Source: Hyphomicrobiaceae bacterium (GTDB taxonomy: Bacteria > Pseudomonadota > Alphaproteobacteria > Rhizobiales > Hyphomicrobiaceae). Taken from it: a stretch of DNA of 64,000 bases. This document shows positions 1 through 64,000 of this stretch, in pieces (position 1 is the first letter of the stretch; each line of letters begins with the position of its first letter). Position numbers and translations under genes: made by a program. The notes beneath the pieces are model-generated. The model was given only the letters and a program-made list of their open reading frames with translations, ran no database searches and was not told the origin of the DNA. The stretch is taken from NCBI GenBank assembly GCA_031367715.1, contig JANLQJ010000405.1, positions 19,669 through 83,668 on the forward strand, given 5' to 3'.

Positions 1-344
1 ACCAGTAGGCCAGCGGAACTCGCGCCGACATAGAAACCGACATGCCCGAGACGCGGGTCGAGGCCACGCTTGAAGACCACGATACAGCCGGGGCGCGGTT
101 CAGCCAGGGCCTCGCCCCAGCCGAGATACGAGCGCGCCATCAGCGAGCGCGTGCTGCGCACCCCTGCCCGCTCCAGGCAAGAGCCGGCAAAGGCCGCGCA
201 CCAGGCCACCTCATCATGCCGCACCTCGCCATGTCCGACGTCGCGGAAGTAGCGCAGGATGCGGGCATTGTCGGCATCTCCTGATTGCTCGGCTTGCCCG
301 AGGTCGCGGCGGGCAAGCGCCATCCAGGCCGGCTCGTCGCTCAT
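1..344 (-). CDS. TIGR02594-like putative cell-wall hydrolase, N-terminal part (gene runs off the left edge)
   Basis: Absent from the ORF track because it is open at the window edge. Minus-strand ATG at 344-342. My translation reads MSDEPAWMALARRDLGQAEQSGDADNARILRYFRDVGHGEVRHDEVAWCAAFAGSCLERAGV...GCIVVFKRG...GHVGFYVG. The WCAAF..C and GHVGF motifs fit the phage-associated TIGR02594/CHAP-like family (recall). Same strand, directly downstream of the tail genes. Confidence 0.45.
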   Translation of the reverse strand, partial: MSDEPAWMALARRDLGQAEQSGDADNARILRYFRDVGHGEVRHDEVAWCAAFAGSCLERAGVRSTRSLMARSYLGWGEALAEPRPGCIVVFKRGLDPRLGHVGFYVGASSAGLL

Positions 345-392
345 GACGACTCTCCAATGGTTCGATGATAGAGGGCGCCAGCGGACGGTTGC

Positions 393-1853
393 CTATTCGA
401 AATAGCCCCTCACCGCGACACCGCCGCGGATGATCTGCGAGGCTGTCGCGGTGCTAACCGGTATGCGCACGATGATGTGCAGGAAGGCGCCGGGCTCGAC
501 GATCAACGGGGCGGCGGAAAAATCGGCACGCAGGTCGCGATCGGCCCTGGCGCCGATGCCCGCACCGATGGCAAAGCTCTGTAAACCAAGGAATTTCTTA
601 TGCGCCGCGCGGGTTGTCGATGTGCCTGCAGCATCTGCTGTTGCCAGACTGGCCGCGCTGGCGCCGATACCGGCATACCAGTTGAGCAGTGTCGGCGTGG
701 TCGCCACCGCCGCACCCATGTTGAAGGCATCGATATCGATACCGGTGACAACCATGTTCTTGCCGGGTTGGTTCGCCGCCGGCGCTGGCACCTGATAGGC
801 AAACAGGGCGTAGTCGGTCTCGGCACCGGCGACGGCCGCGAACTGGAAATTGCCGCCCGGCACCGCGTAGCCCGCCGCAGTGTTGGAGAGCGTTGCCGAG
901 ACCGGCGCGGTCGAGTTGGTGATGTTGTCGAGCTGCGCTACGGTCGCGCCATCCGGCGTCGACAGCAGATGATCGCCCAGGCCAACGCGCGCTGCTCCCC
1001 TGGGCCGGGCAAAGGCGCCGTCGCCAAGCGTCACGGCCCAGCGGGCGATGTTCAGTTTTTGCGCACCCACGGTGGCCGCAGCGTTGTACCAGCGGGCGAA
1101 CAGATAGCCGGACTGGCTCTGCGCCATGGCGCCGACCGTGTTGGCGCTCGAACGCAGCACCTGGCCGATATAGATGGCATCGAAATACAGCTCGGCCCGA
1201 TCACTGTGGATGACGATTTCGCCGTGATAGACGCGGCCCGCCGCCCAGGCAACCGCCGCCGGCAGGGTGATGGCGCCGGAGCTGGTCTGGGTACCGTTGT
1301 AGTTGCAAACCAGCTGCAGCGCGCCCGCCGTATCGATCAGCATATAGATGCCGTCGGAGGGCGCACTGGCAACCGCCGCGCCTGGAATGCCGATGCCGAT
1401 CTCGATCGTGTTCTGGGCCTGCGGCAGCAGTCCCAGCGAGAACCAGAAATCCACCGTGGCAGGAAAATTGCCCAGCACCGGGAAGGTGCGATGAGTACGG
1501 CAGATCTGACCCGAGCCGGACGTCAGCAGCGCGCTGGCATTGAAGGCGAGAAAGCCGCCGGCCACCGACAATGCGGTTGCCGAAGCGATGTTGAAATACT
1601 TGCGGAGGTTGAACACCGTGTGGTGGAAAGCATCATCCCACAGCACGGCATCCTGCCCGACGCCGAGCCGCTTTTCGGGGCTGGCATAGATCGAGCGGCG
1701 CAAGGCCGGCAGGCCTGCCGCGCCATCGTGGTTCTCGCCCAGCAAACCAGCGTAACCGGCATTTGCCAGCACCTTGGAGAGCGCGACGGCAAGTTCCGAG
1801 CTGGCGTTAACGTCGGCCGTGTTGGTACCGAGCGCGTTCTGCAACGTGGCCAT
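393..1853 (-). CDS. Hypothetical 486-aa protein downstream of the fibre gene (probable particle/tail-associated protein, family not recognised)
   Basis: Long ORF on the cluster strand. ATG lies 7 nt after the fibre gene stop, with AGGATGAGGA upstream. Ala/Gly/Thr-rich composition suggests beta structure. I recognise no catalytic motif. Confidence 0.6.
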   Translation of the reverse strand: MATLQNALGTNTADVNASSELAVALSKVLANAGYAGLLGENHDGAAGLPALRRSIYASPEKRLGVGQDAVLWDDAFHHTVFNLRKYFNIASATALSVAGGFLAFNASALLTSGSGQICRTHRTFPVLGNFPATVDFWFSLGLLPQAQNTIEIGIGIPGAAVASAPSDGIYMLIDTAGALQLVCNYNGTQTSSGAITLPAAVAWAAGRVYHGEIVIHSDRAELYFDAIYIGQVLRSSANTVGAMAQSQSGYLFARWYNAAATVGAQKLNIARWAVTLGDGAFARPRGAARVGLGDHLLSTPDGATVAQLDNITNSTAPVSATLSNTAAGYAVPGGNFQFAAVAGAETDYALFAYQVPAPAANQPGKNMVVTGIDIDAFNMGAAVATTPTLLNWYAGIGASAASLATADAAGTSTTRAAHKKFLGLQSFAIGAGIGARADRDLRADFSAAPLIVEPGAFLHIIVRIPVSTATASQIIRGGVAVRGYFE

Positions 1854-1860
1854 GAAATCC

Positions 1861-3204
1861 TCATCCTATGATATAGCTGACCTTGAATTTGCCATTGACG
1901 CGGCCGGTCAGGCAGGCCGCGTAGAGAGTGAAGGCTCCGGCCCCGGGCACGGCGCGCAAGTGCAGCAGGTCCATCTCGTTCTCGTCCGCCGTCCGGCCGG
2001 TCGCTGCTTTGCCCGATTGCTGGGGCACGATCTTCGAAGCCGCCGTCACGCCGGCATCGGCGACACTGAACGACTTGCTGCGCACGGCCGAACTGCCGAA
2101 GTCGATTTCGATTTCGCTGATTGCTGTAGTGCCGGTGGGTCCCTGTGAGCCGGTGGCGCCAGTATTGCCAGTCGGCCCAGCCGCCCCAGTCGGGCCTGTG
2201 TCCCCGGTAAGACCGACTGGCCCCTGCGGGCCGGTGGCTCCGGTATTGCCGGTAGACCCGGCAGGGCCTTGCGGCCCGGTGAGACCGGTCGATCCGGTGA
2301 GACCGGTGGGTCCCTGCGATCCAGTCGGACCTGTATTACCGGTCGATCCGGCCGGACCGGTGGCGCCAGCCGGGCCGACCAGATTGGTGCCCGAGCCGGT
2401 CCAAGCGCCGGCAACTTTGGGACCGTAAATCTTGCTTGCAGCGGTATCGATGTAGAAGTCGCCGTTGATACCTGTCCCCGCGCCCGGCGCACCTGTACCG
2501 TTCCAGACCGCGTTGCCGTGGGCATCGACATATTGCTTGGTAGCGATACCGAGGGCAGCCGTGGGATCGCCGTAAACCACACCGAGGGCGCTGCCGCGAT
2601 TGAGTTTGATCGCTTCTTTCCAGGTGCTGCCATCAGGACTCACCTTGAGGTGAAAATCGTCGTCGCCGGCCAAGCCCATTTCGGCGCGGCCCGAATAACC
2701 GTCCTGATAGAGCAGGCTGGCAGTATCGCCGGCGGCGGCCTTGTTCAGCTTGAGCTGGTGCCCATTGCCGATATTGTCGAACAGGCTGGCAGAACTTTTG
2801 ACCGCGAGTTTGTTGGTAGCATCGGCCGTGGCGTTGACGCCAAGCAGCGCGATGTTCTGCAGCGTGCTGTTGGCTGGGGTCCAGGCCGTGCCAGTGTTGA
2901 TGACCAGAGCGCTCTCGGCCGTCACCCACACCAGCCAGCCCGCCCGCGGCAGGTAGAACGCCTACGCACCATCTTGCCACGCTGCGACCTTGCCGTCCTG
3001 GCCAACCCAGGCGCCGGTCGCACTGGCGGCCACGATGTAGCGATCGCCCTCGGCGGGTGTGCCGGGCGGCGTGGTCAGAACGCGGCTCAGCACTGCAGGT
3101 TGCACCAGCGCGTCGAGAATACGCAGCGCGTCATTGTGCGTGACGTGCTTTTGCGCCTGTGCCGCGTCAAGATAGGGCAGGTTGAGATTAGGCGTTCTCG
3201 TCAT
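1861..3204 (-). pseudogene. DUF2793-type tail fibre gene with collagen-like repeat, interrupted by an in-frame TAG at 2964-2962
   Basis: ORFs 2962..3204 (MTRTPNLNLPYLDAAQAQKHVTHNDALRILDALV..., a DUF2793-like N-terminus) and 1861..2931 share one frame (2964-2931=33). The read-through text is ...[27 protein letters not shown].... The M at 2931 in the track is a GTG. Confidence 0.7.
2131..2376 (-). repeat. Collagen-like Gly-X-Y array (about 27 triplets) inside the fibre gene
   Basis: Residues 186-267 of the 356-aa ORF: [82 protein letters not shown]. Preceded by [16 protein letters not shown], which is common in phage collagen-like fibres. Confidence 0.9.
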
Positions 3205-3213
3205 GATTTGACC

Positions 3214-6200
3214 TCAGATGGTGGCGGCGCGGGGCGTGCCGCGACCGAAACTTGGCGAGATCTGGAAAACCTTCACCGCCACGCTGGTGGGCGGCGTGCC
3301 AAAATCGGCGGTCTGCTGAGCACTCGTGTAGGTCACGGTCGGTGACGCGCTGCTCAGTGTCCGCACGACGCTGGCGCCCGACAGCACGTCGACCTCATAG
3401 GCCTCGTTGTCCTCGGCGAGCGGCACCTCGCGCTGCTCCCAATTGTCGCCGCCGATGCGTGTGCGACGCTTCCAGCCGATGGCAAGATCGCCGTCCGAAC
3501 GCACGCCAACGATATGGCTCGGGCTCAGCGGCCGCCGGCCGATACCCGAGAATCTGAGCGTTTGCGTCGTATAGGAAAGATGCCCGAGCGGACGGTTGGC
3601 CGGCCCAAAGCGCCAGGCCAGCGCCAAGCCGATCTGATCGAGGGTCTCGTCCAGCAATGCGACGCTGGTATCCAGGAACGCAAACGTCGCGCCGGCTGCC
3701 AGCATCGTCGCCATCGCGCCCTCGGTGCCGGCCTGACCGCGCAACAATCGGGTCAGCCGGTAGGTCCGATCAGCGATCAGATCCGCCTTGGCAAATTGCA
3801 GCACCTCCCAAATGCCGGGCGATGTCTCGATGGCGGCGGCATTGGCACCGGCCAGTACCGCGAGATCGCTTTGCGTGGCGAGCGTTCCCGAAGTCAGCTG
3901 CACGGTCAGCTGGTTGGCGCGATCCCAGCGGTTTACGGCACCGGCGGCAAACGCGACCGTTGTCACGCCAAGCGTGGCTTGCGCAGCTAGCATCGCGTTC
4001 AAGCGAAAGTCGATGCCATCGGCCGAGCGATAGACCGCAATGCCGCCGGGCCAGGGTGTTTGCGTTGCCGCGACGCGCGCTGCTATCGGCGACTCATCGC
4101 CCCTGAGCAGCGGCAGATCGAGGAATGCAATCAGTGGGCGTCCAAACGCTGCGGCGGCGGTCGCGGTGGTCTCTCGCTCGACGGCGCTCGAACTGTTGTA
4201 GACCGCACGCTGGATCGACAGCGCATCGATGCCGCGTCCAAGCCCGTCAGCCAGCGACGTGATGCGCAGTTCCAGCGAACGCCCAGGCAGTTGCAGCGTG
4301 ACGATGTCGCTCGGCTCCAGCGCCAGCCAGCTTTCTGGCAGCCGGAATTGCGCATGCTGCCGCGCCGCCCAGGCATCCTGCAGCAGCCGCTCGGCGATCG
4401 CCTGGCCCACCGCTGGCCGCAACACCATCGGAAGCTCGGCGTTGGAAATGCGTGTGCTGCTTGACGCCAGGCGCCGCGATTCGGCAGCCGACGATTGATA
4501 GCCGCGATCGGCATCCAGAAACCCCAGCCGCGCCACTGCAGGCAGCTCGGTCTCCTGGCGTCGCACCAGATGGAATGGCTCGGCCCCCGGCGCGGTTTCG
4601 ACCAGATTATCCGTGTTCAGAACCGCCACCGGGCCGCGCAAACCCCGTTGCGCGAAGCTGATCTTGTCGCCGCTCTCATAGCTGTCGAAGAAATAGGCCA
4701 GCTCCAGCGGCTGGATCGCTGCCCGCGCACTCATCACACGATCGACCACATAGCCATCGACCAAGCCGACCAGCGCGGACGTATCGAAGCTGACAAAGCC
4801 GTTTTCCGTCAGTATACTGCTCACTACGGCATCGAGCGCCACCGCCGCGATGCGGCCGGTAATCCAATGGCCGCGCTGCCAGTTGCCGGCATCGCCCCAG
4901 ACATCGGCGATCTGCGGAAAGGCCGGATAGGGCCGTGCATCCCAGGTGTAGACGAACATCCGCGCCGGATCGACCATGGGCGCGCCATAGAGGCTGGAGA
5001 TCGGATTCGCCGCAGTGCCAGCACCTTGTTTGAAGCGCTCCAGCATCGCCTGCAGAAAGCGGCGCTGCATGAGATCGTCGCGCCCGCCGCCGGAAAAATA
5101 CGGCAGCGCCGACTCGGCACTTTTCACATCGACGAAGGTGTTCGGCTGATTGGCCCCCTTGTCGACCGCCGGGCAGCCAAGCTCGGTGAACCAGAACGGC
5201 TTGCTCTGCGGCACCCAAGCGGTCGGCGTGGACGATTCGACGCCACCCGGGCGATGATAGTGCCGGTTGCCCCACCATGCCGCGATGTCCTTGAAGCGGA
5301 ACACCCAGGGCTTGCCGGCACCGTCGGTAATCGGTGTACGCACTTGCGCGTTGCGGGCCGCGGCACTGGCATAATACCAGTCATAGCCCTCGCCGGCGAC
5401 GATGTTGCCCTTCAGATAGGCAAGGTCATAGGTCGAGCTCGCGCCGGCAACCAGATCGGCGTGGGTGGTGCCATCGCGCCAGTCGGCGAGCGGCCAATAG
5501 ACGTCGATGCCAACGGCGTCGATCGCGGCGCAGGTCCACAGAGCGTCGAGATGGAAATAGACATCGTTCGATCCATCCGCTGGCTGATGACCGAAATACT
5601 CCGACCAATCGGCGGCATACGTTACTTTGGTCCCGGCGCCGAGTACCGTCTTGACGTCGGCGGCCAATTGAACCAGCGCGGCAACGAATGGATAGCTCGA
5701 TGCGCCCGAACGCGCGGTGGTCAGGCCCTTCAACTCAGAGCCGATGACAAATCCGTCGACACCACCGGCCGCCTTGCACAGATGCGCATAGTACAGAACC
5801 ATGCGCCGATAGGACCATTCGGCGGGTCCGGAGTAAGTCACGGTATCGCCGGCGATGGCGAAGTGCGCGACCGCCGCGCTGCCAACGAAGGCGTTGAGCT
5901 GCGTTGCCGCTGTCGCCGTCTTGTCAACCGTGCCGGGCCGTCCGGCGGCCGGATGCACGCTGATGCGCCCGCGCCACGGATAGGCTGCCTGGGCCGCGCC
6001 GCCATATGGGTCCGGCAGCCCATTGCCGGCCGCAATATCCATCAGAATGAACGGGTTGAAGGTGCATTTCAGCCCGCGCGCCGCAAGGTCGCGGATGGCC
6101 GCAATGACGCTGCCATCGGACGGCGTGCCGCCATAGGCGGGCGCTCCATCGGCGCTCGATACCACGATGGCGGAGCTTCGCGTCACGCCGGCGACGCTCC

Positions 6201-7149
6201 AGACCCGGGGCGTGGTAACCTTGCTGGCATTATCAATGCGCGGTTTCAGCTGACAGTTGCCGACTCTCAAATCATCGCCGAACCAGCTCACCACCAGCGA
6301 GACATTAGCGGCCGCGGGCAGACTTTCCTGCAACTGATCGAGCGACGCCGACCAGTCGGTCTTGCCGGTCAAGGTATGCATGTTCTCGGGGGTCGAAGCG
6401 CCACCCGGGGTAACCCGCTGCACCTCGGCGGTTTCATAGACGAACTCGCCGGCGCCCGGGATCATGGTGACGGCCGGCACCAACTGCTCAAAACCATCGA
6501 CGGCGCGAAACACCTCGAACGACAGTTGCGGCAGCCGGTTGCCGAATTTGGCCAGCGCCAAACGCTCGAACACGACATAGGCGATGCCGCGATAGGCCGG
6601 CGCCAGTCCCGCGCCTTCCTTGGCCTCGATCAGGCTGTCGGGCATCTGCAGCGTACTGCCGGCATGCAGTCGCCAGGTGATGCCATTGAGATCGAGTTCC
6701 TTGCCGTCCGCCCATACTTTGCCGACATGGGTGATTGGCCCCTCGCACAGCGCAACGGCGAAGTTGGCGAAATAGCTGAAGCTGGTGGAGGTCGGGCCGC
6801 CGCCGCCGAGACCCTTGCCACCGCCGCTATTGCCACCGCTCGAGCTGGCGACCTCCTCGAAATTGGTCGCCCAGATGACTTCGCCGGCGATCCGTGCACG
6901 GCCATAGAGCCGCGGGATCGGCGCTCCCTGGCGCGACGCCATGATCTTGAGCGAGGCCAGGCGCGGCCCTTCCAGCACGCGGCCCTGGCCGCTGGCCCCG
7001 AACAGCGCCTGATCGACATAGGAGCCGGCGAGCCCGCCGAGCGCCTGGCCGACCACCGCGCCGGTGATGGTGGCGCCAAGAATGGTGGCCGTCGGCAACA
7101 GCGCGCCGCCGATGGCAGCGCCGACTGCGGCAAGGGCAAGAGTGGCCAT
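3214..7149 (-). CDS. GTA g15-type host-specificity / baseplate multidomain protein
   Basis: 1311-aa ORF, last gene of the tail module. Hydrophobic Gly/Ala N-terminus MATLALAAVGAAIGGALLP. Size and position match RcGTA g15 (rcc01698)-like proteins (recall). Confidence 0.8.
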   Translation of the reverse strand: MATLALAAVGAAIGGALLPTATILGATITGAVVGQALGGLAGSYVDQALFGASGQGRVLEGPRLASLKIMASRQGAPIPRLYGRARIAGEVIWATNFEEVASSSGGNSGGGKGLGGGGPTSTSFSYFANFAVALCEGPITHVGKVWADGKELDLNGITWRLHAGSTLQMPDSLIEAKEGAGLAPAYRGIAYVVFERLALAKFGNRLPQLSFEVFRAVDGFEQLVPAVTMIPGAGEFVYETAEVQRVTPGGASTPENMHTLTGKTDWSASLDQLQESLPAAANVSLVVSWFGDDLRVGNCQLKPRIDNASKVTTPRVWSVAGVTRSSAIVVSSADGAPAYGGTPSDGSVIAAIRDLAARGLKCTFNPFILMDIAAGNGLPDPYGGAAQAAYPWRGRISVHPAAGRPGTVDKTATAATQLNAFVGSAAVAHFAIAGDTVTYSGPAEWSYRRMVLYYAHLCKAAGGVDGFVIGSELKGLTTARSGASSYPFVAALVQLAADVKTVLGAGTKVTYAADWSEYFGHQPADGSNDVYFHLDALWTCAAIDAVGIDVYWPLADWRDGTTHADLVAGASSTYDLAYLKGNIVAGEGYDWYYASAAARNAQVRTPITDGAGKPWVFRFKDIAAWWGNRHYHRPGGVESSTPTAWVPQSKPFWFTELGCPAVDKGANQPNTFVDVKSAESALPYFSGGGRDDLMQRRFLQAMLERFKQGAGTAANPISSLYGAPMVDPARMFVYTWDARPYPAFPQIADVWGDAGNWQRGHWITGRIAAVALDAVVSSILTENGFVSFDTSALVGLVDGYVVDRVMSARAAIQPLELAYFFDSYESGDKISFAQRGLRGPVAVLNTDNLVETAPGAEPFHLVRRQETELPAVARLGFLDADRGYQSSAAESRRLASSSTRISNAELPMVLRPAVGQAIAERLLQDAWAARQHAQFRLPESWLALEPSDIVTLQLPGRSLELRITSLADGLGRGIDALSIQRAVYNSSSAVERETTATAAAAFGRPLIAFLDLPLLRGDESPIAARVAATQTPWPGGIAVYRSADGIDFRLNAMLAAQATLGVTTVAFAAGAVNRWDRANQLTVQLTSGTLATQSDLAVLAGANAAAIETSPGIWEVLQFAKADLIADRTYRLTRLLRGQAGTEGAMATMLAAGATFAFLDTSVALLDETLDQIGLALAWRFGPANRPLGHLSYTTQTLRFSGIGRRPLSPSHIVGVRSDGDLAIGWKRRTRIGGDNWEQREVPLAEDNEAYEVDVLSGASVVRTLSSASPTVTYTSAQQTADFGTPPTSVAVKVFQISPSFGRGTPRAATI

Positions 7150-7191
7150 CGAAGCACCGTTTCCAGGCTGCTGGTTACAATCAGTACACGC

Positions 7192-7629
7192 TCAATCGGC
7201 GACGCCCGGCAGCGCGAAAGCACCGGCGATGCGGCGGCGCCACCAGGGGCCGAGATGCACCTCGCTGACCGGCACGCCCTCCTGGGCGTGGATCATGCGG
7301 CCGTCCTCAACCAGGATCGCGGCATGCTTGGCGACCGCGAAGGTGTTGACGCGGAAGATCAGGACATCGCCCGGCTGCATCGCCACGCTACTGATCTGGC
7401 GCAGATGCCGGCCGGCAGCCGACAGCAGCGCCTCGTTGCCGGTTGCTTCGGCCCAATCGCCAGTATACGGACCGGGCGACTCCGGCTCGTCGGCATAAAT
7501 CTCGCGCCATAAGCCGCGCACCAGCCCGATGCAATCGCAGCCGACTTGCCGCAGGCTGGCGCGGTGATGATAGGGCGTACCCAGCCAGCCGCGCGCAAGT
7601 CGCGTGATATCGGTCCGTGTCACGCTCAT
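7192..7629 (-). CDS. NlpC/P60-family phage cell-wall peptidase (GTA g14-like)
   Basis: GWLGTPYHHRASLRQVGCDCIGLVRGLWRE gives the catalytic Cys context, with a downstream His in HAAIL. 145 aa, in the g14 position. Confidence 0.85.
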   Translation of the reverse strand: MSVTRTDITRLARGWLGTPYHHRASLRQVGCDCIGLVRGLWREIYADEPESPGPYTGDWAEATGNEALLSAAGRHLRQISSVAMQPGDVLIFRVNTFAVAKHAAILVEDGRMIHAQEGVPVSEVHLGPWWRRRIAGAFALPGVAD

Positions 7630-8519
7630 GAGAACCTGCTGCCGCCGGTGTTGCTGCCCTCACCCGCCGCCGGATAGGACGTGATGAAATCGTTGCCCGG
7701 CATATGCGGGCAACCGCGAAAATTGAGCCCATTGGCGAATTTCGCGCGGCAGGTGGCAAATTGCTTGTCGCAACCGGCGCTGATCGAAAAACTGTCGCCA
7801 AGCGTGAGCGGACGGTTTGGGTCCAGCCAGATCTCGATGCGCACGCCAGCGGTACTGACGCTGTGCCGCTTCACCTCGGCCTTGCGCGCCGCATTGCCGC
7901 CATTGACCCAGGTCACCAGGCCGCGCGTGAACCAATCATCGGCATACGCGCCGAGACCGTTGACCAGGATGATGCGCTCATCGAGCAGCGCCGCAACCGT
8001 GCCCGTGCCAGTGAATGCCGCCCCCGCCAATGCCACGCCGCAGCGCGCATCGCCCAGATCGGCATCGCAGCCATACTGGTAGATGCGTCCGCGCTCCTGG
8101 CTGAGATAGTGCGCCAAACCACGCACCTCGGCGGCGAAGGCGGTGCTGCCGCGCTTGACCTCGCCAATGCTGCCCGTGCGCACCAGCAGCCGCTGCGCTG
8201 GTGCCGCCCAGTTGACACGGAAGATCTCGATGCCGGCATTGTCGTAGCGGCCGCTCGACAGATCATCGGCACTGAGACGATCCGAGCGCAATGCACCCGA
8301 CAGTTCCTGATTGCCCACCGCCAGACCAACCTCGGCATGCAACTCGCTGGCGGTAAAGCCACTCGACGCCTCGAACACGGTGCCATCGAACACGACGTCG
8401 CGATCGTGATCGGTGAACCCCAACCGCGAACCGTCATTGCGGGTGACGCGCCAGCACCAGGCCAGTGTTGTGGCGCCGCTGCTGAGATGGGCCTGCAAAG
8501 CCGCTGGAACAGATCTCAC
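7626..8519 (-). CDS. DUF2163 / BR0599-family tail hub protein (GTA g13-like)
   Basis: The track ORF 7626..8897 has an Arg/His-rich N-terminal extension that overlaps g12. I reassigned the start to GTG 8519, giving a GTGA overlap with the g12 stop. The product then begins VRSVPAALQAHLSSGATTLAWCWRVTRNDGSRLGFTDHD. Confidence 0.8.
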   Translation of the reverse strand: MRSVPAALQAHLSSGATTLAWCWRVTRNDGSRLGFTDHDRDVVFDGTVFEASSGFTASELHAEVGLAVGNQELSGALRSDRLSADDLSSGRYDNAGIEIFRVNWAAPAQRLLVRTGSIGEVKRGSTAFAAEVRGLAHYLSQERGRIYQYGCDADLGDARCGVALAGAAFTGTGTVAALLDERIILVNGLGAYADDWFTRGLVTWVNGGNAARKAEVKRHSVSTAGVRIEIWLDPNRPLTLGDSFSISAGCDKQFATCRAKFANGLNFRGCPHMPGNDFITSYPAAGEGSNTGGSRFS

Positions 8520-9154
8520 AGGCGCACCTCGAGGATTGGGATGTGCGGGATCGAACCGGCAGCAAAATTCTGCAGGTTGACCTCGATGCGGTCGGTATCG
8601 AAGCGCACCGGCACATCGAACTCGTAGCCGGCGGTGATGGCCGCGCTGGCCGCCGGGATGTGGCCGGCCAGGAAGCTGATCAGCCCGGTGGCGTAGTCGG
8701 TGGAAAAGACGCCGCCTTCCAGCTGCGCCACGCCCGCGACCTTCACCAGCAATGTTCCTTGCACCGGCTTCTTGATCGCCCGTCGATAGGGCGCAAACCC
8801 ACCACCATAGACTTTCGTCAGTTGAAAGACGGTGGTGGCGCCGTCGCCGGTGCCGATGGTCTGGTCGGTGGCAGCCGGCATCCGCGACGATGGGCAAGAG
8901 CGAAAATCAGCATGATCGCGCCAGCGGAAGCCGTGCAAACGGCCGCGCCGCTCCTCGAAGAAAGCGAGCACCGCATGCAGATCATCGACGCTGCGCACGC
9001 CGTAGCCTGCGTTGTAGCTGCGCCGCGAATCGGCCCAGCGGCTGTTGCGCTCCTCAAAGCCCGAGGCCAGCGTCACCACATCGGTGCGCCGCTCCGGACC
9101 ACCCACCGCGCCCTTGGAAAGATTGGTCGGAAAGCGCGTTTCATGAAAAGCCAA
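8516..9154 (-). CDS. DUF2460 distal tail protein (GTA g12-like)
   Basis: MAFHETRFPTNLSKGAVGGPERRTDVVTLASGFEERNSRW is the typical N-terminus of the TIGR02217/DUF2460 family (recall). Located in the g12 position. Confidence 0.85.
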   Translation of the reverse strand: MAFHETRFPTNLSKGAVGGPERRTDVVTLASGFEERNSRWADSRRSYNAGYGVRSVDDLHAVLAFFEERRGRLHGFRWRDHADFRSCPSSRMPAATDQTIGTGDGATTVFQLTKVYGGGFAPYRRAIKKPVQGTLLVKVAGVAQLEGGVFSTDYATGLISFLAGHIPAASAAITAGYEFDVPVRFDTDRIEVNLQNFAAGSIPHIPILEVRL

Positions 9155-9172
9155 GGGAAACCCTCCGTAGAC

Positions 9173-9754
9173 CTACAAATTGCGCTGTCCGGCCGACAAT
9201 CCACGCTGCAGCATGGCCGCGATCTGCGTCTGCGAGCGTTGGAAACCGGCTACATCGGGCGTACTGATATTGAAGGTGATGTTGGCCCCGCCGCCCCCGC
9301 CCGAGCGCACGCCGAGCTGCCCATCGGCGCCCCGCGTCAGCGGCAGGATGGCCTCGGCGCCCTGTTCGCCAGCGACCGCGGCGCGACCATCCGACAACGG
9401 AAAACTGATCGGCGAGGAGATCACGCCGCCGCGCGCGAACGGCACGGTGATGCCGGAGCCCGCCGCTCCGCCACTGAGCGAACCGGTAAGACCACCGAGG
9501 ATCTGATTGAACAGCCCACCGAGGGCATTTTCCAAAGGTTTGGTCGCGGCCGCCAGCGCCAGGTGCGCAAAGCTCCGCACCAGCGACTTGATGGTGTCCT
9601 CGAGCTTCTTGCCGCGCACCGCCACCTGCTCGAAGGAAGCGATCAGCCGGCTGGCGAACTGATCGCCCAGCGAACTCATATCGCTCAGTGATCGTTTCAA
9701 TTGCTCCCCGTTGGCGGCAATCTCAGCCGTCGCGGCCTGAATGGTGGTCGGCAT
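9173..9754 (-). CDS. Short tape measure protein (GTA g11-like)
   Basis: About 193 aa from MPTTIQAATAEIAANGEQLKRSL. Helical N-terminus and Gly-rich C-terminus, located between the chaperones and DUF2460. Start is either 9754 or 9772. Confidence 0.7.
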   Translation of the reverse strand: MPTTIQAATAEIAANGEQLKRSLSDMSSLGDQFASRLIASFEQVAVRGKKLEDTIKSLVRSFAHLALAAATKPLENALGGLFNQILGGLTGSLSGGAAGSGITVPFARGGVISSPISFPLSDGRAAVAGEQGAEAILPLTRGADGQLGVRSGGGGGANITFNISTPDVAGFQRSQTQIAAMLQRGLSAGQRNL

Positions 9755-10022
9755 CGTCCGTCGACTCCTCAATTATCTGGTCAGGAAACACCGCCATCAG
9801 CGCTTCCAACTCGGCGCGCGCCGGCGCGGCCCGCCGGCGGCGGCCGAAATGGCCTTCCAGGGCGGCATCGAACTCGCGCGGCGTCATGGCCCAGAACGTG
9901 GCAGGCTGCAGTTTCAGGGCGCCGAGCCCGATCGTCATGGCGAGCGGCCAGTCGAATGGCTCGGCCCCGGACGAGCCCGAAGATGCCCGGGGCCTCAGGC
10001 GTTTCCCGCTGTTGGCTCGCAC
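9723..10022 (-). CDS. Tail assembly chaperone extension (GTA g10.1-like), in the -1 frame of g10
   Basis: Contains EPFDWPLAMTIGLGALKLQPATFWAMTPREF, the rcc01693-like motif (recall). The ORF overlaps the g10 3' end and sits in the -1 frame (10339-10022=317). Confidence 0.7.
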   Translation of the reverse strand: MRANSGKRLRPRASSGSSGAEPFDWPLAMTIGLGALKLQPATFWAMTPREFDAALEGHFGRRRRAAPARAELEALMAVFPDQIIEESTDDADHHSGRDG

Positions 10023-10339
10023 CCCGATGGCGCCCCGCCAAAGGTCGCCGCCAGCAATCGTGCAACGATGTCGATCGCACCGGTCGCCCCGCCGTCGATA
10101 CGCATCTCGGCGACGGCAGCATCCTCGATCATGTGCCCGCCCGAGCGCAAACCGGCACCGAGAATGCGGATGGCATCGCGCGAAGAGATCCGCCCGCTGC
10201 CGAAACGCTGTGCCAGCGACAGCATGTCGTCAACCCCGAAGGCGTCTTCCAGTTCGGCCAGCGCACCGAGCGTCAGGCACAGCCGGCGTGGTACTCCGTC
10301 GATGACCGCCTCGATCTCGCCGCGATGACGATTGGCCAT
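9995..10339 (-). CDS. Tail assembly chaperone (GTA g10-like)
   Basis: 114 aa, MANRHRGEIEAVIDGVPRRLCLTLGALAELEDAFG..., immediately after the major tail gene. Confidence 0.75.
   Translation of the reverse strand: MANRHRGEIEAVIDGVPRRLCLTLGALAELEDAFGVDDMLSLAQRFGSGRISSRDAIRILGAGLRSGGHMIEDAAVAEMRIDGGATGAIDIVARLLAATFGGAPSGCEPTAGNA
10001..10007 (-). promoter_or_regulatory. Candidate -1 programmed frameshift heptamer G_GGA_AAC
   Basis: The minus strand reads gcG GGA AAC gcc TGA in the g10 frame. Slipping -1 gives GGG AAA CGC CTG AGG..., translating to GKRLRPRASSGSSGAEPFDW, which is exactly the g10.1 ORF text. Confidence 0.65.
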
Positions 10340-10351
10340 GACAATCCTCCG

Positions 10352-10762
10352 CTAGGTTGTGAAGATCAACTCGCCCGCCGATTCCAGCGTCATGTCGAAA
10401 GTCACTTCGGCATTGTACTGACCAGCAAAGTCGAGCGACGAGATCTGGAACGGTCCTTGTACGGTGCCGAGACCCGGAATGATCACCTGCCAGTTGCGGA
10501 TCGTCCCGGCAAAGAAGGTATCGCGAACGAGCGCATCTGTGGCCGAGTTCTTGAAGATGCCGTTGCCGGTGATGCGGGCATTGCGCACGCCAGCTCCCGC
10601 CAACAGTTCGCGCCATAGGCCGGTCGATTCCGCATTGGTGGTGTCGACCGTGGCGGCGTTGAAAGCGAGGGTGCGCGTGCGCAGACCCGCCACCGTGATG
10701 TAGGTGCCGCTACCGGTCTGGTCTATTTTAACCAGCAGATCGCGGCCTTTCTGGGCTGCCAT
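10352..10762 (-). CDS. Major tail protein, TP901-1-type (GTA g9-like)
   Basis: MAAQKGRDLLVKIDQTGSGTYITVAGLRTRTLAFN, 136 aa, in the g9 position. Confidence 0.85.
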   Translation of the reverse strand: MAAQKGRDLLVKIDQTGSGTYITVAGLRTRTLAFNAATVDTTNAESTGLWRELLAGAGVRNARITGNGIFKNSATDALVRDTFFAGTIRNWQVIIPGLGTVQGPFQISSLDFAGQYNAEVTFDMTLESAGELIFTT

Positions 10763-10793
10763 GAGGAAGGGCTCCTTGGATTAAGAGGCAACA

Positions 10794-10939
10794 GTCATCC
10801 CGGATGCGCCGCGGCGTTTTGACGGTGCGGCGCATCCGGGATCGCTCTGGGCTCAGGCGTGACGCAACTGGAGCACGTACCCGACCAGGTCGCGTGTCTG
10901 CAGTGCACCGTCAAAACGCTGCACTGCGCACGGGATGAC
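10794..10939. repeat. Nested palindromic REP/MITE-like element in the g9-g8 spacer
   Basis: Outer inverted repeat GTCATCCCG (10794-10802) / CGGGATGAC (10931-10939). Hairpin 1 pairs CCCGGATGCGCCGC (10799-10812) with GCGGCGCATCCGGG (10827-10840). Hairpin 2 pairs GCAGTGCA (10900-10907) with TGCACTGC (10920-10927). The two loops (GCGTTTTGACGGT and ACCGTCAAAACGC) are reverse complements of each other. Confidence 0.8.
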
Positions 10940-10956
10940 AGGTGGGTCGGCGATCA

Positions 10957-11367
10957 TCACGCCGGCTCGGTCACCGCGCGGTAGCGCACAATGCCGTGGA
11001 TGGTGACGCCGTCCGGATCGCGGCGGACGTCGGAGAATTGTTGACGCAGGCTGACCAGCACATGCCCGGTCAGTGTCAATGACGCTGTATGCAGAACATC
11101 CCGCAGCGCGGCGATGATGCGTTGCGCCTCACCGCGGCCGCCGCCCTGCGACCAGACATGCAGCGTCAAGATGTGCTCCTCGCCATCCTCCGTGCCCGTC
11201 CCCCAATCGCTCGATGCGGTCTGGCCGAGACCGACGTGCGGGTAGGGCGCCGCCTGTGGCACGTCGTCATAGATGCGCGCGCCGCCCAGCAGCGTCGTCA
11301 GCCAAGCACTGCCGATAAGCACGCCATACACGGCCTGTTGCAATTGCCAACTGGCGCTGCCGCTCAT
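10957..11367 (-). CDS. DUF3168 tail terminator-like protein (GTA g8-like)
   Basis: 136 aa, ...IYDDVPQAAPYPHVGLGQTASSDWGT...ILTLHVWS.... Position and motif fit DUF3168 (recall). Confidence 0.75.
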   Translation of the reverse strand: MSGSASWQLQQAVYGVLIGSAWLTTLLGGARIYDDVPQAAPYPHVGLGQTASSDWGTGTEDGEEHILTLHVWSQGGGRGEAQRIIAALRDVLHTASLTLTGHVLVSLRQQFSDVRRDPDGVTIHGIVRYRAVTEPA

Positions 11368-11693
11368 AAATTGCGCTCCTCGGCGAGAATCCGAAGGAAA
11401 GGCTCGGGGCCGTCGCGGTTCAGCACCGCCTCAATGACCAATAACCGGCTGCCAAACCGCAACCGCATGGCCGGCAGCACATCAGTGCGCCTACGGATGG
11501 TGACCTCGTGCATCACCCGGCCTTGCAGACCCTCGGCGATGAACTGTTGCGTCCCGGCAAGGCTTTTTAGCTCGGCCCACAGTTCGGCCACCGCGGACCA
11601 CGTCACCGTCACGCCGCCGCCACCATCGGCAACGCGCGCCGGTTGCTCCAGCGTCACACGACGGCGCAAGGCTGCAATCGCGGGTCTGCTCAT
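11364..11693 (-). CDS. Head-tail adaptor/stopper, SPP1 gp16-like (GTA g7-like)
   Basis: 109 aa, LRRRVTLEQP...VTVTWS...LWAELK. Start and stop overlap the neighbouring genes by 4 nt. Confidence 0.8.
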   Translation of the reverse strand: MSRPAIAALRRRVTLEQPARVADGGGGVTVTWSAVAELWAELKSLAGTQQFIAEGLQGRVMHEVTIRRRTDVLPAMRLRFGSRLLVIEAVLNRDGPEPFLRILAEERNL

Positions 11694-12271
11694 AGCCGCC
11701 TCACACGATAGGGATCGATCAGATCACACACCATCGGTGGCAGGCGGATCGAGCCACCGCCGCTGGCATCGGCAAGTTCGCGATGTTCGTACCAGTGCCC
11801 GACCAGCACCAGCAGCGCAACCCGCAAGGCGGCAGGAACGTCGGTCGGCAACGCGCCGTGCCCAGCCGTGAAATCAATGGCGATGCCGTTTCCAGGCCGC
11901 AACGGCTGCGGCCAGGCAATGGCGCCGCGGCGGATCAGGCGCGGCAGCGAGCCCATCCCGTCGAGCAGATAGCCGCTCGCCGGCAGGGTCGCGAAGCTGT
12001 CGTCCATGGCATAGACCCGCACCGCCTCCACCGATTGCACTGGTGCCAGCGGCAGCGCCACCGCATAGCCCGCCGGCCAGGCGTCAAGCCAATAGGTCCA
12101 GCCCTGCGTGATCAGGGCACGACCCAACCCCCGCTCGAGTTCGGAGCGCGCGCCAGTGATCAGACGGCTGATGAGTGCATCGTCGTCGGCGCTGTCCACG
12201 CGCAGATGCGCCTTGGCATCGGCGAGCGAGACCGGCTCCTGCGCGGGAGCGGAATTGGCTACGAGCGACAT
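11690..12271 (-). CDS. Head-tail connector, gp6-like (GTA g6-like)
   Basis: VSLADAKAHLRVDSADDDALISRLITGARSELERGLGRALITQ is the classic gp6-like connector N-terminus. Confidence 0.8.
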   Translation of the reverse strand: MSLVANSAPAQEPVSLADAKAHLRVDSADDDALISRLITGARSELERGLGRALITQGWTYWLDAWPAGYAVALPLAPVQSVEAVRVYAMDDSFATLPASGYLLDGMGSLPRLIRRGAIAWPQPLRPGNGIAIDFTAGHGALPTDVPAALRVALLVLVGHWYEHRELADASGGGSIRLPPMVCDLIDPYRVRRL

Positions 12272-12385
12272 GGGTAACTCGCTGAAAGAAGAGTGAGGGG
12301 TGAGGGGTGAGTGGCAAAGAGGTGACGTCGCGCTGGGTCTTTTAGCCGCTCACGACCCACAACTCACCACTCACGCCTGCTTGGT

Positions 12386-13639
12386 TCAGCTCACGCCGAA
12401 CTTCAGCAGCTTGATGGCGTCGAAGTCCTGCACGCCGCCACCGACTCGTTTGGTGGTGTAGAACAAGACATAGGGTTTGGCCGTGAACGGATCACGCAGG
12501 ATGCGCATGCCGACGCGGTCGACCACCAGATAGCCGGCCCGGAAATCGCCGAAGGCGAGCGAGAAACTGTCGGTGGCAAGCACCGGCATGTCCTCGCTCT
12601 CCAAGATCGGGAAGCCCATGAACTGGGGCGCCGCTCCCGGCTGGATCGCGGGCTGCCAGAGGTAGTTGTTGGTGCTGTCCTTCAGTTTACGGATGACCGC
12701 CTGGGTGGTCCGGTTCATGGCAAAACGCGCATTGGGCCGGTACTGAGCTTTCAGCGCATAGACCAGGTCGATCAGCTTGTCGCTGGGGGCGGTGGCGGGC
12801 AGCCCGCCGGCGACGCCGGTGGCCAGGTACCCCATCGAGCCCCAGGCCCAGGAGGCCTGCGCGAGCATCGGATAGGCCAGGAAACCCTTGGGTTTGCTGG
12901 TGCCGTCGCCGATGACGAAGGCGCTGCCTTCCTGTTGCGCAAAGGTGGTCTTCACTTCATCGGCCACCCACTGGTCGATGTTCACGACCGCATCGTCGAG
13001 TAGCGCGGTAGTCGCCGCCGGCATGGCGTAGATCTCGAAAGTGGGAAAGCTCAGATTAGCCAGCGCGGTGTTGCCGGTCTGCGGGCGCGCCGCCGCTTCA
13101 GCCGCCCAGCCAGCCGCGAAACCCGACGTCGAGAACGGCTTGTTGTAGACATTGCTGGAAACCTGCCGAACGGTCGCGGCGGCCCGGATCGGCGAGATGT
13201 CGCGGATGGCGAGCGATACGGCGTGCTCGGTCTCGGGCGGCACCAGATAGCCGCCATCCGAGCTGGAGCCGATCGACAACGCCTTGGTTTCCAGCGCCGA
13301 CAATGCTCCGGACTCGCCTTTTCGCACATAGCTCTCGAAGGCCGCCTTGTGCTGCAACTGCACGCTCGAACGCGGCAGGCCGCCGCCGATCGCCGGGCGG
13401 GACTGTTTGAGCAGCATGCTGTCGATCAACTGCTTGTGCTCGTCCAGCGACTGGTTGATGCGGTTGACCTTGTCCTCGCTGAGGACATCGGCCGAACCAC
13501 GCCGCTCGATCTGATCGATGCGCTGATCGTTCTCGGCCTTGAAGGCCTCGAAGCCGCGCATGAATTTGTCATAGACCACGGCAGCCTCGGGGCTCAGGGC
13601 CTTGGTTTCAGGAGCCGAATTGGGAGTCTCTGCGTTCAT
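12386..13639 (-). CDS. HK97-family major capsid protein (GTA g5-like)
   Basis: Start trimmed to ATG 13639, giving an ATGA overlap with the protease stop. N-terminal coiled delta-like region (FEAFKAENDQRIDQIERRG), then DGGYLVPPE. 417 aa. Confidence 0.9.
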   Translation of the reverse strand: MNAETPNSAPETKALSPEAAVVYDKFMRGFEAFKAENDQRIDQIERRGSADVLSEDKVNRINQSLDEHKQLIDSMLLKQSRPAIGGGLPRSSVQLQHKAAFESYVRKGESGALSALETKALSIGSSSDGGYLVPPETEHAVSLAIRDISPIRAAATVRQVSSNVYNKPFSTSGFAAGWAAEAAARPQTGNTALANLSFPTFEIYAMPAATTALLDDAVVNIDQWVADEVKTTFAQQEGSAFVIGDGTSKPKGFLAYPMLAQASWAWGSMGYLATGVAGGLPATAPSDKLIDLVYALKAQYRPNARFAMNRTTQAVIRKLKDSTNNYLWQPAIQPGAAPQFMGFPILESEDMPVLATDSFSLAFGDFRAGYLVVDRVGMRILRDPFTAKPYVLFYTTKRVGGGVQDFDAIKLLKFGVS

Positions 13640-14256
13640 CTCGTCCTCGTCTTTCTGTGGGGGGTGCGGGCTAGTTGGTTCAAGCGAAGGGCTGCCTCGC
13701 CGAGGCCCTCCCGGAAGGCGGCATCGTCGGTCGCGGCGCCCGATTTCACGGTCGAGATCAGCGCGCCAGGCTGCATCGGGAAAGTGACGACCGAAATCTC
13801 CCACAGGTCGATTTTCGTCAGCCTGCGGACACCGGAGCGCGCATCGCGCACACCCTTCTCGGTGCGAAAGCCGATCGAAAGCCCTTCCAACGCACCGGCC
13901 TGCATCAGCGACAGCGCCTCGCGAGCGCGCCTGACGTCGAGCAACAGACGCCCACGCACCTTCAGCCCACGGGCATCTTCGCTGAGCTGCTCCCAGATGC
14001 CGATCGGCTCGGCCGGATCGTGCTGGAACAGCATCCTGATGCCGCCGGTCCCGCGCCGGCTGAGCGTTTCGCGGAAGGCGCCGGGCACGACGATGTCGCG
14101 GGCGAGATCCTCAATGTTGAACAGGCTGGCATAGCCTTCGAAGGTGCCTTCGGCATCGACCGCAGTGAGATCGAGACGGGCGCGCTTGAACTCGTTCGGC
14201 ATGGCGGGAGCGGTCATGGGGTGGACCATGTTGGAGATACTCAGTTCGCGTTTCAT
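13636..14256 (-). CDS. HK97-family prohead protease (GTA g4-like)
   Basis: TFEGYASLFNIEDLARDIVVPGAFRETL...MLFQHD...GLSIGF...EISVVTFPMQP. An internal Met (14226 or 14214) could be the true start. Confidence 0.85.
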   Translation of the reverse strand: MKRELSISNMVHPMTAPAMPNEFKRARLDLTAVDAEGTFEGYASLFNIEDLARDIVVPGAFRETLSRRGTGGIRMLFQHDPAEPIGIWEQLSEDARGLKVRGRLLLDVRRAREALSLMQAGALEGLSIGFRTEKGVRDARSGVRRLTKIDLWEISVVTFPMQPGALISTVKSGAATDDAAFREGLGEAALRLNQLARTPHRKTRTR

Positions 14257-14291
14257 GTGTTGGGTCGTGGGTAGTCAGTGAACGCGGCGAC

Positions 14292-14750
14292 TCAGGCTCC
14301 GCCCGCGCCGGCCCCATACCCCGCGGCGGCGCGCTTTTCGTCGTTGGTCAGGAACCCCGCTGCATCGACGCGCGACCACAGCCCGTCCCGCTCGGCCGAC
14401 AGCGCCTCGATGGCGTCGAGATCGGCGCGCAATTCCAGGCCGCCGCCGTAGGCTGCGCCGAGCCAGTTCGACAACGCCTGCAGCGTGCGTGCGGTCAGCG
14501 GCAGCACGGTGTGGCGCCAGAAGGCACGATTGGCCTCTTGATAGTTGCCATGCGTATTGTCGCCGGGGATGCCGAGCAGCATGGGCGGCACGCCGGGCAC
14601 CAGCGCGATGTCGCGCGCTGCCTGGCGCTTGCTCTCGGTGACGTCCATGTCCTTGGGGCTGAGTGACCCATGCTTGGAGATTGGGCGCGCCAGTCGAGCC
14701 CGCCTTCCAGCAGCATCGGTCGGCCGGCGTTGCGGGCTTTAGTGTACAGT
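14292..14750 (-). pseudogene. Orphan, frameshifted copy of the portal gene 3' end (displaced native C-terminus)
   Basis: ORF 14292..14648 (MDVTESKRQAARDIALVPGVPPMLLGIPGDNTHGNYQEANRAFWRH...GYGAGAGGA-stop) parallels the C-terminus of the 437-aa portal. Further 5', ARNAGRPMLLEGGLDWRA continues in another frame, after an extra ~13 nt (around 14668-14682) absent from the full copy. Confidence 0.85.
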
Positions 14751-14754
14751 CCGG

Positions 14755-15057
14755 TCAAGGCTTGTAGCGGAGGCTGCCTGTTGTCTGATGCAGCATCCTG
14801 AGAAACGCAAGCAAGCCGTCCCCATCTGAGAAAGTTATGGTTGCGGGTGTCGTCCACCACCACAATCTCAACTCCTCTGGTGTATGCTTTCCGGTCAGCA
14901 GTTCATTTTCGAGGAACTCCCACACGACTCGCGTGTCTTCGGCGGTTAGCCCGACGAGCGCGAACTGCACCAGTTCGGTGGCCGAACCCGGTTCAAGTCC
15001 CTGGTGTAAATTTCGGCAAAGGCTATTGAATGCCTCTGGCTGCGCAATGCTTGTCAT
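14755..15057 (-). CDS. Putative CdiI-like immunity protein
   Basis: 100 aa. The ATG abuts the toxin stop (TAAATG). FNSLCRNLHQ...TAEDTRVVWEFLENELLTGKHTPEELRLWWW...DGDGLLAFLRML resembles CdiI-type immunity proteins paired with RNase-A-like CdiA-CT toxins (recall). Lies in AT-richer DNA. Confidence 0.55.
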   Translation of the reverse strand: MTSIAQPEAFNSLCRNLHQGLEPGSATELVQFALVGLTAEDTRVVWEFLENELLTGKHTPEELRLWWWTTPATITFSDGDGLLAFLRMLHQTTGSLRYKP

Positions 15058-15480
15058 TTAGTCCTCATTTAGCGGGAACGCGGAAACAACGAAGTATCCT
15101 TTCTTGGAGGTGGGGCTTCGCCGCAAGGACACCATCACACTATATGTATCCCGCATAACTGGTTGAGCTTGATCGTCAGCGACATACGCTTCGTAACCGG
15201 TGCGGCTTCGAAACTTCAGAAACAAATTCTGATACGGCAGCGCGTGCAACAATCCTCCGGCCACAAAGGCGGCCACTTTGTCTTGATTCGCCGCAATGGT
15301 TGCGTTGGTCAACTTGGCAGCCGCTTCCATCGACGGAAACGATCCCGCTCTCTTCTCACCAATTACGCCAATGAGAGGAATATTGACTCGATTTCCCAAT
15401 AGCCTCGCCTTGAGGTATTGAGGTGGCTTGGCGACGTGCCGTGCGATTGTATGCCCACCCAAACCCTCCTCCTCGACCAA
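15058..15480 (-). CDS. Putative RNase-A-like CdiA-CT-type toxin domain, in frame with the portal gene
   Basis: (TTG)VEEEGLGGHTIARHVAKPPQYLKARL...AGSFPSMEAAAKLTNATIAANQDKVAAFV...KGYFVVSAFPLNED. The N-terminal GGHTxxRHV and C-terminal hhSAFP fit my memory of Pfam RNAse_A_bac (PF18431). It shares the portal reading frame (16824-15480=1344), separated from it by one TAA plus 10 sense codons. Confidence 0.55.
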   Translation of the reverse strand: MVEEEGLGGHTIARHVAKPPQYLKARLLGNRVNIPLIGVIGEKRAGSFPSMEAAAKLTNATIAANQDKVAAFVAGGLLHALPYQNLFLKFRSRTGYEAYVADDQAQPVMRDTYSVMVSLRRSPTSKKGYFVVSAFPLNED

Positions 15481-15510
15481 GTCAATGGGATAACCTAGGT
15501 TGCCTTGGGA

Positions 15511-16824
15511 TTAAATGGATTGGAGGGTGCCCATGCCACCTGAACCGCTCGCGCCGCCATCCGTCCACTCCCCGCCACCGGGTTGCCCCTTGGGGAGCCT
15601 TGGTTGGCCGGGGTTGAAGAGCTTTACTCGAACACCACTACCAGCCCCATACCCCACCGCCGCGCGCTTCTCGTCGTCCGTCAGGAACCCCGCCGCGCCG
15701 ACCCTTGCCCACAGCCCGTCGCGCTCGGTCGACAGCGCTTCCACCCCATCCAAATCCACGCGCAGCTCCAGCCCGCCGCCATAAGCCGCGCCCAGCCAGG
15801 CCGACAGCGCCTGCAGGGTGCGTCCCGTCAGCGGCAGGATGGTGTGGCGCCAGAAGGCGCGGTTCGCCTCCTGATAGTTTGCATGCGTATTGTCGCCGGG
15901 GATGCCGAGCAGCATGGGCGGCACGCCGAGCGCCAGCGCGATGTCGCGCGCTGCCTGGCGCTTGCTCTCGGTGAAGTCCATGTCCTTGGGGCTGAGTGAC
16001 ATGGCGCGCCAGTCGAGCCCGCCTTCCAGCAGCATCGGCCGGCCGGCGTTCTTGGCGCCCTGGAAGGTGCTCTCCAGTTCCGATTTCAGTCGCGCATACT
16101 GTTCCGCCGTCAGCTGACGATCCGCCGCAGTATAGACCAGCGCGCCCGAGGGTAGAGCGCTATTGTCCAGCATCGCCTTGTTCCAGGCGCTGGCGGCGTT
16201 GTGGATGTCGATGGCGGTGGACGCGGCCTCGATCGGCGACAGGCCGTAATAGTCATTGGTTGGATGAAACAGCGCCTGGTGCAGAATCGGCCGCACACCG
16301 GGCACGGCATCGCCGCTGTAGCTGACCTTATGGCCGTTCACGGTGTAATCGTAGGAAGCCGGCCAGCCATCTGTTCCTGGAATAATCGAGATACGGTCCG
16401 GACGCAGCACATACAGTTCGCGCAAGGTCGAGCCGGTCGCGACGGCCTCCAGGTAGGCATTGCCTGAAACCAGCAGGTAACTGTACCACGCCTCCAGCAG
16501 TTCGGCGCGCGATTGGGTGGGATTGGGCACGCGCAACAGATCGAGCAATGGGTGATCTGTGATCTCTTGATCTCCGGCATAGAGACAGAACGCCACCGAG
16601 GCGGCGGCCTCGGCGATCATCCGCACGCTGCGGTAGACCACCGGGTTCTGCATGAAGCCTTCGCGCGCAAAGGCGCCGTAGTCGCGCGGGCTCCACACCG
16701 GCTGGCGCTGGTACTGCAGCGCGATCAGCGGCGCGGCGGCGCTGGTCTTGGCTTCGGGCGCGGCGATCGGGGCATAGCGGGAGAGGCCGGCGTAGCGCGC
16801 CAGCGCCGAGAGGATTGGGGACAT
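15511..16824 (-). CDS. HK97-family portal protein (GTA g3-like) with a ~40-aa C-terminal extension
   Basis: 437 aa with portal-typical NAGRPMLLEGGLDW and PPMLLGIPGDNTH. Past the native end seen in the orphan copy, it continues VRVKLFNPGQPRLPKGQPGGGEWTDGGASGSGGMGTLQSI. Confidence 0.9.
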   Translation of the reverse strand: MSPILSALARYAGLSRYAPIAAPEAKTSAAAPLIALQYQRQPVWSPRDYGAFAREGFMQNPVVYRSVRMIAEAAASVAFCLYAGDQEITDHPLLDLLRVPNPTQSRAELLEAWYSYLLVSGNAYLEAVATGSTLRELYVLRPDRISIIPGTDGWPASYDYTVNGHKVSYSGDAVPGVRPILHQALFHPTNDYYGLSPIEAASTAIDIHNAASAWNKAMLDNSALPSGALVYTAADRQLTAEQYARLKSELESTFQGAKNAGRPMLLEGGLDWRAMSLSPKDMDFTESKRQAARDIALALGVPPMLLGIPGDNTHANYQEANRAFWRHTILPLTGRTLQALSAWLGAAYGGGLELRVDLDGVEALSTERDGLWARVGAAGFLTDDEKRAAVGYGAGSGVRVKLFNPGQPRLPKGQPGGGEWTDGGASGSGGMGTLQSI

Positions 16825-16846
16825 GGGGTTGAACCTTTCGGTGTCG

Positions 16847-18286
16847 TCAGAGGGACCGGATCTTCGGCTCGCCAGATTTCGTCAGCATAAGATCGGTCAG
16901 GGCCCAGACCAGCGCATCCAGGCGATCAGGGCTGCGGCCGCCCGACAGGCCCGCCGGGCCGAAATCACACATCTGATCTTCCAGCGCTGCAAACGTTCCC
17001 ACATGGCTCACCATTCCTCGTTCGTACAATGCCGCCACCGGCTCGGCGCGGATCCATTTGCCGCGCGTCGCACGGACTTTCCGTATCGGGACATCCTGAT
17101 CGATCTGGCGGATCACGCCTTCCACCAGATCACCGCCCTGGTTCACCTCGGCGACGATGCGGTCGGCTTCGAACTCGGCCAGCGCCGACACCGCCGCCTT
17201 GGCCCACACCAGCGGCGCGTGGCCCGCGATGGTGCGGTCGGCCAGCACATAGCCACGCCCGCCGGCATCCACACCGGCCACCACGATGCCACAGGCGTCG
17301 GCCTTGGCACCGCTGGTCACTGGCGGATCGACCGCGACCACGATGCGTTTCAGGGCCGGCAACTCGGCGATCCGCACCCGCTCGATATCGGTCCGGCGCC
17401 ACAGCGCGTCGGCGCGATCCTCGACGATTTCGCCGTCCAGCTCCTGGCGGCCGAGCGTGCTCGCCCCGTAGCGGGCGCGCATCTGCTCGATGAAGCCGGG
17501 CGCAAGGTTGGCGAAGTTATCGAGCGTGCGCGAGCGGCTGACCGCCGTTGCCGCATCCGCCAGCAACCGCTTCAACAGCGCGATCGGGCGCGGCGTGGTG
17601 GTCACCACCTGGCGCGGACGTTGCCCGAGCCGCAGCGCGAACTGCAGCATGTCCCAGGTTTTGTCCGCATAGCGCCATTTGGCCAGCTCGTCGCACCAGG
17701 CAGCGCCAAACTGCGGCCCGCGCAGCCCGTCCGGTTCCTCGGCCGAGAACAGCTGCGCGATAGCGCCGTTGGACCAGGTTAGTTGCCGTTTCGATGCTTC
17801 GTATACGGGGCGTTCGTGCGGCGCATGTACCGCGAGCAATCCCGACACGCCCTCGACCATGACCGCGCGCACCTCCGCCATGGTCTCGCCGATCAGCGCG
17901 ATGCGCGCAATCGCGGTATTGGCCAGCGGTTCGAGCCCGAGCGCCTGCGCCCTGACCCATTCGGCGCCGGCGCGGGTTTTTCCCGAGCCGCGTCCGCCGA
18001 GCACCAGCCAGGTGCGCCAGGTGTCGGTCGCGCCAGAGTCCTGGTCGCCGCCCGGCGGCTCTGCGGCAGGGAACTGCTCGCCGGCAGCCGGTTCGGCTGC
18101 AAGAGCGCGTGCAATCTCCCTGGGGAGCTGATCGAGTCTTGCCCAGCTGATCCAGTCATGCCACAGGCGGGCTACCCGCGCCGCAGGCAGGCCGCCAATG
18201 AACTCCTCACTGGTGCCGTCGCGCACCGAGGCTTGCAATCCGATCCGCAAGTTCCTGGCGCCAGTCAGCGACATTGTCGTCTCCAT
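16847..18286 (-). CDS. Terminase large subunit (GTA g2-like)
   Basis: Walker A in WLVLGGRGSGKTRAGAEWV. 479 aa, directly upstream of the portal gene. Start (18286 or 18274) overlaps the g1 3' end by about 70-80 nt. Confidence 0.85.
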   Translation of the reverse strand: METTMSLTGARNLRIGLQASVRDGTSEEFIGGLPAARVARLWHDWISWARLDQLPREIARALAAEPAAGEQFPAAEPPGGDQDSGATDTWRTWLVLGGRGSGKTRAGAEWVRAQALGLEPLANTAIARIALIGETMAEVRAVMVEGVSGLLAVHAPHERPVYEASKRQLTWSNGAIAQLFSAEEPDGLRGPQFGAAWCDELAKWRYADKTWDMLQFALRLGQRPRQVVTTTPRPIALLKRLLADAATAVSRSRTLDNFANLAPGFIEQMRARYGASTLGRQELDGEIVEDRADALWRRTDIERVRIAELPALKRIVVAVDPPVTSGAKADACGIVVAGVDAGGRGYVLADRTIAGHAPLVWAKAAVSALAEFEADRIVAEVNQGGDLVEGVIRQIDQDVPIRKVRATRGKWIRAEPVAALYERGMVSHVGTFAALEDQMCDFGPAGLSGGRSPDRLDALVWALTDLMLTKSGEPKIRSL

Positions 18287-18683
18287 ACGGTGAAGTGGTG
18301 GTGCCGGCCGGGGTGTCGGTAGACCCGGGCATCACCTTCTCGCGCCAGGCCGCTTCTTTGGCGTCGAGCTTGTCGAACGTGGTCAGCAGCGAAGCGAAGG
18401 CGCGCGTGCTGCGTTCGTCGTCGGTGGGTTTGGCTTCGGGATCTTCCATGCGGGTCTCTAGTTGCTTGAGCTTGGCGACGATGATCCGGCGCAACACCGC
18501 CCGCTCCGAGACGGCCCCTTCGAGCCGCAGCGAAGCGTGTGGGGGCCAGTTGAATTTCTGGGCGCGCAGATAGAGCGTGTTGCGGTTGATCTCGCATTGG
18601 CTGGCGATCTCGGCGATGCTGAACTCGCCTTCGAAATACAGGCGTTCGGCCTTCGCCCAGGTCGATGGGCGGATGGTGCGCAT
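18207..18683 (-). CDS. Small terminase-like / HTH protein (GTA g1-like)
   Basis: Start trimmed to ATG 18683 (GGGAG upstream). MRTIRPSTWAKAERLYFEGEFSIAEIASQCEINRNTLYLRAQKFNW is HTH-like. First gene of the cluster. Confidence 0.65.
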   Translation of the reverse strand: MRTIRPSTWAKAERLYFEGEFSIAEIASQCEINRNTLYLRAQKFNWPPHASLRLEGAVSERAVLRRIIVAKLKQLETRMEDPEAKPTDDERSTRAFASLLTTFDKLDAKEAAWREKVMPGSTDTPAGTTTSPYGDDNVADWRQELADRIASLGARRHQ

Positions 18684-18788
18684 GGGGGTAGGCTCCCGAA
18701 GGATTTGGGAAAGGGGATAGGGAACGGGGAACAGGTAATGACCCCGCGGCTTCTGGCTCACTTTGGTGATGGGACAAAAAGACACCAT

Positions 18789-18840
18789 GGCGTAGGGGCG
18801 CCCGGCGGGCGCCCTGGTGCGGCGCTGCCCGCCCCTACGT
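18789..18840. repeat. REP-like hairpin, family 2 (GGCGTAGGGGCG...CGCCCCTACG)
   Basis: CGTAGGGGCG pairs with CGCCCCTACG around an inner GCGCCC-GGC-GGGCGC stem. Related copies occur at 24026-24100 and 24229-24243. Confidence 0.75.
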
Positions 18841-19121
18841 CAGCGCAGCCGTGTCAAACCATAAAAATCCGTCCCGATTTCCCAATCGAAGTGTCGAATG
18901 CGCACGACGTACTGGTGCCTTCGCTCAGTTGCGGTGAAATCTTGAGCTCGTCGCCACAGAGGTTAGGTGCTGCCGTATTTGGCCGTTTCTTGCCATCACT
19001 TGCGCAACTGTCGGATTATAACTGAAATATACTTCGGAAGCGTCGCGCTGTCAACAAATACTTTGACGATGTTCGATTTTTATTTGAGAAATCGGGAGCA
19101 TTCAATGTCGATACGAGATTT

Positions 19122-19580
19122 TTACTTCACCCTGGCCACCGGTTTCACAATATATCGCCAGTAGTTCTTCTCGGCTACGCCCTTCTCGGATCTTGCATGG
19201 CCGCGCACGGAAATATCGGCGGCGTGCACGGTTTCGGGGCTGCCCGAGACCAGCGGATGCCACCAGGCGAGGTCCTTGCCCTCGGCCACCAGACGGTAGC
19301 CGCAGGTCGGCGGTAACCAGGTGAGCGTGCCGACGTTTTCCGGCGTCAGAACAACGCAGTCGGGCACGCTGGCATGGCGGTTTGGGTAGTCTTTGCACTG
19401 GCAGCTGCCACAATCGAGCAGCTTGCAGGCCAACCGAGTCTGATGCAGTTCCTCGGTGTCCTCGTCGATCAGCTTGATGGTACAGCAGCGACCGCAGCCG
19501 TCGCACAGGCTCTCCCACTCCTGTGCGCTCATTTGGCTCAAGGATTTGCGTCTCCAAAATTCGTCGTTTTCATTGTACAT
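19122..19580 (-). CDS. ycgN: YcgN/UPF0260 cysteine-cluster protein
   Basis: [33 protein letters not shown]...[12 protein letters not shown]. Start trimmed to ATG 19580. Confidence 0.8.
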
Positions 19581-19669
19581 GAATCGGTTCCGGAATCCGC
19601 AACGGCGGGGCATACTGGCAGCCGTAAGGCCTGAGCGGAAGTGCCAATCGGGAGCACATCGGCTGCGCC

Positions 19670-21925
19670 TTGGGAGGCTGGCGGATTGGACGCCAAATCG
19701 GGGAACGCATGGACGACGGGATTTTCAGGCAGGGCGGCAGGAAGCGCAAAGTCGATTGGCTGGCCATCGACAGCTGGATCGATTCGTCGCTGTTCGGCTC
19801 GTGGGAATCGATCAAGGACCGCTGGGCCGACATTACTGCCTTCAATCAGCGTTTCAACCTGTCGGGCGTGACGCGCGCCGGCAACGAGCTGTTGTCCGAG
19901 GGCCTGTCGCTGGCCACCATCGGCCTTGCCCTGCTGCTGGGTCTGGCCCAGCCGGCCTTCGATATCATCGCCAAGGGCGACCCGCTCGGCTACAGCCAAT
20001 TTGCCTTCACCTTCGTCGACGAGGACGGCAACGAGATCGGCAAGCGCGGCATCCTGCGCTCGGACGCCGTGCCGCTGGAGGAGATGCCCGATCATTTCAT
20101 CAAGGCGTTGCTGTCGACTGAGGACCGGCGCTTCTTTGAGCATTATGGCATCGACGTCTACGGTACCGGACGCGCCATGTACGAGGACATGCGCCAGGCC
20201 GATTCGCGTCAGGGCGGCTCGTCGCTGACCCAGCAGTTGGCCAAGAATGTGTTCTTGACCACCGAGCGCTCGCTGCAACGCAAGATCAAGGAGGCGTTCC
20301 TGGCCTTCTGGCTGGAGACGCATTATTCCAAGCACGACATCCTGAAGCTGTATCTGGAGCGCGCCTACATGGGCGGCGGCGCCTTCGGGGCCGAGGCGGC
20401 GGCGCAGTTCTATTTCGGCAAATCGATCCGCACTGTCACGCTGGCCGAGGGCGCCATGCTGGCCGGCCTGTTTAAGGCGCCGACCAAATATGCGCCGCAC
20501 GCCAATCTTGCGGCCGCACGCAAGCGGGCCGACGACGTGCTCTCCAACCTGGTCGAGTCCGGCTACATGACGGAAAGTCAGGTGCATGAGGCGCGGCTGC
20601 ATCCAGCCACGCCAGTGATCAGCCAACGGCCAGAAAGTCCCGACTGGTTCCTCGACTGGGCGTTCGAAGAAGGCCAGCGCGTCATGCAGGGGCGCAAGGA
20701 CAGTGTGCTGACGGCCAGGGTGACGGTGGATCTGAACGCGCAGAAGCTGGCCGATGAAACGGTGCAAAACGCCATTCGTGACAACGGCCGGGCCTGGGGC
20801 GCCAAGCAATCGGCGCTGGTCACGCTGGAAGGCGATGGCGCCGTCCGGGCGCTCGTCGGCGGGGTTGACTTCGGCGAGAACAGCTTCAACCGGGCCACCC
20901 AGGCCAAGCGTCAGCCCGGTTCGTCGTTCAAGCCCTATGTTTATCTGACGGCCGTCGAGCAGCTGGGCTACACGCCCGAGACCCGGGTTTCCGACGGCGG
21001 CTATGTCTGCCACAACGGGCATGTCGTGCACAATGATTCGGGAAGCTTCGGGATGCCCAATCTGGGTATCGGCATGGCCAAATCGATCAACACGGTCGCG
21101 GTGCGCATTTCCGACGCCGTCACCCGCCGCAAGGTCAATGCGACGTTGTCGCTGCTGCATGTCACGCCGCAGATCGAAAGCTGCACCATGGCGCTCGGTG
21201 ACGGCGGCGTGACGCTGCTCGAGCACGCCGGCGGCTACGCCACCTTCATCAATGGCGGCAAGGCCGTCCACCCCTACGCCATCATCGATATTCGCAATTC
21301 GCGTGGCGACATCATCTATTCGCATGAGAAAGACGGCCGCCAGCCCGAACAGGTGTTCAATCCGCGCTCGATCGCCTACATGAACCAGATCCTGCGCCGC
21401 GTGTTGACCGAGGGCACCGCGGTGGGTTCGGATCTCGACTTCACGACCGCGATCGGCAAGACCGGCACGACCTCGTCGCATCGTGACGCCTGGTTCGTGG
21501 GCGGCACCGGTAAGTACGTGACCGGAATATGGATCGGCAACGACGATAACAGGGTCATGCACGGCATTTTCGGCGGCCATAGCGCGGCACCGATGTGGAA
21601 GAGCTACATGACGCAAATCCACACCACCCCCGACATCCCGCCGCTCTTGGGCCTGTTGATCAATCCCAACCAGGTGATCGCCATGCAGCAGCTAGCGGCG
21701 ACGCAAGCTACTGACCCGACTCTTGGGCACAAGAAGGATGCCAAAGACAACGGTCTGCCCGAACCTCTGAAGGCCAAGCTGAAACAGTTGGAGGGTACAC
21801 TGCGCCAAGCTAGTGCGCAGGCGGCGGGTAGTGCTCCGCCCACGGATCGGAAGGCCGAACTGGACAATGCTTCGCCTGGTGCGCTGGCGCAGGCCGGCAA
21901 CGGCTCACCGCAAGCGACGCCGTGA
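19670..21925 (+). CDS. PBP1A-family bifunctional penicillin-binding protein
   Basis: Glycosyltransferase motifs [14 protein letters not shown] and [12 protein letters not shown]. Transpeptidase motifs GSSFKP and KTGTT. An alternative start lies near 19709. Confidence 0.9.
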
Positions 21926-21926
21926 T

Positions 21927-22697
21927 ATGAGCAAACCATCGAAGTTGCGCGATCTGCGGGCTACGCTGGCGCTGCCAGCGGCCGAACCACAGCGCCGGAC
22001 AGCAGCCCCGCGCGCAGCACCGCAGCCACCTCGCAACCGGTCGATCCGCCTGACGGGGGTGATTGATGGGTTGGCGGTGCGGGCTGGGCGGCGGTTTGTG
22101 GTTCGAATCGCAGGCAATCTCATCGAACTTGCCGTCTATGGCACAGTTGCTGTCGCCATCGGCCTGGCATCGGCCTGGTATATGATGGACTACGGCTCGC
22201 ACCTCACGGTCGAGCGTGATGGCCCCTGGCAGCGCTGGACCATCGCCGGCGCCGTCGGGGCCGATCCCTACACCAAGGCCCATTTCGCCCGCGCCGGCTG
22301 GCTGCCGCTGAGCACTGCCGCAGCGCACTATTTCATCGCCAACAAGGACAGCACGGGCGAAGCGCTCTATGCCGATTGTGACTACACGCTGAGCGGGTTG
22401 GCGCCAGCTGGCCGGCGCTGGACGCTGGCCGCCTTCGATCTGCAGGGCCGCGGCCTTGATCCGGGAGCCGGCAAAGCGGTGATTGCATCGACAACCGCGC
22501 TGTTCGGCCCTGAGTCATCGCTGAGCGTTCGCCTGGCGCAGTCGACCGCGCCCGGCAACTGGCTGGGGCTGACCGGCGCTGCCCGTATGCAACTGCTGCT
22601 GACCGTTTACGGCCGCACCGACAAGGCCGTGACGGCGGGTGGGACGGCAGCCGCCAAGCGCCCGCTGCCGAGCCTGATCCGCGTCGGGTGCCGATGA
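21927..22697 (+). CDS. DUF1214-like membrane-anchored protein
   Basis: Start trimmed to ATG 21927, 1 nt after the PBP stop. Family assignment is from recall of the DUF1214/DUF1254 gene pair in Hyphomicrobiales. Confidence 0.45.
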   Translation: MSKPSKLRDLRATLALPAAEPQRRTAAPRAAPQPPRNRSIRLTGVIDGLAVRAGRRFVVRIAGNLIELAVYGTVAVAIGLASAWYMMDYGSHLTVERDGPWQRWTIAGAVGADPYTKAHFARAGWLPLSTAAAHYFIANKDSTGEALYADCDYTLSGLAPAGRRWTLAAFDLQGRGLDPGAGKAVIASTTALFGPESSLSVRLAQSTAPGNWLGLTGAARMQLLLTVYGRTDKAVTAGGTAAAKRPLPSLIRVGCR

Positions 22698-23293
22698 TGC
22701 GCCTGCCCCGCGTCCTCAGTCGCTTGCGGGTGCGCTGGCTGTGGCTGGCCGCCGCGCTGCTGGCCGGGCTGCTCCTGCATTTTGCCGCGGTATTCACCGT
22801 CACCTACGCACTGCCGCGACCGGACATGGCGGTGCTTGCAACGCTCAGCCCCCTGAACACCCTGACGGTGCTGCCGCCGATCACGCCCGAACATCAGCCG
22901 CTGCCCTTCATGATGGCCGATACGCGCTATGCCATCTGCCGCTACGACATCCGCAAGGGCCCGGTTGTGCTGCATGCCAGCTTCGGCGATGACGACTGGA
23001 CCATTGCGCTCTACTCGCCGTCGGGCGACAACGTGTACGTCGTGTCTGGCGCGGACCTCGACCGGCGCGAGATCGAACTGTTGCTGACCGCGACACAGGA
23101 TGGCCTTGCCTCGCCGCTGTCGACGGCCAAGGATGCCGCCGCGACCAGCGTAACAGTCGGCCTCGCCAACCGCACGGGCGTGGCCATCATCAGTGCACCG
23201 ATGGCCGGCCCCGCCTTTGGCAGCGCCATCGAGCGGCTGTTGCTGCAAGCCTCCTGCCAGCAGCGCGGCAAACCGGGCACGGCGGAAAATTAG
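22688..23293 (+). CDS. DUF1254-like membrane protein
   Basis: N-terminal TM helix WLWLAAALLAGLLLHFAAVF. Overlaps the upstream gene by 10 nt. Family assignment is by recall only. Confidence 0.4.
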   Translation: MPMMRLPRVLSRLRVRWLWLAAALLAGLLLHFAAVFTVTYALPRPDMAVLATLSPLNTLTVLPPITPEHQPLPFMMADTRYAICRYDIRKGPVVLHASFGDDDWTIALYSPSGDNVYVVSGADLDRREIELLLTATQDGLASPLSTAKDAAATSVTVGLANRTGVAIISAPMAGPAFGSAIERLLLQASCQQRGKPGTAEN

Positions 23294-23337
23294 GACGCCA
23301 GCATATTCATTCAACGACCGATGCGGGACTTCAAATC

Positions 23338-23958
23338 ATGAGCGTGAACCTTGCTTCAACCGCCGACAGCGCGCTGCTCGTCATCGACGTGCAGAACGAT
23401 TTCTGCCCCGGCGGCGCGCTGGCGGTGACCGGCGGCGACCAGATCGTGCCCAAGGTGAACGCGCTGATCGGCGAATTCGCGCATGTGGTGCTGACGCAGG
23501 ACTGGCATCCGGCGACGCATTCGAGCTTTGCCTCGAGCCATCCGGGCGCGGCACCATTCTCGTCGCTTGAGATGCCGTATGGACCGCAAACGTTGTGGCC
23601 GGATCATTGTGTGCAGGGCACCTATGGCGCGGACTTTCTGGCTGGCATGACGTGGAACAAGGCACAGCTGGTTATTCGAAAAGGGTTTCGACCGGACATC
23701 GACAGCTACTCGGCGTTCTTCGAGAATGACCGGCGTACCCCGACCGGGCTCGCGGGCTACTTGCGCGAGCGCGGATTGACGCGGCTGGTGCTGGTCGGTC
23801 TGGCTACGGATTATTGCGTGGCCTATTCGGCATTGGATGCAGCAAGGCTCGGCTTTGCGGCCACGGTGCGGCTGGACGCCTGCCGCGCCATCGATCTCGC
23901 CGGTTCACTGAGAACGATGCAAGCGCAGATGCGCGAGGCCGGCGTCACGCTGGCGTAA
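23338..23958 (+). CDS. pncA: Nicotinamidase/pyrazinamidase (isochorismatase family)
   Basis: ALLVIDVQNDFCPGGALAV, QDWHP..H, and LVLVGLATDYCV with the catalytic Cys. Confidence 0.85.
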   Translation: MSVNLASTADSALLVIDVQNDFCPGGALAVTGGDQIVPKVNALIGEFAHVVLTQDWHPATHSSFASSHPGAAPFSSLEMPYGPQTLWPDHCVQGTYGADFLAGMTWNKAQLVIRKGFRPDIDSYSAFFENDRRTPTGLAGYLRERGLTRLVLVGLATDYCVAYSALDAARLGFAATVRLDACRAIDLAGSLRTMQAQMREAGVTLA

Positions 23959-23964
23959 TACCAT

Positions 23965-24185
23965 CCAACTTATGGTTTGACCTGTCACTTTGAAGGTTCG
24001 TGACAGAGGTCATAGCGCCGGTCATGGCGTAGGGGCGGGCTGCGCCCGCCCTGTCAATCCGCGCCGTGCCGCGCTAGGGCGGGCGCAGCCCGCCCTTAGA
24101 TCAGTTCGTCCCATCATCAGGTCCTCAAGAAGGCCCGACCGCCACCCCGTAGCCGATTATGACAACAGGTCAGAACATAAGTTGG
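23965..24185. mobile_element. MITE-like non-coding element with ~21-bp terminal inverted repeats
   Basis: CCAACTTATGGTTTGACCTGT (23965-23985) matches the reverse complement of ACAGGTCAGAACATAAGTTGG (24165-24185) at 19 of 21 positions. The interior holds two inverted GGGCGGGC-NNN-GCCCGCCC hairpins of REP family 2. No credible ORF. Confidence 0.6.
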
Positions 24186-24315
24186 CCGGTATCGGACCTT
24201 GCCGTGTCGCAGCAGGGCGACTTGCCAGCCGCCCTACGCCACGGTGTCTGGTCGTCACATCACCAAATTGAGCCGGAAGGCTTGACCGCGACCTGACCCG
24301 CTCCTTGGGAACACG

Positions 24316-25041
24316 TCAAAGGATCGCTTGGTCGGTATTGACGCCACCGACGCCGACATAGCGCAGCAGCGGCGAGCGATCGGCGCGCAGCTCGGCGGGG
24401 GTCAGCGTCTCGCGTGACACACCGTTCTCGATGAAGGAGACGCGGGTTGCGATGGCGAGCACCGCTTCCACGCGCTGCTCCACCAGCAGGATGCCGACGC
24501 CGACATCGCGCAGTGTGCGCACGGTGTCGAAGATGTGCGTGATCATGCTCGGCATCAGGCCCTCGGTCGGCTCGTCGAGCAGCAGGATGCTCGGCTCCAG
24601 GCACAGCGCGCGGGCGATTGCCAGCATCTGCTGCTCGCCACCGCTGAGGGTTTCCGCGCGCTGCTGCAGGCGATCACGTAAGATCGGGAACAGCTGCAGC
24701 ACTTTTTCACGCGTCGAGGGCCCTTTGTCGCGCGCCATCAGGCCAATCTCGAGATTCTCGGCAACCGTCAACTCGGAGAACAGGTGGCGCCCCTGCGGGA
24801 CGTAGCCGATGCCGTGGCGTGGCACCTCGTGGGCTGGCAGTTGCGAGAGCACGACGCCATCGAGGCTAATGCGGCCGCGGCGTGGACGGACCAACCCCAT
24901 GATGGCGCGCAGCGTGGTGGTCTTGCCAGCGCCGTTGCGGCCGAGCAGACACAGCACCTCGCCGGGCCGCACGCGGAGCGAGACGCCGCGCAGAACCTGC
25001 ACTTCGGCATAGGCGCCATCAATGTCCTCGACCTCAAGCAT
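24316..25041 (-). CDS. ABC transporter ATP-binding protein (LivF-like)
   Basis: GRNGAGKTTT Walker A, LSGGEQQMLAIARAL signature, LLLDEP Walker B. Confidence 0.85.
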   Translation of the reverse strand: MLEVEDIDGAYAEVQVLRGVSLRVRPGEVLCLLGRNGAGKTTTLRAIMGLVRPRRGRISLDGVVLSQLPAHEVPRHGIGYVPQGRHLFSELTVAENLEIGLMARDKGPSTREKVLQLFPILRDRLQQRAETLSGGEQQMLAIARALCLEPSILLLDEPTEGLMPSMITHIFDTVRTLRDVGVGILLVEQRVEAVLAIATRVSFIENGVSRETLTPAELRADRSPLLRYVGVGGVNTDQAIL

Positions 25042-25775
25042 CAGGCCCCCAGGTAAGCATGCTGTACGGATTTATCCTGCCGGATCTCGCCGGGCGTGCC
25101 CTCGGCAAGGATGCGGCCACCATTCATGACGGTGATGCGATCGGCCAGCTGCATCACCACGCTCATATTGTGCTCGATCAACAACACTGTCGAGGTGGCG
25201 CGGATGCTGTGCATGAGCATGCAGAAGGCCGCGATCTCGGCTTCGGCCAGGCCCTGCGTCGGCTCATCGAGCACCAGCAGGCGCGGCGCGAGGGCGAGAC
25301 CCATGGCAAGCTCCAGCAGGCGCTGATGACCATAGGCGAGGGTGCCGGCGACAAGATCGGCCTGCGCGCCGAGGCCGACCTGTTGCAGCGCCTGACGCGA
25401 CGCCTGCTCAAGTGCTACGCGGTCCACGGACGACCACACTGGCCGGCCAAGCGTCAAGCGGCGCTGCGCGGCCAGCGCGACATTGCCCAGGCAGGTCAGG
25501 TTGCGAAAAATGCTGGTGATCTGGAAGGTGTAGACGATGCCGCGCGCCACGCGCTCATGCGCCTTGAGAGGTGTGATGTCGGCGCCGGCAAACGTGATCG
25601 TGCCGGCCGTCGGATCGATCCGCCCACTGATGAGACCGACCAGCGTGGTCTTGCCGGCGCCGTTGGGTCCGATCAGCGCGCGCACTTCACCCGCTGCCAC
25701 GGCGAGATCCACGCCCGCCACCGCTTCCAGGCCGCCGAAACTGCGGCGCAGGCCCTTGGTCTCGAGCAGCATCAT
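25041..25775 (-). CDS. ABC transporter ATP-binding protein (LivG-like)
   Basis: Start trimmed to ATG 25775, giving an ATGA overlap with the permease stop. GPNGAGKTT, LAYGHQRLLELAMGL, LVLDEP. Confidence 0.85.
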   Translation of the reverse strand: MMLLETKGLRRSFGGLEAVAGVDLAVAAGEVRALIGPNGAGKTTLVGLISGRIDPTAGTITFAGADITPLKAHERVARGIVYTFQITSIFRNLTCLGNVALAAQRRLTLGRPVWSSVDRVALEQASRQALQQVGLGAQADLVAGTLAYGHQRLLELAMGLALAPRLLVLDEPTQGLAEAEIAAFCMLMHSIRATSTVLLIEHNMSVVMQLADRITVMNGGRILAEGTPGEIRQDKSVQHAYLGA

Positions 25776-26734
25776 GGCAACCACCCGAAATATTTTTCGC
25801 GCAACGTGCCCAGAATGCCTTTGGGAAACCACAGCACCAGCAGCACCAGCGCGATGCCGACCTCCAGATTGTAGGCCGGCGTGTAGCCGCTGGCGACCTC
25901 GACCAGATAGAACATCAGTAGCGTGCCGATCAGTGGGCCGAGCGTCGTTCCGATACCGCCGAGCAATCCCCACAGGATCGGATAGATCGAATACTGCGTG
26001 TCGGCGAAGGTGGCGCCGACATAGCCGAACAGCAGCGCATAGAAGCCGCCGGCTGTTCCCGACATCAGGCCTGAGACAGCCATGGCGAACAGTTTGTAGC
26101 GGAAAGTGTCATAGCCGAGCATCCCGGCGCGCGGCTCGTTCTCGCGGATGGCGATCAGCACACGGCCGGCGGGTGAGCGCACCAGCGCGAGGCAGCCGAA
26201 CAGCGCGCAGGCAAACAGACCGAGGGCGAGATTGTATCGCACCAGCGGGTTCGACAGCGCGAGGGTCGTGCCGCCGATGACGATCTGGCGCGCGCTCTCG
26301 GGCACCACGAAGCCTTGGTCACCCTTGGTAACATCGTTGAAGTAAAGCAGTGCCAGGAACCCGGCCTGCGCGAACATCATGGTGACGATCATGAAGGCGA
26401 CACCCGCCGTGCGCAATGCCAGCAGGCCGACCGCGATGGCCAGGAGAGTGCCGGCGAGCGCACCCGACAACAGAGTTATTGGGACGCTGGCGGATAAATA
26501 TTGCGCGGTCAACCCCGTGCCATAGAGACCCGCAGCAAAGAACAGCGCGTGGCCGAGACTGAGCAGGCCGGTATAACCCATCAGCACATTGAAGCCGATG
26601 GCATAGCTCGCCAACACCAGAATGCGGGCCAGCGCATTGTGGTGGTAGGCGGGCAGCACAAATTGCAGCGCGAACAACAGCAACAGCACGCCGAGGTGGA
26701 GTTTGATGGCGCGATCTTGCAACAACCCAGTCAC
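25772..26734 (-). CDS. Branched-chain amino acid ABC permease (LivM-like)
   Basis: Polytopic hydrophobic 320-aa ORF in operon context between the LivH-like and LivG-like genes. Confidence 0.8.
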   Translation of the reverse strand: MTGLLQDRAIKLHLGVLLLLFALQFVLPAYHHNALARILVLASYAIGFNVLMGYTGLLSLGHALFFAAGLYGTGLTAQYLSASVPITLLSGALAGTLLAIAVGLLALRTAGVAFMIVTMMFAQAGFLALLYFNDVTKGDQGFVVPESARQIVIGGTTLALSNPLVRYNLALGLFACALFGCLALVRSPAGRVLIAIRENEPRAGMLGYDTFRYKLFAMAVSGLMSGTAGGFYALLFGYVGATFADTQYSIYPILWGLLGGIGTTLGPLIGTLLMFYLVEVASGYTPAYNLEVGIALVLLVLWFPKGILGTLREKYFGWLP

Positions 26735-27612
26735 CTTGCGCGGTCTCCGAACAGGCCGTTGGGCCGGAACACCAGCACCAGTGCTACCAGCAGCGTTGCA
26801 AGGATCTTTGCTAAAGTCGGCGAGAAGAACACCGAGATGATGCCGTCGCTGAGGCCGATCACGACAGCTGCGATCATGGTGCCGCGCAGATTGCCAAGGC
26901 CGCCGAGAATGACAACCACAAACGACAGCAATAGCGGCTCCAGCCCCATCAGATAGTGCGCCTGCTGAATGGGCACCACCAGCACGCCGGCGATGGCGGC
27001 AAGGCCCGCGCCCAATGCGAACACGCCGCTGTAGACGCGGTCGACCGGAATGCCGAAGGCCTGCGCCATCTCGCGATCAAAGCGCGTGGCGCGCATGACC
27101 AGGCCGATGCGCGTGCGGCTCAGCAGATACCAACAGGCCGTCAGCAGCAGCGCCGAGGCCGCGACCACGACAAGTTTGTAGCCGGAATAACCGAACCAGG
27201 GGAACAGGATGCGGAAGCGGAACGGCGGCTCGACCGGACGGGCGTCGGGTCCAAAGAAACTGAGCGCGAGCTGCTGGATGATGTAGAGCAGGCCGATGGT
27301 GGCAACGATGGTCGCCTCGGGCTGATAGTTCAGCCGCCGCAGTACCAGCCGATCAGCGGCGATGGCGATGGCGCCGACAATCACAGGGCTGAGGATCAAT
27401 GCCAGCGCGAAGCCGACGGCCGGAGGCCCAGCGACATGAGCCGCGATGGCCCAAGCCAGCACCGCGCCCAGCATGAAGAACTCGCCATGCGCCACATTGA
27501 CGATGCGCATGACTCCGAACACCAGCGACAGACCGAGCGCGCTGAGCGCGAGCACCGCCGCCGCGACGATGCCTTCCATCAAGGCGAGCAGTAAGTGCGG
27601 GCCGAGACTCAT
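26731..27612 (-). CDS. Branched-chain amino acid ABC permease (LivH-like)
   Basis: Start trimmed to ATG 27612. The product begins MSLGPHLLLALMEGIVAAAVLALSALGLSLVFGVMRIVNVAHGEF. Confidence 0.8.
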   Translation of the reverse strand: MSLGPHLLLALMEGIVAAAVLALSALGLSLVFGVMRIVNVAHGEFFMLGAVLAWAIAAHVAGPPAVGFALALILSPVIVGAIAIAADRLVLRRLNYQPEATIVATIGLLYIIQQLALSFFGPDARPVEPPFRFRILFPWFGYSGYKLVVVAASALLLTACWYLLSRTRIGLVMRATRFDREMAQAFGIPVDRVYSGVFALGAGLAAIAGVLVVPIQQAHYLMGLEPLLLSFVVVILGGLGNLRGTMIAAVVIGLSDGIISVFFSPTLAKILATLLVALVLVFRPNGLFGDRAR

Positions 27613-27732
27613 GGTTGCGAGGCGTGGCTTGTCTCCACTACCCGCTTTGACGGGGGGAGGATGGCCGCGGGGCAGGTGCGAGGCAATAACATACCGCAGC
27701 CCTGTCGATTCAAGCACCGGTGCCAGTTCCTA

Positions 27733-27808
27733 CCCCTCACCTGCACTCCCTCTTGTTGCGCTTCGCGCAACTGGGCGGGCATCCTCTCCCCGTCAAAACG
27801 GGGAGAGG
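27733..27808. repeat. REP family 1 copy (CCCCTCAC...CCTCTCCCCGTCAAAACGGGGAGAGG)
   Basis: Hairpin CCTCTCCCC-GTCAAAAC-GGGGAGAGG at 27783-27808, preceded by CCCCTCACC. Related copies are at 36087, 58302 and 58401. Confidence 0.8.
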
Positions 27809-27840
27809 TGTAGAAAGACTGCCTGCCAACCACTCCGCGC

Positions 27841-29139
27841 CTACAGCGCCATCTTGGTATAATCCGCCTCCGGCTCGTAATTGCCGTCTTCGATGCTGGT
27901 GCGGTGCACGACCTCGAGCTTGCCGCCAGCCACTTTCGAAATGTTCTGGTGGCCAAAGCACTGATGCGTCTTGCCGTTGAAAGTCTTGTCGCCTTGCGGG
28001 TGCTCGTTGCCTTCGGCCCAGCCGGTCATGGCTTCGGTCGCCTCGATCAGCTTGGCCTTGTCGGCTGGCCCCTGATAGCCGCTCTTTTCCATGGCTTCCT
28101 TGATGACGTACAGCGTCTCCCAGCAGCCGAACATGTGCGAGTAGGTCGAGATGTCCTTGCCATCGGCAAGGCTGGCGCCGGCATTGTCGACGCCGACTGC
28201 GGCGCGGTAGGCCTTGTCGGCGGCCGATTGGTTGGCCTGGGCATAGCGCGGCATCCCTTCCCAGAAATAACTGCCGTCGAGGAATTCCAGACCCGGACTG
28301 GCAAAATCGACCGCCTCGAGGCTGTCGATGAAGCCGAAGATCTTTGGCCGCTTGGAGCCGAAGTGGTCGCCCATCTCCTTGACGAACGTGAGCACGCCGG
28401 GGCCGACCATGACGTGATAGAGAACCTCCGTATCGGCCGCGATCTGCGGAAAATATTTCGTATACGATGTTTCGGTCGGCGGCACCGGGATGAGGCTGAC
28501 CACCTTGCCGCCCTGCTTTTCGATCGCCGCCGAGAAGTAATCGCGATGATCGTGGCCGAAGGCGAAGTCGGGAAACATCATCGACACCTTCTTGCCGAGA
28601 TTGGCGGCAATCCACGGCGCCATCGAAATCACCTGCGATTTCACATCGGTGATGCCGGGCTGGAAGACGTAGCGGTTAAGTTTGCCCGAGGCGACGTGAT
28701 GGCCCTCGCTGACCACGTAATACGGCATCTTCTGCTCGGCGGCCGCCGGCGCCGAGCCGATCACCACATGCGAGAACAATGTGCCGAACGCGACGTCGGT
28801 CTTGTGCTGGGTGGCGAACTTCTCGACCACCTCGGCGCCACGTTTGGGGTCGGTGGCATCGTCCTCGATCACCAATTCGACCGGGCGGCCGGCGATGCCA
28901 CCAGCGTCGTTGATGGCCTTGATGGCGGCGTTCGAAGTACGCTCGTACCAGCGTCCATAGGAGGCGCCGATGCCGGTGCGGTGGCATTGGAAGCCGATGC
29001 GGATCGGCGCGGCCGCATGTACCTGGATGAACGGCACCATGCCGGCACCCGCTGCAGCGCCGATGACTGCGCCTGCGCCCTTGAGCGCTCCGCGGCGCGT
29101 GATGGCTTGGGATTTAGCGGACCTGATCTTGACGGACAT
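27841..29139 (-). CDS. Periplasmic substrate-binding protein of the Liv-type ABC system
   Basis: Tat-like signal ITRRGALKGAGAVIGAAAGAG. 432 aa, type I periplasmic binding fold suggested by context and composition. Confidence 0.8.
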   Translation of the reverse strand: MSVKIRSAKSQAITRRGALKGAGAVIGAAAGAGMVPFIQVHAAAPIRIGFQCHRTGIGASYGRWYERTSNAAIKAINDAGGIAGRPVELVIEDDATDPKRGAEVVEKFATQHKTDVAFGTLFSHVVIGSAPAAAEQKMPYYVVSEGHHVASGKLNRYVFQPGITDVKSQVISMAPWIAANLGKKVSMMFPDFAFGHDHRDYFSAAIEKQGGKVVSLIPVPPTETSYTKYFPQIAADTEVLYHVMVGPGVLTFVKEMGDHFGSKRPKIFGFIDSLEAVDFASPGLEFLDGSYFWEGMPRYAQANQSAADKAYRAAVGVDNAGASLADGKDISTYSHMFGCWETLYVIKEAMEKSGYQGPADKAKLIEATEAMTGWAEGNEHPQGDKTFNGKTHQCFGHQNISKVAGGKLEVVHRTSIEDGNYEPEADYTKMAL

Positions 29140-29280
29140 TCCTCACTCCTACCAGTTGCGCGACGATCAAGCGCCAGCAAATCACCAGCTCGATCATAAT
29201 TCAAGGCGGCTGTGCGGAGCCGGCTGGCAAGTGTTTTGCAGCGGAGATACCGAACCGCCATTCCAGTCAGGCGACCGCGC

Positions 29281-29727
29281 TCATTCCGGACCTTCGCCAG
29301 GCCGGATGACGCCCTTTTTCAGGACGATGTTGCCGTACAGGCGGCGCTCGCTGGAAGCCACCACGGCGTAGGCCTTGCGGACCCGTTCGTAGAACACGGC
29401 CGGCTCGACTCCGGTGAGGTTCACCGTCGGCTCGTGTTTGGCGACCACGCCAGCGAGCTCCACCATCACCGGCTCCAGATGATCGGGCCTTCCGGGAACA
29501 TTCGGCCGGATGGCGGGCGCGGGGACGAACTCGTCGAGCGGCATGACAGAAAGGATGGCGTCGAGCAGCCGCGCCGCATCGTGGCCATCGGCGCGGATGA
29601 TGCGCTTGGGTCCGGCATTGTCGGCAGGGTAGTTGCCATCGACAATGGCGATCTCGTCGCCGTGCCCCATGGCGCGCAACGTGTACAAAAGGTCTGGGCC
29701 CAGCAGCGGGCTCAGGTTTTTCAGCAT
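29281..29727 (-). CDS. RbsD/FucU-family sugar mutarotase
   Basis: Start trimmed to ATG 29727. MLKNLSPLLGPDLLYTLRAMGHGDEIAIVDGNYPA is the FucU/RbsD signature. Confidence 0.75.
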   Translation of the reverse strand: MLKNLSPLLGPDLLYTLRAMGHGDEIAIVDGNYPADNAGPKRIIRADGHDAARLLDAILSVMPLDEFVPAPAIRPNVPGRPDHLEPVMVELAGVVAKHEPTVNLTGVEPAVFYERVRKAYAVVASSERRLYGNIVLKKGVIRPGEGPE

Positions 29728-29747
29728 GGAGCGGTATCCTTGTGAAA

Positions 29748-30782
29748 CTAGGCTGCGGTCGGAGCATCCTTGCGCAGGAACGACTTGGCCTTGAGGTCGC
29801 TCCACAGGGCTGTGGGAATCGAGGCGGCCAGCGTGCGCGTATTGAGCGCGACCTGCTCTGGAGTGCTGGCGCCGGGGATCACGGTAACCACGGATGGGTG
29901 CATCAGCGGCAAGCGCAGCGCTGCCTCCACCAGCTTGACGTCATGGGACGCGCACACTTTTTCCAGTCCGGCAACGCGATCAAGCACGTCTTGTGGCGCG
30001 GGGCTGTAGTTGTACCAGGCGCCCGGCTTTGCGCCACTGGCCAGAATGCCGGAGTTGAAGATGCCGGCGCCGATCACGCCGACACCGCGCTGCTGGCACA
30101 GCGGCAGGAAGGTTTCGAGCGCGGCCTGCTCCAGCAGCGTATAGCGGCCGGCCAGCAGGAACAGATCGAACTCGCCCTGCGCCATCAGCATCTCGCAGGC
30201 CGTGGTCTCGTTCACCCCGGCGCCGATGGCCTTCACGATTTTCTGGTCGCGCAGCTTGGTCAACGCCGTGTAGCCGCCGTTGGTCTTATGCATGAGGGTC
30301 GCGATATGGGCGTCGCGCACCGCCGGCGAGCCGTGGGTGAAAACATCGAGGTCATGCACCAGCAGGATATCGATCTGGTCCAGCCCCAGGCGCTCGAGGG
30401 AAAACTCCAGCGAGCGCATCACCCCGTCATAGGTATAGTCGAACACCTCCTGGCGCGACGGCACGTCGAAAAACGCACCGATGCGCGTGCGCTGCTCGGG
30501 CGGACACACCTGCATCAAGCGACCGACCTTGGTGGAGATCAGATACTCGCCGCGCGGCCTGCCGCGCAGGAAGCGGTTCAGGCGGGTCTCCGAAAGCCCG
30601 AGACCATAGAGCGGCGCGGTATCGAAATAGCGGATGCCGGCGGCCCAGGCAGCGTCCAGCGTCGCGTCGGACTGCGCCTCGGGCACGGCCGCATAGAGAT
30701 TGCCGATCGGCGCGGCGCCGAAGCCGAGTTCGCTGAACGACAGCGTCGCGCCGCTTGGCGTCTTGAATGTCTTGTTGCGCAT
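29748..30782 (-). CDS. Aldo/keto reductase (D-threo-aldose/L-fucose 1-dehydrogenase-like)
   Basis: LGFGAAPIGNLY...YFDTAPLYGLGLSE. 344 aa. Confidence 0.75.
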   Translation of the reverse strand: MRNKTFKTPSGATLSFSELGFGAAPIGNLYAAVPEAQSDATLDAAWAAGIRYFDTAPLYGLGLSETRLNRFLRGRPRGEYLISTKVGRLMQVCPPEQRTRIGAFFDVPSRQEVFDYTYDGVMRSLEFSLERLGLDQIDILLVHDLDVFTHGSPAVRDAHIATLMHKTNGGYTALTKLRDQKIVKAIGAGVNETTACEMLMAQGEFDLFLLAGRYTLLEQAALETFLPLCQQRGVGVIGAGIFNSGILASGAKPGAWYNYSPAPQDVLDRVAGLEKVCASHDVKLVEAALRLPLMHPSVVTVIPGASTPEQVALNTRTLAASIPTALWSDLKAKSFLRKDAPTAA

Positions 30783-30894
30783 TGTGGTCTCTTGTCCTTG
30801 GGCTGCCGGGTCATGTTAGGATGGGATGATCGAAATGCAACAGCCTATTCACCCCATACTGGCGCATCGCGCAGCTGCGATCGAAGGAACGACA

Positions 30895-32424
30895 ATGACC
30901 ACCAGCAAACCTGCCCCGCGCTCCATCCGCCTCAACGCGGCCGACAATGTGGTCGTCGCCATCGATCAGATCGAGACCGGGACCACGTCCTCAGGCATCC
31001 TGGCGCGCGCGCGCGTCCCCAAGGGCCACAAGCTCGCCACGGCCCCCATTGCAGCCGGAGAACCGGTACGCAAATTCGGCCAGATCATCGGCTTTGCCAA
31101 GGCCGCGATCGCGCCGGGCGACTGGGTGCACGAGCACAATTGCGGCATGGGTGAGCTGTCGCACGACTATGCGCATGGCGTTGATGCCAAAAAGACAAAC
31201 ATGCTCCCTATCGAACAGCGCGCCACCTTCGAGGGCTATCGGCGCGCCAACGGCAAGGTCGGCACGCGCAATTATGTCGGTGTGCTGACCAGCGTGAACT
31301 GCTCGACCACGGTCGCCGGTTTCATCGTCAAGGAGATCGAGCGCTCCGGCATCCTCAACGACTATCCGAACATCGACGGCATTATCGCGCTGAAGCAGGC
31401 CAATGGCTGCGTGGTCGACTATCGCGGCGTCATTTTCGACACGCTGAAAAAGACCACCTGGGGCTATGCCACCAATCCGAACATGGGCGGCGTGATCATG
31501 GTCGGGCTCGGCTGCGAGGGTTTCCAGATCCCGAAATTCAAGGCCGCCTATGGCGTGGTCGAGAGCGATCTGTTCCGCTCCATGACCATCCAGGAGACGG
31601 GAGGAACGCGCAAGACAGTCGAGGCAGGCGTTGCCGCCGTCAGGGCCATGCTGCCCAAGGTCAACGCAGTCAGGCGCGAAACGGTGCCAGCGTCCGAGAT
31701 CGTGCTCGCGCTGCAATGCGGCGGGTCCGACGGTTATTCCGGCATCACGGCCAATCCCGCCCTTGGCATTGCCGCCGATCTTCTGGTGCGCAATGGCGGC
31801 ACCGCGATTTTGTCCGAGACACCCGAGATCTATGGCGCCGAGCATCTGCTGACCCGCCGCGCCGTCAGCAAAGAGGTCGGCCAGAAACTGGTCGACATCA
31901 TCCATTGGTGGGAGGACTACACCAAGCGGAACAATATGGAAATGAACAACAATCCGTCCCCCGGCAACAAGCTCGGAGGCCTCACGACGATCCTGGAAAA
32001 ATCGCTCGGTGCTGCCGCCAAGGGGGGCTCGACCACGCTGACGGCAGTCTATCACTATGCCGATCCGGTGACCGACAAGGGCTTTGTGTTCATGGACACG
32101 CCTGGCTACGATCCGGTCTCGGCGACCGGCCAGGTGGCGGGCGGCGCCAACGTGCTTGCCTTCACCACCGGCCGCGGCTCGGCCTATGGCTGCAAGCCGA
32201 CCCCCTCCTTCAAGCTCGCCACCAACACCGACATCTTCAACCGCATGATCGAGGACATGGACATCAATTGCGGTGATGTGCTGGAGGGCGTGAGCATCGA
32301 GGACAAGGGCAAGGAGATCTTCGAGCTGATGCTGAAGGTGGCGTCGGGAACGCGCACCAAGTCCGAGGAGTTGGGCTACGGCGACAACGAGTTCGTGCCC
32401 TGGCAGATCGGCGCCACCATGTGA
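30895..32424 (+). CDS. UxaA/altronate dehydratase-family sugar-acid dehydratase
   Basis: Start trimmed to ATG 30895 (GAAGGA upstream). SAF-like N-terminus IRLNAADNVVVAIDQIETG. About 510 aa with conserved GCEG and LQCGGSD blocks. Confidence 0.75.
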   Translation: MTTSKPAPRSIRLNAADNVVVAIDQIETGTTSSGILARARVPKGHKLATAPIAAGEPVRKFGQIIGFAKAAIAPGDWVHEHNCGMGELSHDYAHGVDAKKTNMLPIEQRATFEGYRRANGKVGTRNYVGVLTSVNCSTTVAGFIVKEIERSGILNDYPNIDGIIALKQANGCVVDYRGVIFDTLKKTTWGYATNPNMGGVIMVGLGCEGFQIPKFKAAYGVVESDLFRSMTIQETGGTRKTVEAGVAAVRAMLPKVNAVRRETVPASEIVLALQCGGSDGYSGITANPALGIAADLLVRNGGTAILSETPEIYGAEHLLTRRAVSKEVGQKLVDIIHWWEDYTKRNNMEMNNNPSPGNKLGGLTTILEKSLGAAAKGGSTTLTAVYHYADPVTDKGFVFMDTPGYDPVSATGQVAGGANVLAFTTGRGSAYGCKPTPSFKLATNTDIFNRMIEDMDINCGDVLEGVSIEDKGKEIFELMLKVASGTRTKSEELGYGDNEFVPWQIGATM

Positions 32425-32656
32425 GGGGACATGATGGTCATCACGGGCGGCCCCCGGACGAACTGATTGAGGCACGGCATTCAAGCCGGCAGTAAACATC
32501 GTATCGCCAACCCAACTCACCGATTGCCAGCCTGCGCGGCCCGGGCGTAGGTTGACTCAAGCGTTTCAGCGCGACCCAACACTGCTGGCTCCGCCCGTGG
32601 ACGTTGGGTCGCGCAGTGCGTGACCCAACCCATGCCCCACCCCCTCGGGAACGCTC

Positions 32657-34114
32657 ATGTACATCGGCATCGATATCGGCACCTCGGGCGTCAAGGCCGT
32701 GCTGATGGACGCGGACCACACCGTCATCGGCTCGGCAACGTCGGGGCTTGAGGTCACGCGGCCGCACCCCGGCTGGTCCGAACAGGTGCCGGCCGACTGG
32801 TGGAGCGCGACCGAGAAAGCCATCCAGGCGTTGAAGCATGCCCACCCCAAGGACATGGCCGCCGTCGAGGGGATCGGCCTCTCCGGCCAGCAACACGGCG
32901 CGACCTTGCTCGATCAGAACGGGAGCGTGCTGCGTCCGGCGATCTTGTGGAACGATGCCCGCTCGTTCGTCGAATGCGCCGAGATCGAGAGCAGCGTGCC
33001 GGCGGCGCGCAAGATTTCCGGCAACATCTGCATGGCCGGCTTCACGGCGCCCAAGATCGCCTGGGTGAAAAAGCACGAGCCCAAGGTCTACGACCAGATC
33101 GCCAAGGTGTTGTTGCCGAAGGACTATGTGCGCCTTCAGATGACCGGCGACTATGCCTCAGACATGTCGGACAGCGCCGGCACCTATTGGATGGATGTCG
33201 CAAAGCGCGATTGGTCGGAGGCGCTGCTGAAGGCGACCGGCCTCGATACCGGCCACATGCCGAAACTGTTCGAAGGCTCGGCCCCGACCGGCCGTCTCAC
33301 CGAGGCGGTGGCCGCCGCCTGGGGCATGCCCAAGCGCCCGGTGGTGGCGGGCGGCGGCGGCGACAACGCGGCCTCGGCCTGCGGGATCGGCGCGGTGAAG
33401 GACGAGGCGGCGTTCCTGTCGGTCGGCACATCCGGCGTATTCTTCGTCTCGAACGCGCGCTTTTCGCCCAACGCCGACCGCGCCATCCACGCCTTCTGCC
33501 ACGCCGTGCCGAACACCTGGCACCAGATGGGCGTGCACCTGTCGGCGGCGGGAAGTCTGGAATGGCTGGCGCATACGCTACGCCGCCCGGTGCCGGAATT
33601 GCTGGCAGCGCTGGGCGAGCGCGTCGCGGGACCGGCCTCGACCCTGTTCCTGCCGTATCTCTCTGGCGAGCGCACGCCGGTGGCCGACGCGACCGTGCGC
33701 GGCATGTTCGCGGGGCTGGGGCAGGAGTCGGACGAGAAGATGCTGACGCAAGCGGTGCTGGAGGGGGTGGCCTATTCGTTCCGCGATAGCCTTGAAGCAT
33801 TGCGTGTCGCCGGCAGCGCCGTGAAAGAGGCTAGCGTGGTCGGCGGCGGCTCGCGCTCGAAGATGTGGGTGCAGATCATGGCCAATACGCTCGGCATTCC
33901 GCTGACGCTGCATCACGGTGGTGAGCTGGGCGGAGCGTTCGGCGCAGCGCGGCTGGGGCTGTGCGCGGCCACGAGGGCGGACCCGATGGCGGTGTGCACC
34001 CAGCCGCCGGTGGCGGCGGTGGTTGAGCCGGAGCGGGGGTTGGTGGGGGCCTATGCGGAGGGGTATGCGCGGTATGCGCGGATGTATAAGGCGGCGAAAG
34101 AGGTCATGGGGTGA
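32657..34114 (+). CDS. xylB: Xylulokinase
   Basis: MYIGIDIGTSGVKAVLMD, FGGY-kinase length, adjacent to xylA. Confidence 0.85.
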   Translation: MYIGIDIGTSGVKAVLMDADHTVIGSATSGLEVTRPHPGWSEQVPADWWSATEKAIQALKHAHPKDMAAVEGIGLSGQQHGATLLDQNGSVLRPAILWNDARSFVECAEIESSVPAARKISGNICMAGFTAPKIAWVKKHEPKVYDQIAKVLLPKDYVRLQMTGDYASDMSDSAGTYWMDVAKRDWSEALLKATGLDTGHMPKLFEGSAPTGRLTEAVAAAWGMPKRPVVAGGGGDNAASACGIGAVKDEAAFLSVGTSGVFFVSNARFSPNADRAIHAFCHAVPNTWHQMGVHLSAAGSLEWLAHTLRRPVPELLAALGERVAGPASTLFLPYLSGERTPVADATVRGMFAGLGQESDEKMLTQAVLEGVAYSFRDSLEALRVAGSAVKEASVVGGGSRSKMWVQIMANTLGIPLTLHHGGELGGAFGAARLGLCAATRADPMAVCTQPPVAAVVEPERGLVGAYAEGYARYARMYKAAKEVMG

Positions 34115-34176
34115 GTGTTGGTGTAGGGTTGACTGACGAGCCGTGTTAATCTGGCACTGACAAGGAACCAAAGAAC

Positions 34177-34431
34177 ATGACGACCAAGATCGCCGACAGG
34201 CACCTCGAAGTGCTCGAACGCCACGTCAAGGCCGGGCATTTCGAGACGGTGGAGCAAGCGCTCGACGCGGCGGTGTTCCAACTCGATCTGTCTCTCGACT
34301 TCGATGACGATTGGGTCGCGCCCCTCCTCGCGGAGGCCGATGCTGACATCGCTGCAGGGCGTGTGGTCAGCCGCGAAGACCTCGTCAAGACCATGGACGA
34401 AGCAATCGAACGGGGCGCTCGTTCTCGCTGA
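34177..34431 (+). CDS. ParD-like (RHH) type II antitoxin
   Basis: 84 aa. HLEVLERHVKAGHFETVEQALDAAV is RHH-like. Its stop overlaps the start of the ParE-like ORF. Confidence 0.6.
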   Translation: MTTKIADRHLEVLERHVKAGHFETVEQALDAAVFQLDLSLDFDDDWVAPLLAEADADIAAGRVVSREDLVKTMDEAIERGARSR

Positions 34432-34730
34432 TGCGCGTCACTGCTTCCCAAAGAGCCCAGCACGACTTGGACGAGATTCTCGAAACGATAAGTGCTTCGA
34501 ATGGGCGCTTCGTTGCCACGAAGTGGCGCCAGCAGATCCTCGACGCGCTTGATCTGCTCGAACTCTTTTCCGGAGCCGGCTCACCTAGACCAAGACTTGG
34601 TACGGGAGTACGCGTTCTTCCTTTGCGTCCCTGGCTCATCTACTACGTCGTCGAGGCGGACCAAGTCCTAATCAAGCGGATAGTCCACGGCGCACGGCGC
34701 CAGAACCGCAAGCTTGTCTCAGAAGAATGA
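34431..34730 (+). CDS. ParE/RelE-family type II toxin
   Basis: 99 aa. [12 protein letters not shown]... at the N-terminus and [22 protein letters not shown] at the C-terminus are typical of ParE. Confidence 0.65.
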
Positions 34731-34747
34731 TCCCCGAGGAAACCCCC

Positions 34748-36061
34748 ATGTCCAAATTCTTCTCCATCACCGACCCGATCAAATTCGAGGGCCCCGAGAC
34801 CGACAACCCCCTCGCCTTCCGCCACTACTCGCCCAAGAAGAAAGTCCTCGGCAAAACCATGGCCGAGCACTTGCGGTTTTCGGCGGCCTATTGGCACTGC
34901 TTCACCTGGACCGGCTCCGACCCGTTCGGCGGCCCGACCATCCTGCGGCCCTGGATCGGCGATGGCGACCAGATGGCGCTGGCGAGACTCAAGGCCGACG
35001 TCGCCTTCGACATGTTCAATCTGCTCGGCATGCCGTTTTTCGCCTTCCACGACCGCGACATCGCCCCCGAGGGCGCGACGCTGGCCCAGAGCAACCGCAA
35101 CGTCACCGCCATCGCCGAGATCTTTGCCGGCAAGATGTCCGAGAGCGGCGTCAAGCTGTTGTGGGGCACGGCCAACATGTTCAGCCATCGCCGCTTCATG
35201 GCGGGCGCGGCGACCAACCCGGACCCGGAAATCTTCGCCTGGTGCGCGGCGCAGGTGAAGCACTGCCTGGAGGTAACCAGGGACCTCGGCGGCGAAAATT
35301 ATGTGCTGTGGGGCGGCCGCGAGGGTTACGAGACGCTGCTCAATACCGACCTGAAGCGCGAGTTGGGACAGGCAGGCCGCTTCCTGCAGATGGTGGTGGA
35401 GTACAAGCACAAGATCGGCTTCAAGGGGCCGATCCTGATTGAGCCCAAGCCGCAGGAGCCGACCAAGCACCAGTATGATTACGACGTCGCCACCGTTTAT
35501 GGCTTCCTGAAAGCCAATGGCGTCGAGAAGGACGTCAAGGTCAATATCGAGCAGAACCACGCCATGCTCGCCAACCACTCGTTCGAGCACGAGATCGCGC
35601 TGGCGCAGGCGCTCGGCATCTTCGGCTCGCTCGACATCAACCGCGGCGATTACCAGAGCGGCTGGGACACCGACCAGTTCGCCATGAACGTGCCGGAAAT
35701 CGCGCTGGCGTTCTATCACATCTATAAGCACGGCGGTTTCACCACCGGCGGCCTCAACTTCGACGCCAAGATCCGCCGCCAATCGCTGGATGCGGACGAT
35801 CTGTTGCACGCCCATGTCGGCGGCATGGATGCCTGCGCACGCGCCCTGCTGATCGCCGAGAAGATGATCATGGACGGCGCGCTGGAGAAACATGTGGCGG
35901 CACGGTACGCCGGCTGGGACAAGGCGGAGAACGCGAAAATGCTCAACGGGAAAATGAGCCTGGAGGAGTGCGCGGCGCGCGTTGCCAAGGAGAAGCTCGA
36001 CCCGCAGCCGCGCTCCGGCAAGCAGGAGTATCTGGAGAACATCCTCAATAGGTATATGTAG
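34748..36061 (+). CDS. xylA: Xylose isomerase
   Basis: Start trimmed to ATG 34748. [38 protein letters not shown]. Confidence 0.95.
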
Positions 36062-36086
36062 ACAGAGCACCGGCGGCGCGGAACGT

Positions 36087-36132
36087 CCTTCTCCCTTTGG
36101 GAGAAGGTGGCGCGGTAGCGCCGGATGAAGGG
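36087..36132. repeat. REP family 1 copy
   Basis: CCTTCTCCC-TTTG-GGAGAAGGTGGCGCGGTAGCGCCGGATGAAGGGG is closely similar to 58302-58350. Confidence 0.75.
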
Positions 36133-36246
36133 GTTGGACGCGCGGTTGAGGCACGCAGGTGCAGCGCCCACCACCAGCATACCCCTCATCCGCCCGTCGG
36201 CAAAAAACGATAGAGCAACAAAATCTGCTAAGGGAGTACACCAACA

Positions 36247-37416
36247 ATGGCCATCGAAGGGCGCAGCGACGCCGCCAACCGCCGCATCCGCCTCGGCATG
36301 GTCGGCGGCGGCCAGGGCGCGTTCATCGGCGCGGTGCACCGGCTCGCCGCGCGCATGGACGATCAGTATGAGTTCGTGGCCGGGGCGCTGGCCTCGACGC
36401 CGGAAAAGGCATTGGCCTCCGGGCAGGAGCTCGGGCTCGCCGCCGATCGCATTTACAAAGACTATCAATCCATGGCGGCGGCCGAGTGCAAGCGCCCCGA
36501 CGGCATCGAGGCCGTGTCCATCGTCACGCCGAACCACATGCATTTCCCGGTCGCCAAGTGCTTCCTGCAAGCCGGTATCAACGTCATCTGCGATAAGCCG
36601 CTGGTGAATTCCAGCGCCGAGGCCGCCGCGCTACAGGAGCTGGTGCAGACCAAGGGCCTGATCTTCGCCGTCACCTACAACTACTCTGGCTACCCGATGG
36701 TGCGCCAGGCGCGCGAAATGATCGCCAAGGGCGAGTTGGGTGACTTGCGCCTGGTGCAGGGCGAGTACCCACAGGACTGGCTGACCACCCCATTGGAAGG
36801 CACCGGTCAGAAGCAGGCCGAATGGCGCACCGATCCGGCCCGCTCGGGCGCCGGCGGTTGCGTCGGCGATATCGGAACGCATACGTATCAGCTGTGCACC
36901 TTCGTTTCCGGCCTGGAGCTGGACACGCTGCTAGCCGAACTCACCTCGTTCGTTCCGGGCCGCAAACTCGACGACAACGCGCAAGTCATGTTGCGCTTCA
37001 GGGGCGGCGCCAAGGGTGCGATCTGGGCCAGCCAGGTCGCGCCAGGCAACGAGAACGGCCTGAAACTGAGAGTGTACGGAACCAAAGCCGGCCTGGAATG
37101 GACGCAAGCCGACCCGAACTATCTGTGGTTTACGGCTTATGGTGAACCGCGCAAACTCATCACCCGCGGCGGCTCAGGCGCCGGCGCAGCCGCCGGCCGT
37201 GTCACGCGCGTGCCGCCAGGGCACCCGGAAGGATACCTGGAAGGCTTTGCCAACATCTACACCGAAGTGGCACGAGCCATCCGTGCCCGGCGCGACGGCA
37301 AGATTGTCGACCCTGACGTGCTGTTCCCTGGCGTTTCCGATGGCGCCAAGGGCGTGGCGTTTGTCGAGGCTTGCGTGAAATCGTCGGCCGCTGGCGGCGT
37401 TTGGGTGCAAGCGTAG
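36247..37416 (+). CDS. Gfo/Idh/MocA-family oxidoreductase
   Basis: Rossmann N-terminus IRLGMVGGGQGAFIGAVH. 389 aa. Consistent with the surrounding sugar catabolism genes. Confidence 0.8.
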   Translation: MAIEGRSDAANRRIRLGMVGGGQGAFIGAVHRLAARMDDQYEFVAGALASTPEKALASGQELGLAADRIYKDYQSMAAAECKRPDGIEAVSIVTPNHMHFPVAKCFLQAGINVICDKPLVNSSAEAAALQELVQTKGLIFAVTYNYSGYPMVRQAREMIAKGELGDLRLVQGEYPQDWLTTPLEGTGQKQAEWRTDPARSGAGGCVGDIGTHTYQLCTFVSGLELDTLLAELTSFVPGRKLDDNAQVMLRFRGGAKGAIWASQVAPGNENGLKLRVYGTKAGLEWTQADPNYLWFTAYGEPRKLITRGGSGAGAAAGRVTRVPPGHPEGYLEGFANIYTEVARAIRARRDGKIVDPDVLFPGVSDGAKGVAFVEACVKSSAAGGVWVQA

Positions 37417-37600
37417 GCGCAAGCAACGGGCTGCGCGTCAGGCGGCCAGCTATGCTCCCGCCTGACAGCTCATTTCCAAGGCAAGCAGCTGATCATGAGC
37501 GGCTTCGGGATGGCTATCGATCCGATGCAGCGTTGCCGTTGAATGGCCGGGTCAAGTCGCGCCACGGCGTTGGTGGGTGCCGAACGTTTGATTGGCACGC

Positions 37601-38305
37601 CTAAGCCGAGCGCGCGCCCAGCACATTGTGCTTACGCTTGATCAGCTCCTTGGCCGTTTCCACAGCAACAGCGGCATCGCGGCAATAAGCGTCGGCCCCA
37701 ACCGCCTTGCCGAATTCCTCATTCAAGGGTGCGCCACCGACCATCACGATCAGCTGGTCGCGGATGCCCTTGGCTTTCAGCGTGTCCACCACCACCTTCA
37801 TATACGGCATGGTGGTGGTCAGCAGCGCCGACATGCCGAGGATGTCCGGCTTGTGCTCTTCGATGGCGGCCAGGTACTTTTCGACCGGATTGTTGATGCC
37901 GAGGTCGATGACTTCGAAGCCGGCGCCTTCCATCATCATGCCGACCAGGTTCTTGCCAATGTCGTGGATGTCGCCCTTGACGGTGCCGACCACCATCTTG
38001 CCCTGTTTTGGCGCGCCGGTGGCGATCAACAGCGGGCGCAGAATGAACATGCCCGCCTTCATGGCGTTGGCGCTCAGCAGCACCTCGGGAACGAACAGAA
38101 TGCCGTCGCGGAAATCCTCGCCGACGATGCGCATGCCCTCGACCAGCGCCTTGGTCAGAACCTCATAAGGGGTCCATTCGCGCTTGAGCAGAATGTGCAC
38201 GCCATCCTCGATCTCCGACTTCAGGCCGTCATAGAGATCGTCGTGCATCTGCTTGACGAGGTCGGCGTCGCTCAGATTGTCGAGAACGATTTCGTCATCG
38301 GCCAT
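37601..38305 (-). CDS. Stand-alone corrinoid (B12-binding domain) protein
   Basis: B12-binding cap plus Rossmann domain: GTVKGDIHDIGKNLV (DxHxxG), MSALLTTT, VMVGGAPL. Confidence 0.8.
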   Translation of the reverse strand: MADDEIVLDNLSDADLVKQMHDDLYDGLKSEIEDGVHILLKREWTPYEVLTKALVEGMRIVGEDFRDGILFVPEVLLSANAMKAGMFILRPLLIATGAPKQGKMVVGTVKGDIHDIGKNLVGMMMEGAGFEVIDLGINNPVEKYLAAIEEHKPDILGMSALLTTTMPYMKVVVDTLKAKGIRDQLIVMVGGAPLNEEFGKAVGADAYCRDAAVAVETAKELIKRKHNVLGARSA

Positions 38306-38432
38306 GTGTCAGCTCCCGGGCGCGCAGTCATACGCTGCGGGCTATGCCTTAGCGCTGGCGGTGGTGTCAAGGCGCGGCTGGTTGCGACGCTGGCGCGGGT
38401 CGCTTGCGACGATGCTGCATATTTCCGTCCGG

Positions 38433-40229
38433 TCAGCGCGCTGGCTTGCCGCGCCGGCCGCCGGCTCGCCCCTTCAGCTGCCAGATCTCAGCCATCCGGC
38501 GCAGCAGATCGGCATCGCGTGCGCGTATTTCTTCGGCCCGCCAATGGCGCTGCCGCATGATCTGGTTGGTGATCGCATGCGGCGATGTGTTGCCATCGGC
38601 AAAGAACACCCCCTGCTTGACCTCAAAGGCGTGATTGCGCGCCTCCTTGTTCTGCTGCTTGGTGACCAGCACGAGATTGCCGAGCAGCTTTGAGCAGGCC
38701 TCGCGCTCCTCGGCATTGGGGATTTGCAGCCTCCAGGGACTGTCGGCCGCTAGATTACGAGGCAGCACATGCTCGACCGAAACATCGGTCAGCGAGGTCA
38801 TCGGCGCGTCACCCGGATAGCTGGCGCTGAGGCGCTTGAGCAGAATTTTGCATGTCGATTGGCTGCGCTGATAAAGGTTGCTGCTGGCATTGAGCAGCAC
38901 ATTCCATTGCTCCTCGTCGCTGAGCGCCAATTGGAGCGTTAAACCGTCCTCGGACATGCCGGAGTTCATAGCCTCGATCACGGCTCGATAACGGGTGACG
39001 CGACGGTCGGCGCCAAAGCCCATGATCTGCATCCCGTAGGCAAGCCGATCCAGTGCCTCCAGGAAGGCCGCGAAGTCCTCGTTGCGTCCGGGAAAGCGGT
39101 CGACAAAGGCCAAAGCCGGCGGCACCCAATCACGCGCGCGCAGCCAGTTGAGAAAGCCAAGCGAGCGATTGATGCGGGCCGATTGCGGCGAGCCGGCATG
39201 CGAAGCATTCAAGATCGGCAGCAGCTGATCGGCGAGCGGAAACAGCAAAGTATCGAGAAATGTCGAGGCGCCACCCTTGCGTTGGCTCAATTCCAGCACG
39301 TCGCGAATGTTCGAGCCATTGGCCCTGCCGTGGACCGTGCGCAAATAGCCCGGCAAATCTTCGAAATCGCCGCCCAACATGCGCTCGGCAACGCGCCATT
39401 GTTCCAGTCGCTGTTCGCGCTTGTCGTCGGGCACGTCAGCCATCAGCTCGGCCTTCAAAATGTCGGTCGCCGACAGCGGCTTGCCACGGTGATTGGTGGT
39501 GACAAAGATGCGAAAGCCGGTTTCGATGTCCGGGGCCGAGATCAGCACCAGCGCCACCTGGTTGCGCAAGTGGTGGGCAAGCGCCAGCAGATCTTGCTGA
39601 CTGCGCCCTTCAAAGTCGTCGACAATCGCTTGCTGGCATTCGCGAATACCGCGGCGTCCCTTGTTTTCGCCGTCGGGCTCTAGAGGATCTAGGCTGGCAC
39701 CCGGGCGGCGCGCCTGGACGCCGAAATAGGCATCCTCTTCGAGATCGAGCTGCAGTCTCGGCACCCACCTATCGGCATGGTCCGCCGCGCCGCTGCACCA
39801 GATGAGATCGCTGATCCAAGCCGCGTCGTCTCCGAGCACATCGCGTAAGGCCGCCAATAGGATTGTCAACGTTGTCAACCGCTGTTTGCCATCGATCACC
39901 CAGGCGGCAGGCGATTGGTCCACCGCCGCGGCAGACTTGCCTGCGACACGACTACTGCCATCGAACACGACAATGCTGCCGAGCAGCAGCTCACCACGAG
40001 CGCCAGCAGCAAGCTGCGACTCGCGTAGGCTTTGCCAAAGATCGGACGTCAATTGACCGACCTCGCGCGAGGTCCACGAATAGCCACGCTGGAATACGGG
40101 GATGGCGAAGCGCCGATCGCCAGACAGCAGGCTGCCGAGGCTGAGCGCCTCGGCCTTGAATGCCAATGCCATGAGGAAATTGTCCTGGGAACGTGCAATC
40201 GTGTCGGCGCGGTCCACACTTTTCGGCAT
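38433..40229 (-). CDS. DUF262/DUF1524 (GmrSD-like) putative type IV restriction/defence nuclease
   Basis: Start trimmed to ATG 40229. N-terminal FAIPVFQRGYSW and VIDGKQRLTTLTILL (DUF262). C-terminal SVEHVLPRN...LLGNLVLVTKQQNKEARN (DUF1524 His-Me finger). Confidence 0.75.
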   Translation of the reverse strand: MPKSVDRADTIARSQDNFLMALAFKAEALSLGSLLSGDRRFAIPVFQRGYSWTSREVGQLTSDLWQSLRESQLAAGARGELLLGSIVVFDGSSRVAGKSAAAVDQSPAAWVIDGKQRLTTLTILLAALRDVLGDDAAWISDLIWCSGAADHADRWVPRLQLDLEEDAYFGVQARRPGASLDPLEPDGENKGRRGIRECQQAIVDDFEGRSQQDLLALAHHLRNQVALVLISAPDIETGFRIFVTTNHRGKPLSATDILKAELMADVPDDKREQRLEQWRVAERMLGGDFEDLPGYLRTVHGRANGSNIRDVLELSQRKGGASTFLDTLLFPLADQLLPILNASHAGSPQSARINRSLGFLNWLRARDWVPPALAFVDRFPGRNEDFAAFLEALDRLAYGMQIMGFGADRRVTRYRAVIEAMNSGMSEDGLTLQLALSDEEQWNVLLNASSNLYQRSQSTCKILLKRLSASYPGDAPMTSLTDVSVEHVLPRNLAADSPWRLQIPNAEEREACSKLLGNLVLVTKQQNKEARNHAFEVKQGVFFADGNTSPHAITNQIMRQRHWRAEEIRARDADLLRRMAEIWQLKGRAGGRRGKPAR

Positions 40230-40362
40230 GGGGTGCCGCTCAGGTGTTTGACGAAGCCTACCCATTATCTCTATGGAATTATTTCCTGTTTGGGAAGCCA
40301 CGACAAGTTGCAAAATCTGCATACCTGACAACAGGCGATTGCCGCAGTCGTGAGTCAAAGCC

Positions 40363-40746
40363 TTGCCAAGCCAAACACCAGCACGCGATGGGTTCATCTT
40401 CAAGATCTGCGATGCCGATGCTTGGCTGTTGGCCCAAGGCGCGGGCAGCTATACTGGGTCTACGGATGATCAGCGTGATGGATTCATCCACTTTTCCACT
40501 GCGGAGCAGGTGCAAGGCACTTTGACCAAGTATTTTTCGGGCTGCAGCGACCTGGTGCTGCTGGCCGTGCTGACCGCACCGCTTGGAGCCGCCTTGCGCT
40601 TTGAACCGTCGCGAGGTGGCGCGCTGTTTCCGCATCTTCATGGTCCGCTGCCGATTTCGGCTGTGGCCTGGCAGGAGCCACTCAGGATGCGTCCGGACGG
40701 CTCGCATGTCTTGCCGGATCTGGCTGGGCCAGGAGACGCACGGTGA
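40363..40746 (+). CDS. DUF952 domain protein
   Basis: FIFKICDADAW...DGFIHFSTAEQV...FPHLHGPLP. The track start is a TTG, so the start is uncertain. Confidence 0.6.
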   Translation: MPSQTPARDGFIFKICDADAWLLAQGAGSYTGSTDDQRDGFIHFSTAEQVQGTLTKYFSGCSDLVLLAVLTAPLGAALRFEPSRGGALFPHLHGPLPISAVAWQEPLRMRPDGSHVLPDLAGPGDAR

Positions 40747-41831
40747 TTGATCCGTTGTATGCGCTGGCGCGTCCCGGCCTGTTTGCGATCGACCCGGAGC
40801 GAGCGCACGAACTGGCCTTGCGGGCTTTGGAGCTTGGGCTGGCGCGGCGCGTCAACCCGGCGTTCGACGCATCACTCTTGGTGCAGGCCTTCGGCCTCGA
40901 TTTCCCCAACCCGCTGGGACTGGCCGCCGGCTTCGACAAGGATGCGCGCGTGCCCGATGCCATGCTCGGGCTGGGTTTCGGCCATGTCGAGATCGGCTCG
41001 GTGACGCCGCTGCGCCAAGCGGGCAACCCACGGCCGCGGTTGTTCCGGTTGCCTCAAGACAGAGCGATCATCAACCGCATGGGGTTCAACAGCGCCGGCC
41101 ATGAGCTGGTAGCGCGGCGCTTGGCGGCACGCGCGGGCACAGGCATCGTCAGTGTCAATCTGGGGGCCAACAAGGCCAGCCCCGACAAGACGCGGGACTT
41201 CGTTTCCGGCTTAACGCAGCTTGGCCCGTTTGCCAGCTTTGTCACGATCAACGTCTCGTCGCCGAACACGCCAGGGCTACGCGATCTGCAGCTGCCGGAC
41301 GCATTGTCTGCGCTGCTTGAACAGCTCATGTCTGCGCGCGCGAGATTGGCGACGGACAGCGAGCGCAAACCGCCATTGATCGTCAAACTGGCGCCTGACA
41401 TCGCCGCGGACGACCTGGGCGAGATTGTTGCACGGCTGCTGGCCGCGAAGGTCGATGGTATCGCGATTTCCAACACAACTGTCGCCCGCGACGGTCTGGT
41501 CGACCAACGCTCCGCTGGCGAAAGCGGCGGCCTGTCGGGCCGGCCGCTGTTTGCCCGCTCGACGCAGATGCTGGCTCGCGTGTATCTGTTGACACAAGGC
41601 CGCGTACCCCTGATCGGCATCGGCGGCATCGATTCAGGAACAACGGCGCTAGCCAAGATCGCTGCAGGGGCGAGCCTGCTGCAGCTCTATTCGGCGCTGA
41701 TCTACGAAGGGCCGGGCTTGGTGCAGCGCATCAATCGGCATCTCGCGACCGAGCTGAAACAGCGCGGACTGACGTCCATCGCACAGTTGCGCGGACTGGA
41801 CGCGGAGCGCTGGGCAACTGAGGCATCGTAG
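40743..41831 (+). CDS. pyrD: Dihydroorotate dehydrogenase (quinone), class 2
   Basis: FPNPLGLAAGFDK, NRMGFNSAG, NVSSPNTPGLRDLQ, IGIGGI. Confidence 0.9.
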   Translation: MIDPLYALARPGLFAIDPERAHELALRALELGLARRVNPAFDASLLVQAFGLDFPNPLGLAAGFDKDARVPDAMLGLGFGHVEIGSVTPLRQAGNPRPRLFRLPQDRAIINRMGFNSAGHELVARRLAARAGTGIVSVNLGANKASPDKTRDFVSGLTQLGPFASFVTINVSSPNTPGLRDLQLPDALSALLEQLMSARARLATDSERKPPLIVKLAPDIAADDLGEIVARLLAAKVDGIAISNTTVARDGLVDQRSAGESGGLSGRPLFARSTQMLARVYLLTQGRVPLIGIGGIDSGTTALAKIAAGASLLQLYSALIYEGPGLVQRINRHLATELKQRGLTSIAQLRGLDAERWATEAS

Positions 41832-41895
41832 GGTGCGATACGGCCAAGGGGCCTATTGCCCGCTACACCCGACACTTCACATGGAATTCAAAACA

Positions 41896-42297
41896 TCAGT
41901 CGCCGACCACGTAAAATCCCTTGTCGAGCACGCGCAATACCCGATCCAACTCATGACCGCGCTTGAGGATCAATCCGGTCGCTGCCACCACCGAATAGGG
42001 GCCCTGTTTGCGAGCCAGTCGCGGGTCCTTTTCGACCCGGTAGATCGGCACTTCGCTGGCGCGGCGAAAAATCGAGAACACCGCCCGGTCGCGCAAAAGA
42101 TCGATAGCGTAGTCGCGCCATTCGCCGCTGGCCACCATGCGGCCGTAGAGCCGGAGGATGGTATTTAGCTCTGCGCGGTCGAATCGGACCAGCGTTGTGG
42201 TCGGAACGACCATAATTCCCGAGACACTCTGCGGCGCACCGATAGACGCTTTAAGTCCTTGACGCGGTTGGAATTTTATCGGTTCAGTGTCACTCAA
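41896..42297 (-). CDS. DUF2794 domain protein
   Basis: 133 aa. VRFDRAELNTILRLYGRMVASGEWRDYAID fits DUF2794 (recall). Confidence 0.6.
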   Translation of the reverse strand: MSDTEPIKFQPRQGLKASIGAPQSVSGIMVVPTTTLVRFDRAELNTILRLYGRMVASGEWRDYAIDLLRDRAVFSIFRRASEVPIYRVEKDPRLARKQGPYSVVAATGLILKRGHELDRVLRVLDKGFYVVGD

Positions 42298-42399
42298 GAC
42301 TGCCCTCCCTCCGGCGACTCGACCATTGTAACTTTGTCACAGAGCAAGAAAATTGCAATATCTCTTGCAATTGGTTTGGGACTGTAATATACGTGAAAC

Positions 42400-42655
42400 A
42401 TAGATCACGGAACCAATGTCTTCGGTCCCGCGAGTGTTTGGAACCTCCCCCGGTTCACCATCGCATTCGTAGGATCGTTGGCCCTGGCCCGGCTCGCTTG
42501 CAAGGCTTGGTATCTCAGCCCCCCAGTCCCCCCCGAGTCTTCTCTCCGGCGAGTCGGGCCTCCTTTTCCTTCCCCAAGGAAAAGTGAGGCCAGCAGGAAA
42601 CCGAAAAATCGGCTCTTCCAGAATGCCGGACGCAAGTCTGGCATTTTTTGCTTTT
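42400..42655 (+). ncRNA. Candidate sRNA 1 with C-rich loop motifs (5' end approximate)
   Basis: No credible ORF. Possible -35 TTGCAA (42365-42370) and -10 TATACG (42388-42393). Hairpin GAACC-UCCCCC-GGUUC and C-runs CAGCCCCCCAGUCCCCCCC and CCUCCUUUUCCUUCCCC. Ends at a clear intrinsic terminator. Confidence 0.3.
42623..42655 (+). terminator. Rho-independent terminator
   Basis: ATGCCGGAC-GCAA-GTCTGGCAT forms a 9-bp stem with one G-U pair, followed by TTTTTTGCTTTT. Confidence 0.6.
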
Positions 42656-42699
42656 GGGGCGTCCCTGTGGAGCCGGCCTGTGGACAAATTGCGCGCAAC

Positions 42700-42944
42700 C
42701 CACAATTCCAAATCAGGCCATTATTCCTCCCTCGCCGCGCCCCAATGCCGCTTAGAATGATGATCGTTGCCTCGTTGTCCGGTTCGCCGAGTGTCTTCGG
42801 TAGTCAGCCCCCCAGCCCCCGCCGGGGGCACCACGGCGGACCGGACGAATTCACGGGGTCGACGTCATTCTTTCTACTCTCACTCCCTACACTCTCCATT
42901 TCGTCGCAAAAGGGCCGGCTCACCACCGGCCCTTTCGCTTTGTC
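42700..42944 (+). ncRNA. Candidate sRNA 2, possible paralogue of candidate 1 (5' end approximate)
   Basis: Shares the CAGCCCCCCAGCCCCC block with candidate 1. Also has AUUCCUCCCUC and the hairpin GCCCCC-GCC-GGGGGC. Ends at AAAGGGCCGG-CTCACCA-CCGGCCCTTT plus CGCTTTG. Confidence 0.25.
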
Positions 42945-42958
42945 AGGCGGGATTGGCT

Positions 42959-42987
42959 CTTGATTGCGGGAGTTAGCGCCCATATAT
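42959..42987 (+). promoter_or_regulatory. Sigma-32 (RpoH)-type promoter candidate for htpG
   Basis: CTTGAT (42959-42964), a 14-nt spacer, then CCCATATAT (42979-42987). Compare the heat-shock consensus CTTGAA-N13-15-CCCCATNT. It lies about 55 nt upstream of the htpG ATG. Confidence 0.5.
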
Positions 42988-43041
42988 CGGCGGTACCGTC
43001 CGGCCAGTCGCGCGGCGCCCCATTCATCCAAAGGTTCGCCC

Positions 43042-44925
43042 ATGACGCTTGAGCCGCAGCAGCATGTCTTCCAGGCCGAGGTCGCCCGCATACTCGAGCT
43101 GATGGTCCACTCGGTCTACACCGAGAAGGAAATCTTCCTGCGCGAGCTGATCGCCAATGCCTCCGATGCGCTCGACAAGCTGCGCTATCTCGCCCTGACC
43201 ACACCGAGCCTGACGGCGGGCGATGGCAGCGAGCTCGCCATTTCCATCGAGCCGGACAGCGCCAAGCGCACGCTGCTGATCCGCGACAATGGCATCGGCA
43301 TGGGTGCCGATGAGATGATCGAAAATCTCGGCACCATCGCGCGCTCCGGCACCAAGGCGTTTCTCGACCAGGTCGCCGCCGACAAGGCGGGCGGCAATCT
43401 GATCGGCCAGTTCGGCGTCGGCTTCTATTCGGCCTTCATGGTCGCGGCCAAAGTAGAGGTGGTCAGCCGCAAGGCCGGCACCGCCGAAGCCAATCGCTGG
43501 ACCTCGACCGGCGGCGGCGGATTCAGCATTGAAGCCATCGCAGCGGACGAGGCCGCAACCACCCCGCGCGGCACCAGCGTCATCCTGCACATGAAGGAGG
43601 ACGCGTCGGACTTTCTAGAACAGAGCCGGATCGAAGATATCGTTCGCTCCTATTCCGACCACATCCTGTTTCCCATCCGCCTGATCGACGTCCAGCCAGC
43701 CGAGGGCGAGGACGCGGCGCGCCAGATCAACAGCGCCAGCGCGCTCTGGAGCAAACCGAAAACCGAGATCACGCCCGAGCAGTACAAGGAGTTCTACCAG
43801 GGCTCCTCGCTGCAGTTCGATGACCCCGCGGTGACCATCCACTACCGCGCCGAGGGCCGCCACGAATACACCGTGCTGCTGTTCGTACCCGGCAGCCGGC
43901 CGTTCGACTTGTTCGACGTGCACCGCAAGGGACGTATCCGTCTTTATGTGCGTCGTGTTTTCATCACCGATGACGCCGATCTGCTGCCGTCCTATTTGCG
44001 CTTTGTGCGTGGCGTGGTCGACAGTGCCGACATGCCGCTGAACATCTCGCGCGAAATGCTGCAGAACAATCCGATGGTCGCGGCCATCCGCAAGGCGCTG
44101 ACCAATCGGGTGCTGTCGGAACTGAAGACGCTCGCAGAAAAGGACGCCGACGGCTATGCCAAACTGTGGGAGAATTTCGGCGCGGTGCTGAAGGAAGGTC
44201 TCTATGAGGACCACGAGCGGCGCGACGCGCTTTACCAGCTGGTGCGCTTTGCCTCGACGGCGGACGGTGGCAAGCCGCGCTCGCTGCAGGACTATACCGG
44301 CGCGTTGAAACCGAACCAGACCGAAATCTACTATCTCACCGGCGACTCGCTGGAGCGGCTGAAGGCGAGTCCACACTTGGAGGGCTTCCGCGCCCGCGGT
44401 GTCGAGGTGCTGCTGCTGGCCGATCCGGTCGACAACTTCTGGGTCATGACGGCGCTCGGCTACGAGGGCAAGCCGTTCCGCTCGGTGACGCAGGGCGATG
44501 CCAAGCTGGAGGCTATTGCGCTTCCCGATGGCGCCAAGGCGCCGGCCGCGGCTTCGGCAAAATCCGTGCTGCTGGTCGAAGCCATGAAACGGGTCTATGG
44601 TTCGGCGGTTTCCGACGTCAAGATATCGAGCCGATTGATCGACAGTCCAGCTTGTCTGGTTGCCTCCACCATGGGGCCGGATCGCGGTATGGACAAGATC
44701 ATGTCCAAGCAGGGCGGACGTACCACGACCGCGCCGGTACTGGAGATCAATGCCGGCCACAAGCTGGTGGAAAATCTGGATAGATCACGCAGCGGCGACA
44801 AAGCGTCGTTTGACGACTTGGCTTGGCTGCTCCTAGATCAGGCACGCATCCTGGAAGGCGGGGCACCCGAGGATCCGGCCAAATTCGCCGAACGCATGAA
44901 CCGCGTTTTGCTCGCAAACCCTTGA
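43042..44925 (+). CDS. htpG: Molecular chaperone HtpG (Hsp90)
   Basis: Start trimmed to ATG 43042. ELIANASDALDKLRY, GQFGVGFYSAFMV. 627 aa. Confidence 0.95.
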   Translation: MTLEPQQHVFQAEVARILELMVHSVYTEKEIFLRELIANASDALDKLRYLALTTPSLTAGDGSELAISIEPDSAKRTLLIRDNGIGMGADEMIENLGTIARSGTKAFLDQVAADKAGGNLIGQFGVGFYSAFMVAAKVEVVSRKAGTAEANRWTSTGGGGFSIEAIAADEAATTPRGTSVILHMKEDASDFLEQSRIEDIVRSYSDHILFPIRLIDVQPAEGEDAARQINSASALWSKPKTEITPEQYKEFYQGSSLQFDDPAVTIHYRAEGRHEYTVLLFVPGSRPFDLFDVHRKGRIRLYVRRVFITDDADLLPSYLRFVRGVVDSADMPLNISREMLQNNPMVAAIRKALTNRVLSELKTLAEKDADGYAKLWENFGAVLKEGLYEDHERRDALYQLVRFASTADGGKPRSLQDYTGALKPNQTEIYYLTGDSLERLKASPHLEGFRARGVEVLLLADPVDNFWVMTALGYEGKPFRSVTQGDAKLEAIALPDGAKAPAAASAKSVLLVEAMKRVYGSAVSDVKISSRLIDSPACLVASTMGPDRGMDKIMSKQGGRTTTAPVLEINAGHKLVENLDRSRSGDKASFDDLAWLLLDQARILEGGAPEDPAKFAERMNRVLLANP

Positions 44926-44973
44926 CGCGCCCAAGCGCACCCGACGGCCGGCTTTCAGCAAAGGAGTCGCCGG

Positions 44974-45582
44974 GTGCATGCGAGAACATTTTGGCGCCAG
45001 CAAAAAAGCAAAGGTATGGGTCTGTTGCGTACAACCTATCTCGAATGCCTCGGGCCACCCAAAGGGCCGGCGATGAAACCGCCGGTGCCCGGGCTTGCCG
45101 TGTCGACGTCAACGTTGTCGGTTGACGACTACCTCGACCTGTTCCAGGCGGTCGGCGGGCCGCTGGGCTGGGACGGCCGCAGCAAAATGAGCCGCAAGGA
45201 CCTGGCAGCCTTCCTGGACCGGCCGACCACCGACGTCTTCGTGTTGACGGCAAATGGCATTCGCGCCGGCTTTTGCGAACTTGGCCGCGCCCGGCCGCCC
45301 GACAGCGAAGTGGTCTATTTCGGGCTCATTCCGTCGATGCAGGGCAAGCGTCTGGGACCCTATCTGCTGGATACGGCACTACGAGCCCATTGGCGCGAGC
45401 ATGCACCTGACCGGATCTGGCTGCATACGGATGTCTTGGATAGTGCGAGCGCCGTCGATACCTACAAGCGCGCCGGCTTCCGCGTCTTTGCCGAGCGCTT
45501 CATCGACGAAGAGGCCGAGGACGACGACTACATCGCCGCGCTCAAGACGATGCCGCCAGCCCTGCCGCCAACACGAGTGTGA
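44974..45582 (+). CDS. GNAT-family N-acetyltransferase
   Basis: IPSMQGKRLGPYLL (acetyl-CoA loop) and AVDTYKRAGF. Alternative start at 45016. Confidence 0.7.
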   Translation: MHARTFWRQQKSKGMGLLRTTYLECLGPPKGPAMKPPVPGLAVSTSTLSVDDYLDLFQAVGGPLGWDGRSKMSRKDLAAFLDRPTTDVFVLTANGIRAGFCELGRARPPDSEVVYFGLIPSMQGKRLGPYLLDTALRAHWREHAPDRIWLHTDVLDSASAVDTYKRAGFRVFAERFIDEEAEDDDYIAALKTMPPALPPTRV

Positions 45583-45826
45583 CGTCTCATGCTACCTTTG
45601 TGGTCCGGCCAAGTGCTGTCTTGGTTTGGTAGTGGCGGGCGCGCGCAAACCGAACTGGCGCTGCGTTGAAACGCTTGGCGCCTGCGTTATCCACAGCTTT
45701 TCAACAGTTCGCCCTTGCCGCGGCCCATGCGAATCAGCTCAGCCTATTGGCTGCTCGGCGCCCTCCGGTTCGCGCCTTGGTGTTTGCGTTGATGTGAACC
45801 CACGCAACACTCGGAGGCTCCGCGCC

Positions 45827-46594
45827 ATGGCCAATTTCGCGACCCATCTTGCCGTCGGCATCATCGGCAGCGGCGCGCTCGCGACGCTCACCCAGGCGTC
45901 CGGCATGGTGCCACAGAGCGACATCGTCACGCTGGCCTGCGCCGGTGCGGTCGGCGCCATCTTACCCGACATCGATCTTGGCAGTTCGCGCCCATCGCAG
46001 CTGCTGTTCACGGGGCTCGGCATCGTCATCGCCTTCGCCGTCATGTTCAATGTCGGCGCCCGCTACTCGATTGCCGAAATGTGGCTGCTTTGGACCGCAA
46101 CTTTCCTTGGCATCCGCTTCGTTGGCCACAACATCTTCCACCACATCTCGCATCACCGCGGTATCTTCCACTCGCTGATCGCCGGGCTGTTCTTTGCTTG
46201 CCTCACCGCAATCTTCTATGTGCGCGGGCTTGGTCACGGACCGGGGCTGGCTTGGCTCGCGGGCTCATTCGTGCTGCTCGGCTTTCTCTCGCATCTGCTG
46301 CTGGACGAGATCTACAGCGTCGATGTCTTCAACAATAAGATCAAGGCGTCTTTCGGCTCAGCCTTGAAGCTGGCCGATTTCCAGCATCCGGGCGCCTCGC
46401 TGGCCATGGCGGCGGCACTGGCGCTGGTGTTCTGGTTCGCGCCGCCGACCCACGATTTCCTCGATGTGGTACTGAAGAAGCCGTTGTGGATTGCGTTCCA
46501 GGATCACCTGCTGCCGCATGACCAGAACTGGTTTGGCGTCACCGCCAACCTGCAGGACGCGGTCGTCGGCTGGCTCGGCAAACGCGGCGGCTGA
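45827..46594 (+). CDS. YdjM/DUF457-family membrane-bound metal-dependent hydrolase
   Basis: Start trimmed to ATG 45827 (GGAGG at 45814). MANFATHLAVGIIGSG...LPDIDL...HRGIFHS. The upstream part of track ORF 45254.. is spurious. Confidence 0.7.
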   Translation: MANFATHLAVGIIGSGALATLTQASGMVPQSDIVTLACAGAVGAILPDIDLGSSRPSQLLFTGLGIVIAFAVMFNVGARYSIAEMWLLWTATFLGIRFVGHNIFHHISHHRGIFHSLIAGLFFACLTAIFYVRGLGHGPGLAWLAGSFVLLGFLSHLLLDEIYSVDVFNNKIKASFGSALKLADFQHPGASLAMAAALALVFWFAPPTHDFLDVVLKKPLWIAFQDHLLPHDQNWFGVTANLQDAVVGWLGKRGG

Positions 46595-48706
46595 TCAGCC
46601 GACCACGCGCAGCGAGGCGGCGGCGGCAAGACTGTGTGGCAGCGGCCTTGCCACGTATGCGGGCACATCGGGCTGCGCCACCGGCACCCCGTAGAGATAG
46701 CCCTGCACCAGGTCGCAGCGCATCGCCTTGAGCACCGCAGCCTGGGCTTCGGTCTCGACGCCCTCGGCCGTGACGCGCAGATCGAGCGCGCGGCCGAGTG
46801 CGATGATGGTACGGATGATGTCGGTGACGTTATTGCCCTTGCCGATGGCACGCACGAATGACTGATCGATCTTGATCTTGTCGAAGCGGAACTGCCACAG
46901 GTAGCTGAGGCTGGAATAGCCGGTACCGAAATCGTCCAGCACGATCGCGACGCCGAGCTTTTTCAGGCCCTCCATGGTGCGCCGCGTGGTTTCGGTGTCG
47001 CTGAGCAGCACGCCCTCGGTCACTTCGATTTCCAGCCGTTCAGCGCTGAGACCGCTCTTGGCCAGCGCGGTCGCGACCCGCTCGACCACATTGCCTTCGC
47101 GGAACTCGGCCGGCGAGATGTTGACCGCCACGGTCAGATCGTCCGGCCACAGCGCGGCCTGCGCGCAGGCAGTCTCGAGCACATAGGCACCGATCTTGGT
47201 AATCAGACCGAGTTCTTCTGCTGCCGGAATGAATTCTGACGGCGGCACCATGCTGCCGTCGGACTGCGGCAGGCGTACCAGCGATTCAAAGCCCGACAGC
47301 AGGCCGGTGGCCAGACTGTAGACGGGCTGGAAATTCAGTTGGAAGCCGCCGTTTTCGCAGGCCACGCGCACTTGGCTGGCGATGGCGCGGCGGCGCTGCG
47401 ACTGCAGGTCCATGGCGCCTTCGTAGAACTTAAAGGCACCGCGTCCGTTTGCCTTGACCGCCTGCAGCGCGAGATTGGCATTGCGGATCAAGGTCTCCGG
47501 CTCGGTGCCGTCCTCGGGGCTGAGCGCAACGCCAATACTCGGGCCGATGCGGGTCGGCTGGTCGCAGACCAGGAAGGGACGGGCAAAGCTCCTCAACAGC
47601 CGTTGCGCCAGATCGCCGACGCTGGCGCGGTCCTTGGTATCTTCCTGCACGATGATGAACTCATCGCCGCCAGCGCGCGCGACAAACTCGCCCGTCCGCA
47701 AGGTGCCGCTCAGCCGGTTGGCGACGTCCCGGAGCAGTTGATCGCCGGCCTCGTGGCCCAGCGCACCATTGATGTCCTTGAAGTGATCGAGGTCCATGGA
47801 GAGGACGGCAACTCCTGGCAGAGGTCCCGACTCCGCCGGCAGCAGGCTCTCCAGCCGCCGCATCAGGCTGGCGCGGTTGGCAAGCGCCGTCAGCGCATCG
47901 TACTGAGAAAGGAAATCGAGTTTGTGCTCCGCCTGCTCTTTTTGCCGGGTTCGCAGCCAGAACCCGATCCCCGGCAGCCCGAACGCCACGACCAGAATGA
48001 GGCCGAAGGAGATACTCGCGCTGCTGAGAATGCGATAGAGCGCATTATAGTTCGACGTGGTGTCGATCAGCACCTCATAGGCACCGGTGAACACGCCGCG
48101 CCGCGTAATCGGCACGATGGCTCGGCTGACTTGGATCGCTTGGCTGCCTGAGGTTGCAGGCTGGCTTTGCACGATCACCGCGCCCTGGCGCAGCATGCCC
48201 ATGAGCTGCGCCAGCTCGTTGTTGTTGAACTGGTCGGGCCGCAGCGGCCCCACGCCCGCGGATTTGTAGACCTCGGCGCCATTGGCATCGACAATGCAAA
48301 TGGTGAAAATCCGGCCATCGCCATGGGCGCGCTGCAGCAGCAGCGCCGAACTGGCACTAGGGGCGCGCCCGGCCAGGATCGCCGGCAGATCGTCAAGATT
48401 GGCGGTCAGGAAATTTGCCGTTGCGCGGGCGGTCGATTCGGCTTCGGCGGTTAGGATCTGGCGCCAGGCGCTGCTCATGATGCCAAAGCCGCTGGCAACC
48501 AAGGTGAAGAACAGTAGCCCGGTCAGCGCATAGGCGAGCTTGCCTTTGAAACCGACGCGCGCCAGACCACGGATCACTCTGCGCCCGAGTTCGGAGCCTG
48601 CGCGCCTTGCCAGCGCGGCGTGCCGCAGCCCTCTGGCGCACGCGCCGGATAACCTGCCGACCATTCGGGCAAGAAAGGAAGCCGCCTGCACGCTGAACCC
48701 GCTCAT
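46595..48706 (-). CDS. Membrane sensor GGDEF-EAL protein (c-di-GMP turnover)
   Basis: RAGGDEFIIV (GGDEF), FESLVRL (an ESL variant of the EAL motif) and DDFGTGYSSL. Two TM segments in the N-terminal region. Confidence 0.85.
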   Translation of the reverse strand: MSGFSVQAASFLARMVGRLSGACARGLRHAALARRAGSELGRRVIRGLARVGFKGKLAYALTGLLFFTLVASGFGIMSSAWRQILTAEAESTARATANFLTANLDDLPAILAGRAPSASSALLLQRAHGDGRIFTICIVDANGAEVYKSAGVGPLRPDQFNNNELAQLMGMLRQGAVIVQSQPATSGSQAIQVSRAIVPITRRGVFTGAYEVLIDTTSNYNALYRILSSASISFGLILVVAFGLPGIGFWLRTRQKEQAEHKLDFLSQYDALTALANRASLMRRLESLLPAESGPLPGVAVLSMDLDHFKDINGALGHEAGDQLLRDVANRLSGTLRTGEFVARAGGDEFIIVQEDTKDRASVGDLAQRLLRSFARPFLVCDQPTRIGPSIGVALSPEDGTEPETLIRNANLALQAVKANGRGAFKFYEGAMDLQSQRRRAIASQVRVACENGGFQLNFQPVYSLATGLLSGFESLVRLPQSDGSMVPPSEFIPAAEELGLITKIGAYVLETACAQAALWPDDLTVAVNISPAEFREGNVVERVATALAKSGLSAERLEIEVTEGVLLSDTETTRRTMEGLKKLGVAIVLDDFGTGYSSLSYLWQFRFDKIKIDQSFVRAIGKGNNVTDIIRTIIALGRALDLRVTAEGVETEAQAAVLKAMRCDLVQGYLYGVPVAQPDVPAYVARPLPHSLAAAASLRVVG

Positions 48707-48762
48707 GGCCTGAGTGTCGCATCGGAATCCCACCTGGAATTCCAAACACACTGTATCTACCG

Positions 48763-50244
48763 TTGTCTAAAGCTATGTTAACGCTGAGTGTTACGGCGCC
48801 GCGGGGTGCCGCCGATAACTCTGCGACCGGCATGCCCTGGCTAGACCAGTTGATCGCGGCTACAAGGCCTCATCGCCAGCAGCGCGCCCTTTCCGCGGCA
48901 TTGAGTCGTTCGACCTTGGCCCCAGTTCCCGATCCCGTGCCCGACACCGCCGCCCTGCCGAATCACGTCGATACCGTGGTCATCGGCGGCGGCATCATCG
49001 GTGCGGCTACCGCCTATTTCCTGGCCGAGCGCGGCATGTCCGTGGCGCTGTGCGAAAAACACGAGATTGCCTGCGAGCAGTCAAGCCGCAACTGGGGCTG
49101 GTGCCGACAGATGGGCCGCGACCCGCGCGAGTTGCCCTTGATCGTCGAAAGCCTGAAGCTGTGGCGCAGCCTGGATGCGCGGCTTGGCGAGCCGACCGGC
49201 TTCACGCCGTCCGGCATTCTCTATCTGTGCGAAACCGAAGCCGAGCTGGCGGCCAAGGCGGCCTTTCTCGAGCATGCCAGATTGCATCAGCTCGATACTC
49301 GGATGGTCTCGGGGGCCGAGGCCGAGCGGTTGCAGCCCGGTTGCACCCGCACTTGGGCTGGCGGCCTTTATACGCCCAGCGACGGCCGCGCCGAGCCGCA
49401 GAAAGCCGCGCCCGCGTTTGCTCGCGCGGCCCGGCGACGCGGCGCCAGCATACATCTCAATTGCGCCGTGCGCGGCCTCGAGACCAGCGCGGGCAGGCTG
49501 TCCGCGGTCGTCACCGAACGCGGCACCATACGCTGCAATAGCGCCGTGCTGGCCGGTGGCGCCTGGTCGCGATTGTTCTGTGGACCAATCGGGATCGCGC
49601 TGCCACAACTCGGTGTTGTCAACTCGGTGATGCGCACCCAGCCACTCGATGCCGGCGTCGAACGCTCGATGGCGGGCGGCAAGTTTGCCGTCCGCAAGCG
49701 CCAGGATGGCGGCTACACCGTCGCGCACCGGCATCTCAGTGTCGCCGACCTTGTCCCGGATAGTTTCCGCTTGTTTTTCAAGTTCCTGCCGGCGCTGCGC
49801 ATGGATTGGCGCGGCCTGCGGCTACGTCTGGGCCGCCGCTTCCTCGAAGATATGAGTCTGGCCCGCCACTGGCAGCTCGATCAGGTCAGCCCGTTCGAGA
49901 TGGTGCGCGTGCTCGATCCGTTGCCGGTAACCTCGATCCTGCGCCAGGCCTTCGAGGGCCTGGGCAGCTATTTCCCACGCTTTCGCGAGGCCCGCATCAG
50001 CGAGAGTTGGGCCGGACTGATCGACGCCACGCCCGATGCCGTACCGGTCATCGACGAGGTCTCGAAACTGCCGGGCTTTTTCCTGGCCACCGGGTTCTCT
50101 GGCCACGGCTTTGGCATCGGTCCCGGAGCCGGCCGTCTGATGGCCGATCTGGTCAGCGGCAACCGGCCAATCGTCGATCCGCGCCCGTTCCGCTATTCGC
50201 GCTTCATCGATGGCAGCCATCTGGTTCCGATCACCGGGATTTAG
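48763..50244 (+). CDS. FAD-dependent oxidoreductase (DAO family)
   Basis: VVIGGGIIGAATAYFLAERG dinucleotide fold and a C-terminal GFSGHGFGIGPG. Alternative start at 48832. Confidence 0.8.
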   Translation: MSKAMLTLSVTAPRGAADNSATGMPWLDQLIAATRPHRQQRALSAALSRSTLAPVPDPVPDTAALPNHVDTVVIGGGIIGAATAYFLAERGMSVALCEKHEIACEQSSRNWGWCRQMGRDPRELPLIVESLKLWRSLDARLGEPTGFTPSGILYLCETEAELAAKAAFLEHARLHQLDTRMVSGAEAERLQPGCTRTWAGGLYTPSDGRAEPQKAAPAFARAARRRGASIHLNCAVRGLETSAGRLSAVVTERGTIRCNSAVLAGGAWSRLFCGPIGIALPQLGVVNSVMRTQPLDAGVERSMAGGKFAVRKRQDGGYTVAHRHLSVADLVPDSFRLFFKFLPALRMDWRGLRLRLGRRFLEDMSLARHWQLDQVSPFEMVRVLDPLPVTSILRQAFEGLGSYFPRFREARISESWAGLIDATPDAVPVIDEVSKLPGFFLATGFSGHGFGIGPGAGRLMADLVSGNRPIVDPRPFRYSRFIDGSHLVPITGI

Positions 50245-50351
50245 CGGAAGTCAGCAAAAATTTGCCAAGTCCAAGCCGCAATGTTGCCTTAGCCGTTCGG
50301 TGATGGCCACAGTTCTGCTCGAAAACACCTATAAACTCTATTTGTGTATCG

Positions 50352-50843
50352 ATGAAGCAAGACCGGCCGACCGCCGGCGTAACTGACAGGGTCGACGTCA
50401 TGGGTATGGTCATGCGCGCAATCGAATCGAGCTTCGGGTTTGCCCAGCAGGCCCTGCAGCAGTCGTCCGCGCCGCAACGGCCTGAACTGCGCGACAAACC
50501 AGCCTTTCAGTTCTGGTCGGGCGTGTCCGGCCGCCGCTATGTCCACACCATTTTCGATCTGATCGGCTGCCCGCGCGTGCCAGCTTGCACCTATGTTCTG
50601 GTGCGTTGCGATGCTCAGGGCAGGCGCTCGCCACTCCGCATAGGTACTGTCTCGGCCGAGGCCTGGTCGTTGAATCTGGCTGAAATTCGCCATCGAGCCG
50701 CCCAGCTGGGCGCCAACGAGGTGCACGGGCACCTGATCGCCAGCGACGCCGAGACCCGCAACAAAGTAACCTCGGATCTGCAAGCCGGCCTGTTCGCCGA
50801 GTTCAACGCAGAACCGGCGGCGGCACCGGTCAATCTCTGCTAG
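50352..50843 (+). CDS. Conserved hypothetical protein (163 aa)
   Basis: Coding-like composition with no antisense competitor. No motif recognised. Confidence 0.5.
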   Translation: MKQDRPTAGVTDRVDVMGMVMRAIESSFGFAQQALQQSSAPQRPELRDKPAFQFWSGVSGRRYVHTIFDLIGCPRVPACTYVLVRCDAQGRRSPLRIGTVSAEAWSLNLAEIRHRAAQLGANEVHGHLIASDAETRNKVTSDLQAGLFAEFNAEPAAAPVNLC

Positions 50844-50874
50844 GGTTGTGATTCATTCAATTGCCGCCGGTCAG

Positions 50875-50941
50875 TCAATCGGTGCCCAGCAGTGCCATCC
50901 TCGGGCTTGTCCCGAGGATGGCACTGCTGGGCATCGATTGA
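50875..50941. repeat. 67-bp near-perfect palindrome (31-bp arms)
   Basis: TCAATCGGTGCCCAGCAGTGCCATCCTCGGG, a CTTGT loop, then CCCGAGGATGGCACTGCTGGGCATCGATTGA, with one mismatch. Lies between two convergent genes. Confidence 0.85.
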
Positions 50942-51137
50942 ATAAATCACGCCACTAGCGACTGACGGACGCACTGGCGCGCGGCCCGGATAACGCGTCT
51001 TTCGCAGCTTGCAATATCGCTCACCAACGCACAAAGGGCGTCCGCTCAGGGACGCCCTTTTGCCTTTTTGCGATCTGCCGGGCCTGGATCGGCCCCGGCA
51101 GAGTTGCCCAAAGATCGGACGCTGCAAGAAGCAGCAC

Positions 51138-51695
51138 TTATTCGTCTTGGCTGGAGCACAAGATAAAGCCGGCATCCGCGACACCGGTGGAGTCCACCAC
51201 GACAACCGGAGCTCCCGAGCCGCCGGCCAGCGGATCGTCGGTGTTGCCACCCTGGGTTGAAGATCCGGCAGCCGAGCCCTGGCCGACATTGGCGCCATCG
51301 CCGCTGTCGTCCGCGATCGGGATCACGTCTGCCGAGGCATCGATCAGGTCGGTTGCCAGCGGGCGAATGATATTGACGGTATAGACGGCCCCATCGACGG
51401 GCATCCAGCCGCAGGTCTGGTGACCGGGGTTGGGCAGCGAAGTCCGGCAGGCGACGTTCTTGGCGTCGTCGACGATCTGCATCGCTACGTCCTGCTTATC
51501 GGCATCGAGCGTGAAGTGAGCTCGCATCGAGCTGTCGAGATTGAACGTGAACTTCTCTGTCGCGCCGACCGCGATCGTGCCGTTGCTGCAAACAGGTTCG
51601 GCATAAGCCACTTGCGGAACCAGGCCCGCCGTGGAGCTGATGAATACAATCCCTGCAAGGATCCTAGTGCTGGCGCGGTACATTGCCATCTCCAT
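51138..51695 (-). CDS. Secreted hypothetical protein
   Basis: Signal peptide MEMAMYRASTRILAGIVFISSTAGLVPQVAYA. Gly/Ser/Asp-rich C-terminus. Confidence 0.6.
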   Translation of the reverse strand: MEMAMYRASTRILAGIVFISSTAGLVPQVAYAEPVCSNGTIAVGATEKFTFNLDSSMRAHFTLDADKQDVAMQIVDDAKNVACRTSLPNPGHQTCGWMPVDGAVYTVNIIRPLATDLIDASADVIPIADDSGDGANVGQGSAAGSSTQGGNTDDPLAGGSGAPVVVVDSTGVADAGFILCSSQDE

Positions 51696-51998
51696 TGAAT
51701 TTCGCCTCTGAACAGAGAATACAACGGCAGGCGCCAAAGAACTGTTGTTGGAATACTTAGAATTTTATCCGACTGGAGAATTATCGCAGTTTTGCCTTTT
51801 GTTTGCGGCAGACACAGAGCCGTGAGTTGGGTTAGCGCGCCATCCGTTTCGCTTGTGTTGGCGGAGCCAATTGGCGCGTATCCCAACATGCATGCCGCCA
51901 GCTCAAAGACCATCAGCCGGCCCGCAAAAAGCAGTGGGCGGAGAAGCACTTTGCCCCTCCGCCCACTGATCGCTTTGTGCCGTTCAAACCAGGTCGGG

Positions 51999-53810
51999 CT
52001 ACTCAGTCATACGGGTATTTTGATTGCCTGTTCCAGTCGAAGAAGCCAGCTTGATGGCGATGTCCGTGAAGACGGAAATCAAACCGTTCTGCGTGTTGAC
52101 CGCACTTGTCACATCGTAGTAATGCGTGGCGATTTGTGCGTTGGCCGGCGATGCGCAGCTTTGCAGTGCCGTCTTGGACGCCGCATCCGAGCCCAGTTCC
52201 AGACCAACCGTGAACACCTGGACCCCAGAGGCCTTCATGTTGGTGCAGATGGCGGCAGCCTGAGCCTTGGACGTGCCGTTGCCGGCGGTCGAGTTGTTGC
52301 TGCTGTCCTCGAACACGCTGGCATAGTTGTTGTCATAGTGCGTGTTGTAGGCGCCGTCGGTCATGACAATCACAACCTTGGAGACGAGGTCGGCGTTGGT
52401 CGGTGCGGGCCGGTTGGCAACCGGGAAGAAGCTCGCCCACTTGTCCGAGATCGTGTACCAGCCCCAGGCCGTGCCGATATGACCTGCCGTGTAGCCTGCT
52501 GGCGTCAGGGCATCGATGGCCGCATTCAGCGCGACCTTGTCCGACGTCAGTGGCGTGAAGGCTGCCGCTGGTGCCGTGCAGTTCGCATTCGACGCGCTGG
52601 TGGTCGTGAAGGCATGGAACAGCGCGGTTGACGGCGCTGCGTCATCATAGGCGTGGCCAGAGGCGGTCAGACGCTCAGCCATGCAGCTGTTGACGTAGGT
52701 GGTCTGCTGGCAGGTGGACTGCACCAGCTGGGTGACGCAGACTTGGTGAGTACCGGCGCTGGTGCCAGTAGGCCGAGTGTGGCCGTTACGGTCCTTGCGA
52801 TCCCGACCGTAGCCGTCGCGGTCCCAGCCATTCTGGTTGTAGCCGTCTTTATCGTAGCCATCCTTGTCGTCGTCATGCTTGTCGAAGCCGTGGATGTCAA
52901 AGCCGTCCCGGTCGTAGCCAGCATTGTTGTAGCCGCTCGCATTGTAGTTATGCGAGTCATTGTCATCATCATCATCGTCGTGGTTGTTCGATCCGCCGCT
53001 GGATCGATAGCCCCAATCGGTGCTGCCACCCTGGCCCGAGCCGTTGTGGCCGTCATCACCGCCGTTGCCCCAGCCGTTGTTGCCGTGCGAACCGCCACGA
53101 CTGCCGTGGCCATTGCCCGCATTGCTGACCGTCGAGCACACTTTGTCGAGCTTCTGGCAGGCAACCGTGCTGGTGGCACCGTTGACCACGCCCGTGGCCG
53201 CCGAAGCATAACTGCCGGCGTTGACGTATTCCGAGAACGGCACGACGCTGATGCGCACTTTGCCGACCGGAACACCCGCCGGCAGCAATGTGTTGATAAG
53301 CTGCTTGGCAGCGGTTTTTGCCGTGACGAGCTTGGAGTTCTGAGCCATCGAGCCGGTGACATCCATCACTATGGCAATTTCCAGCTTCTTGCTGCCGCTA
53401 CCGGTGACATCGGAGGCAAACGAATGCACCTCTCGCTTGATTTCAAGTGATGGGATGCCGACGGCACCCAGGAACATGGTCGGGATGTTCGTGCGGGCCG
53501 ACAGTGTGATGTTGCCCTTGGCATCGGCCTTGACGCTATCGAGCGAGGCATGAATGCTCTTGGGCAGAACGTGATAGAAATAGTCACGCGCAGTCTTAGT
53601 GGCGTCTCCCATTTGGCCGGTGGCGTCGAACTTGCGGCCGCCTGCCAGCGCGGCGGCATCGAGAGCCTTGTCGATCGCCGCTTTGGTTGCAAAACCGCGG
53701 CCGAAGTCCACGGTCATGCCGACGAACGATACGGTCGCCAGGAGCGAGAACATGAACACCATTTGAATGGTGCCCTTCTCGTCCTTGGCAAAGCTGATGC
53801 GGCCACTCAT
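51999..53810 (-). CDS. TadG-like pilus-assembly/vWA-domain protein with a low-complexity insert
   Basis: Start trimmed to ATG 53810. TadE/TadG-like N-terminus EKGTIQMVFMFSLLATVSFVGMTVDFGR. vWA MIDAS motif IAIVMDVTGSM. C-terminal VFTVGL. Confidence 0.75.
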   Translation of the reverse strand: MSGRISFAKDEKGTIQMVFMFSLLATVSFVGMTVDFGRGFATKAAIDKALDAAALAGGRKFDATGQMGDATKTARDYFYHVLPKSIHASLDSVKADAKGNITLSARTNIPTMFLGAVGIPSLEIKREVHSFASDVTGSGSKKLEIAIVMDVTGSMAQNSKLVTAKTAAKQLINTLLPAGVPVGKVRISVVPFSEYVNAGSYASAATGVVNGATSTVACQKLDKVCSTVSNAGNGHGSRGGSHGNNGWGNGGDDGHNGSGQGGSTDWGYRSSGGSNNHDDDDDDNDSHNYNASGYNNAGYDRDGFDIHGFDKHDDDKDGYDKDGYNQNGWDRDGYGRDRKDRNGHTRPTGTSAGTHQVCVTQLVQSTCQQTTYVNSCMAERLTASGHAYDDAAPSTALFHAFTTTSASNANCTAPAAAFTPLTSDKVALNAAIDALTPAGYTAGHIGTAWGWYTISDKWASFFPVANRPAPTNADLVSKVVIVMTDGAYNTHYDNNYASVFEDSSNNSTAGNGTSKAQAAAICTNMKASGVQVFTVGLELGSDAASKTALQSCASPANAQIATHYYDVTSAVNTQNGLISVFTDIAIKLASSTGTGNQNTRMTE

Positions 53811-54193
53811 GGCCTTCAGAGTGCTGTCGTCACTAATACGCGTTGCAGTGCGCTTCCAGCTATCACGCACAATACGCCCCATGCCGCAAAACATTTTTTG
53901 CCTCCACTATTGCGATTGGGGCCAATCTGACTGGTGCGAGTTGACAAACCTGAATGATGGTCGATGCAATTTTAGACATTCCAATTCTTATGGTCTCTTG
54001 ATGTAAAATCGTCCTTTATGAAGTCTTACAGAGGTCATTCAGCTTGTAGCCATTGGCGGAAATCCGCCTTTTTCGACACCGCTGTGTCGCGGGTCCGGCG
54101 CTGCTCTGGTGATTTGCCATGGCCCCGCTGCGCCGCTATAGACGAGCCAGATCCACCCCAGACTTTCGCCCTATGAGCCGCCAGAGGTTGCCA

Positions 54194-55591
54194 ATGACCG
54201 CCGCCGAATACAAAGTTGCCGACATCGCCCAGGCCGACTATGGCCGCAAGGAAATCGCCATCGCCGAGACCGAAATGCCGGGCTTGATGGCGATGCGCGC
54301 GGAATACGGCAAGGAGCAGCCATTGAAGGGCGCCCGCATTGCCGGCAGCCTGCATATGACCATACAGACCGCGGTGCTGATCGAGACCTTGAAGGCACTC
54401 GGCGCCGATGTGCGCTGGGCCTCGTGCAACATCTTTTCGACCCAGGACCATGCGGCGGCGGCGATTGCGGCAGGCGGAACGCCGGTTTTCGCGGTCAAGG
54501 GAGAAAGCCTCGCGGAATACTGGGACTATTCCGATCGGATTTTCCACTTTGGCGGCGGCGAGACCGCCAACATGATCCTGGACGACGGCGGTGATGCCAC
54601 GGGATATATCCTGCTTGGCGCCAAGGCCGAGAAGGACATTTCCGTGCTCGCCAAGCCGGCCAATGACGAAGAAGTGGCGTTCTACGCCACCATCAAGCGG
54701 CGCATGAAGGAGAGCCCAGGCTGGTTCGCCAAGGCCAAGGCTGCGATCAAGGGTGTGTCGGAGGAAACCACAACCGGCGTGAACCGGCTGTATCAAATGC
54801 ACGCCAAGGGCGAGCTGCCGTTCCCGGCCATCAACGTCAATGACTCAGTCACCAAGTCCAAATTCGACAACCTCTATGGCTGCCGCGAAAGCTTGGTCGA
54901 CGCCATCCGCCGCGCCACCGACGTGATGCTGGCCGGCAAAGTCGCCGTGGTGGCCGGCTTTGGCGATGTCGGCAAGGGCTCGGCGGCCAGTCTGAAGCAC
55001 GGCGGCGCGCGCGTACTGGTGACCGAAGTTGACCCGATCTGCGCCCTGCAGGCCGCCATGGAAGGCTATGAAGTTGTGACCATGGAGGATGCGGCCCCGC
55101 GCGCCGACATCTTCGTGACGGCGACCGGCAACAAGGACATCATCACGCTCGAGCATATGCGCGCGATGAAGGATCGCGCGATCGTCTGCAATATCGGCCA
55201 TTTCGACGCCGAAGTTCAGGTGCAGGCGTTGCGCAACTACAAGTGGCACAACGTGAAGCCGGGGGTGGATGAGATTGAGTTTCCAAACGGTCGCCGCCTG
55301 TTGCTGCTGGCCGAGGGCCGCCTGGTCAACCTGGCCTGCGCCACCGGCCATCCCAGCTTCGTCATGTCGGCGTCGTTCACCAACCAGACGCTGGCGCAGA
55401 TCGAACTTTGGAAGCACGGCAAGAAGTACGAGAACAAGGTCTATACCTTGCCCAAGCATCTCGACGAGAAGGTTGCTGCACTTCATCTTGCCAAGCTCGG
55501 CGTCAAGCTGACCAAACTGAGCAAAGAGCAAGCCGACTATATCAACGTCCCCACCCAGGGACCGTTCAAGCCGGACCACTATCGGTATTGA
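54194..55591 (+). CDS. ahcY: Adenosylhomocysteinase
   Basis: Start trimmed to ATG 54194 (AGAGG upstream). [38 protein letters not shown]-terminal KPDHYRY. Confidence 0.95.
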
Positions 55592-55638
55592 TGACAGGGC
55601 AAGCGGGCGGATTCCAACAAGATTGCGCTGCCACCAAG

Positions 55639-55679
55639 CCCATAGCGTAGATCCTATGGGGCGACGCACGTGTCGCCCC
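55639..55679 (+). terminator. Tandem GC-rich hairpins after ahcY (possible terminator, no U-tract)
   Basis: CCCATAG...CTATGGG followed by GGGGCGAC-GCACGT-GTCGCCCC. Confidence 0.3.
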
Positions 55680-55800
55680 CTAAGCCACCAGCGCTTGTTC
55701 CGGTAATAAGTGCCTGACACCTCGTCGCGTTCTCCCCCATACTGGCGACTCTGATTCGCCGGCAGCGGTTGCAGGCACGACTCGAGCGCACAGGCCCGAC

Positions 55801-58284
55801 ATGATCCTCAGCAGCCTGACCACTCCCCTTGAGCCGAGGCAGGCGCGCCTCACGGCAATGGTCGCCGCAGCCCTCGCCGGCAGCCTTGGTTTCGTGACCC
55901 TGCTGGAAACCGAAGCCACCGCCAGCCCGAGCCTGCCCGGACCCTTGACCATGCTGCTGCTGGCGACGGTGACCGGCGCCGCCGCCCTGCTCGGCACCCT
56001 CGCCCTGCGCTTGCGCCGCGAATCCCTGCACGCCAGCGCCCAACTCGCCCAAATGCAGACCGAGCTTGCCGCCAACCGCAAGCGGCTCGAGATCGCCGAG
56101 ACAGTCGGCAGCCCGCGGGCCGAGACGTTGCTTTACTGGGACGCTGCCCGCGAACCGGCCTTGCTCACCGCGGGCATCGATCCGCGTCATGGCGTCCCGA
56201 CCAGCGCCACCGCCATCCTCGGCGCGGGCTGGCTTGAGCCGGCAGCCGCGCAGCAGTTCCAGGCTAGCCTGCATCGACTGACCACGGACGGCAAACCCTT
56301 CGCGCTGGCCTCCAACACGCTGACCGGCGGCACCATGCAGATCGCAGGCGAAGTGCGCGGCGCCTACGCCATCTTGCGCATCGCCGACATCTCGGGCGAG
56401 CGCAAGGCCGTGCGCGACACCGAGGAACGCAGCGCCCGTGTCTCGCGCGACGCCCAGCTCACCCGCGCCCTCTATGAGGCGCTGCCGGTGCCGGTCTGGT
56501 TCCGCTCCGCCGACGGCAGGATCGATTGGGTGAATTCGGCCTATGTGCGCGCCGTCGACGGCTTTTCGCGCGAGGACGTGCGCACCCGCCAGGTCGAGCT
56601 GTTGGAAACCCGCCAGCGCACCAATGTCGCCACCTCGCTCAGCGCCGGCCGCATCCACCGCGAGCGCGTGCACGTGTTTGTCGGCGGCGAACGCCGCTCC
56701 TACGATCTGGTCGCGGTGCCGCTCGATGGCGCCAGCGCGCTGATCGCCAACGACGCCGCCGCGCTGGAAACCGCGCAAGGCGAACTCACTCGCCAGATGG
56801 CCGCCTATGACCGCACGCTCGATCGGGTCGCCACGGCCGTTGCCAATTTCGGCCCCGACCAGCGCCTGGTCTATTGCAACGAGGCCTACCGCCAGCTCTG
56901 GAAGCTCGATCCCGATTGGCTGAAGTCGCACCCCAAGGATGGCGAAGTCCTCGACCGCTTGCGCGAACGCCGGCAACTGCCCGAGGAAGCCGACTACCGC
57001 AAATGGAAGACCGCTCTGCTCGACAGCTACACGTCCAATGCCGGCAAGGAAGCCTGGTGGTATCTGCCGAGCGGGCGCACCGTGCACGTCACGATCGAGC
57101 AGCGCCCGGATGGCGGCGTCAGCTATCTCTATGACGACGTCACTGAAAAACTGGCGCTGGAGCGCCGCTACCACGCCGCCATGCACATCCAGCGCGGTAC
57201 ACTCGACACCTTGCGCGAGGGCGTGGCGGTGTTTGCCACCGATGGCAGATTGTCGTTGTTCAATCCATCCTTCGCGCGACTCTGGAAGCTGAACCCGAAC
57301 GATCTCGCCCGCGAGCCGCATGTCGATGAAGTGGTGCGCCGCTGCGCCGTGCTGTTCGATGATGAGGCGACCTGGTCCAACATCAAACGCGCGGTGACCA
57401 CCATCAGCGGCCAGCGCCAGCGCCTGCAGGGCACCATGGAGCGCCCGGACCAGAGCGTCATCGCCTATGCCGGCCTGCCGTTGCCAGATGGCGCCATGCT
57501 GTTGACCTTCGTCGATACTACCGATACGACGCGCGCCGAACGCATGCTGCGCGAACGCAACGATGCGCTGATTCAGGCCGACCGGCTGAAATCGCAATTC
57601 ATCTCCCTGGTTTCTTATGAACTGCGCTCGCCGCTGCAGAACATCATCGGCTTTTCCGAGTTCCTGGAGAATCCGAAGGTCGGCCCGCTCAACCCCAAAC
57701 AGCGCGAATATCTGCAGGACATTCACGGCTCGTCGCGCACGCTGCTGTCGATCATCAACGACATCCTGGACCTTACCTCGATCGATGCCGGCGCGCTGGA
57801 ACTGAAGCTTGGCCCGGTGAAGGTCGCCAACGTCATTGCCCAAGCGGCCGCCGCGATGGAAGAGCGCATGACGCGCGAGAAAATCGGACTGCGCGAGACC
57901 ATCGATGCGTCGGCGCTGGAATTCATCGGTGACGAGCACCGTGTCAAGCAGGTGCTGTACAATCTGATGTCGAACGCCATCGGCTTTTCCAAGGAGGGCG
58001 ACACCATCACACTCGATTGCCGGCGCGACGGCAACGACATCACCTTCAGCGTCACCGATCATGGCGTCGGCATTCCCTTGGAAGATCAGCCGCGCGTGTT
58101 CGAGCGCTTCGTCAGCCGCGCGCAGGGCTCGCGTCATCGCGGCGCTGGACTCGGCCTGCCGATCGTCAAGCACCTGGTCGAGCTGCACGGCGGCGGCGTG
58201 GCGCTGATGTCCGAGCCCGGCAAGGGCACCAGGGTGACGGTACGGTTTCCGGCCGCGGTGAAGGGACAAGTGGCGGCGGCGTAG
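55801..58284 (+). CDS. PAS-domain sensor histidine kinase
   Basis: H-box SYELRSPLQNIIGFSE, N-box LYNLMSNAIGFS, DHGVGIP, GAGLGLPIVK. The 908-aa antisense ORF is rejected. Confidence 0.85.
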   Translation: MILSSLTTPLEPRQARLTAMVAAALAGSLGFVTLLETEATASPSLPGPLTMLLLATVTGAAALLGTLALRLRRESLHASAQLAQMQTELAANRKRLEIAETVGSPRAETLLYWDAAREPALLTAGIDPRHGVPTSATAILGAGWLEPAAAQQFQASLHRLTTDGKPFALASNTLTGGTMQIAGEVRGAYAILRIADISGERKAVRDTEERSARVSRDAQLTRALYEALPVPVWFRSADGRIDWVNSAYVRAVDGFSREDVRTRQVELLETRQRTNVATSLSAGRIHRERVHVFVGGERRSYDLVAVPLDGASALIANDAAALETAQGELTRQMAAYDRTLDRVATAVANFGPDQRLVYCNEAYRQLWKLDPDWLKSHPKDGEVLDRLRERRQLPEEADYRKWKTALLDSYTSNAGKEAWWYLPSGRTVHVTIEQRPDGGVSYLYDDVTEKLALERRYHAAMHIQRGTLDTLREGVAVFATDGRLSLFNPSFARLWKLNPNDLAREPHVDEVVRRCAVLFDDEATWSNIKRAVTTISGQRQRLQGTMERPDQSVIAYAGLPLPDGAMLLTFVDTTDTTRAERMLRERNDALIQADRLKSQFISLVSYELRSPLQNIIGFSEFLENPKVGPLNPKQREYLQDIHGSSRTLLSIINDILDLTSIDAGALELKLGPVKVANVIAQAAAAMEERMTREKIGLRETIDASALEFIGDEHRVKQVLYNLMSNAIGFSKEGDTITLDCRRDGNDITFSVTDHGVGIPLEDQPRVFERFVSRAQGSRHRGAGLGLPIVKHLVELHGGGVALMSEPGKGTRVTVRFPAAVKGQVAAA

Positions 58285-58301
58285 AAGGGCGCGGCACTTT
58301 T

Positions 58302-58350
58302 TTCTCCCCGTTTTTACGGGGAGAAGGTGGCACGAAGCGCCGCATGAGGG
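58302..58350. repeat. REP family 1 copy
   Basis: TTCTCCCC-GTTTTTAC-GGGGAGAAGGTGGCACGAAGCGCCGCATGAGGG. Confidence 0.8.
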
Positions 58351-58400
58351 ACAGCAAAGTACTGTGACCCCGGTTGCCACGGAGGCCGAGCCAGCTCTTG

Positions 58401-58450
58401 CCCCTCACCCACCCTTCGGGCACCCTCTCCCCGTCAAAACAAGGAGAGGG
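58401..58450. repeat. REP family 1 copy, opposite orientation
   Basis: CCCCTCACCCACCCTTCGGGCACCCTCTCCCC-GTCAAAAC-AAGGAGAGGG resembles the reverse complement of 58302-58350. Confidence 0.75.
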
Positions 58451-58475
58451 AAGTAAGATCGCTACGGATTGCCAA

Positions 58476-59951
58476 ATGCTTGACTGGCCTCTCGCCCCCG
58501 TCACGCTGCCCGGTCTCGAGCGGCTGGCCGGGCTGCTGGCGCAGTATGCCCGCTCTGGCGATCTCATCCTGCTGATCGGCGATCTCGGCGCTGGCAAGAC
58601 GACGTTTGCGCGCGCTTTCATCCGGGCGCTGGCAGCCAATCCCGAACTGGAAGTGCCCAGCCCCACCTTCGCGCTGCTGCAGAGCTACGAGACCCCACGC
58701 GTCACCGTGCATCACTTCGATCTCTACCGGCTTGGTGGCCCCCTTGAGGTGCGTGAAATCGGATTTGAGGAGGCGCTGACTTCTGGACTTGCCCTGATCG
58801 AATGGCCGGACCGGGCCGGCGACCTGCTGCCCGCGGAGCGGCTGGAGATGCATCTTGCGGACGGTGCCGATGCCGACCACCGGCAGGTGCGGCTGCACGG
58901 CCAAGGCGGCTGGGCTGAACGGCTGGCCCATCTCGCGACAGTGCATGGCTTCCTCGCACGCAGCGGTGCCGGCGATGCCATCGTGCAGCATCTGGCCGGC
59001 GACGCCTCGCGCCGCTCCTACGCCAGGCTGGTCGGACCAACCGGCAGTGGTCTGCTGATGGACAGTCCGCCGCTGGCTGATACGCCGCTGGTCAAGGACG
59101 GCAAGCCCTATTGGGCCATAGCCCACTCGGCCCGCGACGTGCGGGCGTTCGTGGCGATCGACGCTCGCCTCGCCAGCTACGGATTGTCGGTCCCCGCCAT
59201 ATTTCGTTCCGATTTCGATGCCGGCCTGCTGCTGATCGAGGATCTCGGTGACCAGACTTTCGGCGCCGCGTTGGCTGCCGGCGTGCCGATGCGCACGCTC
59301 TATCAGGCTGCCGCGGATGTGCTGGTTGAGCTGTCGCAGCGTCCGGTGCCGGACGATTTGCCGGCCTATGACAAGGATGCGCTGTTGATCGAGGCCAGCC
59401 TGTTGCTCGACTGGTATTGGCCGCAGGTGACGGGACGATCCCCCGAGGCGGCGGAGCGGGAGGAATTTTACCTGCTGTGGACGCAAGCCTTGGCGCAGAT
59501 CCTGGCTACGCCGCCCGCCTGGGTGCTGCGCGATGTCCATTCACCCAATCTGCTGTGGCTTCCAGAGCGCGCGGGCATGCGCAAGGTCGGTGTGATCGAC
59601 TTCCAGGACGCGCTGGCGGGCCATGCGGCCTACGACCTCGGCTCGCTGCTGCGCGATGCGCGGCTGGATGTGCCAGACGCGCTGGCAAGAGAGCTGCTGG
59701 CTTATTATGTCGAGCAAAGACATCTGCGTGATCATCAATTCGATACAGCCAGCTTCCGGCGCGCCTTCGCCACACTGGCGGTGCAGCGCAACACCAAGAT
59801 CCTGGGCATTTTCGCGCGGCTGGCAAGACGCGACGGCAAGCCTGGCTATTTGCAGCATTTGCCGCGAATTAGGGCCTATCTGGCGCGCGATCTGGCGCAT
59901 GAGGGGTTGGCGGGGTTGCAGGAGTGGTATCAGCGGCACTTGCCGGGGTGA
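58476..59951 (+). CDS. TsaE (t6A ATPase) fused to an APH-type sugar kinase (AmgK-like)
   Basis: Start trimmed to ATG 58476. N-terminal GDLGAGKTTFARAF and HFDLYRL (TsaE). C-terminal VLRDVHSPNLLWL and IDFQDA (kinase catalytic and Mg loops). Confidence 0.75.
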   Translation: MLDWPLAPVTLPGLERLAGLLAQYARSGDLILLIGDLGAGKTTFARAFIRALAANPELEVPSPTFALLQSYETPRVTVHHFDLYRLGGPLEVREIGFEEALTSGLALIEWPDRAGDLLPAERLEMHLADGADADHRQVRLHGQGGWAERLAHLATVHGFLARSGAGDAIVQHLAGDASRRSYARLVGPTGSGLLMDSPPLADTPLVKDGKPYWAIAHSARDVRAFVAIDARLASYGLSVPAIFRSDFDAGLLLIEDLGDQTFGAALAAGVPMRTLYQAAADVLVELSQRPVPDDLPAYDKDALLIEASLLLDWYWPQVTGRSPEAAEREEFYLLWTQALAQILATPPAWVLRDVHSPNLLWLPERAGMRKVGVIDFQDALAGHAAYDLGSLLRDARLDVPDALARELLAYYVEQRHLRDHQFDTASFRRAFATLAVQRNTKILGIFARLARRDGKPGYLQHLPRIRAYLARDLAHEGLAGLQEWYQRHLPG

Positions 59952-60101
59952 GTCCACACCGTCATCCCGCATGCGCTGCTAACGGGATCACCGTTTGGGG
60001 CAGGGCCGACAACCGGCCGGCTTCACCTCCCCACTCGACATTTGCCGGCGCGGGTGGAAAGACAGCGCGTGGCGGAGCAACCGACGGGGAACTTTGGGCC
60101 C

Positions 60102-60830
60102 ATGACTGTCAAACCGAAACGGGCCATGCTGCTGGCGGCCGGGCTGGGCCTGCGCATGCGGCCGTTGACCCAGAGCATGCCCAAACCCCTGGTGCGGCTC
60201 GCCAACAAGCCACTGCTCGATCATGTGCTTGATCGCCTGGTCGCCGCCGGCGTCGAGACCGTCGTGATCAACACCCACTACCTCGCCGCGCAGATCGAGC
60301 AGCACGTCAAGACGCGCCGCGCGCCCAAAATCGTCATCTCAAACGAGACTGCCGAACTGCTCGATACCGGCGGCGGCGTCGTCAAGGCGCTGGCGCAGCT
60401 GGGCAAAGAGCCGTTCTATGTCTGCAATTCCGATTCCATCTCGGTACCGGGCGGCGGCGCCAATCTCGCCCGCATGGCCGCCGCTTTCGATCCCGAACGC
60501 ATGGATTGCCTGATGTTGCTGGCGACCGCCGCCACCTCGCTCGGCTATGACGGCCAGGGCGATTTCTTCATGGCGCCCGATGGCCTGTTGACGCGGCGAC
60601 GCGAGCGCGAGATCGCGCCGTTTGCCTTCACGGGCACGTCCCTCGCCCACCCACGGCTGTTCGAGGGCGCGCCCAAGGGCAGGTTCTCGCTGAACACATT
60701 GTGGGATCGCGCCATGGCGACCGGGCGGCTCTATGGCATCCGCCAGGACGGGCTGTGGATGCATATCGGCTCGCCCGACGCCCTGGCCCAGGCCGAACAG
60801 CTGCTCAGCTCGGGCGAGAGCTATTTCTGA
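60102..60830 (+). CDS. Sugar-phosphate nucleotidyltransferase (MurU-like)
   Basis: Start trimmed to ATG 60102. LLAAGLGLRMRPLTQSMPKPLV. Directly follows the AmgK-like kinase. Confidence 0.7.
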   Translation: MTVKPKRAMLLAAGLGLRMRPLTQSMPKPLVRLANKPLLDHVLDRLVAAGVETVVINTHYLAAQIEQHVKTRRAPKIVISNETAELLDTGGGVVKALAQLGKEPFYVCNSDSISVPGGGANLARMAAAFDPERMDCLMLLATAATSLGYDGQGDFFMAPDGLLTRRREREIAPFAFTGTSLAHPRLFEGAPKGRFSLNTLWDRAMATGRLYGIRQDGLWMHIGSPDALAQAEQLLSSGESYF

Positions 60831-63800
60831 TGGCTGGCGCCGCCACCCCACGCGTGTTCAGTATTCCGGCTGGGCGGCCGTTCCTGGCCTGCCTGGCCGA
60901 AGCGACCCTGGCCGGGCAGCTGGCGGGGATGGCTGGTCCGCCTACGCTACTCGAGCTGCCCAAGATCACGCTACTGCTGCCAACCCGGCGCGCCTGCAAG
61001 GCCATGCAGGAGGCGTTTCTCAGCGCCAGCGGCGGCCGCGCCTTGTTGCTGCCGCGCATCCGACCGATCGGCGATGTCGATGAGGACGAAAGCCTGTTGA
61101 CGGCCGGCGATTTCGATCTGCCGCCAGCCATGGACGGCATCGAGCGGCATCTGATCCTGACCAGCCTGGTGCTGAAATGGATCAAGCAGCGGCGCGTGGC
61201 TCTGGCCGCTACGCACGATACCGGCGCACCCGCAGGCGCCCAGACGCCCGCCCAGGCCTCGGCGCTGGCGCGCGGGCTGGCCCAGCTGATGGATATGGTC
61301 GAGACCGAGGGCGCTGACCTTTCCAAGCTGGCAGAGCTGGCCCCGGCCATGTTCTCGGAGCAATGGCGCCAGACGGTGGAGTTTCTCAGCATTCTGTCGG
61401 CCGTATGGCCCGCCATTCTGGCCGCCAGCGGCAAGCTCTCGCCCGCTGATCGTCGCAACCGGCTGCTCGCCCTGCAGGCGCAACTGTGGACCGACAAGCC
61501 GCCCAAGCATGCCGTGATCGTGGCCGGCGTCACCGGCAGCATTCCCGCCACGGCGCGCCTGATGCAGGTTGTCGCCGCGCTGCCAAAGGGCGCCGTGGTG
61601 TTGGCGGGCCTGGACCACGGTCTCGACGATGCGACCTGGGCTGAGGTGTATCCAGCCTCGCCGTCGCATCCGCTATTCCGGCTGGCCACCTTGCTGGCGC
61701 GATGGGGTGTTGCGCGCAGCGCCGTCAAGCCGTTGGGCGTGCCCCCGTCCGAGCGCCAGCGCGTCATTGGCGAAGCGCTGCGACCGGCCGCCTCGACTGC
61801 GGCCTGGGGCGAAATCGGCGCGCGCCTCGATGCCAGCACCGTCGCTGCCGCCCTCAGCGGCATCGTGCGCCTGGATGCCGCCAGCCCCGAGGACGAGGCC
61901 GAGGCGGTCGCGCTCATCTTGCGCCGCGCCGCCGACAGCCCCGCCACCACCGCCGCGCTGGTGACGCCCGACCGCACGCTGGCGCGCCGGGTGGCCGTGC
62001 GCCTGACCAGCTGGGGCATCAGCATCGATGACAGCGCTGGCCGGCCGCTGTCCAAGACGCCACCGGGCGTGCTGTTCGACCTGACCGCCACCGTGCTGGC
62101 AATGGACTTTGCCCCCGCCCCGCTGATGGCGCTGCTGAAACACCCCTTGACCCGGCTTGGCCTGACCGTTGCCGAGGTCCGGCGCGGCGCACGCATGCTG
62201 GAACTGCGCGCACTCAGGCGGCCCAATCTCGGCGCCGGGCTCGGCAGCCTGCGCACGCTTCTTGCGGACGCTGGCAACACTCCCGACCCGGACGATCACG
62301 AGCCGCATCATCGCGCCATCTCCGGCATGTCGGATCGCGACGGCGCGCTCGCCCGCAGCGTCCTGGAGGCGCTGGCGGCGGCACTCGCTCCGTTGCGCCA
62401 GCTGTTTGAAGCGGGCGGCCAACATCCACTCGCGACCCTGATCGATGCGCATATCGCGACCGTGGAGTTGATCGCCACCGACGAAACCGGCGCCACCGAC
62501 GCCCTGTGGGCCGAACCTGCCGGCGAGGCCGCCTCGGCCTATCTCGCTAGCCTGGTTGCGGCCGGCGCCAACGCGCTTGCCATCGCGCCGGCGGCCTACC
62601 CCGAGCTGTACCGCAGCCTGATCGCCACCGAGACGGTGCGGGCCGCGCGCACCAGCCATCCCAACCTGACCATACTTGGCCCGTTCGAAGCCCGCCTGCT
62701 GCAACCCGACATCGTCATTCTTGGCGGCCTCAACGATGGCGTGGCGCCCGAGATCGCCGAGCCCGATCCCTGGCTGAACCGGCCGATGCTGGCGGCGCTG
62801 GGCTTGCCGCAGCCCGAGACGCGCATCGGCGATGCCGCGCACGACTTCGTGCAACTGCTCAGCGTGCAGACGGTCTATCTCACCCGCGCGGTCAAACGCG
62901 ATGGCGCGCCGACCGTCGCCTCGCGCTGGCTGCTGCGGCTGGATGCGGTGCTCGCCGGCCTCGGCCTCAAGAACACCTTTGCCGGCGATGCTGCCGAGCC
63001 CTGGCTGGCCTGGGCGCAGAACCAGAAGGCGCTGACAGATTTTGCCCCGCGCCCGGCCCCCGCGCCGCGCCCGCCGCTGGTCGCCCGTCCGCGCCAATTG
63101 AGTGTCACGCGCATCGAACACTGGATGGCCAACCCGTATGCAATTTTCGCCCGCGAGATCCTGCGCCTGGAGCTGATGCCGGAACTTGGCGGCGCGCCCG
63201 AGGCCAGCGTGCGTGGACGCATCATCCATCAGGCCCTGCACCGCTTTGCGGCCAGGCATCCCGACGCGCTCCCCGCCGACATTACCGCCGCGTTGCTCGC
63301 CGAGGCTGAGGCGGGCCTGACGCGGCTGGCTGCCCACCCGCGGGTCGCGGCCTTCTGGCGCCCCCGCTTTGCCCGCTTTGCCGACTGGTTTGCCGGCTCC
63401 GAGCCGACGCGGCGCACCGGCATCGCGCGCACCGTCAGCGAAATCTCCGGCGCCATCGGCCTTGCCGCTCCGGGCGGCCCGTTCCGGCTGACGGCGCGCG
63501 CCGATCGCATCGATATGCTGCAAGGCGGCGGCGTGCTGATCACTGACTACAAGACCGGCGCGGTGCCGAACGACGCGCGCGTCACGACGGGCCTGTCCCC
63601 GCAACTGCCGTTGGAAGCCGCCATCGCCGCCGAGGGTGGGTTCGCGGGCATCGCGGCCAGTCCGGTCTCGCTGCTGCGCTTCATCGCGGCCACCGGCGGC
63701 GAACCACCCGGCCTCGAACACGCCGTCAAATGCGACGATGTCACTGTACTCGCCGCGGAGACCCTCGCTGGCCTGACACGCCTGATCGCGCGTTTCGACG

Positions 63801-63928
63801 ATCCGTCGACTCCCTATACTTCGCTGCGCCGCCCGGGCTTCCGCGATAGTGCGCGTTACGACGACTACGCCCATCTGGCCCGCGTCAAGGAGTGGTCGCT
63901 GTTGGCTGAGGCAGGCAACGATGAGTGA
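60830..63928 (+). CDS. addB: Double-strand break repair protein AddB
   Basis: Start trimmed to ATG 60830, giving a TGATG overlap. About 1030 aa. C-terminal nuclease motif RADRIDMLQGGGVLITDYKTG. Conserved position after the kinase and nucleotidyltransferase genes in alphaproteobacteria. Confidence 0.8.
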   Translation: MAGAATPRVFSIPAGRPFLACLAEATLAGQLAGMAGPPTLLELPKITLLLPTRRACKAMQEAFLSASGGRALLLPRIRPIGDVDEDESLLTAGDFDLPPAMDGIERHLILTSLVLKWIKQRRVALAATHDTGAPAGAQTPAQASALARGLAQLMDMVETEGADLSKLAELAPAMFSEQWRQTVEFLSILSAVWPAILAASGKLSPADRRNRLLALQAQLWTDKPPKHAVIVAGVTGSIPATARLMQVVAALPKGAVVLAGLDHGLDDATWAEVYPASPSHPLFRLATLLARWGVARSAVKPLGVPPSERQRVIGEALRPAASTAAWGEIGARLDASTVAAALSGIVRLDAASPEDEAEAVALILRRAADSPATTAALVTPDRTLARRVAVRLTSWGISIDDSAGRPLSKTPPGVLFDLTATVLAMDFAPAPLMALLKHPLTRLGLTVAEVRRGARMLELRALRRPNLGAGLGSLRTLLADAGNTPDPDDHEPHHRAISGMSDRDGALARSVLEALAAALAPLRQLFEAGGQHPLATLIDAHIATVELIATDETGATDALWAEPAGEAASAYLASLVAAGANALAIAPAAYPELYRSLIATETVRAARTSHPNLTILGPFEARLLQPDIVILGGLNDGVAPEIAEPDPWLNRPMLAALGLPQPETRIGDAAHDFVQLLSVQTVYLTRAVKRDGAPTVASRWLLRLDAVLAGLGLKNTFAGDAAEPWLAWAQNQKALTDFAPRPAPAPRPPLVARPRQLSVTRIEHWMANPYAIFAREILRLELMPELGGAPEASVRGRIIHQALHRFAARHPDALPADITAALLAEAEAGLTRLAAHPRVAAFWRPRFARFADWFAGSEPTRRTGIARTVSEISGAIGLAAPGGPFRLTARADRIDMLQGGGVLITDYKTGAVPNDARVTTGLSPQLPLEAAIAAEGGFAGIAASPVSLLRFIAATGGEPPGLEHAVKCDDVTVLAAETLAGLTRLIARFDDPSTPYTSLRRPGFRDSARYDDYAHLARVKEWSLLAEAGNDE

Positions 63929-64000
63929 TCGACCCGCAAACGCGGCGACCGTAGGGTGCAATGGGCCCGTTTCCAGGGCCGGATCACCGTGCACGGGCGA

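Follow-up and report, generated by a model that had tools for sequence, protein, structure and literature searches.

A probably displaced portal gene end behind a toxin/immunity cassette in an RcGTA-type cluster of a Hyphomicrobiaceae bacterium

Introduction

In CDI and Rhs systems, the term orphan denotes a piece of the main gene's conserved 3' region that has no start of its own and lies downstream of the main toxin and immunity genes in the same orientation (PMC4927057; PMC3967940). Such orphans are explained as fossils of incoming CT/immunity modules that were integrated by homology (Ruhe et al. 2016, PMC4927057; Koskiniemi et al. 2014, PMC3967940). At rhs of Salmonella, the main gene and the orphan share a recombining tract of 522 bp with 95% identity, and relatives of CDI/Rhs carriers hold arrays of modules with different toxins (PMC4927057; PMC3967940). 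An addiction or surveillance logic exists for CDI (PMC4927057), and the activation of Rhs orphans by recombination has been described (PMC3967940). In temperate phages, the MuF toxins are variable C-terminal toxins with immunity genes, carried on a head-internal, portal-associated protein (Zhang et al. 2012, PMC3482391; Jamet et al. 2017, PMC5576092). The MuF carrier is encoded in the packaging module, and delivery together with the capsid contents has been proposed (PMC3482391; PMC5576092).

Orphan modules and the displacement model are textbook knowledge for CDI/Rhs, and head-internal toxin carriers are known for MuF. GTAs, for their part, are mostly presented as domesticated phages through which DNA passes to kin. 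A full-text search of a limited collection of papers returned none on portal-toxin fusions, their orphans or GTA toxin cargo, and the available parts of the two MuF papers (PMC3482391, PMC5576092) hold no description of direct portal-toxin fusions.

Here we analyse a window, that is, the whole stretch of 64,000 nucleotides from contig JANLQJ010000405.1 of a Hyphomicrobiaceae bacterium, in which a second copy of the portal gene 3' end lies behind a toxin/immunity cassette. Like its CDI/Rhs counterparts, this orphan is a 3' fragment in the same orientation, downstream of a toxin and an immunity gene, with a near-identical tract in the main copy and with relatives that carry arrays. It differs from them in its carrier, which is a GTA portal, an essential structural protein of a DNA-packaging particle, and not a secreted filament or a T6SS cargo. 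It also differs in being what is probably the pre-toxin native end with its own stop and with neither toxin nor immunity gene, in having no transposase or integrase genes beside it, and in its homologous tract, which at 119-166 nt is much shorter. The cassette resembles MuF in combining a C-terminal toxin and an adjacent immunity gene on a carrier of the phage head/portal type. Unlike MuF, however, the carrier is the portal itself (PF04860 only, with no MuF/SPP1 gp7 domain), and the locus is a chromosomal RcGTA-type cluster and not a prophage.

Results and discussion

The portal locus in its genomic setting

The minus strand of the window carries a complete head-tail cluster of the RcGTA type, whose gene order matches RcGTA g1-g15 with GTA-specific families. 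The cluster contains a small terminase-like gene (Terminase_5-like, 18207-18788), TerL (16847-18286), the portal gene, the prohead protease of family S78 (13636-14256; PF04586, E 5e-36; TIGR01543) and the capsid gene (12386-13804). After the capsid gene come Phage_connect_1 (adaptor), Phage_HCP (head completion), Tail_completion_gp17 and Phage_tail_2 (tube), then Phage_TAC_11 (GTA-gp10), a short tape-measure ORF of 199 aa and DUF2460, and lastly the hub gene (Gp84_N+BR0599), NlpC/P60 and a 1311-aa protein with GTA_TIM+Phage-tail_3+Rcc01698_C. Upstream of the cluster, a CxxCxxCC gene is common to the window and to the related loci L005 and L006, and beyond it a PBP1A gene is found in the window and in L005; the upstream gene context of L159 differs from that of these three. 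Because these upstream neighbours are kept in relatives, the arrangement is taken as indicating a cluster that was probably inherited vertically at a conserved chromosomal position, rather than a mobile prophage. The 5.68-Mb assembly, a MAG of 465 contigs with 5.7% contamination, contains no portal sequences other than the main copy and the orphan.

The working portal gene (15511..16824, minus strand) encodes 437 aa, consisting of an HK97/RcGTA-type core (PF04860, E 5e-89; TIGR01537) and a 40-aa linker (KLFNPGQPRLPKGQPGGGEWT...), which is closed by an in-frame TAA at 15511-15513. It is a homolog of the RcGTA portal Rcc01684 (PDB 6TBA/6TE8; E 6e-129), to which it aligns over its whole length (residues 16-392 to residues 14-390). 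Between the portal core and the protease lie the linker with its TAA, an RNase_A_bac domain, a 100-aa gene and the orphan segment. The RNase_A_bac toxin domain (CdiA-CT RNase A type; 15058..15510, minus strand; PF18431, E 5e-13) is in the portal frame but behind the TAA. The 100-aa gene (14755..15057, minus strand), whose ATG directly follows the toxin stop, is a candidate immunity gene; a Pfam search with it gave no match. The toxin-immunity stretch has a GC content of about 52%, against about 66% in its flanks, which argues for a foreign origin of the cassette. Judged by sequence, the portal carries a putative C-terminal toxin with a candidate immunity gene, and this pair is polymorphic among close relatives, as it is in CDI/Rhs systems.

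The same cassette type occurs in L005, where it belongs to an intact portal-toxin fusion of 593 aa (P0006). Over window 14755-15510 and L005 5330-6082, the toxins are 85% identical, while the candidate immunity protein is only 54% identical to the product of the 100-aa gene at the same position in L005.

Anatomy of the orphan

The preliminary description of this DNA had reported a direct repeat of the portal 3' end around the cassette, with the partner of the orphan at 15644-16060. Pairwise alignment shows the repeat to be real and the partner close to that position: on the minus strand, 14731-14308 (orphan) repeats portal 16050-15641, and the arm in the main copy (15641..16050, minus strand) spans portal codons 259-395 or thereabouts. 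The orphan has the same orientation as the main gene, begins at about codon 260 of 395 and lacks the 5' part.

At its 5' edge, 23 nt after the immunity stop, stands a portal stub of 47 nt (NAGRPMLLEGGLDWRA; 14685..14731, minus strand), which matches 16004-16050 with one synonymous mismatch. Since this stretch is 92-100% conserved even between species, the sequence of the stub does not tell where it came from. The stub is followed by a 17-nt filler (CAATCTCCAAGCATGGG; 14668..14684, minus strand) in place of the ATG of the main copy. The filler adds a net 14 nt and shifts the orphan frame, and no copy of it was found elsewhere in the window, in the genome or in 160 fetched loci. From there on, orphan 14667-14308 aligns with 16000-15641 over 360 nt with 50 mismatches and no gaps. 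The proximal part, tract A (14549..14667, minus strand, 119 nt), is 97.5% identical to 15882-16000 and includes perfect runs of 25, 42 and 47 nt. The distal part, tract B, together with a native-type end (14292..14548, minus strand; ...GYGAGAGGA, with TGA at 14292-14294), is 80.5% identical to 15641-15881. An earlier count by eye of about ten differences in 14505-14667 was close to the 11 that we counted. The earlier figure of some 13 extra nucleotides that break the frame was likewise near the measured net 14 nt and right about the frame, but they may be an old junction and not an insertion, as the orphan of L006, the closest relative, starts at the same codon with GGG for ATG.

The orphan ends as the native portal does, extended by four codons, and its TGA precedes the start of the protease ORF (14256) by 35 nt. 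In the toxin-less relatives L010, L016, L087, L088, L090 and L096, the distance from portal stop to protease is 17-38 nt, and because the spacing is alike, the junction between orphan and protease appears to be the native one. With its frame broken by the filler, and with no promoter-like site or well-spaced SD found, the orphan is without translation signals of its own; it has no CT toxin or immunity gene of its own either. An ORF of 118 aa within it (14292-14648) matches Phage_portal positions 214-320 of 321 (E 2e-21).

Mosaic identity between the two copies

Identity between the copies changes in one step at 14549/15882, from 4 differences in 166 nt upstream to 47 in 241 nt downstream (Fisher p = 4e-8). 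The maximum chi-square for this step was 25.8, which was reached in none of 200 permutations. In a codon analysis by the Nei-Gojobori method, the proximal 39 codons showed no synonymous and three non-synonymous differences, and the distal 81 codons showed 32 and 16, respectively, giving a dS of 0.79 and a dN/dS of 0.12. Counted by sites, 0 of 29 synonymous sites had changed in the proximal part versus 32 of 65 in the distal part (p = 3e-7). Tract A is not intrinsically invariant, because over the same codons its dS against L006, L007 and L005 is 0.22, 0.61 and 2.2. All three proximal amino-acid changes (F>V, A>V and L>P, the last in a conserved motif) are derived in the orphan.

This pattern points to a proximal tract that was copied between the two sites within the lineage and has since changed in the orphan only. 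The distal tracts, whose divergence is comparable to that between this genome and its genus-level relatives, are two alleles, each of which evolved as a working portal before both ended up in a single genome, since a dN/dS of 0.12 at a dS of 0.79 speaks for purifying selection on both sides. The mosaic identity and the stronger divergence of the distal part, both noted in the preliminary description, are thus confirmed, with a step sharper than it had been drawn. Its attribution of the distal divergence to decay is contradicted by the same dS and dN/dS, which fit a separate allele under purifying selection. Real decay is slight and amounts to no more than three amino-acid changes specific to the orphan plus the 17-nt filler.

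Orphans in related loci

For comparison, loci were retrieved from species genomes (80) and from metagenomes (72), and the portal, extra portal fragments and the protease were placed in each by tblastn. Once obvious duplicates had been removed, the portal-to-protease interval was complete in 88 loci, which are related and hence non-independent. An interval of at least 800 nt was taken as the threshold for an insert, and stubs as short as 47 nt escape detection in this survey. Orphan portal 3' fragments were found in 23 of the 41 loci with an interval of at least 800 nt and in 0 of the 47 with a shorter one, so that among these 88 related loci the orphans are confined to those with an inserted cassette, as in CDI/Rhs systems.

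Among the 120 best portal homologs, many are fusions of 550-690 aa to differing C-terminal domains. The fused toxin domains include PF18431 (RNase_A_bac), PF18451 (CdiA tRNase), PF14414+PF12639 (WHH + colicin DNase) and several without a Pfam name. Several loci, including those of isolates, hold arrays of two to four orphans. Three are present on the complete chromosome of Methylocystis sp. JAN1 (L085), two each in M. rosea SV97 (L040) and M. silviterrae (L051), and four in a Methylocystaceae MAG (L073); Alsobacter metallidurans (L024) has two matched pieces, perhaps from one split orphan. Many orphans of relatives run in frame into C-terminal domains of their own, 100-300 residues long (e.g. 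L051, L041, L021 and L040). The orphan nearest to the protease is often truncated, or it stops no more than a few codons away from where the native portal ends (L056, L062, L082, L086), and truncation points vary widely.

The clearest and most direct example of a module that appears to have been displaced from main to orphan position comes from M. rosea and M. silviterrae. L040 6852-8548, comprising the main portal end, the RNase_A_bac toxin, the immunity gene and the first part of the orphan that follows, is collinear with L051 8892-10584 at 95.5% identity, and in L051 this RNase block of the L040 type stands in orphan position behind a different main cassette. Within a genome, orphan and main copy are typically 90-98% identical. 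High identity at the 5' end that falls toward the 3' end, as in the window, is also seen in the orphans of L014, L056, L085, L101 and L102.

The survey also contains twelve loci with a toxin-less portal, a portal-to-protease interval of 0.9-4 kb and no orphan fragment (L007, L011, L035, L039, L044, L047, L049, L070, L071, L072, L122, L127).

The closest clade

The nearest relatives of the window hold different states of the same interval. In L159, a 'PGWHD' toxin forms the C-terminal part of a portal fusion; a small gene and a 114-aa gene come next, and there is no orphan. In L006 and L160, the 'PGWHD' toxin is out of the portal frame and is followed by a 163-aa immunity-like gene (L006 5779-6270) and then by an orphan, which begins at codon 276, passes through the linker, takes in the initial ~35 residues of an RNase-A-type toxin and ends in a fusion to the 114-aa gene. 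In L005, the RNase cassette is in main position, and behind it stand portal pieces of about codons 176-187 and 235-306, joined to a 3' remnant of the 163-aa gene. The window has the order RNase cassette, stub, filler and an orphan from codon 276 to the native stop. The L006 orphan starts at the exact codon at which the window orphan resumes after the filler, and both carry GGG at a position where all main copies have ATG. A right-hand junction common to the window and L005, which share the cassette type, was not found; since the sequences after the immunity stop are unrelated, the two events were independent or were followed by different deletions.

Two further features of this clade may be recorded. 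Between the orphan piece and the protease, L005 6356-6660 is a 3' remnant (ISINTNYFKG...RAQSN*) of the 163-aa gene of the L006 type, which by its sequence is the apparent fossil of an earlier cassette. The conserved gene of ~114 aa (MPRIPPTPALFDQMF...) stands directly upstream of the protease (L159 6311-6655) and forms an in-frame fusion to a decayed orphan in L006 (6315-7364); it may be an orphan immunity gene.

Origin of the orphan

We consider it probable that the segment is the displaced native end of a toxin-less portal gene, and that its proximal tract was copied between the two sites at the same time or later. Under this explanation, foreign DNA carrying the 3' part of another lineage's portal, a linker, the RNase toxin and the immunity gene would have recombined into the resident portal gene. 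The left crossover would lie inside the portal at about codon 315 (15882), with the working gene derived from the donor beyond it. The resident end would have come to lie downstream of the cassette, with its native stop and the spacer to the protease still attached. At the 5' edge of the orphan, 166 nt would then be a copy of working-gene sequence, duplicated at integration or by later gene conversion. Afterwards the orphan would have drifted as a start-less pseudogene and acquired its three amino-acid changes and the frame-breaking filler. Displacement of the C-terminal end by recombination, as at cdiA and rhs loci, had already been proposed for this segment, and it remains the best reading, backed by the locus survey and by the L040/L051 example.

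An extra step is needed in this scheme, because a plain double crossover of a linear fragment would replace the old end and not duplicate the target. Duplicating routes are an ends-in or gap-repair integration, with the gap filled from the chromosome, or a template switch to the chromosome. In yeast integrative transformation, linear DNA is known to integrate ends-in (by gap repair) with duplication of the target; the insert comes to lie between two copies of the target, which are identical in the region between the invading ends because the chromosome serves as the template there. Tract A with its dS of 0 beside the diverged tract B resembles this outcome, as a mechanistic analogy only, for later gene conversion gives an equal picture. 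If conversion covered both the stub and tract A, the filler between them should have been erased, so the filler would be younger or the stub would have a separate history.

The identity of the resident allele, the integration mechanism and the order of events are points that we infer. The orphan is taken as the resident allele only because it runs unbroken into the native stop and the protease spacer, as the main distal tract does into the foreign cassette. In a search for the resident or donor allele, the best non-self match of the orphan distal tract among 300 family genomes was 82% (81% to its own main copy), and a metagenome scan yielded nothing closer. Both B tracts are about equally distant from every relative found (dS 0.5-0.8), and when TerL and portal were compared with six relatives in sliding windows, the affinity did not switch at 15882.

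The orphan start point shared with L006 raises the possibility, which we regard as unlikely, that two nested events are recorded here. An old orphan would begin at codon 276 (GGG TCA CTC...), and the stub and filler would be what is left of a second, later displacement after the deletion of its portal end, toxin and immunity genes, the 14-nt "insertion" being the junction; this refines displacement and does not exclude it. The GGG in both orphans against ATG in all main copies fits such a history, as does a filler with no source in the genome or the fetched loci, and internal deletions of this kind are seen in L005 (portal pieces and immunity remnant) and L006 (orphan fused to the 114-aa gene). 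However, upstream of the common start the window and L006 are unrelated, with ~3 of 14 positions matching by eye, and chance could account for one shared position and two shared bases. The filler can also be interpreted as an incomplete, degenerate copy of CCCCAAGGACATGGAC close by, in which case it would have been inserted by local slippage.

Two explanations that dispense with displacement were rejected. A tandem duplication of the portal 3' end in situ, with the cassette later inserted between the copies and the silent copy diverging, would explain two copies in the same orientation and an identical proximal tract with no foreign allele involved. A dead copy should, however, show a dN/dS near 1 and uniform divergence, against the observed dS of 0 in tract A and the dS of 0.79 with dN/dS 0.12 in tract B; this dS equals that between relatives at the level of genera, and the low-GC cassette points to import, which leaves such a duplication highly improbable. 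We give as little credence to an assembly chimera, in which contigs of a cassette-bearing and a toxin-less strain were joined in a MAG whose fragmentation and contamination would make this conceivable. The longest exact matches between the copies are only 47, 42, 35 and 25 nt, and a false join is possible only inside these; it would give a single hybrid gene and not two copies around a cassette. The junction of immunity gene, 23 nt and portal stub must exist on a real molecule in any case, and an equal architecture is found in isolate genomes (the complete JAN1 chromosome L085, L040 and L024). The copies are also 87% identical with differing flanks, in agreement with the earlier judgement that an assembly duplication is unlikely.

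If displacement is the right reading, the displaced native end in the window and the cassette-linked orphans, sometimes in arrays, across Hyphomicrobiales suggest that a GTA portal gene evolves by displacement of the CDI/Rhs kind. The scars would be a readable record of successive cassette arrivals, and they lend support to the view that, in some GTA particles, the portal bears exchangeable protein toxins within the head. Culturable carriers in which this could be tested are Methylocystis and Alsobacter. The value of the single orphan in the window lies in what it says about mechanism and history.

Excision and possible function of the orphan

The preliminary description had suggested that the repeats could excise the cassette and regenerate a toxin-less portal. 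In principle this holds: an in-silico crossover in the 47-nt perfect tract, downstream of the filler, gives an open toxin-less portal of 399 aa (the RcGTA portal has 396 aa); if the crossover is placed in the stub, the product is frameshifted. Excision that restores a toxin-less portal appears possible in principle, over only 119 nt of homology. Two further suggestions found no support. An addiction or kin-discrimination logic is at odds with the TAA that cuts the toxin off the portal in this strain. Translation of the 118-aa remnant would have to start at an ATG that is a conserved internal Met of the portal, with AAGGA only 1 nt before it; no promoter-like sites were found in 13900-15700, and terminator-like sites there are no more frequent than expected by chance.

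The orphan could nevertheless be kept for a function, as translational context for the protease, as a partner in reversible RecA-mediated excision, or as a source of the 118-aa portal fragment. The intact native stop and 35-nt protease spacer, the open product of a crossover in the 47-nt tract, and the recombination of Rhs orphans with the main gene in culture (PMC3967940) would all agree with this. We nonetheless hold it to be improbable in view of the orphan-specific amino-acid changes, one of them an L>P in a conserved motif, the broken frame, the ill-spaced AAGGA at the sole candidate start with no promoter-like site, the shortness of the usable homology (119 nt), and the truncation of relatives' orphans at many points, as would be expected of relics. 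This orphan is probably a relic with no function of its own.

With about the same low expectation, one may consider that the shared tract of 119-166 nt has been kept similar by recurrent conversion and acts as a recombination switch, in which a RecA crossover would remove toxin and immunity gene and bring back a native portal of 399 aa, and the converse event would re-arm the portal. GTA-producing populations would then be a mix of armed and unarmed producers. A cassette of ~1.4 kb with flanking portal homology fits a GTA-sized DNA fragment, so that GTAs could spread their own toxin tips.

The linker and its frame breaks

In the window (15514-15640) and in relatives, the linker carries the motif (K/S)(L/F)FNPxQPRxPxG...GG(Q/R/E)W(T/S), followed by a Gly-rich stretch. 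This motif joins the portal core to every toxin type and recurs in orphans that have a C-terminal domain of their own; it may act as a signal for processing or packaging. The frame that runs from portal through linker to toxin is broken in four of the six closest loci, each time at the KLFNPxQPR linker or close to it. In the window, the break is the TAA at 15511-15513; L006 has a frameshift beside a G-run (about 5185-5200), with the toxin continuing in another frame to 5789; and truncations near the linker are found in L160 (about 5200-5230) and in L007 (about 7210-7257), where another frame reads QPRVPAGNLDGGRWT. These breaks could be assembly indels, recurrent inactivation, or a recoding that limits the number of toxin-bearing portal subunits.

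Follow-up and report, generated by a model that had tools for sequence, protein, structure and literature searches.

A stretch of 64,000 nucleotides from a Hyphomicrobiaceae bacterium, hereafter the window, probably carries a polymorphic-toxin cassette in the portal gene of an RcGTA-type cluster, with the toxin uncoupled from the portal by a fixed TAA codon. As we best read it, the window copy belongs, in decaying or uncoupled form, to a family of portal-carried polymorphic toxins in GTA-type clusters that has apparently not been described before; in related genomes the predicted portal protein itself ends in the toxin as its C-terminal domain, and the fusion appears to be the normal state. 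An earlier sequence-only reading of the window proposed a toxin–immunity cassette on a GTA portal and knew of no described example. Our literature search, which was incomplete in coverage, likewise found no paper on portal-carried polymorphic toxins in GTA clusters, which is absence of evidence only.

The Portal Gene and Its Cluster

The cassette lies in a cluster that we assign to the RcGTA type, as had been supposed, on the basis of Pfam matches. Its collinear head and tail genes (Table 1) encode Terminase_5-like, TerL, portal, S78 protease, capsid, connector, and tail tube proteins together with DUF2460, BR0599, NlpC/P60, and GTA_TIM/Rcc01698_C proteins, and the hallmark g12–g15 domains are present. 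No obvious replication, integration, or lysogeny genes were seen in the cluster, the small ORFs of which were scanned in part. Gene order and hallmark domains match those of RcGTA from Rhodobacter capsulatus (Bardy et al. 2020, PMC7296036); GTA particle formation in Hyphomicrobiaceae is putative. In RcGTA the small g3.5 ORF is all that separates portal and protease, whereas the 1,254 nt (1.25 kb) from portal stop to protease in the window hold the toxin, the immunity-type gene, and an orphan portal fragment. The insert thus exceeds the usual g3.5 gap, as claimed, and the portal–protease gap in relatives with plain portals (an extension of at most 20 residues and no orphan fragment) is mostly 17 to about 590 nt, though several plain loci reach 1.3–2.5 kb (L099, L104, L128, L132, L137, L140, L142, and L163).

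Table 1. Features of the cassette locus and its surroundings in the window
Feature	Position	Strand	Basis
Head–tail cluster hosting the cassette, RcGTA-type	3214..18788	minus	Pfam matches
Prohead serine protease (S78)	13636..14256	minus	PF04586, E 4.8e-36
Orphan copy of native portal 3′ end, codons ~258–395 and native stop, frameshifted	14292..14745	minus	alignment to portal
Immunity-type ORF, 100 aa, ATG abutting the toxin stop (TAAATG)	14755..15057	minus	homologs beside related toxins
RNase A-like toxin of CdiA-CT type, 150 codons and TAA (15060-15058), in portal frame	15058..15510	minus	PF18431
In-frame TAA ending the portal ORF between linker and toxin	15511..15513	minus	translation
Gly/Pro-rich linker, 42 codons, in frame with the portal	15514..15640	minus	translation
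Portal core, codons 1–394/395, HK97/RcGTA g3 type	15641..16824	minus	PF04860; TIGR01537
Portal ORF, 437 aa	16824-15511	minus	PF04860 over residues 61–390, E 4.6e-89
751-aa ORF, putative class A penicillin-binding protein (by eye)	19670-21925		flanks the cluster

The portal matches TIGR01537 (portal_HK97) with 240 bits and is 85–88% identical at the amino acid level to portals of Hyphomicrobiaceae MAGs; by Pfam this carrier contains PF04860 only, and no MuF gene was seen in the parts of the cluster that were scanned. Past the ...GYGAG of the core, the portal continues in frame for 42 residues, SGVRVKLFNPGQPRLPKGQPGGGEWTDGGASGSGGMGTLQSI, which bears out the proposed Gly/Pro-rich extension of about 40 residues and contains the conserved junction motif FNPGQPRLPKGQPGGGEWT. 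A TAA codon, which the sequence-only reading did not mention, then separates the end of the portal tail (...GMGTLQSI) from the toxin side (SQGNLGYPIDLVEEEGLGGHT...), so that the fusion protein is absent in the window. The same TAA with identical 30-nt flanks occurs in nine fetched loci representing seven distinct assemblies or runs (NCBI, ENA, Logan), and therefore the stop is not an assembly error. Because this fixed stop intervenes, the proposal that a toxin is grafted onto the portal C-terminus fits the ancestor and the relatives but not the present gene product. The fetched loci together gave 102 unique portal C-end instances, among which only the window lineage has the arrangement linker, stop, and toxin. 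A programmed in-frame stop as a general device was rejected, given that the two other stops found, TGA in L061 and TAG in L064, lie at the native portal end, before separate toxin genes.

The Toxin and the Immunity-Type ORF

The sequence-only reading assigned the toxin to the RNase A-like CdiA-CT family (PF18431), and this assignment is well founded. The ORF matches RNAse_A_bac over profile positions 1–113 of 113 with 50.4 bits (E 4.7e-13; curated cut-off 27 bits), and the RNase domain proper occupies about 15456-15073. Sequence comparison with 5e3e_B gives E 0.016; an AF2 model (pLDDT 78.6) searched with Foldseek finds the same chain at E 6.1e-8, with a probability of 1.00, a target TM of 0.87, and an rmsd of 2.7 Å, and the second-best match has E 0.1. 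Model and structure search thus place the window toxin in the kidney-shaped α+β RNase A-like fold. The catalytic His (GGHTIARH) and Arg (GNRV) align as the equivalents of His175 and Arg186, while the segment VSAFP has Ser at the Thr276 position and Phe at the Tyr278 position. [quoted passage not shown] 2017, PMC5435912). The Ser, a conservative change, is shared with intact fusions (P0007, P0008, P0009, and P0012).

The 100-aa ORF begins at the toxin stop, exactly where it had been placed. Its homologs lie directly 3′ of related toxins in L101, L004, L018, L133, and other loci, and two conserved putative immunity families covary with toxin subtypes across more than 20 loci. The label "CdiI-type" seems to hold at the family level only, through an indirect link to PF18593 (CdiI_2): 3 of 13 aligned relatives reach this profile (best E 3.5e-7), but the window protein matches no Pfam model at E up to 1, PF18593 included, and no NCBIfam or PHROG entry, and the structure search was uninformative. 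The model of the window protein, built from a two-sequence alignment, is all-α with five helices and has a pLDDT of only 65; Foldseek of this low-confidence model against the PDB returned nothing below E 1.9. We discount as evidence the top nonsignificant match, a TetR regulator; a weak resemblance of CdiI to TetR has been published (Batot et al. 2017, PMC5435912). A profile of the immunity family searched against PDB sequences did not find the CdiI chain of 5E3E, and its matches to EF-hand and myosin light chain proteins are spurious. RNase activity, toxicity, and neutralization by the 100-aa protein are predictions.

Origin of the Cassette

Four parts make up the cassette, namely a portal 3′ end of foreign origin, the conserved Gly/Pro linker, the RNase A-like toxin, and the immunity gene; it recombined into the resident portal gene and displaced the native portal 3′ end downstream, where it remains as a frameshifted orphan. 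Positions 14731-14308 of the orphan align to 16050-15641 of the portal with 87.6% nucleotide identity, in agreement with the displaced copy proposed earlier. Identity changes in a step along this alignment: the first 163 nt agree at 97.5%, the last 244 nt at 80.7%. The orphan is out of frame because of 14 inserted nucleotides near 14684-14668, and its 118-aa ORF (14648-14292) covers PF04860 positions 214–320; the S78 gene downstream is the next GTA head gene. The G+C content of the cassette is 53.7% versus 66.4% in the portal core, and the counts made by hand in the sequence-only reading (62/120 in 15061-15180 and 45/60 in 15661-15720) are exact. Both portal copies are 80–83% identical to relatives, a value that does not tell which copy is native.

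Portal–Toxin Fusions in Related Genomes

The sequence-only reading suggested searching relatives for uninterrupted fusions and for alternative toxins at the same site, and both were found. The 631-aa protein P0007 (L018) is a full portal followed without interruption by PF18431 inside an RcGTA-type cluster, and the Hyphomicrobiaceae relative L101 encodes a 607-aa portal–linker–toxin ORF, the portal and toxin parts of which are 87% and 85% identical to those of the window; the fusion gene is followed by an immunity homolog, a truncated orphan piece of portal, and the protease gene. Uninterrupted fusions also occur in L133 and other loci, including those of cultured strains (Methylocystis rosea SV97, other Methylocystis isolates, and Devosia sp. 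Naph2). The 150 best toxin representatives include about 28 in which the toxin is preceded by portal C-terminal sequence. At present, portal–toxin genes are annotated as split or labeled "hypothetical." The toxin and immunity proteins of the window are also on record on a 109,589-bp contig.

Behind the same linker, homologous portals carry unrelated C-terminal domains, namely RNAse_A_bac, CdiA_C (E 2e-21), PD-(D/E)xK-like, ADP-ribosyltransferase-like, and MuF domains and at least four unknown types, so that the proposed polymorphic layout of carrier, linker, toxin, immunity gene, and orphan recurs. The linker, [YF]xPxQPRVPAGxxxGGQWT, is conserved in 20 of 80 related portal loci, and 24 of the 80 have extra (orphan) portal C-terminal fragments; as a motif, the linker also turns up in 86 of 155 toxin relatives and in 89 viral-contig loci. 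Orphan arrays are present in L098, which has three orphan ORFs of portal C-terminus, linker, and toxin, and in L133, L114, and L144. A profile of the portal C-terminus plus linker gave 432 matches; the 120 listed are without exception short ORFs, and among the ones examined several stop shortly past the linker and two have other C-terminal sequence. Truncated and orphan forms are thus frequent among the matches listed, which give no clean census of full-length fusions. Word-indexed searches were shallow, with 5 matches for the toxin and 2 for the immunity protein, and the family of 428 matches became visible only by exhaustive search. We estimate from sequence that intact fusions with many toxin types occur in about one-fourth to one-third of the related genomes sampled, which suggests that GTA particles may also deliver toxins.

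The linker is found not only on portals but also on MuF proteins, prohead protease C-termini, and capsid-family proteins, which are mostly carriers of the capsid interior; P0062, with a TerL N-domain, is an exception. MuF-domain proteins account for 2 of 88 linker ORFs, and a viral contig (L031) encodes a portal–linker–MuF fusion. Among the features that define polymorphic toxins (Zhang et al. 2012), a carrier with interchangeable C-termini, a downstream immunity-type gene, and orphans were found; the toxin is covalently attached to its carrier in P0007, L101, L133, and other fusions but not in the window.

Alternative Explanations

The assignment of the window copy as decaying or uncoupled has to be weighed against the view that this strain continues to make and use its toxin, either by low-level readthrough of the TAA, in which case the toxin would be present on just a few of the 12 subunits of the portal, or from an internal start at TTG 15462 or TTG 15480, which would yield a free toxin of 134–140 aa loaded or acting in some other way. 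The window toxin may not be dead, because its ORF stays in the portal frame for 150 codons past the TAA with no more stops or frameshifts, the catalytic His and Arg are retained, and the Shine–Dalgarno-like GAGGAGGAGGG lies 5 nt upstream of TTG 15462. Gene callers choose this TTG in the 134-aa products that they report at the locus, besides a 90-aa fragment (P0001, from NCBI and ENA sources), and stand-alone toxins with a short N-terminal segment and the same linker directly after the portal are encoded in other genomes (L061, L064, P0002, and P0004). However, the codons GAG GAG GAG encode EEE, which is conserved in all homologs, and so provide no evidence of a start site, and a product started at TTG would lack the linker and any carrier. 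In Escherichia coli, UAA is the least leaky stop, and termination at it is strong where the next base is U; the absence of a stop at this position from every other lineage compared argues against a programmed device. We consider continued use of the toxin in the window strain unlikely. That the stop or the whole arrangement is an artefact of metagenome assembly or sequencing is, by comparison, already effectively refuted. The contig is metagenomic, a duplicated portal segment could mislead assemblers, and many related contigs break near it; yet the independent assemblies that share the stop come from different runs and pipelines, the window order of portal, toxin, immunity gene, orphan, and protease is repeated on the 10.5-kb contig JAYWEF010000172.1 (GCA_043779465.1), and L101 has this order with an intact fusion.

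Two further explanations concern what the domains are for. If portal-borne domains were not weapons against other bacteria but establishment or anti-defense effectors comparable to the virion-packaged polyvalent proteins of phages, they would be injected to disable RNA or defenses of the recipient and so help transferred DNA to survive; RNase (PBECR), 2H, and InPase domains on MuF and portal proteins have been read as injected effectors (Iyer et al. 2017, PMC5512222), and the portal–linker–MuF fusion of L031 would fit such a role. Against this stand the dedicated immunity genes directly downstream, the membership of the domains in CdiA-CT families that also occur in toxins of CDI, Rhs, and T7SS systems, and the orphan cassette arrays, all of which are hallmarks of polymorphic toxins (Zhang et al. 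2012, PMC3482391), and also the failure of linker plus toxin to match anything in 50,697 isolated phage genomes; we regard the effector role as improbable. The toxin–immunity pair could instead be an intracellular addiction or abortive-infection module of toxin–antitoxin type that came to lie beside the portal by chance, as the separation of both ORFs from the portal in the window, their foreign G+C content, and their tight coupling at the TAAATG junction might suggest. This explanation is in our view very improbable, because a random landing explains neither the portal 3′ end and linker that the cassette brought with it and the orphan it displaced, nor the covalent attachment of the toxin to the portal in relatives, nor the recurrence of the same insertion site and linker with unrelated toxins.

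Comparison with Known Systems

The sequence-only reading named MuF toxins as the precedent for toxins packaged in phage heads; they are related, but phage portal–effector fusions are the nearer precedent (Iyer et al. 2017, PMC5512222). Like the portal system, MuF toxins (Zhang et al. 2012, PMC3482391; Jamet et al. 2017, PMC5576092) combine a carrier that is a structural protein of the head interior, from the portal–terminase packaging module, with a variable C-terminal toxin, for which packaging into the capsid and delivery along with the DNA are predicted, and some MuF-domain proteins share the [YF]xPxQPR...GxWT linker. Unlike them, the system described here uses the portal itself (PF04860), present in 12 copies per particle, as carrier; it belongs to an RcGTA-type cluster of Alphaproteobacteria rather than to temperate phages of Firmicutes, and it stands out for its orphan carrier fragments and neighboring immunity genes. 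Phage polyvalent proteins likewise place effector enzymes, RNases included, on portals and are read as injected, but they have PBECR, 2H, and InPase domains rather than CdiA-CT families, they lack cognate immunity genes, orphan arrays, and C-terminal polymorphism at one locus, and no GTA context has been described for them (Iyer et al. 2017, PMC5512222).

In its toxin the window locus resembles CdiA-CT/CdiI of Yersinia kristensenii (5E3E; Batot et al. 2017, PMC5435912), with which it shares PF18431, the fold, the conserved equivalents of His175 and Arg186, and an immunity-type gene directly downstream. Sequence identity is about 22%, Ser replaces Thr276 in the window toxin, and CdiI has eight helices compared with about five predicted for the 100-aa protein. 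Published carriers of this family are CdiA (T5SS), Rhs (T6SS), and ESAT-6-type proteins (T7SS), whereas the carrier here is a portal. As in the orphan modules of CDI and Rhs systems, a new toxin–immunity cassette was imported with a conserved stretch of its carrier, recombination took place within the carrier, and the old 3′ end stays downstream as an orphan; however, the piece displaced in the window is a toxin-less native portal end and not an older toxin, and the junction is the QPR...GxWT linker in place of VENN or PxxxxDPxGL.

Proposed Mechanism and Implications

We propose that toxin delivery through particles, suggested by the mostly capsid-interior location of the linker carriers, would proceed as follows. 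The C-terminus (crown) of the portal would face the capsid interior, so that each particle built with a fusion would enclose as many as 12 copies of the toxin on flexible linkers. Release of the toxin would follow, perhaps through cleavage of the conserved linker by the prohead protease encoded next to it, and the toxin would exit with the DNA into recipient cells, where those with a matching immunity gene (kin) would survive and others would be poisoned. RcGTA ejects its DNA into the periplasm, and import needs competence proteins of the recipient (PMC7296036), so that an RNase acting in the cytoplasm would have to cross the inner membrane by a route of its own; a CDI-type entry domain would hardly seem to fit into the 20–50 residues from linker to RNase domain. 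In the window, the portal would end in its 42-aa tail and the toxin could no longer be loaded through it; the toxin would not be expressed, or would at best be produced at a low level from an internal TTG, and the immunity gene would have been kept, presumably as protection against the particles of relatives.

More broadly, we tentatively suggest that RcGTA-type particles of many Hyphomicrobiales (Methylocystis, Hyphomicrobiaceae, Beijerinckiaceae, Xanthobacteraceae, Devosia, and others) may combine gene transfer with kin-discriminating toxin delivery, in which the portal dodecamer would bring interchangeable C-terminal toxins into the capsid by way of the conserved QPR...GxWT linker. The polymorphic-toxin field would gain the portal as a carrier and a widely shared junction motif, and RNase A-like and CdiA_C toxins would be known from GTA-type head genes as well. 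The window copy would represent a natural uncoupled variant that could serve as a control and that shows decay of a cassette while its immunity gene persists. The upkeep of GTAs despite the lysis of producer cells is an old puzzle. If our suggestion is true, polymorphic toxins would have a further trafficking route, and there would be a selective rationale for keeping GTAs: ejected portal toxins and adjacent immunity genes would decide who survives the receipt of a particle, and toxin and immunity built on the portal would turn the particles into a tool for excluding non-kin, comparable to CDI and tailocins, besides their use in DNA exchange.

Host Cluster and Cassette Architecture

Positions ~3214-18788 of the window constitute an RcGTA-type head-tail cluster, and the nearest portals to its own among species-representative genomes belong to Hyphomicrobiaceae MAGs (85–88% amino acid identity). 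Beyond the cluster, position 19670 is followed by a 751-aa ORF that, judged by eye, resembles class A penicillin-binding proteins. Just past the g15-like gene, a 356-aa ORF (window 1861-2931, minus strand) contains collagen triple-helix repeats (PF01391, E 4.5e-14) and may encode a fibre or spike protein of the cluster.

Features of the head-tail cluster and the toxin cassette
Feature	Position	Strand	Remark
Terminase_5-like ORF	upstream of terminase
Large terminase	18286-16847	-
Portal	16824-15511	-	PF04860
Junction peptide (linker)	15618-15565	-	also in toxin or linker relatives P0002-P0153 and loci L019-L098
In-frame continuation of the portal frame	15510-15058	-	toxin domain
Immunity-type ORF	15057-14755	-	100 aa
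Fragment, second portal 3' end (orphan)	~14745-14292	-
S78 prohead protease	14256-13636	-
Major capsid protein	after protease in minus-strand order	-
Head-tail connector, tail tube, DUF2460, BR0599, NlpC/P60	farther downstream of capsid
GTA_TIM/Rcc01698_C protein	farther downstream of capsid		1311 aa

The PF04860 domain of the window portal reaches residue 390, and behind the portal sequence ...GYGAG there are 42 further residues, SGVRVKLFNPGQPRLPKGQPGGGEWTDGGASGSGGMGTLQSI, after which a TAA at 15513-15511 closes the ORF. Past this stop the unchanged reading frame goes on as SQGNLGYPIDLVEEEGLGGHTIARHV... for 150 codons. The sequence-only reading had described the toxin as fused to the portal; the portal extension is indeed present, but the in-frame TAA, which that reading did not mention, leaves the toxin domain outside the portal protein. 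We considered a sequence error at this stop and rejected it, as nine fetched loci representing 7 assemblies (NCBI, ENA, and Logan runs) do not differ in the TAA or in the 30 nt flanking it. Among the 102 unique portal C-ends from all fetched loci, a stop separating linker and toxin was found only in the window lineage.

The continuation belongs to the PF18431 (RNAse_A_bac) family, as the sequence-only reading had proposed: it matches the profile end to end with 50.4 bits (E 4.7e-13; cut-off 27 bits), and its sequence matches the Yersinia kristensenii CdiA-CT chain 5e3e_B (E 0.016). An AlphaFold model that drew on four homologues and reached a pLDDT of 78.6 gave the same chain as its only significant Foldseek match (E 6e-8, probability 1.00, target TM 0.87, rmsd 2.7 A). 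Equivalents of the catalytic His175 and Arg186 are kept, and the positions of Thr276 and Tyr278 are occupied by Ser and Phe, respectively. Phe is common at position 278 in this RNase family (Batot et al., PMC5435912); the Ser is also found in intact portal-toxin fusions.

The start codon of the 100-aa ORF touches the toxin stop (TAAATG). Searches of Pfam, NCBIfam, and PHROG with this ORF returned no match, and Foldseek with its predicted model (pLDDT 65) returned nothing significant. Homologues lie directly behind related toxins in L101 (53% identity), L004, L018, L133, L138, L166, and other loci, and 3 of the 13 aligned family members reach PF18593 (CdiI_2; best E 3.5e-7). We call it a putative immunity-type gene because its homologues occupy the same position and three relatives reach PF18593; the proposal of a CdiI-type protein is supported at the level of the family but not by a Pfam match of the window ORF itself, and CdiI_2 membership is not claimed. 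Another subgroup of the RNase A-like toxins is paired with a second, unrelated immunity-type family of ~80 aa (pattern M..MDIYT.ATGV.MTI.W..EEEYQ.G.KFL), located behind the toxins of L003, L020, L041, L107, L076, L093, L049, and L028 and tandemly duplicated inside one 167-aa ORF of L076. In the unrelated loci L018 (12312-12683) and L003 (7810-8181), a DUF2019 (PF09450) gene close to the toxin and immunity genes may be an orphan immunity gene.

Origin of the Cassette and Ancestral State of the Fusion

The orphan (14731-14308) is 87.6% identical to the portal 3' end (16050-15641, codons ~258-395), and its reading frame is disrupted by a 14-nt insertion. Identity starts at 97.5% for the first 163 nt of the alignment and falls sharply to 80.7% for the other 244 nt; the drop near 15885/14552 is likely a recombination or gene-conversion boundary within the duplicated segment. 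The G+C content is 53.7% in the cassette, 66.4% in the portal core, and 69.6% in the orphan, and the earlier hand counts (62/120 and 45/60) were exact on recount. The identity step together with the low cassette G+C indicates that the resident portal took up, by recombination, a portal 3' end of foreign origin along with linker, toxin, and immunity gene, and that this pushed the native 3' end (...GYGAGAGGA-stop) out of place. The sequence-only reading had already recognized this displaced copy. Either a circular piece may have integrated through a single crossover, or gene conversion may have acted later.

An exhaustive profile-free search yielded 428 toxin relatives, and in ~28 of the 150 best the toxin is preceded by sequence from a portal C-terminus. 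One relative, P0007, is a whole 631-aa portal-linker-PF18431 fusion; its gene (L018) lies on a 119-kb contig within a cluster of RcGTA type, where an immunity homologue, the protease, and the capsid gene come next. A Hyphomicrobiaceae MAG (L101) encodes an unbroken 607-aa portal-linker-toxin protein whose toxin is 85% identical to that of the window. Downstream of this gene lie an immunity homologue, an orphan fragment of a truncated portal, and the protease. From these intact fusions we infer that the portal-toxin fusion is the ancestral and usual state and that the window TAA is derived. Some toxins stand alone (L061, L064; P0002, P0004): they begin with a short helical stretch (...LR.WL..RLQ.LLRK), have the same QPR...GxWT linker, and come immediately behind intact portal genes, the g3.5 position in RcGTA.

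A Conserved Linker with Variable C-Termini

Conservation of the junction peptide [YF]xPxQPR(VPAGxxxGG or Dxx G)[QR]WT, with Gly-rich sequence behind it, extends to 86/155 toxin relatives; NPxHDxxGRFT variants also occur. No Pfam model covers this peptide, which precedes many unrelated toxin domains and follows several different head-protein carriers. It may serve as a site of cleavage, a hotspot of recombination, or a signal for packaging. Scanning IMG/VR by the motif alone recovered 89 loci; among 88 motif-bearing ORFs, PF04860 is present in 19 and MuF in 2, and among the domains at their C-terminus are RNAse_A_bac (6), ADPrib_exo_Tox (4), barnase-type Ribonuclease (2), Zeta_toxin, ART, and Peptidase_M91. 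Portal-borne C-termini comprise at least eight unrelated sequence types, and orphan arrays of portal C-end, linker, and toxin exist, with three such ORFs in L098. In P0009 and P0132 the linker and RNase toxin come after the C-terminus of an S78 prohead protease, and in P0062 after the ATPase domain at the N-terminus of a large terminase; head genes besides the portal can therefore carry the toxin.

In a sample of 80 species-representative genomes with related portals, the linker lies behind the portal in 20 and extra portal-C fragments lie between portal and protease in 24. The portal-to-protease gap is 1254 nt in the window and 17 to ~590 nt for most plain portals of the sample, although several plain portals have gaps of 1.3–2.5 kb. 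CdiA_C (PF18451, E 2e-21) forms the end of one Methylocystis portal, and other portals show weak CdiA_C_tRNase and PD-(D/E)xK signals. Affected cultured strains include Methylocystis rosea SV97, Methylocystis sp. H62, B8, L43, and JAN1, M. silviterrae FS, Alsobacter metallidurans, and Devosia sp. Naph2. Six Methylocystis portals (L148, L150, L153, L154, L157, L177) have a different, Cys-rich extension of 73–82 aa (...CAEEWALARERCENLL...GGYNDVENCARGFVSAACGGNAV) without the QPR linker and with orphan portal fragments downstream; a Pfam scan of the L148 extension gave no match. Short ORFs made up of a portal C-end and linker that end a few residues past GGQWT are numerous (P0156-P0171, L117, L178), several of them on megabase-scale contigs. 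The cassettes seem to have been truncated right behind the linker repeatedly.

Proposed Mechanism and Relation to Known Systems

The cassette architecture, its recurrence in related genomes, its immunity linkage, and the stop are observed, and from them we propose a mechanism. A C-terminal fusion would place the toxin inside the head. Most other carriers of the linker are capsid-interior proteins (MuF, the protease C-terminus in P0009 and P0132, and capsid-family proteins), a set that fits the head-packaging logic proposed for MuF toxins (PMC3482391, PMC5576092), although the terminase carrier P0062 runs counter to it. We speculate that the conserved linker might be where the toxin is released, with the adjacent S78 protease as a possible agent, and that the toxin might exit together with DNA. 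Delivery poses a real difficulty, as RcGTA ejects into the periplasm and an RNase must reach the cytoplasm.

The TAA takes away the tether of the window toxin, and the most economical reading of this copy is a recently uncoupled toxin whose immunity gene has been kept. As a rival reading, we leave room for residual toxin expression in this strain: the toxin ORF behind the TAA is intact and a Shine-Dalgarno-like run stands ahead of a TTG within it, although this run simply codes for a conserved EEE.

Fusions of phage portal domains to effector domains have been recorded (Iyer et al. 2017), and the carriers given for the RNase A-like toxin are CdiA, Rhs, and T7SS (Batot et al.). Our literature search found no account of toxins in GTA-type clusters that are carried by the portal, linked to immunity genes, and accompanied by orphans, and a search of 50,697 isolated phage genomes gave no match. 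The system would work in a way similar to MuF phage toxins and to CDI/Rhs loci bearing orphan modules, but as it lacks a MuF domain it is not itself a MuF toxin. With its toxin unfused from the carrier, the window's own copy is a degenerate member of this family, and it is at the family level that the observation is of high interest.

Follow-up and report, generated by a model that had tools for sequence, protein, structure and literature searches.

Probable uncoupling of an RNase A-fold toxin from the portal protein of an RcGTA-type cluster, and an apparently undescribed family of portal-borne toxins

Fusions of variable toxins to MuF domains are established as phage-head-associated polymorphic toxins, for which packaging in the head and delivery together with the DNA have been proposed (Zhang et al. 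2012, PMC3482391; Jamet et al. 2017, PMC5576092). Effector domains such as PBECR RNase, 2H and InPase also occur in phages as fusions to MuF or portal domains and are predicted to be injected (Iyer et al. 2017, PMC5512222). In RcGTA, the g3 portal is a dodecamer that has a crown domain and a channel of 28 Å; the contents of the particle are ejected into the periplasm (PMC7296036). For the toxin CdiA-CT(Ykris), the residues His175, Arg186, Thr276 and Tyr278 are known to matter, Phe being common at the Tyr278 position (PMC5435912). Our literature search found no paper linking GTAs with portal-borne toxins or immunity genes, and the family reported here, in which swappable toxins are borne on a GTA portal and accompanied by putative immunity genes, is apparently undescribed.

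The locus lies in a window of 64,000 nucleotides, the whole stretch of DNA that was analysed, and belongs to a head-tail gene cluster of ~15.6 kb (3214..18788; this and all features below are on the reverse strand) extending from a g1-like ORF to g15. Family hits in the cluster include terL (Terminase_6N and Terminase_6C), the prohead protease g4 as the next native gene (13636..14256; Peptidase_S78, PF04586, E=4.8e-36), the capsid gene g5 (Phage_capsid), g6-g9 (head-tail connector, head completion, tail completion and tail tube), g12 (DUF2460), g13 (phiJL001_Gp84_N and BR0599), g14 (NlpC/P60) and g15 (GTA_TIM, Phage-tail_3 and Rcc01698_C). The colinear head-tail order with the hallmark genes g12, g13, g14 and g15 places the cluster, by its gene content, in the RcGTA type. 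An earlier note on this DNA contained neither the GTA identity of the cluster, nor the displaced portal 3' remnant, nor the polymorphic-toxin nature of the locus that are described below.

The portal protein gene, an HK97-type homologue of RcGTA g3, starts with ATG and encodes 437 residues (15511..16824); it matches PF04860 at positions 1-320 of the 321-position Pfam profile (E=4.6e-89) and TIGR01537 portal_HK97 (E=3.7e-71). Its product ends in ...GGMGTLQSI and is closed by an in-frame TAA at 15513..15511 in the context TAA-T. Ten further sense codons, SQGNLGYPID, follow this stop without a change of frame, then comes a TTG (15480..15478), and the frame remains open until a second TAA at 15060..15058, so that 150 sense codons lie between the two stops. 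This layout is as the earlier note had described it, the interval from 16824 to 15480 being 1344 nucleotides and divisible by 3. The last residues of the truncated portal (aa 396-437; 15514..15639) constitute a Gly-rich linker, the boundary of which is given by blastn, where homology to a native portal remnant ends at portal nt 1184, and this linker is best regarded as a cassette-derived tail. It includes a motif, NPGQPRLPKGQPGGGEWT at 15612..15562, which is conserved in all toxin cassettes and which had no match in searches of PHROGs, NCBIfam or PDB sequences. The truncated portal thus stops 42 residues past its conserved core with the linker motif retained, and the conserved 'GYPID(L)' with which the toxin module begins is encoded by the ten codons between the TAA and the first TTG, the TTG at 15480 itself falling within the GYPIDL motif.

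The toxin module (15058..15510; 150 codons) matches PF18431 RNAse_A_bac over the entire profile (1-113 of 113; Pfam E=4.7e-13), and its score of 50.4 bits against a cutoff of 27 assigns it to the RNase A-fold CdiA-CT family. A profile of the toxin family also matches the whole chain of PDB 5E3E_B, CdiA-CT of Yersinia kristensenii (E=1.4e-7). All family-invariant residues are kept, as are the equivalents of His175 and Arg186 of CdiA-CT(Ykris); the Thr276 and Tyr278 positions are occupied by Ser and Phe, and the same replacements are found in two of the nearest relatives, L003 (an intact fusion) and L051. Directly downstream lies an ORF of 100 residues (14755..15057), the ATG of which abuts the toxin stop as TAAATG and has its own GAGGA upstream. 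Besides the window, at least 11 loci have a conserved ORF of 90-100 residues behind the RNase toxin, with homologues directly after the toxin in L001, L003-L007, L009, L016, L030, L038 and L051. Searches of Pfam, PHROG, NCBIfam and PDB sequences gave no match for its product; judged by its position and synteny, it is the putative cognate immunity gene.

The earlier note had proposed that orthologues be compared for a sense codon at the position of the portal stop. A search with the linker and toxin found 26 proteins, and all of the 21 that were aligned read through this position. A scan of one genome per species gave 37 loci, every one of them alphaproteobacterial and mostly from Hyphomicrobiales (Hyphomicrobium, Methylocystis, Methylosinus, Nitrobacter, Afipia, Xanthobacteraceae). 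An uninterrupted, full-length portal-linker-toxin ORF of 607-762 codons, measured stop to stop, occurs in at least nine of these (L003, L005, L006, L007, L012, L025, L028, L032 and L038), among them the isolate Methylosinus sp. Sm6 (L028), and complete Phage_portal and RNAse_A_bac domains were confirmed in the five fusions checked directly. L051, which is closest to the window in the linker, is a further portal-toxin fusion broken only by a scaffold N-gap. The column of the TAA holds Gln in seven of the nine intact fusions and CAG in L051, and it is GCG (Ala) in L003, the closest relative. A sense codon is therefore present in all orthologues compared, Gln in most, and intact fusions exist; none of the portal-linked loci shows a stop followed by a separate, SD-equipped toxin gene in varying frames, the pattern that the earlier note had set against its own proposal. 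With linker, stop position and toxin colinear with uninterrupted ORFs in relatives, the shared frame, which had been taken as only suggestive on the grounds that it arises by chance one time in three, is on the evidence of these alignments ancestral.

The stop itself is observed repeatedly. The exact 437-residue portal product is recorded on two contigs, and a second 437-residue variant (P0028) also exists. The TAA with identical flanks was found in seven other assemblies (GCA_043779465.1, ERZ28573512, ERZ28573526, ERZ27315235, SRR20217174, SRR20217210 and SRR23617219), which share 99.4-100% identity with the window and were reached through contigs carrying the P0028 variant and the immunity protein; they comprise one GCA, three ENA and three Logan assemblies, of which the Logan ones may share runs with those from ENA, and some may go back to common samples. 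The TAA allele is fixed in the sampled population, and its lineage shares one metagenome with a lineage carrying the intact fusion. A change of the genetic code in which TAA would be read as sense was considered and rejected, as TAA also ends the toxin ORF immediately before the ATG of the immunity gene.

The explanation that we consider probable is that a fixed nonsense mutation, CAA to TAA, uncoupled the toxin from its portal carrier, which was one of the options named in the earlier note and gains support from the sense codon in orthologues and from the intact full-length fusions. The ancestor would have been a single gene comprising the g3 portal, a Gly-rich linker with the motif NPxQPRxPxG..GGxWT and the RNase A-fold toxin, with the immunity gene directly downstream. 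A Gln codon, most simply CAA, would then have become TAA, so that the portal lost the toxin and kept the linker motif. CAA accounts for five of the six Gln codons in the window cassette, and with this as the usual codon a single C-to-T transition is enough; since L003 has Ala in this column, the exact ancestral codon is one that we infer. The toxin would now either be untranslated or appear as a free cytoplasmic domain of 134-140 residues through reinitiation at an in-frame TTG. Any such free toxin would presumably be neutralised by the retained immunity protein, and loading of the toxin into particles through the portal would be lost. With the toxin off the portal and the immunity gene kept, the locus would be disarmed while remaining immune to toxins that armed relatives carry.

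Selection on the uncoupled module was approached through nonsynonymous divergence (dN), because synonymous sites are saturated between the window toxin and its nearest relatives (dN ~0.10), which rules out a dN/dS test of relaxed selection. A three-way decomposition of dN gave 0.070 for the window branch, 0.032 for L003 and 0.064 for L051, with no clear acceleration; the value of the window lineage is not elevated and is consistent with a recent event. The toxin and immunity genes had zero population SNPs, a count that gave no power on selection. Either the stop mutation arose recently or some selection still acts on the toxin. It may also be noted that the 150 codons beyond the stop are intact and that a TTG with a good SD lies at 15462, features which speak against a simple loss and with which the toxin may still be expressed and selected for.

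This TTG bears on independent translation of the toxin, for which the earlier note had seen no convincing SD. That remark concerned the TTG at 15480, and it needs correcting for the toxin frame as a whole: the GGAGGAGG tract serves a plausible start, with AGGAGG at 15473..15468, a spacer of 5 nt and a second in-frame TTG at 15462..15460, the SD-like tract GAGGAGGAGGG (15474..15464) and this TTG together occupying 15460..15474. Termination-reinitiation or a de novo start at TTG 15462 or 15480 would give a free RNase domain that is still used, perhaps in a toxin-antitoxin-like addiction pair with the immunity protein, or through packaging or release along some other route at lysis of the GTA producer. 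The AGGAGG-N5-TTG arrangement lies 48 nt past the stop, gene callers selected TTG 15462 in five assemblies (giving a product of 134 residues), and that product would begin 2 residues ahead of where the crystallised domain starts. The toxin ORF is intact, as are its key residues, and stand-alone toxin ORFs occur in the GTA head modules of Nitrobacter and Afipia. Among about 25 distinct relatives, a start-capable codon at 15462 occurs only in the window lineage. On the other hand, the SD-like tract encodes a conserved EEE and TTG, the most frequent Leu codon of the cassette, supplies 8 of its 15 Leu codons, so the arrangement is easily explained by chance and would be expected fairly often. A product starting there would lack the NPxQPR..GGxWT motif found in every toxin cassette, stand-alone ones included, and would have neither a carrier nor an export signal, and a promoter scan found no promoter-like sites in the cassette. 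The second TTG with its properly placed SD thus strengthens the case for reinitiation somewhat, chance being a sufficient explanation for it, and we consider continued use of a free domain unlikely. As for the stand-alone ORFs of Nitrobacter and Afipia, they indicate that separation from the portal is by itself no proof of lost function; they do keep the linker motif, which a free toxin of the window would not.

Programmed or tolerated low-level readthrough of the TAA, by which only a minor share of the twelve portal subunits would carry the toxin, appears highly improbable. The frame is preserved, and the sequence downstream is intact and homologous to real fusions. Near-cognate decoding at UAA typically inserts Gln, which is also the ancestral residue expected here. 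However, a stop at this position was found neither in the 21 homologous proteins nor in 10 full-length portal-toxin loci, and the intact fusions of relatives would load all twelve subunits rather than a few. In E. coli, termination is reportedly most efficient at UAA followed by U (Poole et al. 1995), the predicted RNA fold around the stop is unremarkable against shuffled sequences (z=0.10), and TAA is used as the toxin gene's own stop as well. A search of the 64-kb window found no tRNA gene, and no suppressor gene lies within it. Low-level readthrough, as the earlier note had offered it, therefore receives no backing from conservation of the stop, its context, RNA structure or tRNA content, and the hallmarks of programmed readthrough, namely a conserved stop, a leaky context and a stimulatory structure, are absent from this site. 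Breaks of the frame do occur in other loci, as a frameshift in the toxin (L009), a frameshift in the poly-Gly linker (L029), a deletion (L030) and a frameshift inside the portal (L035), some of these being long-read MAGs prone to indel errors; a recurrent recoding site was rejected as their common cause, the breaks differing in kind and position.

The remaining two explanations can be dismissed briefly. A sequencing or assembly error hiding a sense codon, which a one-base difference from CAA would suffice to produce and which the earlier note had listed, has practically no probability left, because the stop recurs across several accession series and in both 437-residue variants. Equally negligible is the notion of two originally separate genes sharing a frame by chance, since against the prior of one in three the portal tail, the position of the stop and the ten 'intergenic' codons are colinear with continuous ORFs in at least 10 loci, and the first TTG sits inside a conserved motif.

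Returning to the fusion probably disrupted by a nonsense mutation, its toxin part bears marks of having been acquired. The GC content of the toxin-immunity cassette is ~0.53-0.55, that of the entire portal gene 0.66, and low cassette GC is common to the window, L003 and L051. Downstream of the immunity gene, blastn revealed a direct repeat corresponding to a displaced native 3' end of the portal gene (14308..14731), which is 85% identical at the DNA level to portal nt 775-1184 (16050..15641) and in which a 14-nt indel shifts the frame; its residual ORF (14648..14292) corresponds to positions 214-320 of the PF04860 profile. Of the eight variants in this remnant, six agree with the other portal copy, a pattern that suggests gene conversion or cross-talk between the repeats in assembly rather than independent decay. 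The low-GC cassette together with the displaced portal end is the signature expected of a horizontally acquired C-terminal cassette recombined into the 3' part of its carrier, and we suggest that recombination in the 3' region of the portal gene brought in the linker-toxin-immunity cassette, displacing the native end.

The relatives extend this picture, as the same portal C-terminus and linker are found fused not only to RNAse_A_bac but also to WHH/Colicin-DNase, CdiA_C and several unclassified tails. The WHH/Colicin-DNase fusions of L002 and L009 have a SUKH immunity protein next to them, and the CdiA_C fusions include a full-length portal fusion of 700 residues in Methylocystis (L033). Orphan arrays of portal fragment, linker and toxin, in part with immunity genes, occur with displaced portal fragments between g3 and g4 in six loci (L007, L009, L029, L032, L035 and L038), one of which is the complete genome of Methylocystis sp. 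JAN1 (L029). In Afipia and Nitrobacter, a stand-alone RNase toxin ORF lies between g4 and g5, having a short non-portal N-terminus and the same motif. Taken together, toxin domains that vary at the C-terminus of a conserved N-terminal carrier, and orphan cassettes or displaced C-termini as seen in the window remnant, in the six array loci and in the low GC, amount to the architecture by which polymorphic toxin systems are defined, the carrier in this case being the GTA portal. Among 50,697 phage records, none matched the linker-toxin module. When a profile of the portal C-terminus and linker was run against a database of 5.8 billion proteins, it returned only fragments of 250 residues or less, which are unusable for counting full-length architectures.

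The stop codon alone is an ordinary nonsense mutation, and it is the polymorphic-toxin architecture on a GTA portal that deserves follow-up. As a possible but tentative reading of the whole, RcGTA-type particles of Hyphomicrobiales may be armed and take part in kin-discriminating toxin delivery, the window locus being disarmed but immune and the linker motif acting as a signal. The twelve-copy portal, with its C-terminus inside the head, would carry exchangeable toxins with cognate immunity; the motif NPxQPRxPxG..GGxWT would serve as a head-targeting or protease-release signal; and the window lineage might still be armed to a minor extent by rare readthrough or reinitiation. Toxin delivery by GTA particles is something that we infer. 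Since RcGTA ejects its contents into the periplasm, a delivered toxin would need a route across the inner membrane, and it would presumably also have to be released from the portal and unfolded. It has long been asked why bacteria keep GTAs, and GTA portals as toxin carriers in Hyphomicrobium, Methylocystis, Methylosinus and relatives may be relevant to this question: should neighbours lacking immunity receive toxins from the particles, GTAs would play a direct part in competition and kin selection. The presence of the TAA lineage and an intact-fusion lineage in one metagenome offers a natural 'toxin-off, immunity-on' comparison.

Considering the known systems, the portal-toxin locus resembles MuF toxins in its presumed mode of action, both having a head-internal, portal-associated carrier with variable C-terminal toxins, encoded beside terminase and portal (PMC3482391, PMC5576092). 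However, the carrier is here the portal itself (PF04860), the host is an RcGTA-type cluster rather than a prophage, and the orphan cassettes carry portal 3' fragments; MuF domains (PF04233, PF06152, MuF3/4 models) were not found, Phage_portal PF04860 being the only one shown by the carrier. By analogy the locus may therefore work like a MuF toxin without belonging to the MuF family. The phage 'polyvalent protein' fusions likewise place enzymatic effector domains on portal domains; those effectors are directed against the host and come without immunity genes or cassette polymorphism (PMC5512222), whereas the present proteins are predicted to be toxins of bacterial conflict, with adjacent immunity genes, orphan arrays and a location in GTA clusters. 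In its toxin family (PF18431) the module is shared with CdiA-CT(Ykris), solved with CdiI as PDB 5E3E (Batot et al. 2017, PMC5435912), but its carrier is a portal and not a CdiA filament, Ser and Phe replace Thr276 and Tyr278, and the window immunity protein has no detectable sequence similarity to any PDB chain.

In its C-terminal organization the locus is similar to those of Rhs, CdiA and MafB, in which a new toxin-immunity cassette recombines in a conserved 3' region and pushes the old end downstream, leaving arrays of truncated orphans composed of conserved fragment, toxin and immunity gene. Unlike in those loci, the displaced piece in the window is the toxin-less native end of a structural gene that particle assembly requires. 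Finally, programmed readthrough, as in C-terminally extended minor coat or structural proteins of viruses, also places an in-frame stop between a structural protein and its extension, but at the present locus the stop is unconserved, the context is not leaky and a stimulatory structure is lacking, and the relatives are plain fusions.

In the window, the linker at the end of the portal ORF contains (15562-15612) the motif NPxQPRxPxG(3-5 aa)GGxWT, followed by poly-Gly, which also occurs in every toxin cassette of the related loci L001-L039 and is common to these cassettes irrespective of the type of toxin or of the protein carrying it. No model in Pfam, PHROG or NCBIfam covers this motif, and we regard it as a candidate signal for head targeting or for processing by the prohead protease.

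The toxin is also found without the portal. In the GTA clusters of Afipia and Nitrobacter, the RNase A toxin constitutes an ORF of its own with the protease gene (g4) on one side and the capsid gene (g5) on the other (L018, 5698-6624; likewise in L022, L023, L027, L031 and L039). These stand-alone proteins lack the portal part; their N-terminus is short, with repeats resembling 'RFMRPDAHRWIRP', and they too contain the motif, here as NPxQPRVPAG..GGxWT. In two loci, the capsid gene is followed by additional ORFs with the motif (L027, 9236-9982; L039, 5702-6604), which end in unclassified tails that matched nothing in Pfam and contain 'DHHIVEQ', a string that is possibly HNH-like. In another relative, L002, the GTA cluster contains insertions at 2877-7512, namely elements of the IS66 family together with a large serine recombinase; they are located between broken-up pieces of the portal and a portal-fragment toxin array, in which RNase A is followed by WHH/colicin-DNase with SUKH.

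One metagenome, ERZ28573555, is the source of both L050, a contig of the TAA type, and L051, on which the portal-toxin fusion is intact. Their toxins are 85% identical, whereas the immunity proteins share only 53% identity, and armed and disarmed lineages apparently coexist.

Within the window, the portal remnant (14308-14731) and the corresponding portal stretch (15641-16050) are unevenly similar, with ~0.92-0.97 identity in the second and third 60-nt segments and ~0.75-0.85 elsewhere. Since, in addition, the remnant has eight population variants of which six match the base found in the other copy, gene conversion between the portal repeats, or cross-talk in the assembly, is suggested.

At the cluster edge, a 193-aa ORF (18207-18788, minus strand) adjoins terL on its upstream side; it has no match in Pfam or NCBIfam and occupies the expected place of g1 or a small-terminase-like gene. 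The cluster is flanked by genes for a CxxCxxCC-domain protein (19122-19613, minus strand) and a class A penicillin-binding protein (Transgly/Transpeptidase; 19670-21925, plus strand), as identified from the genes called on L040, a nearly identical contig. Because these neighbours are cellular genes, the arrangement is more in keeping with a GTA locus on the chromosome than with a prophage that has integration genes.
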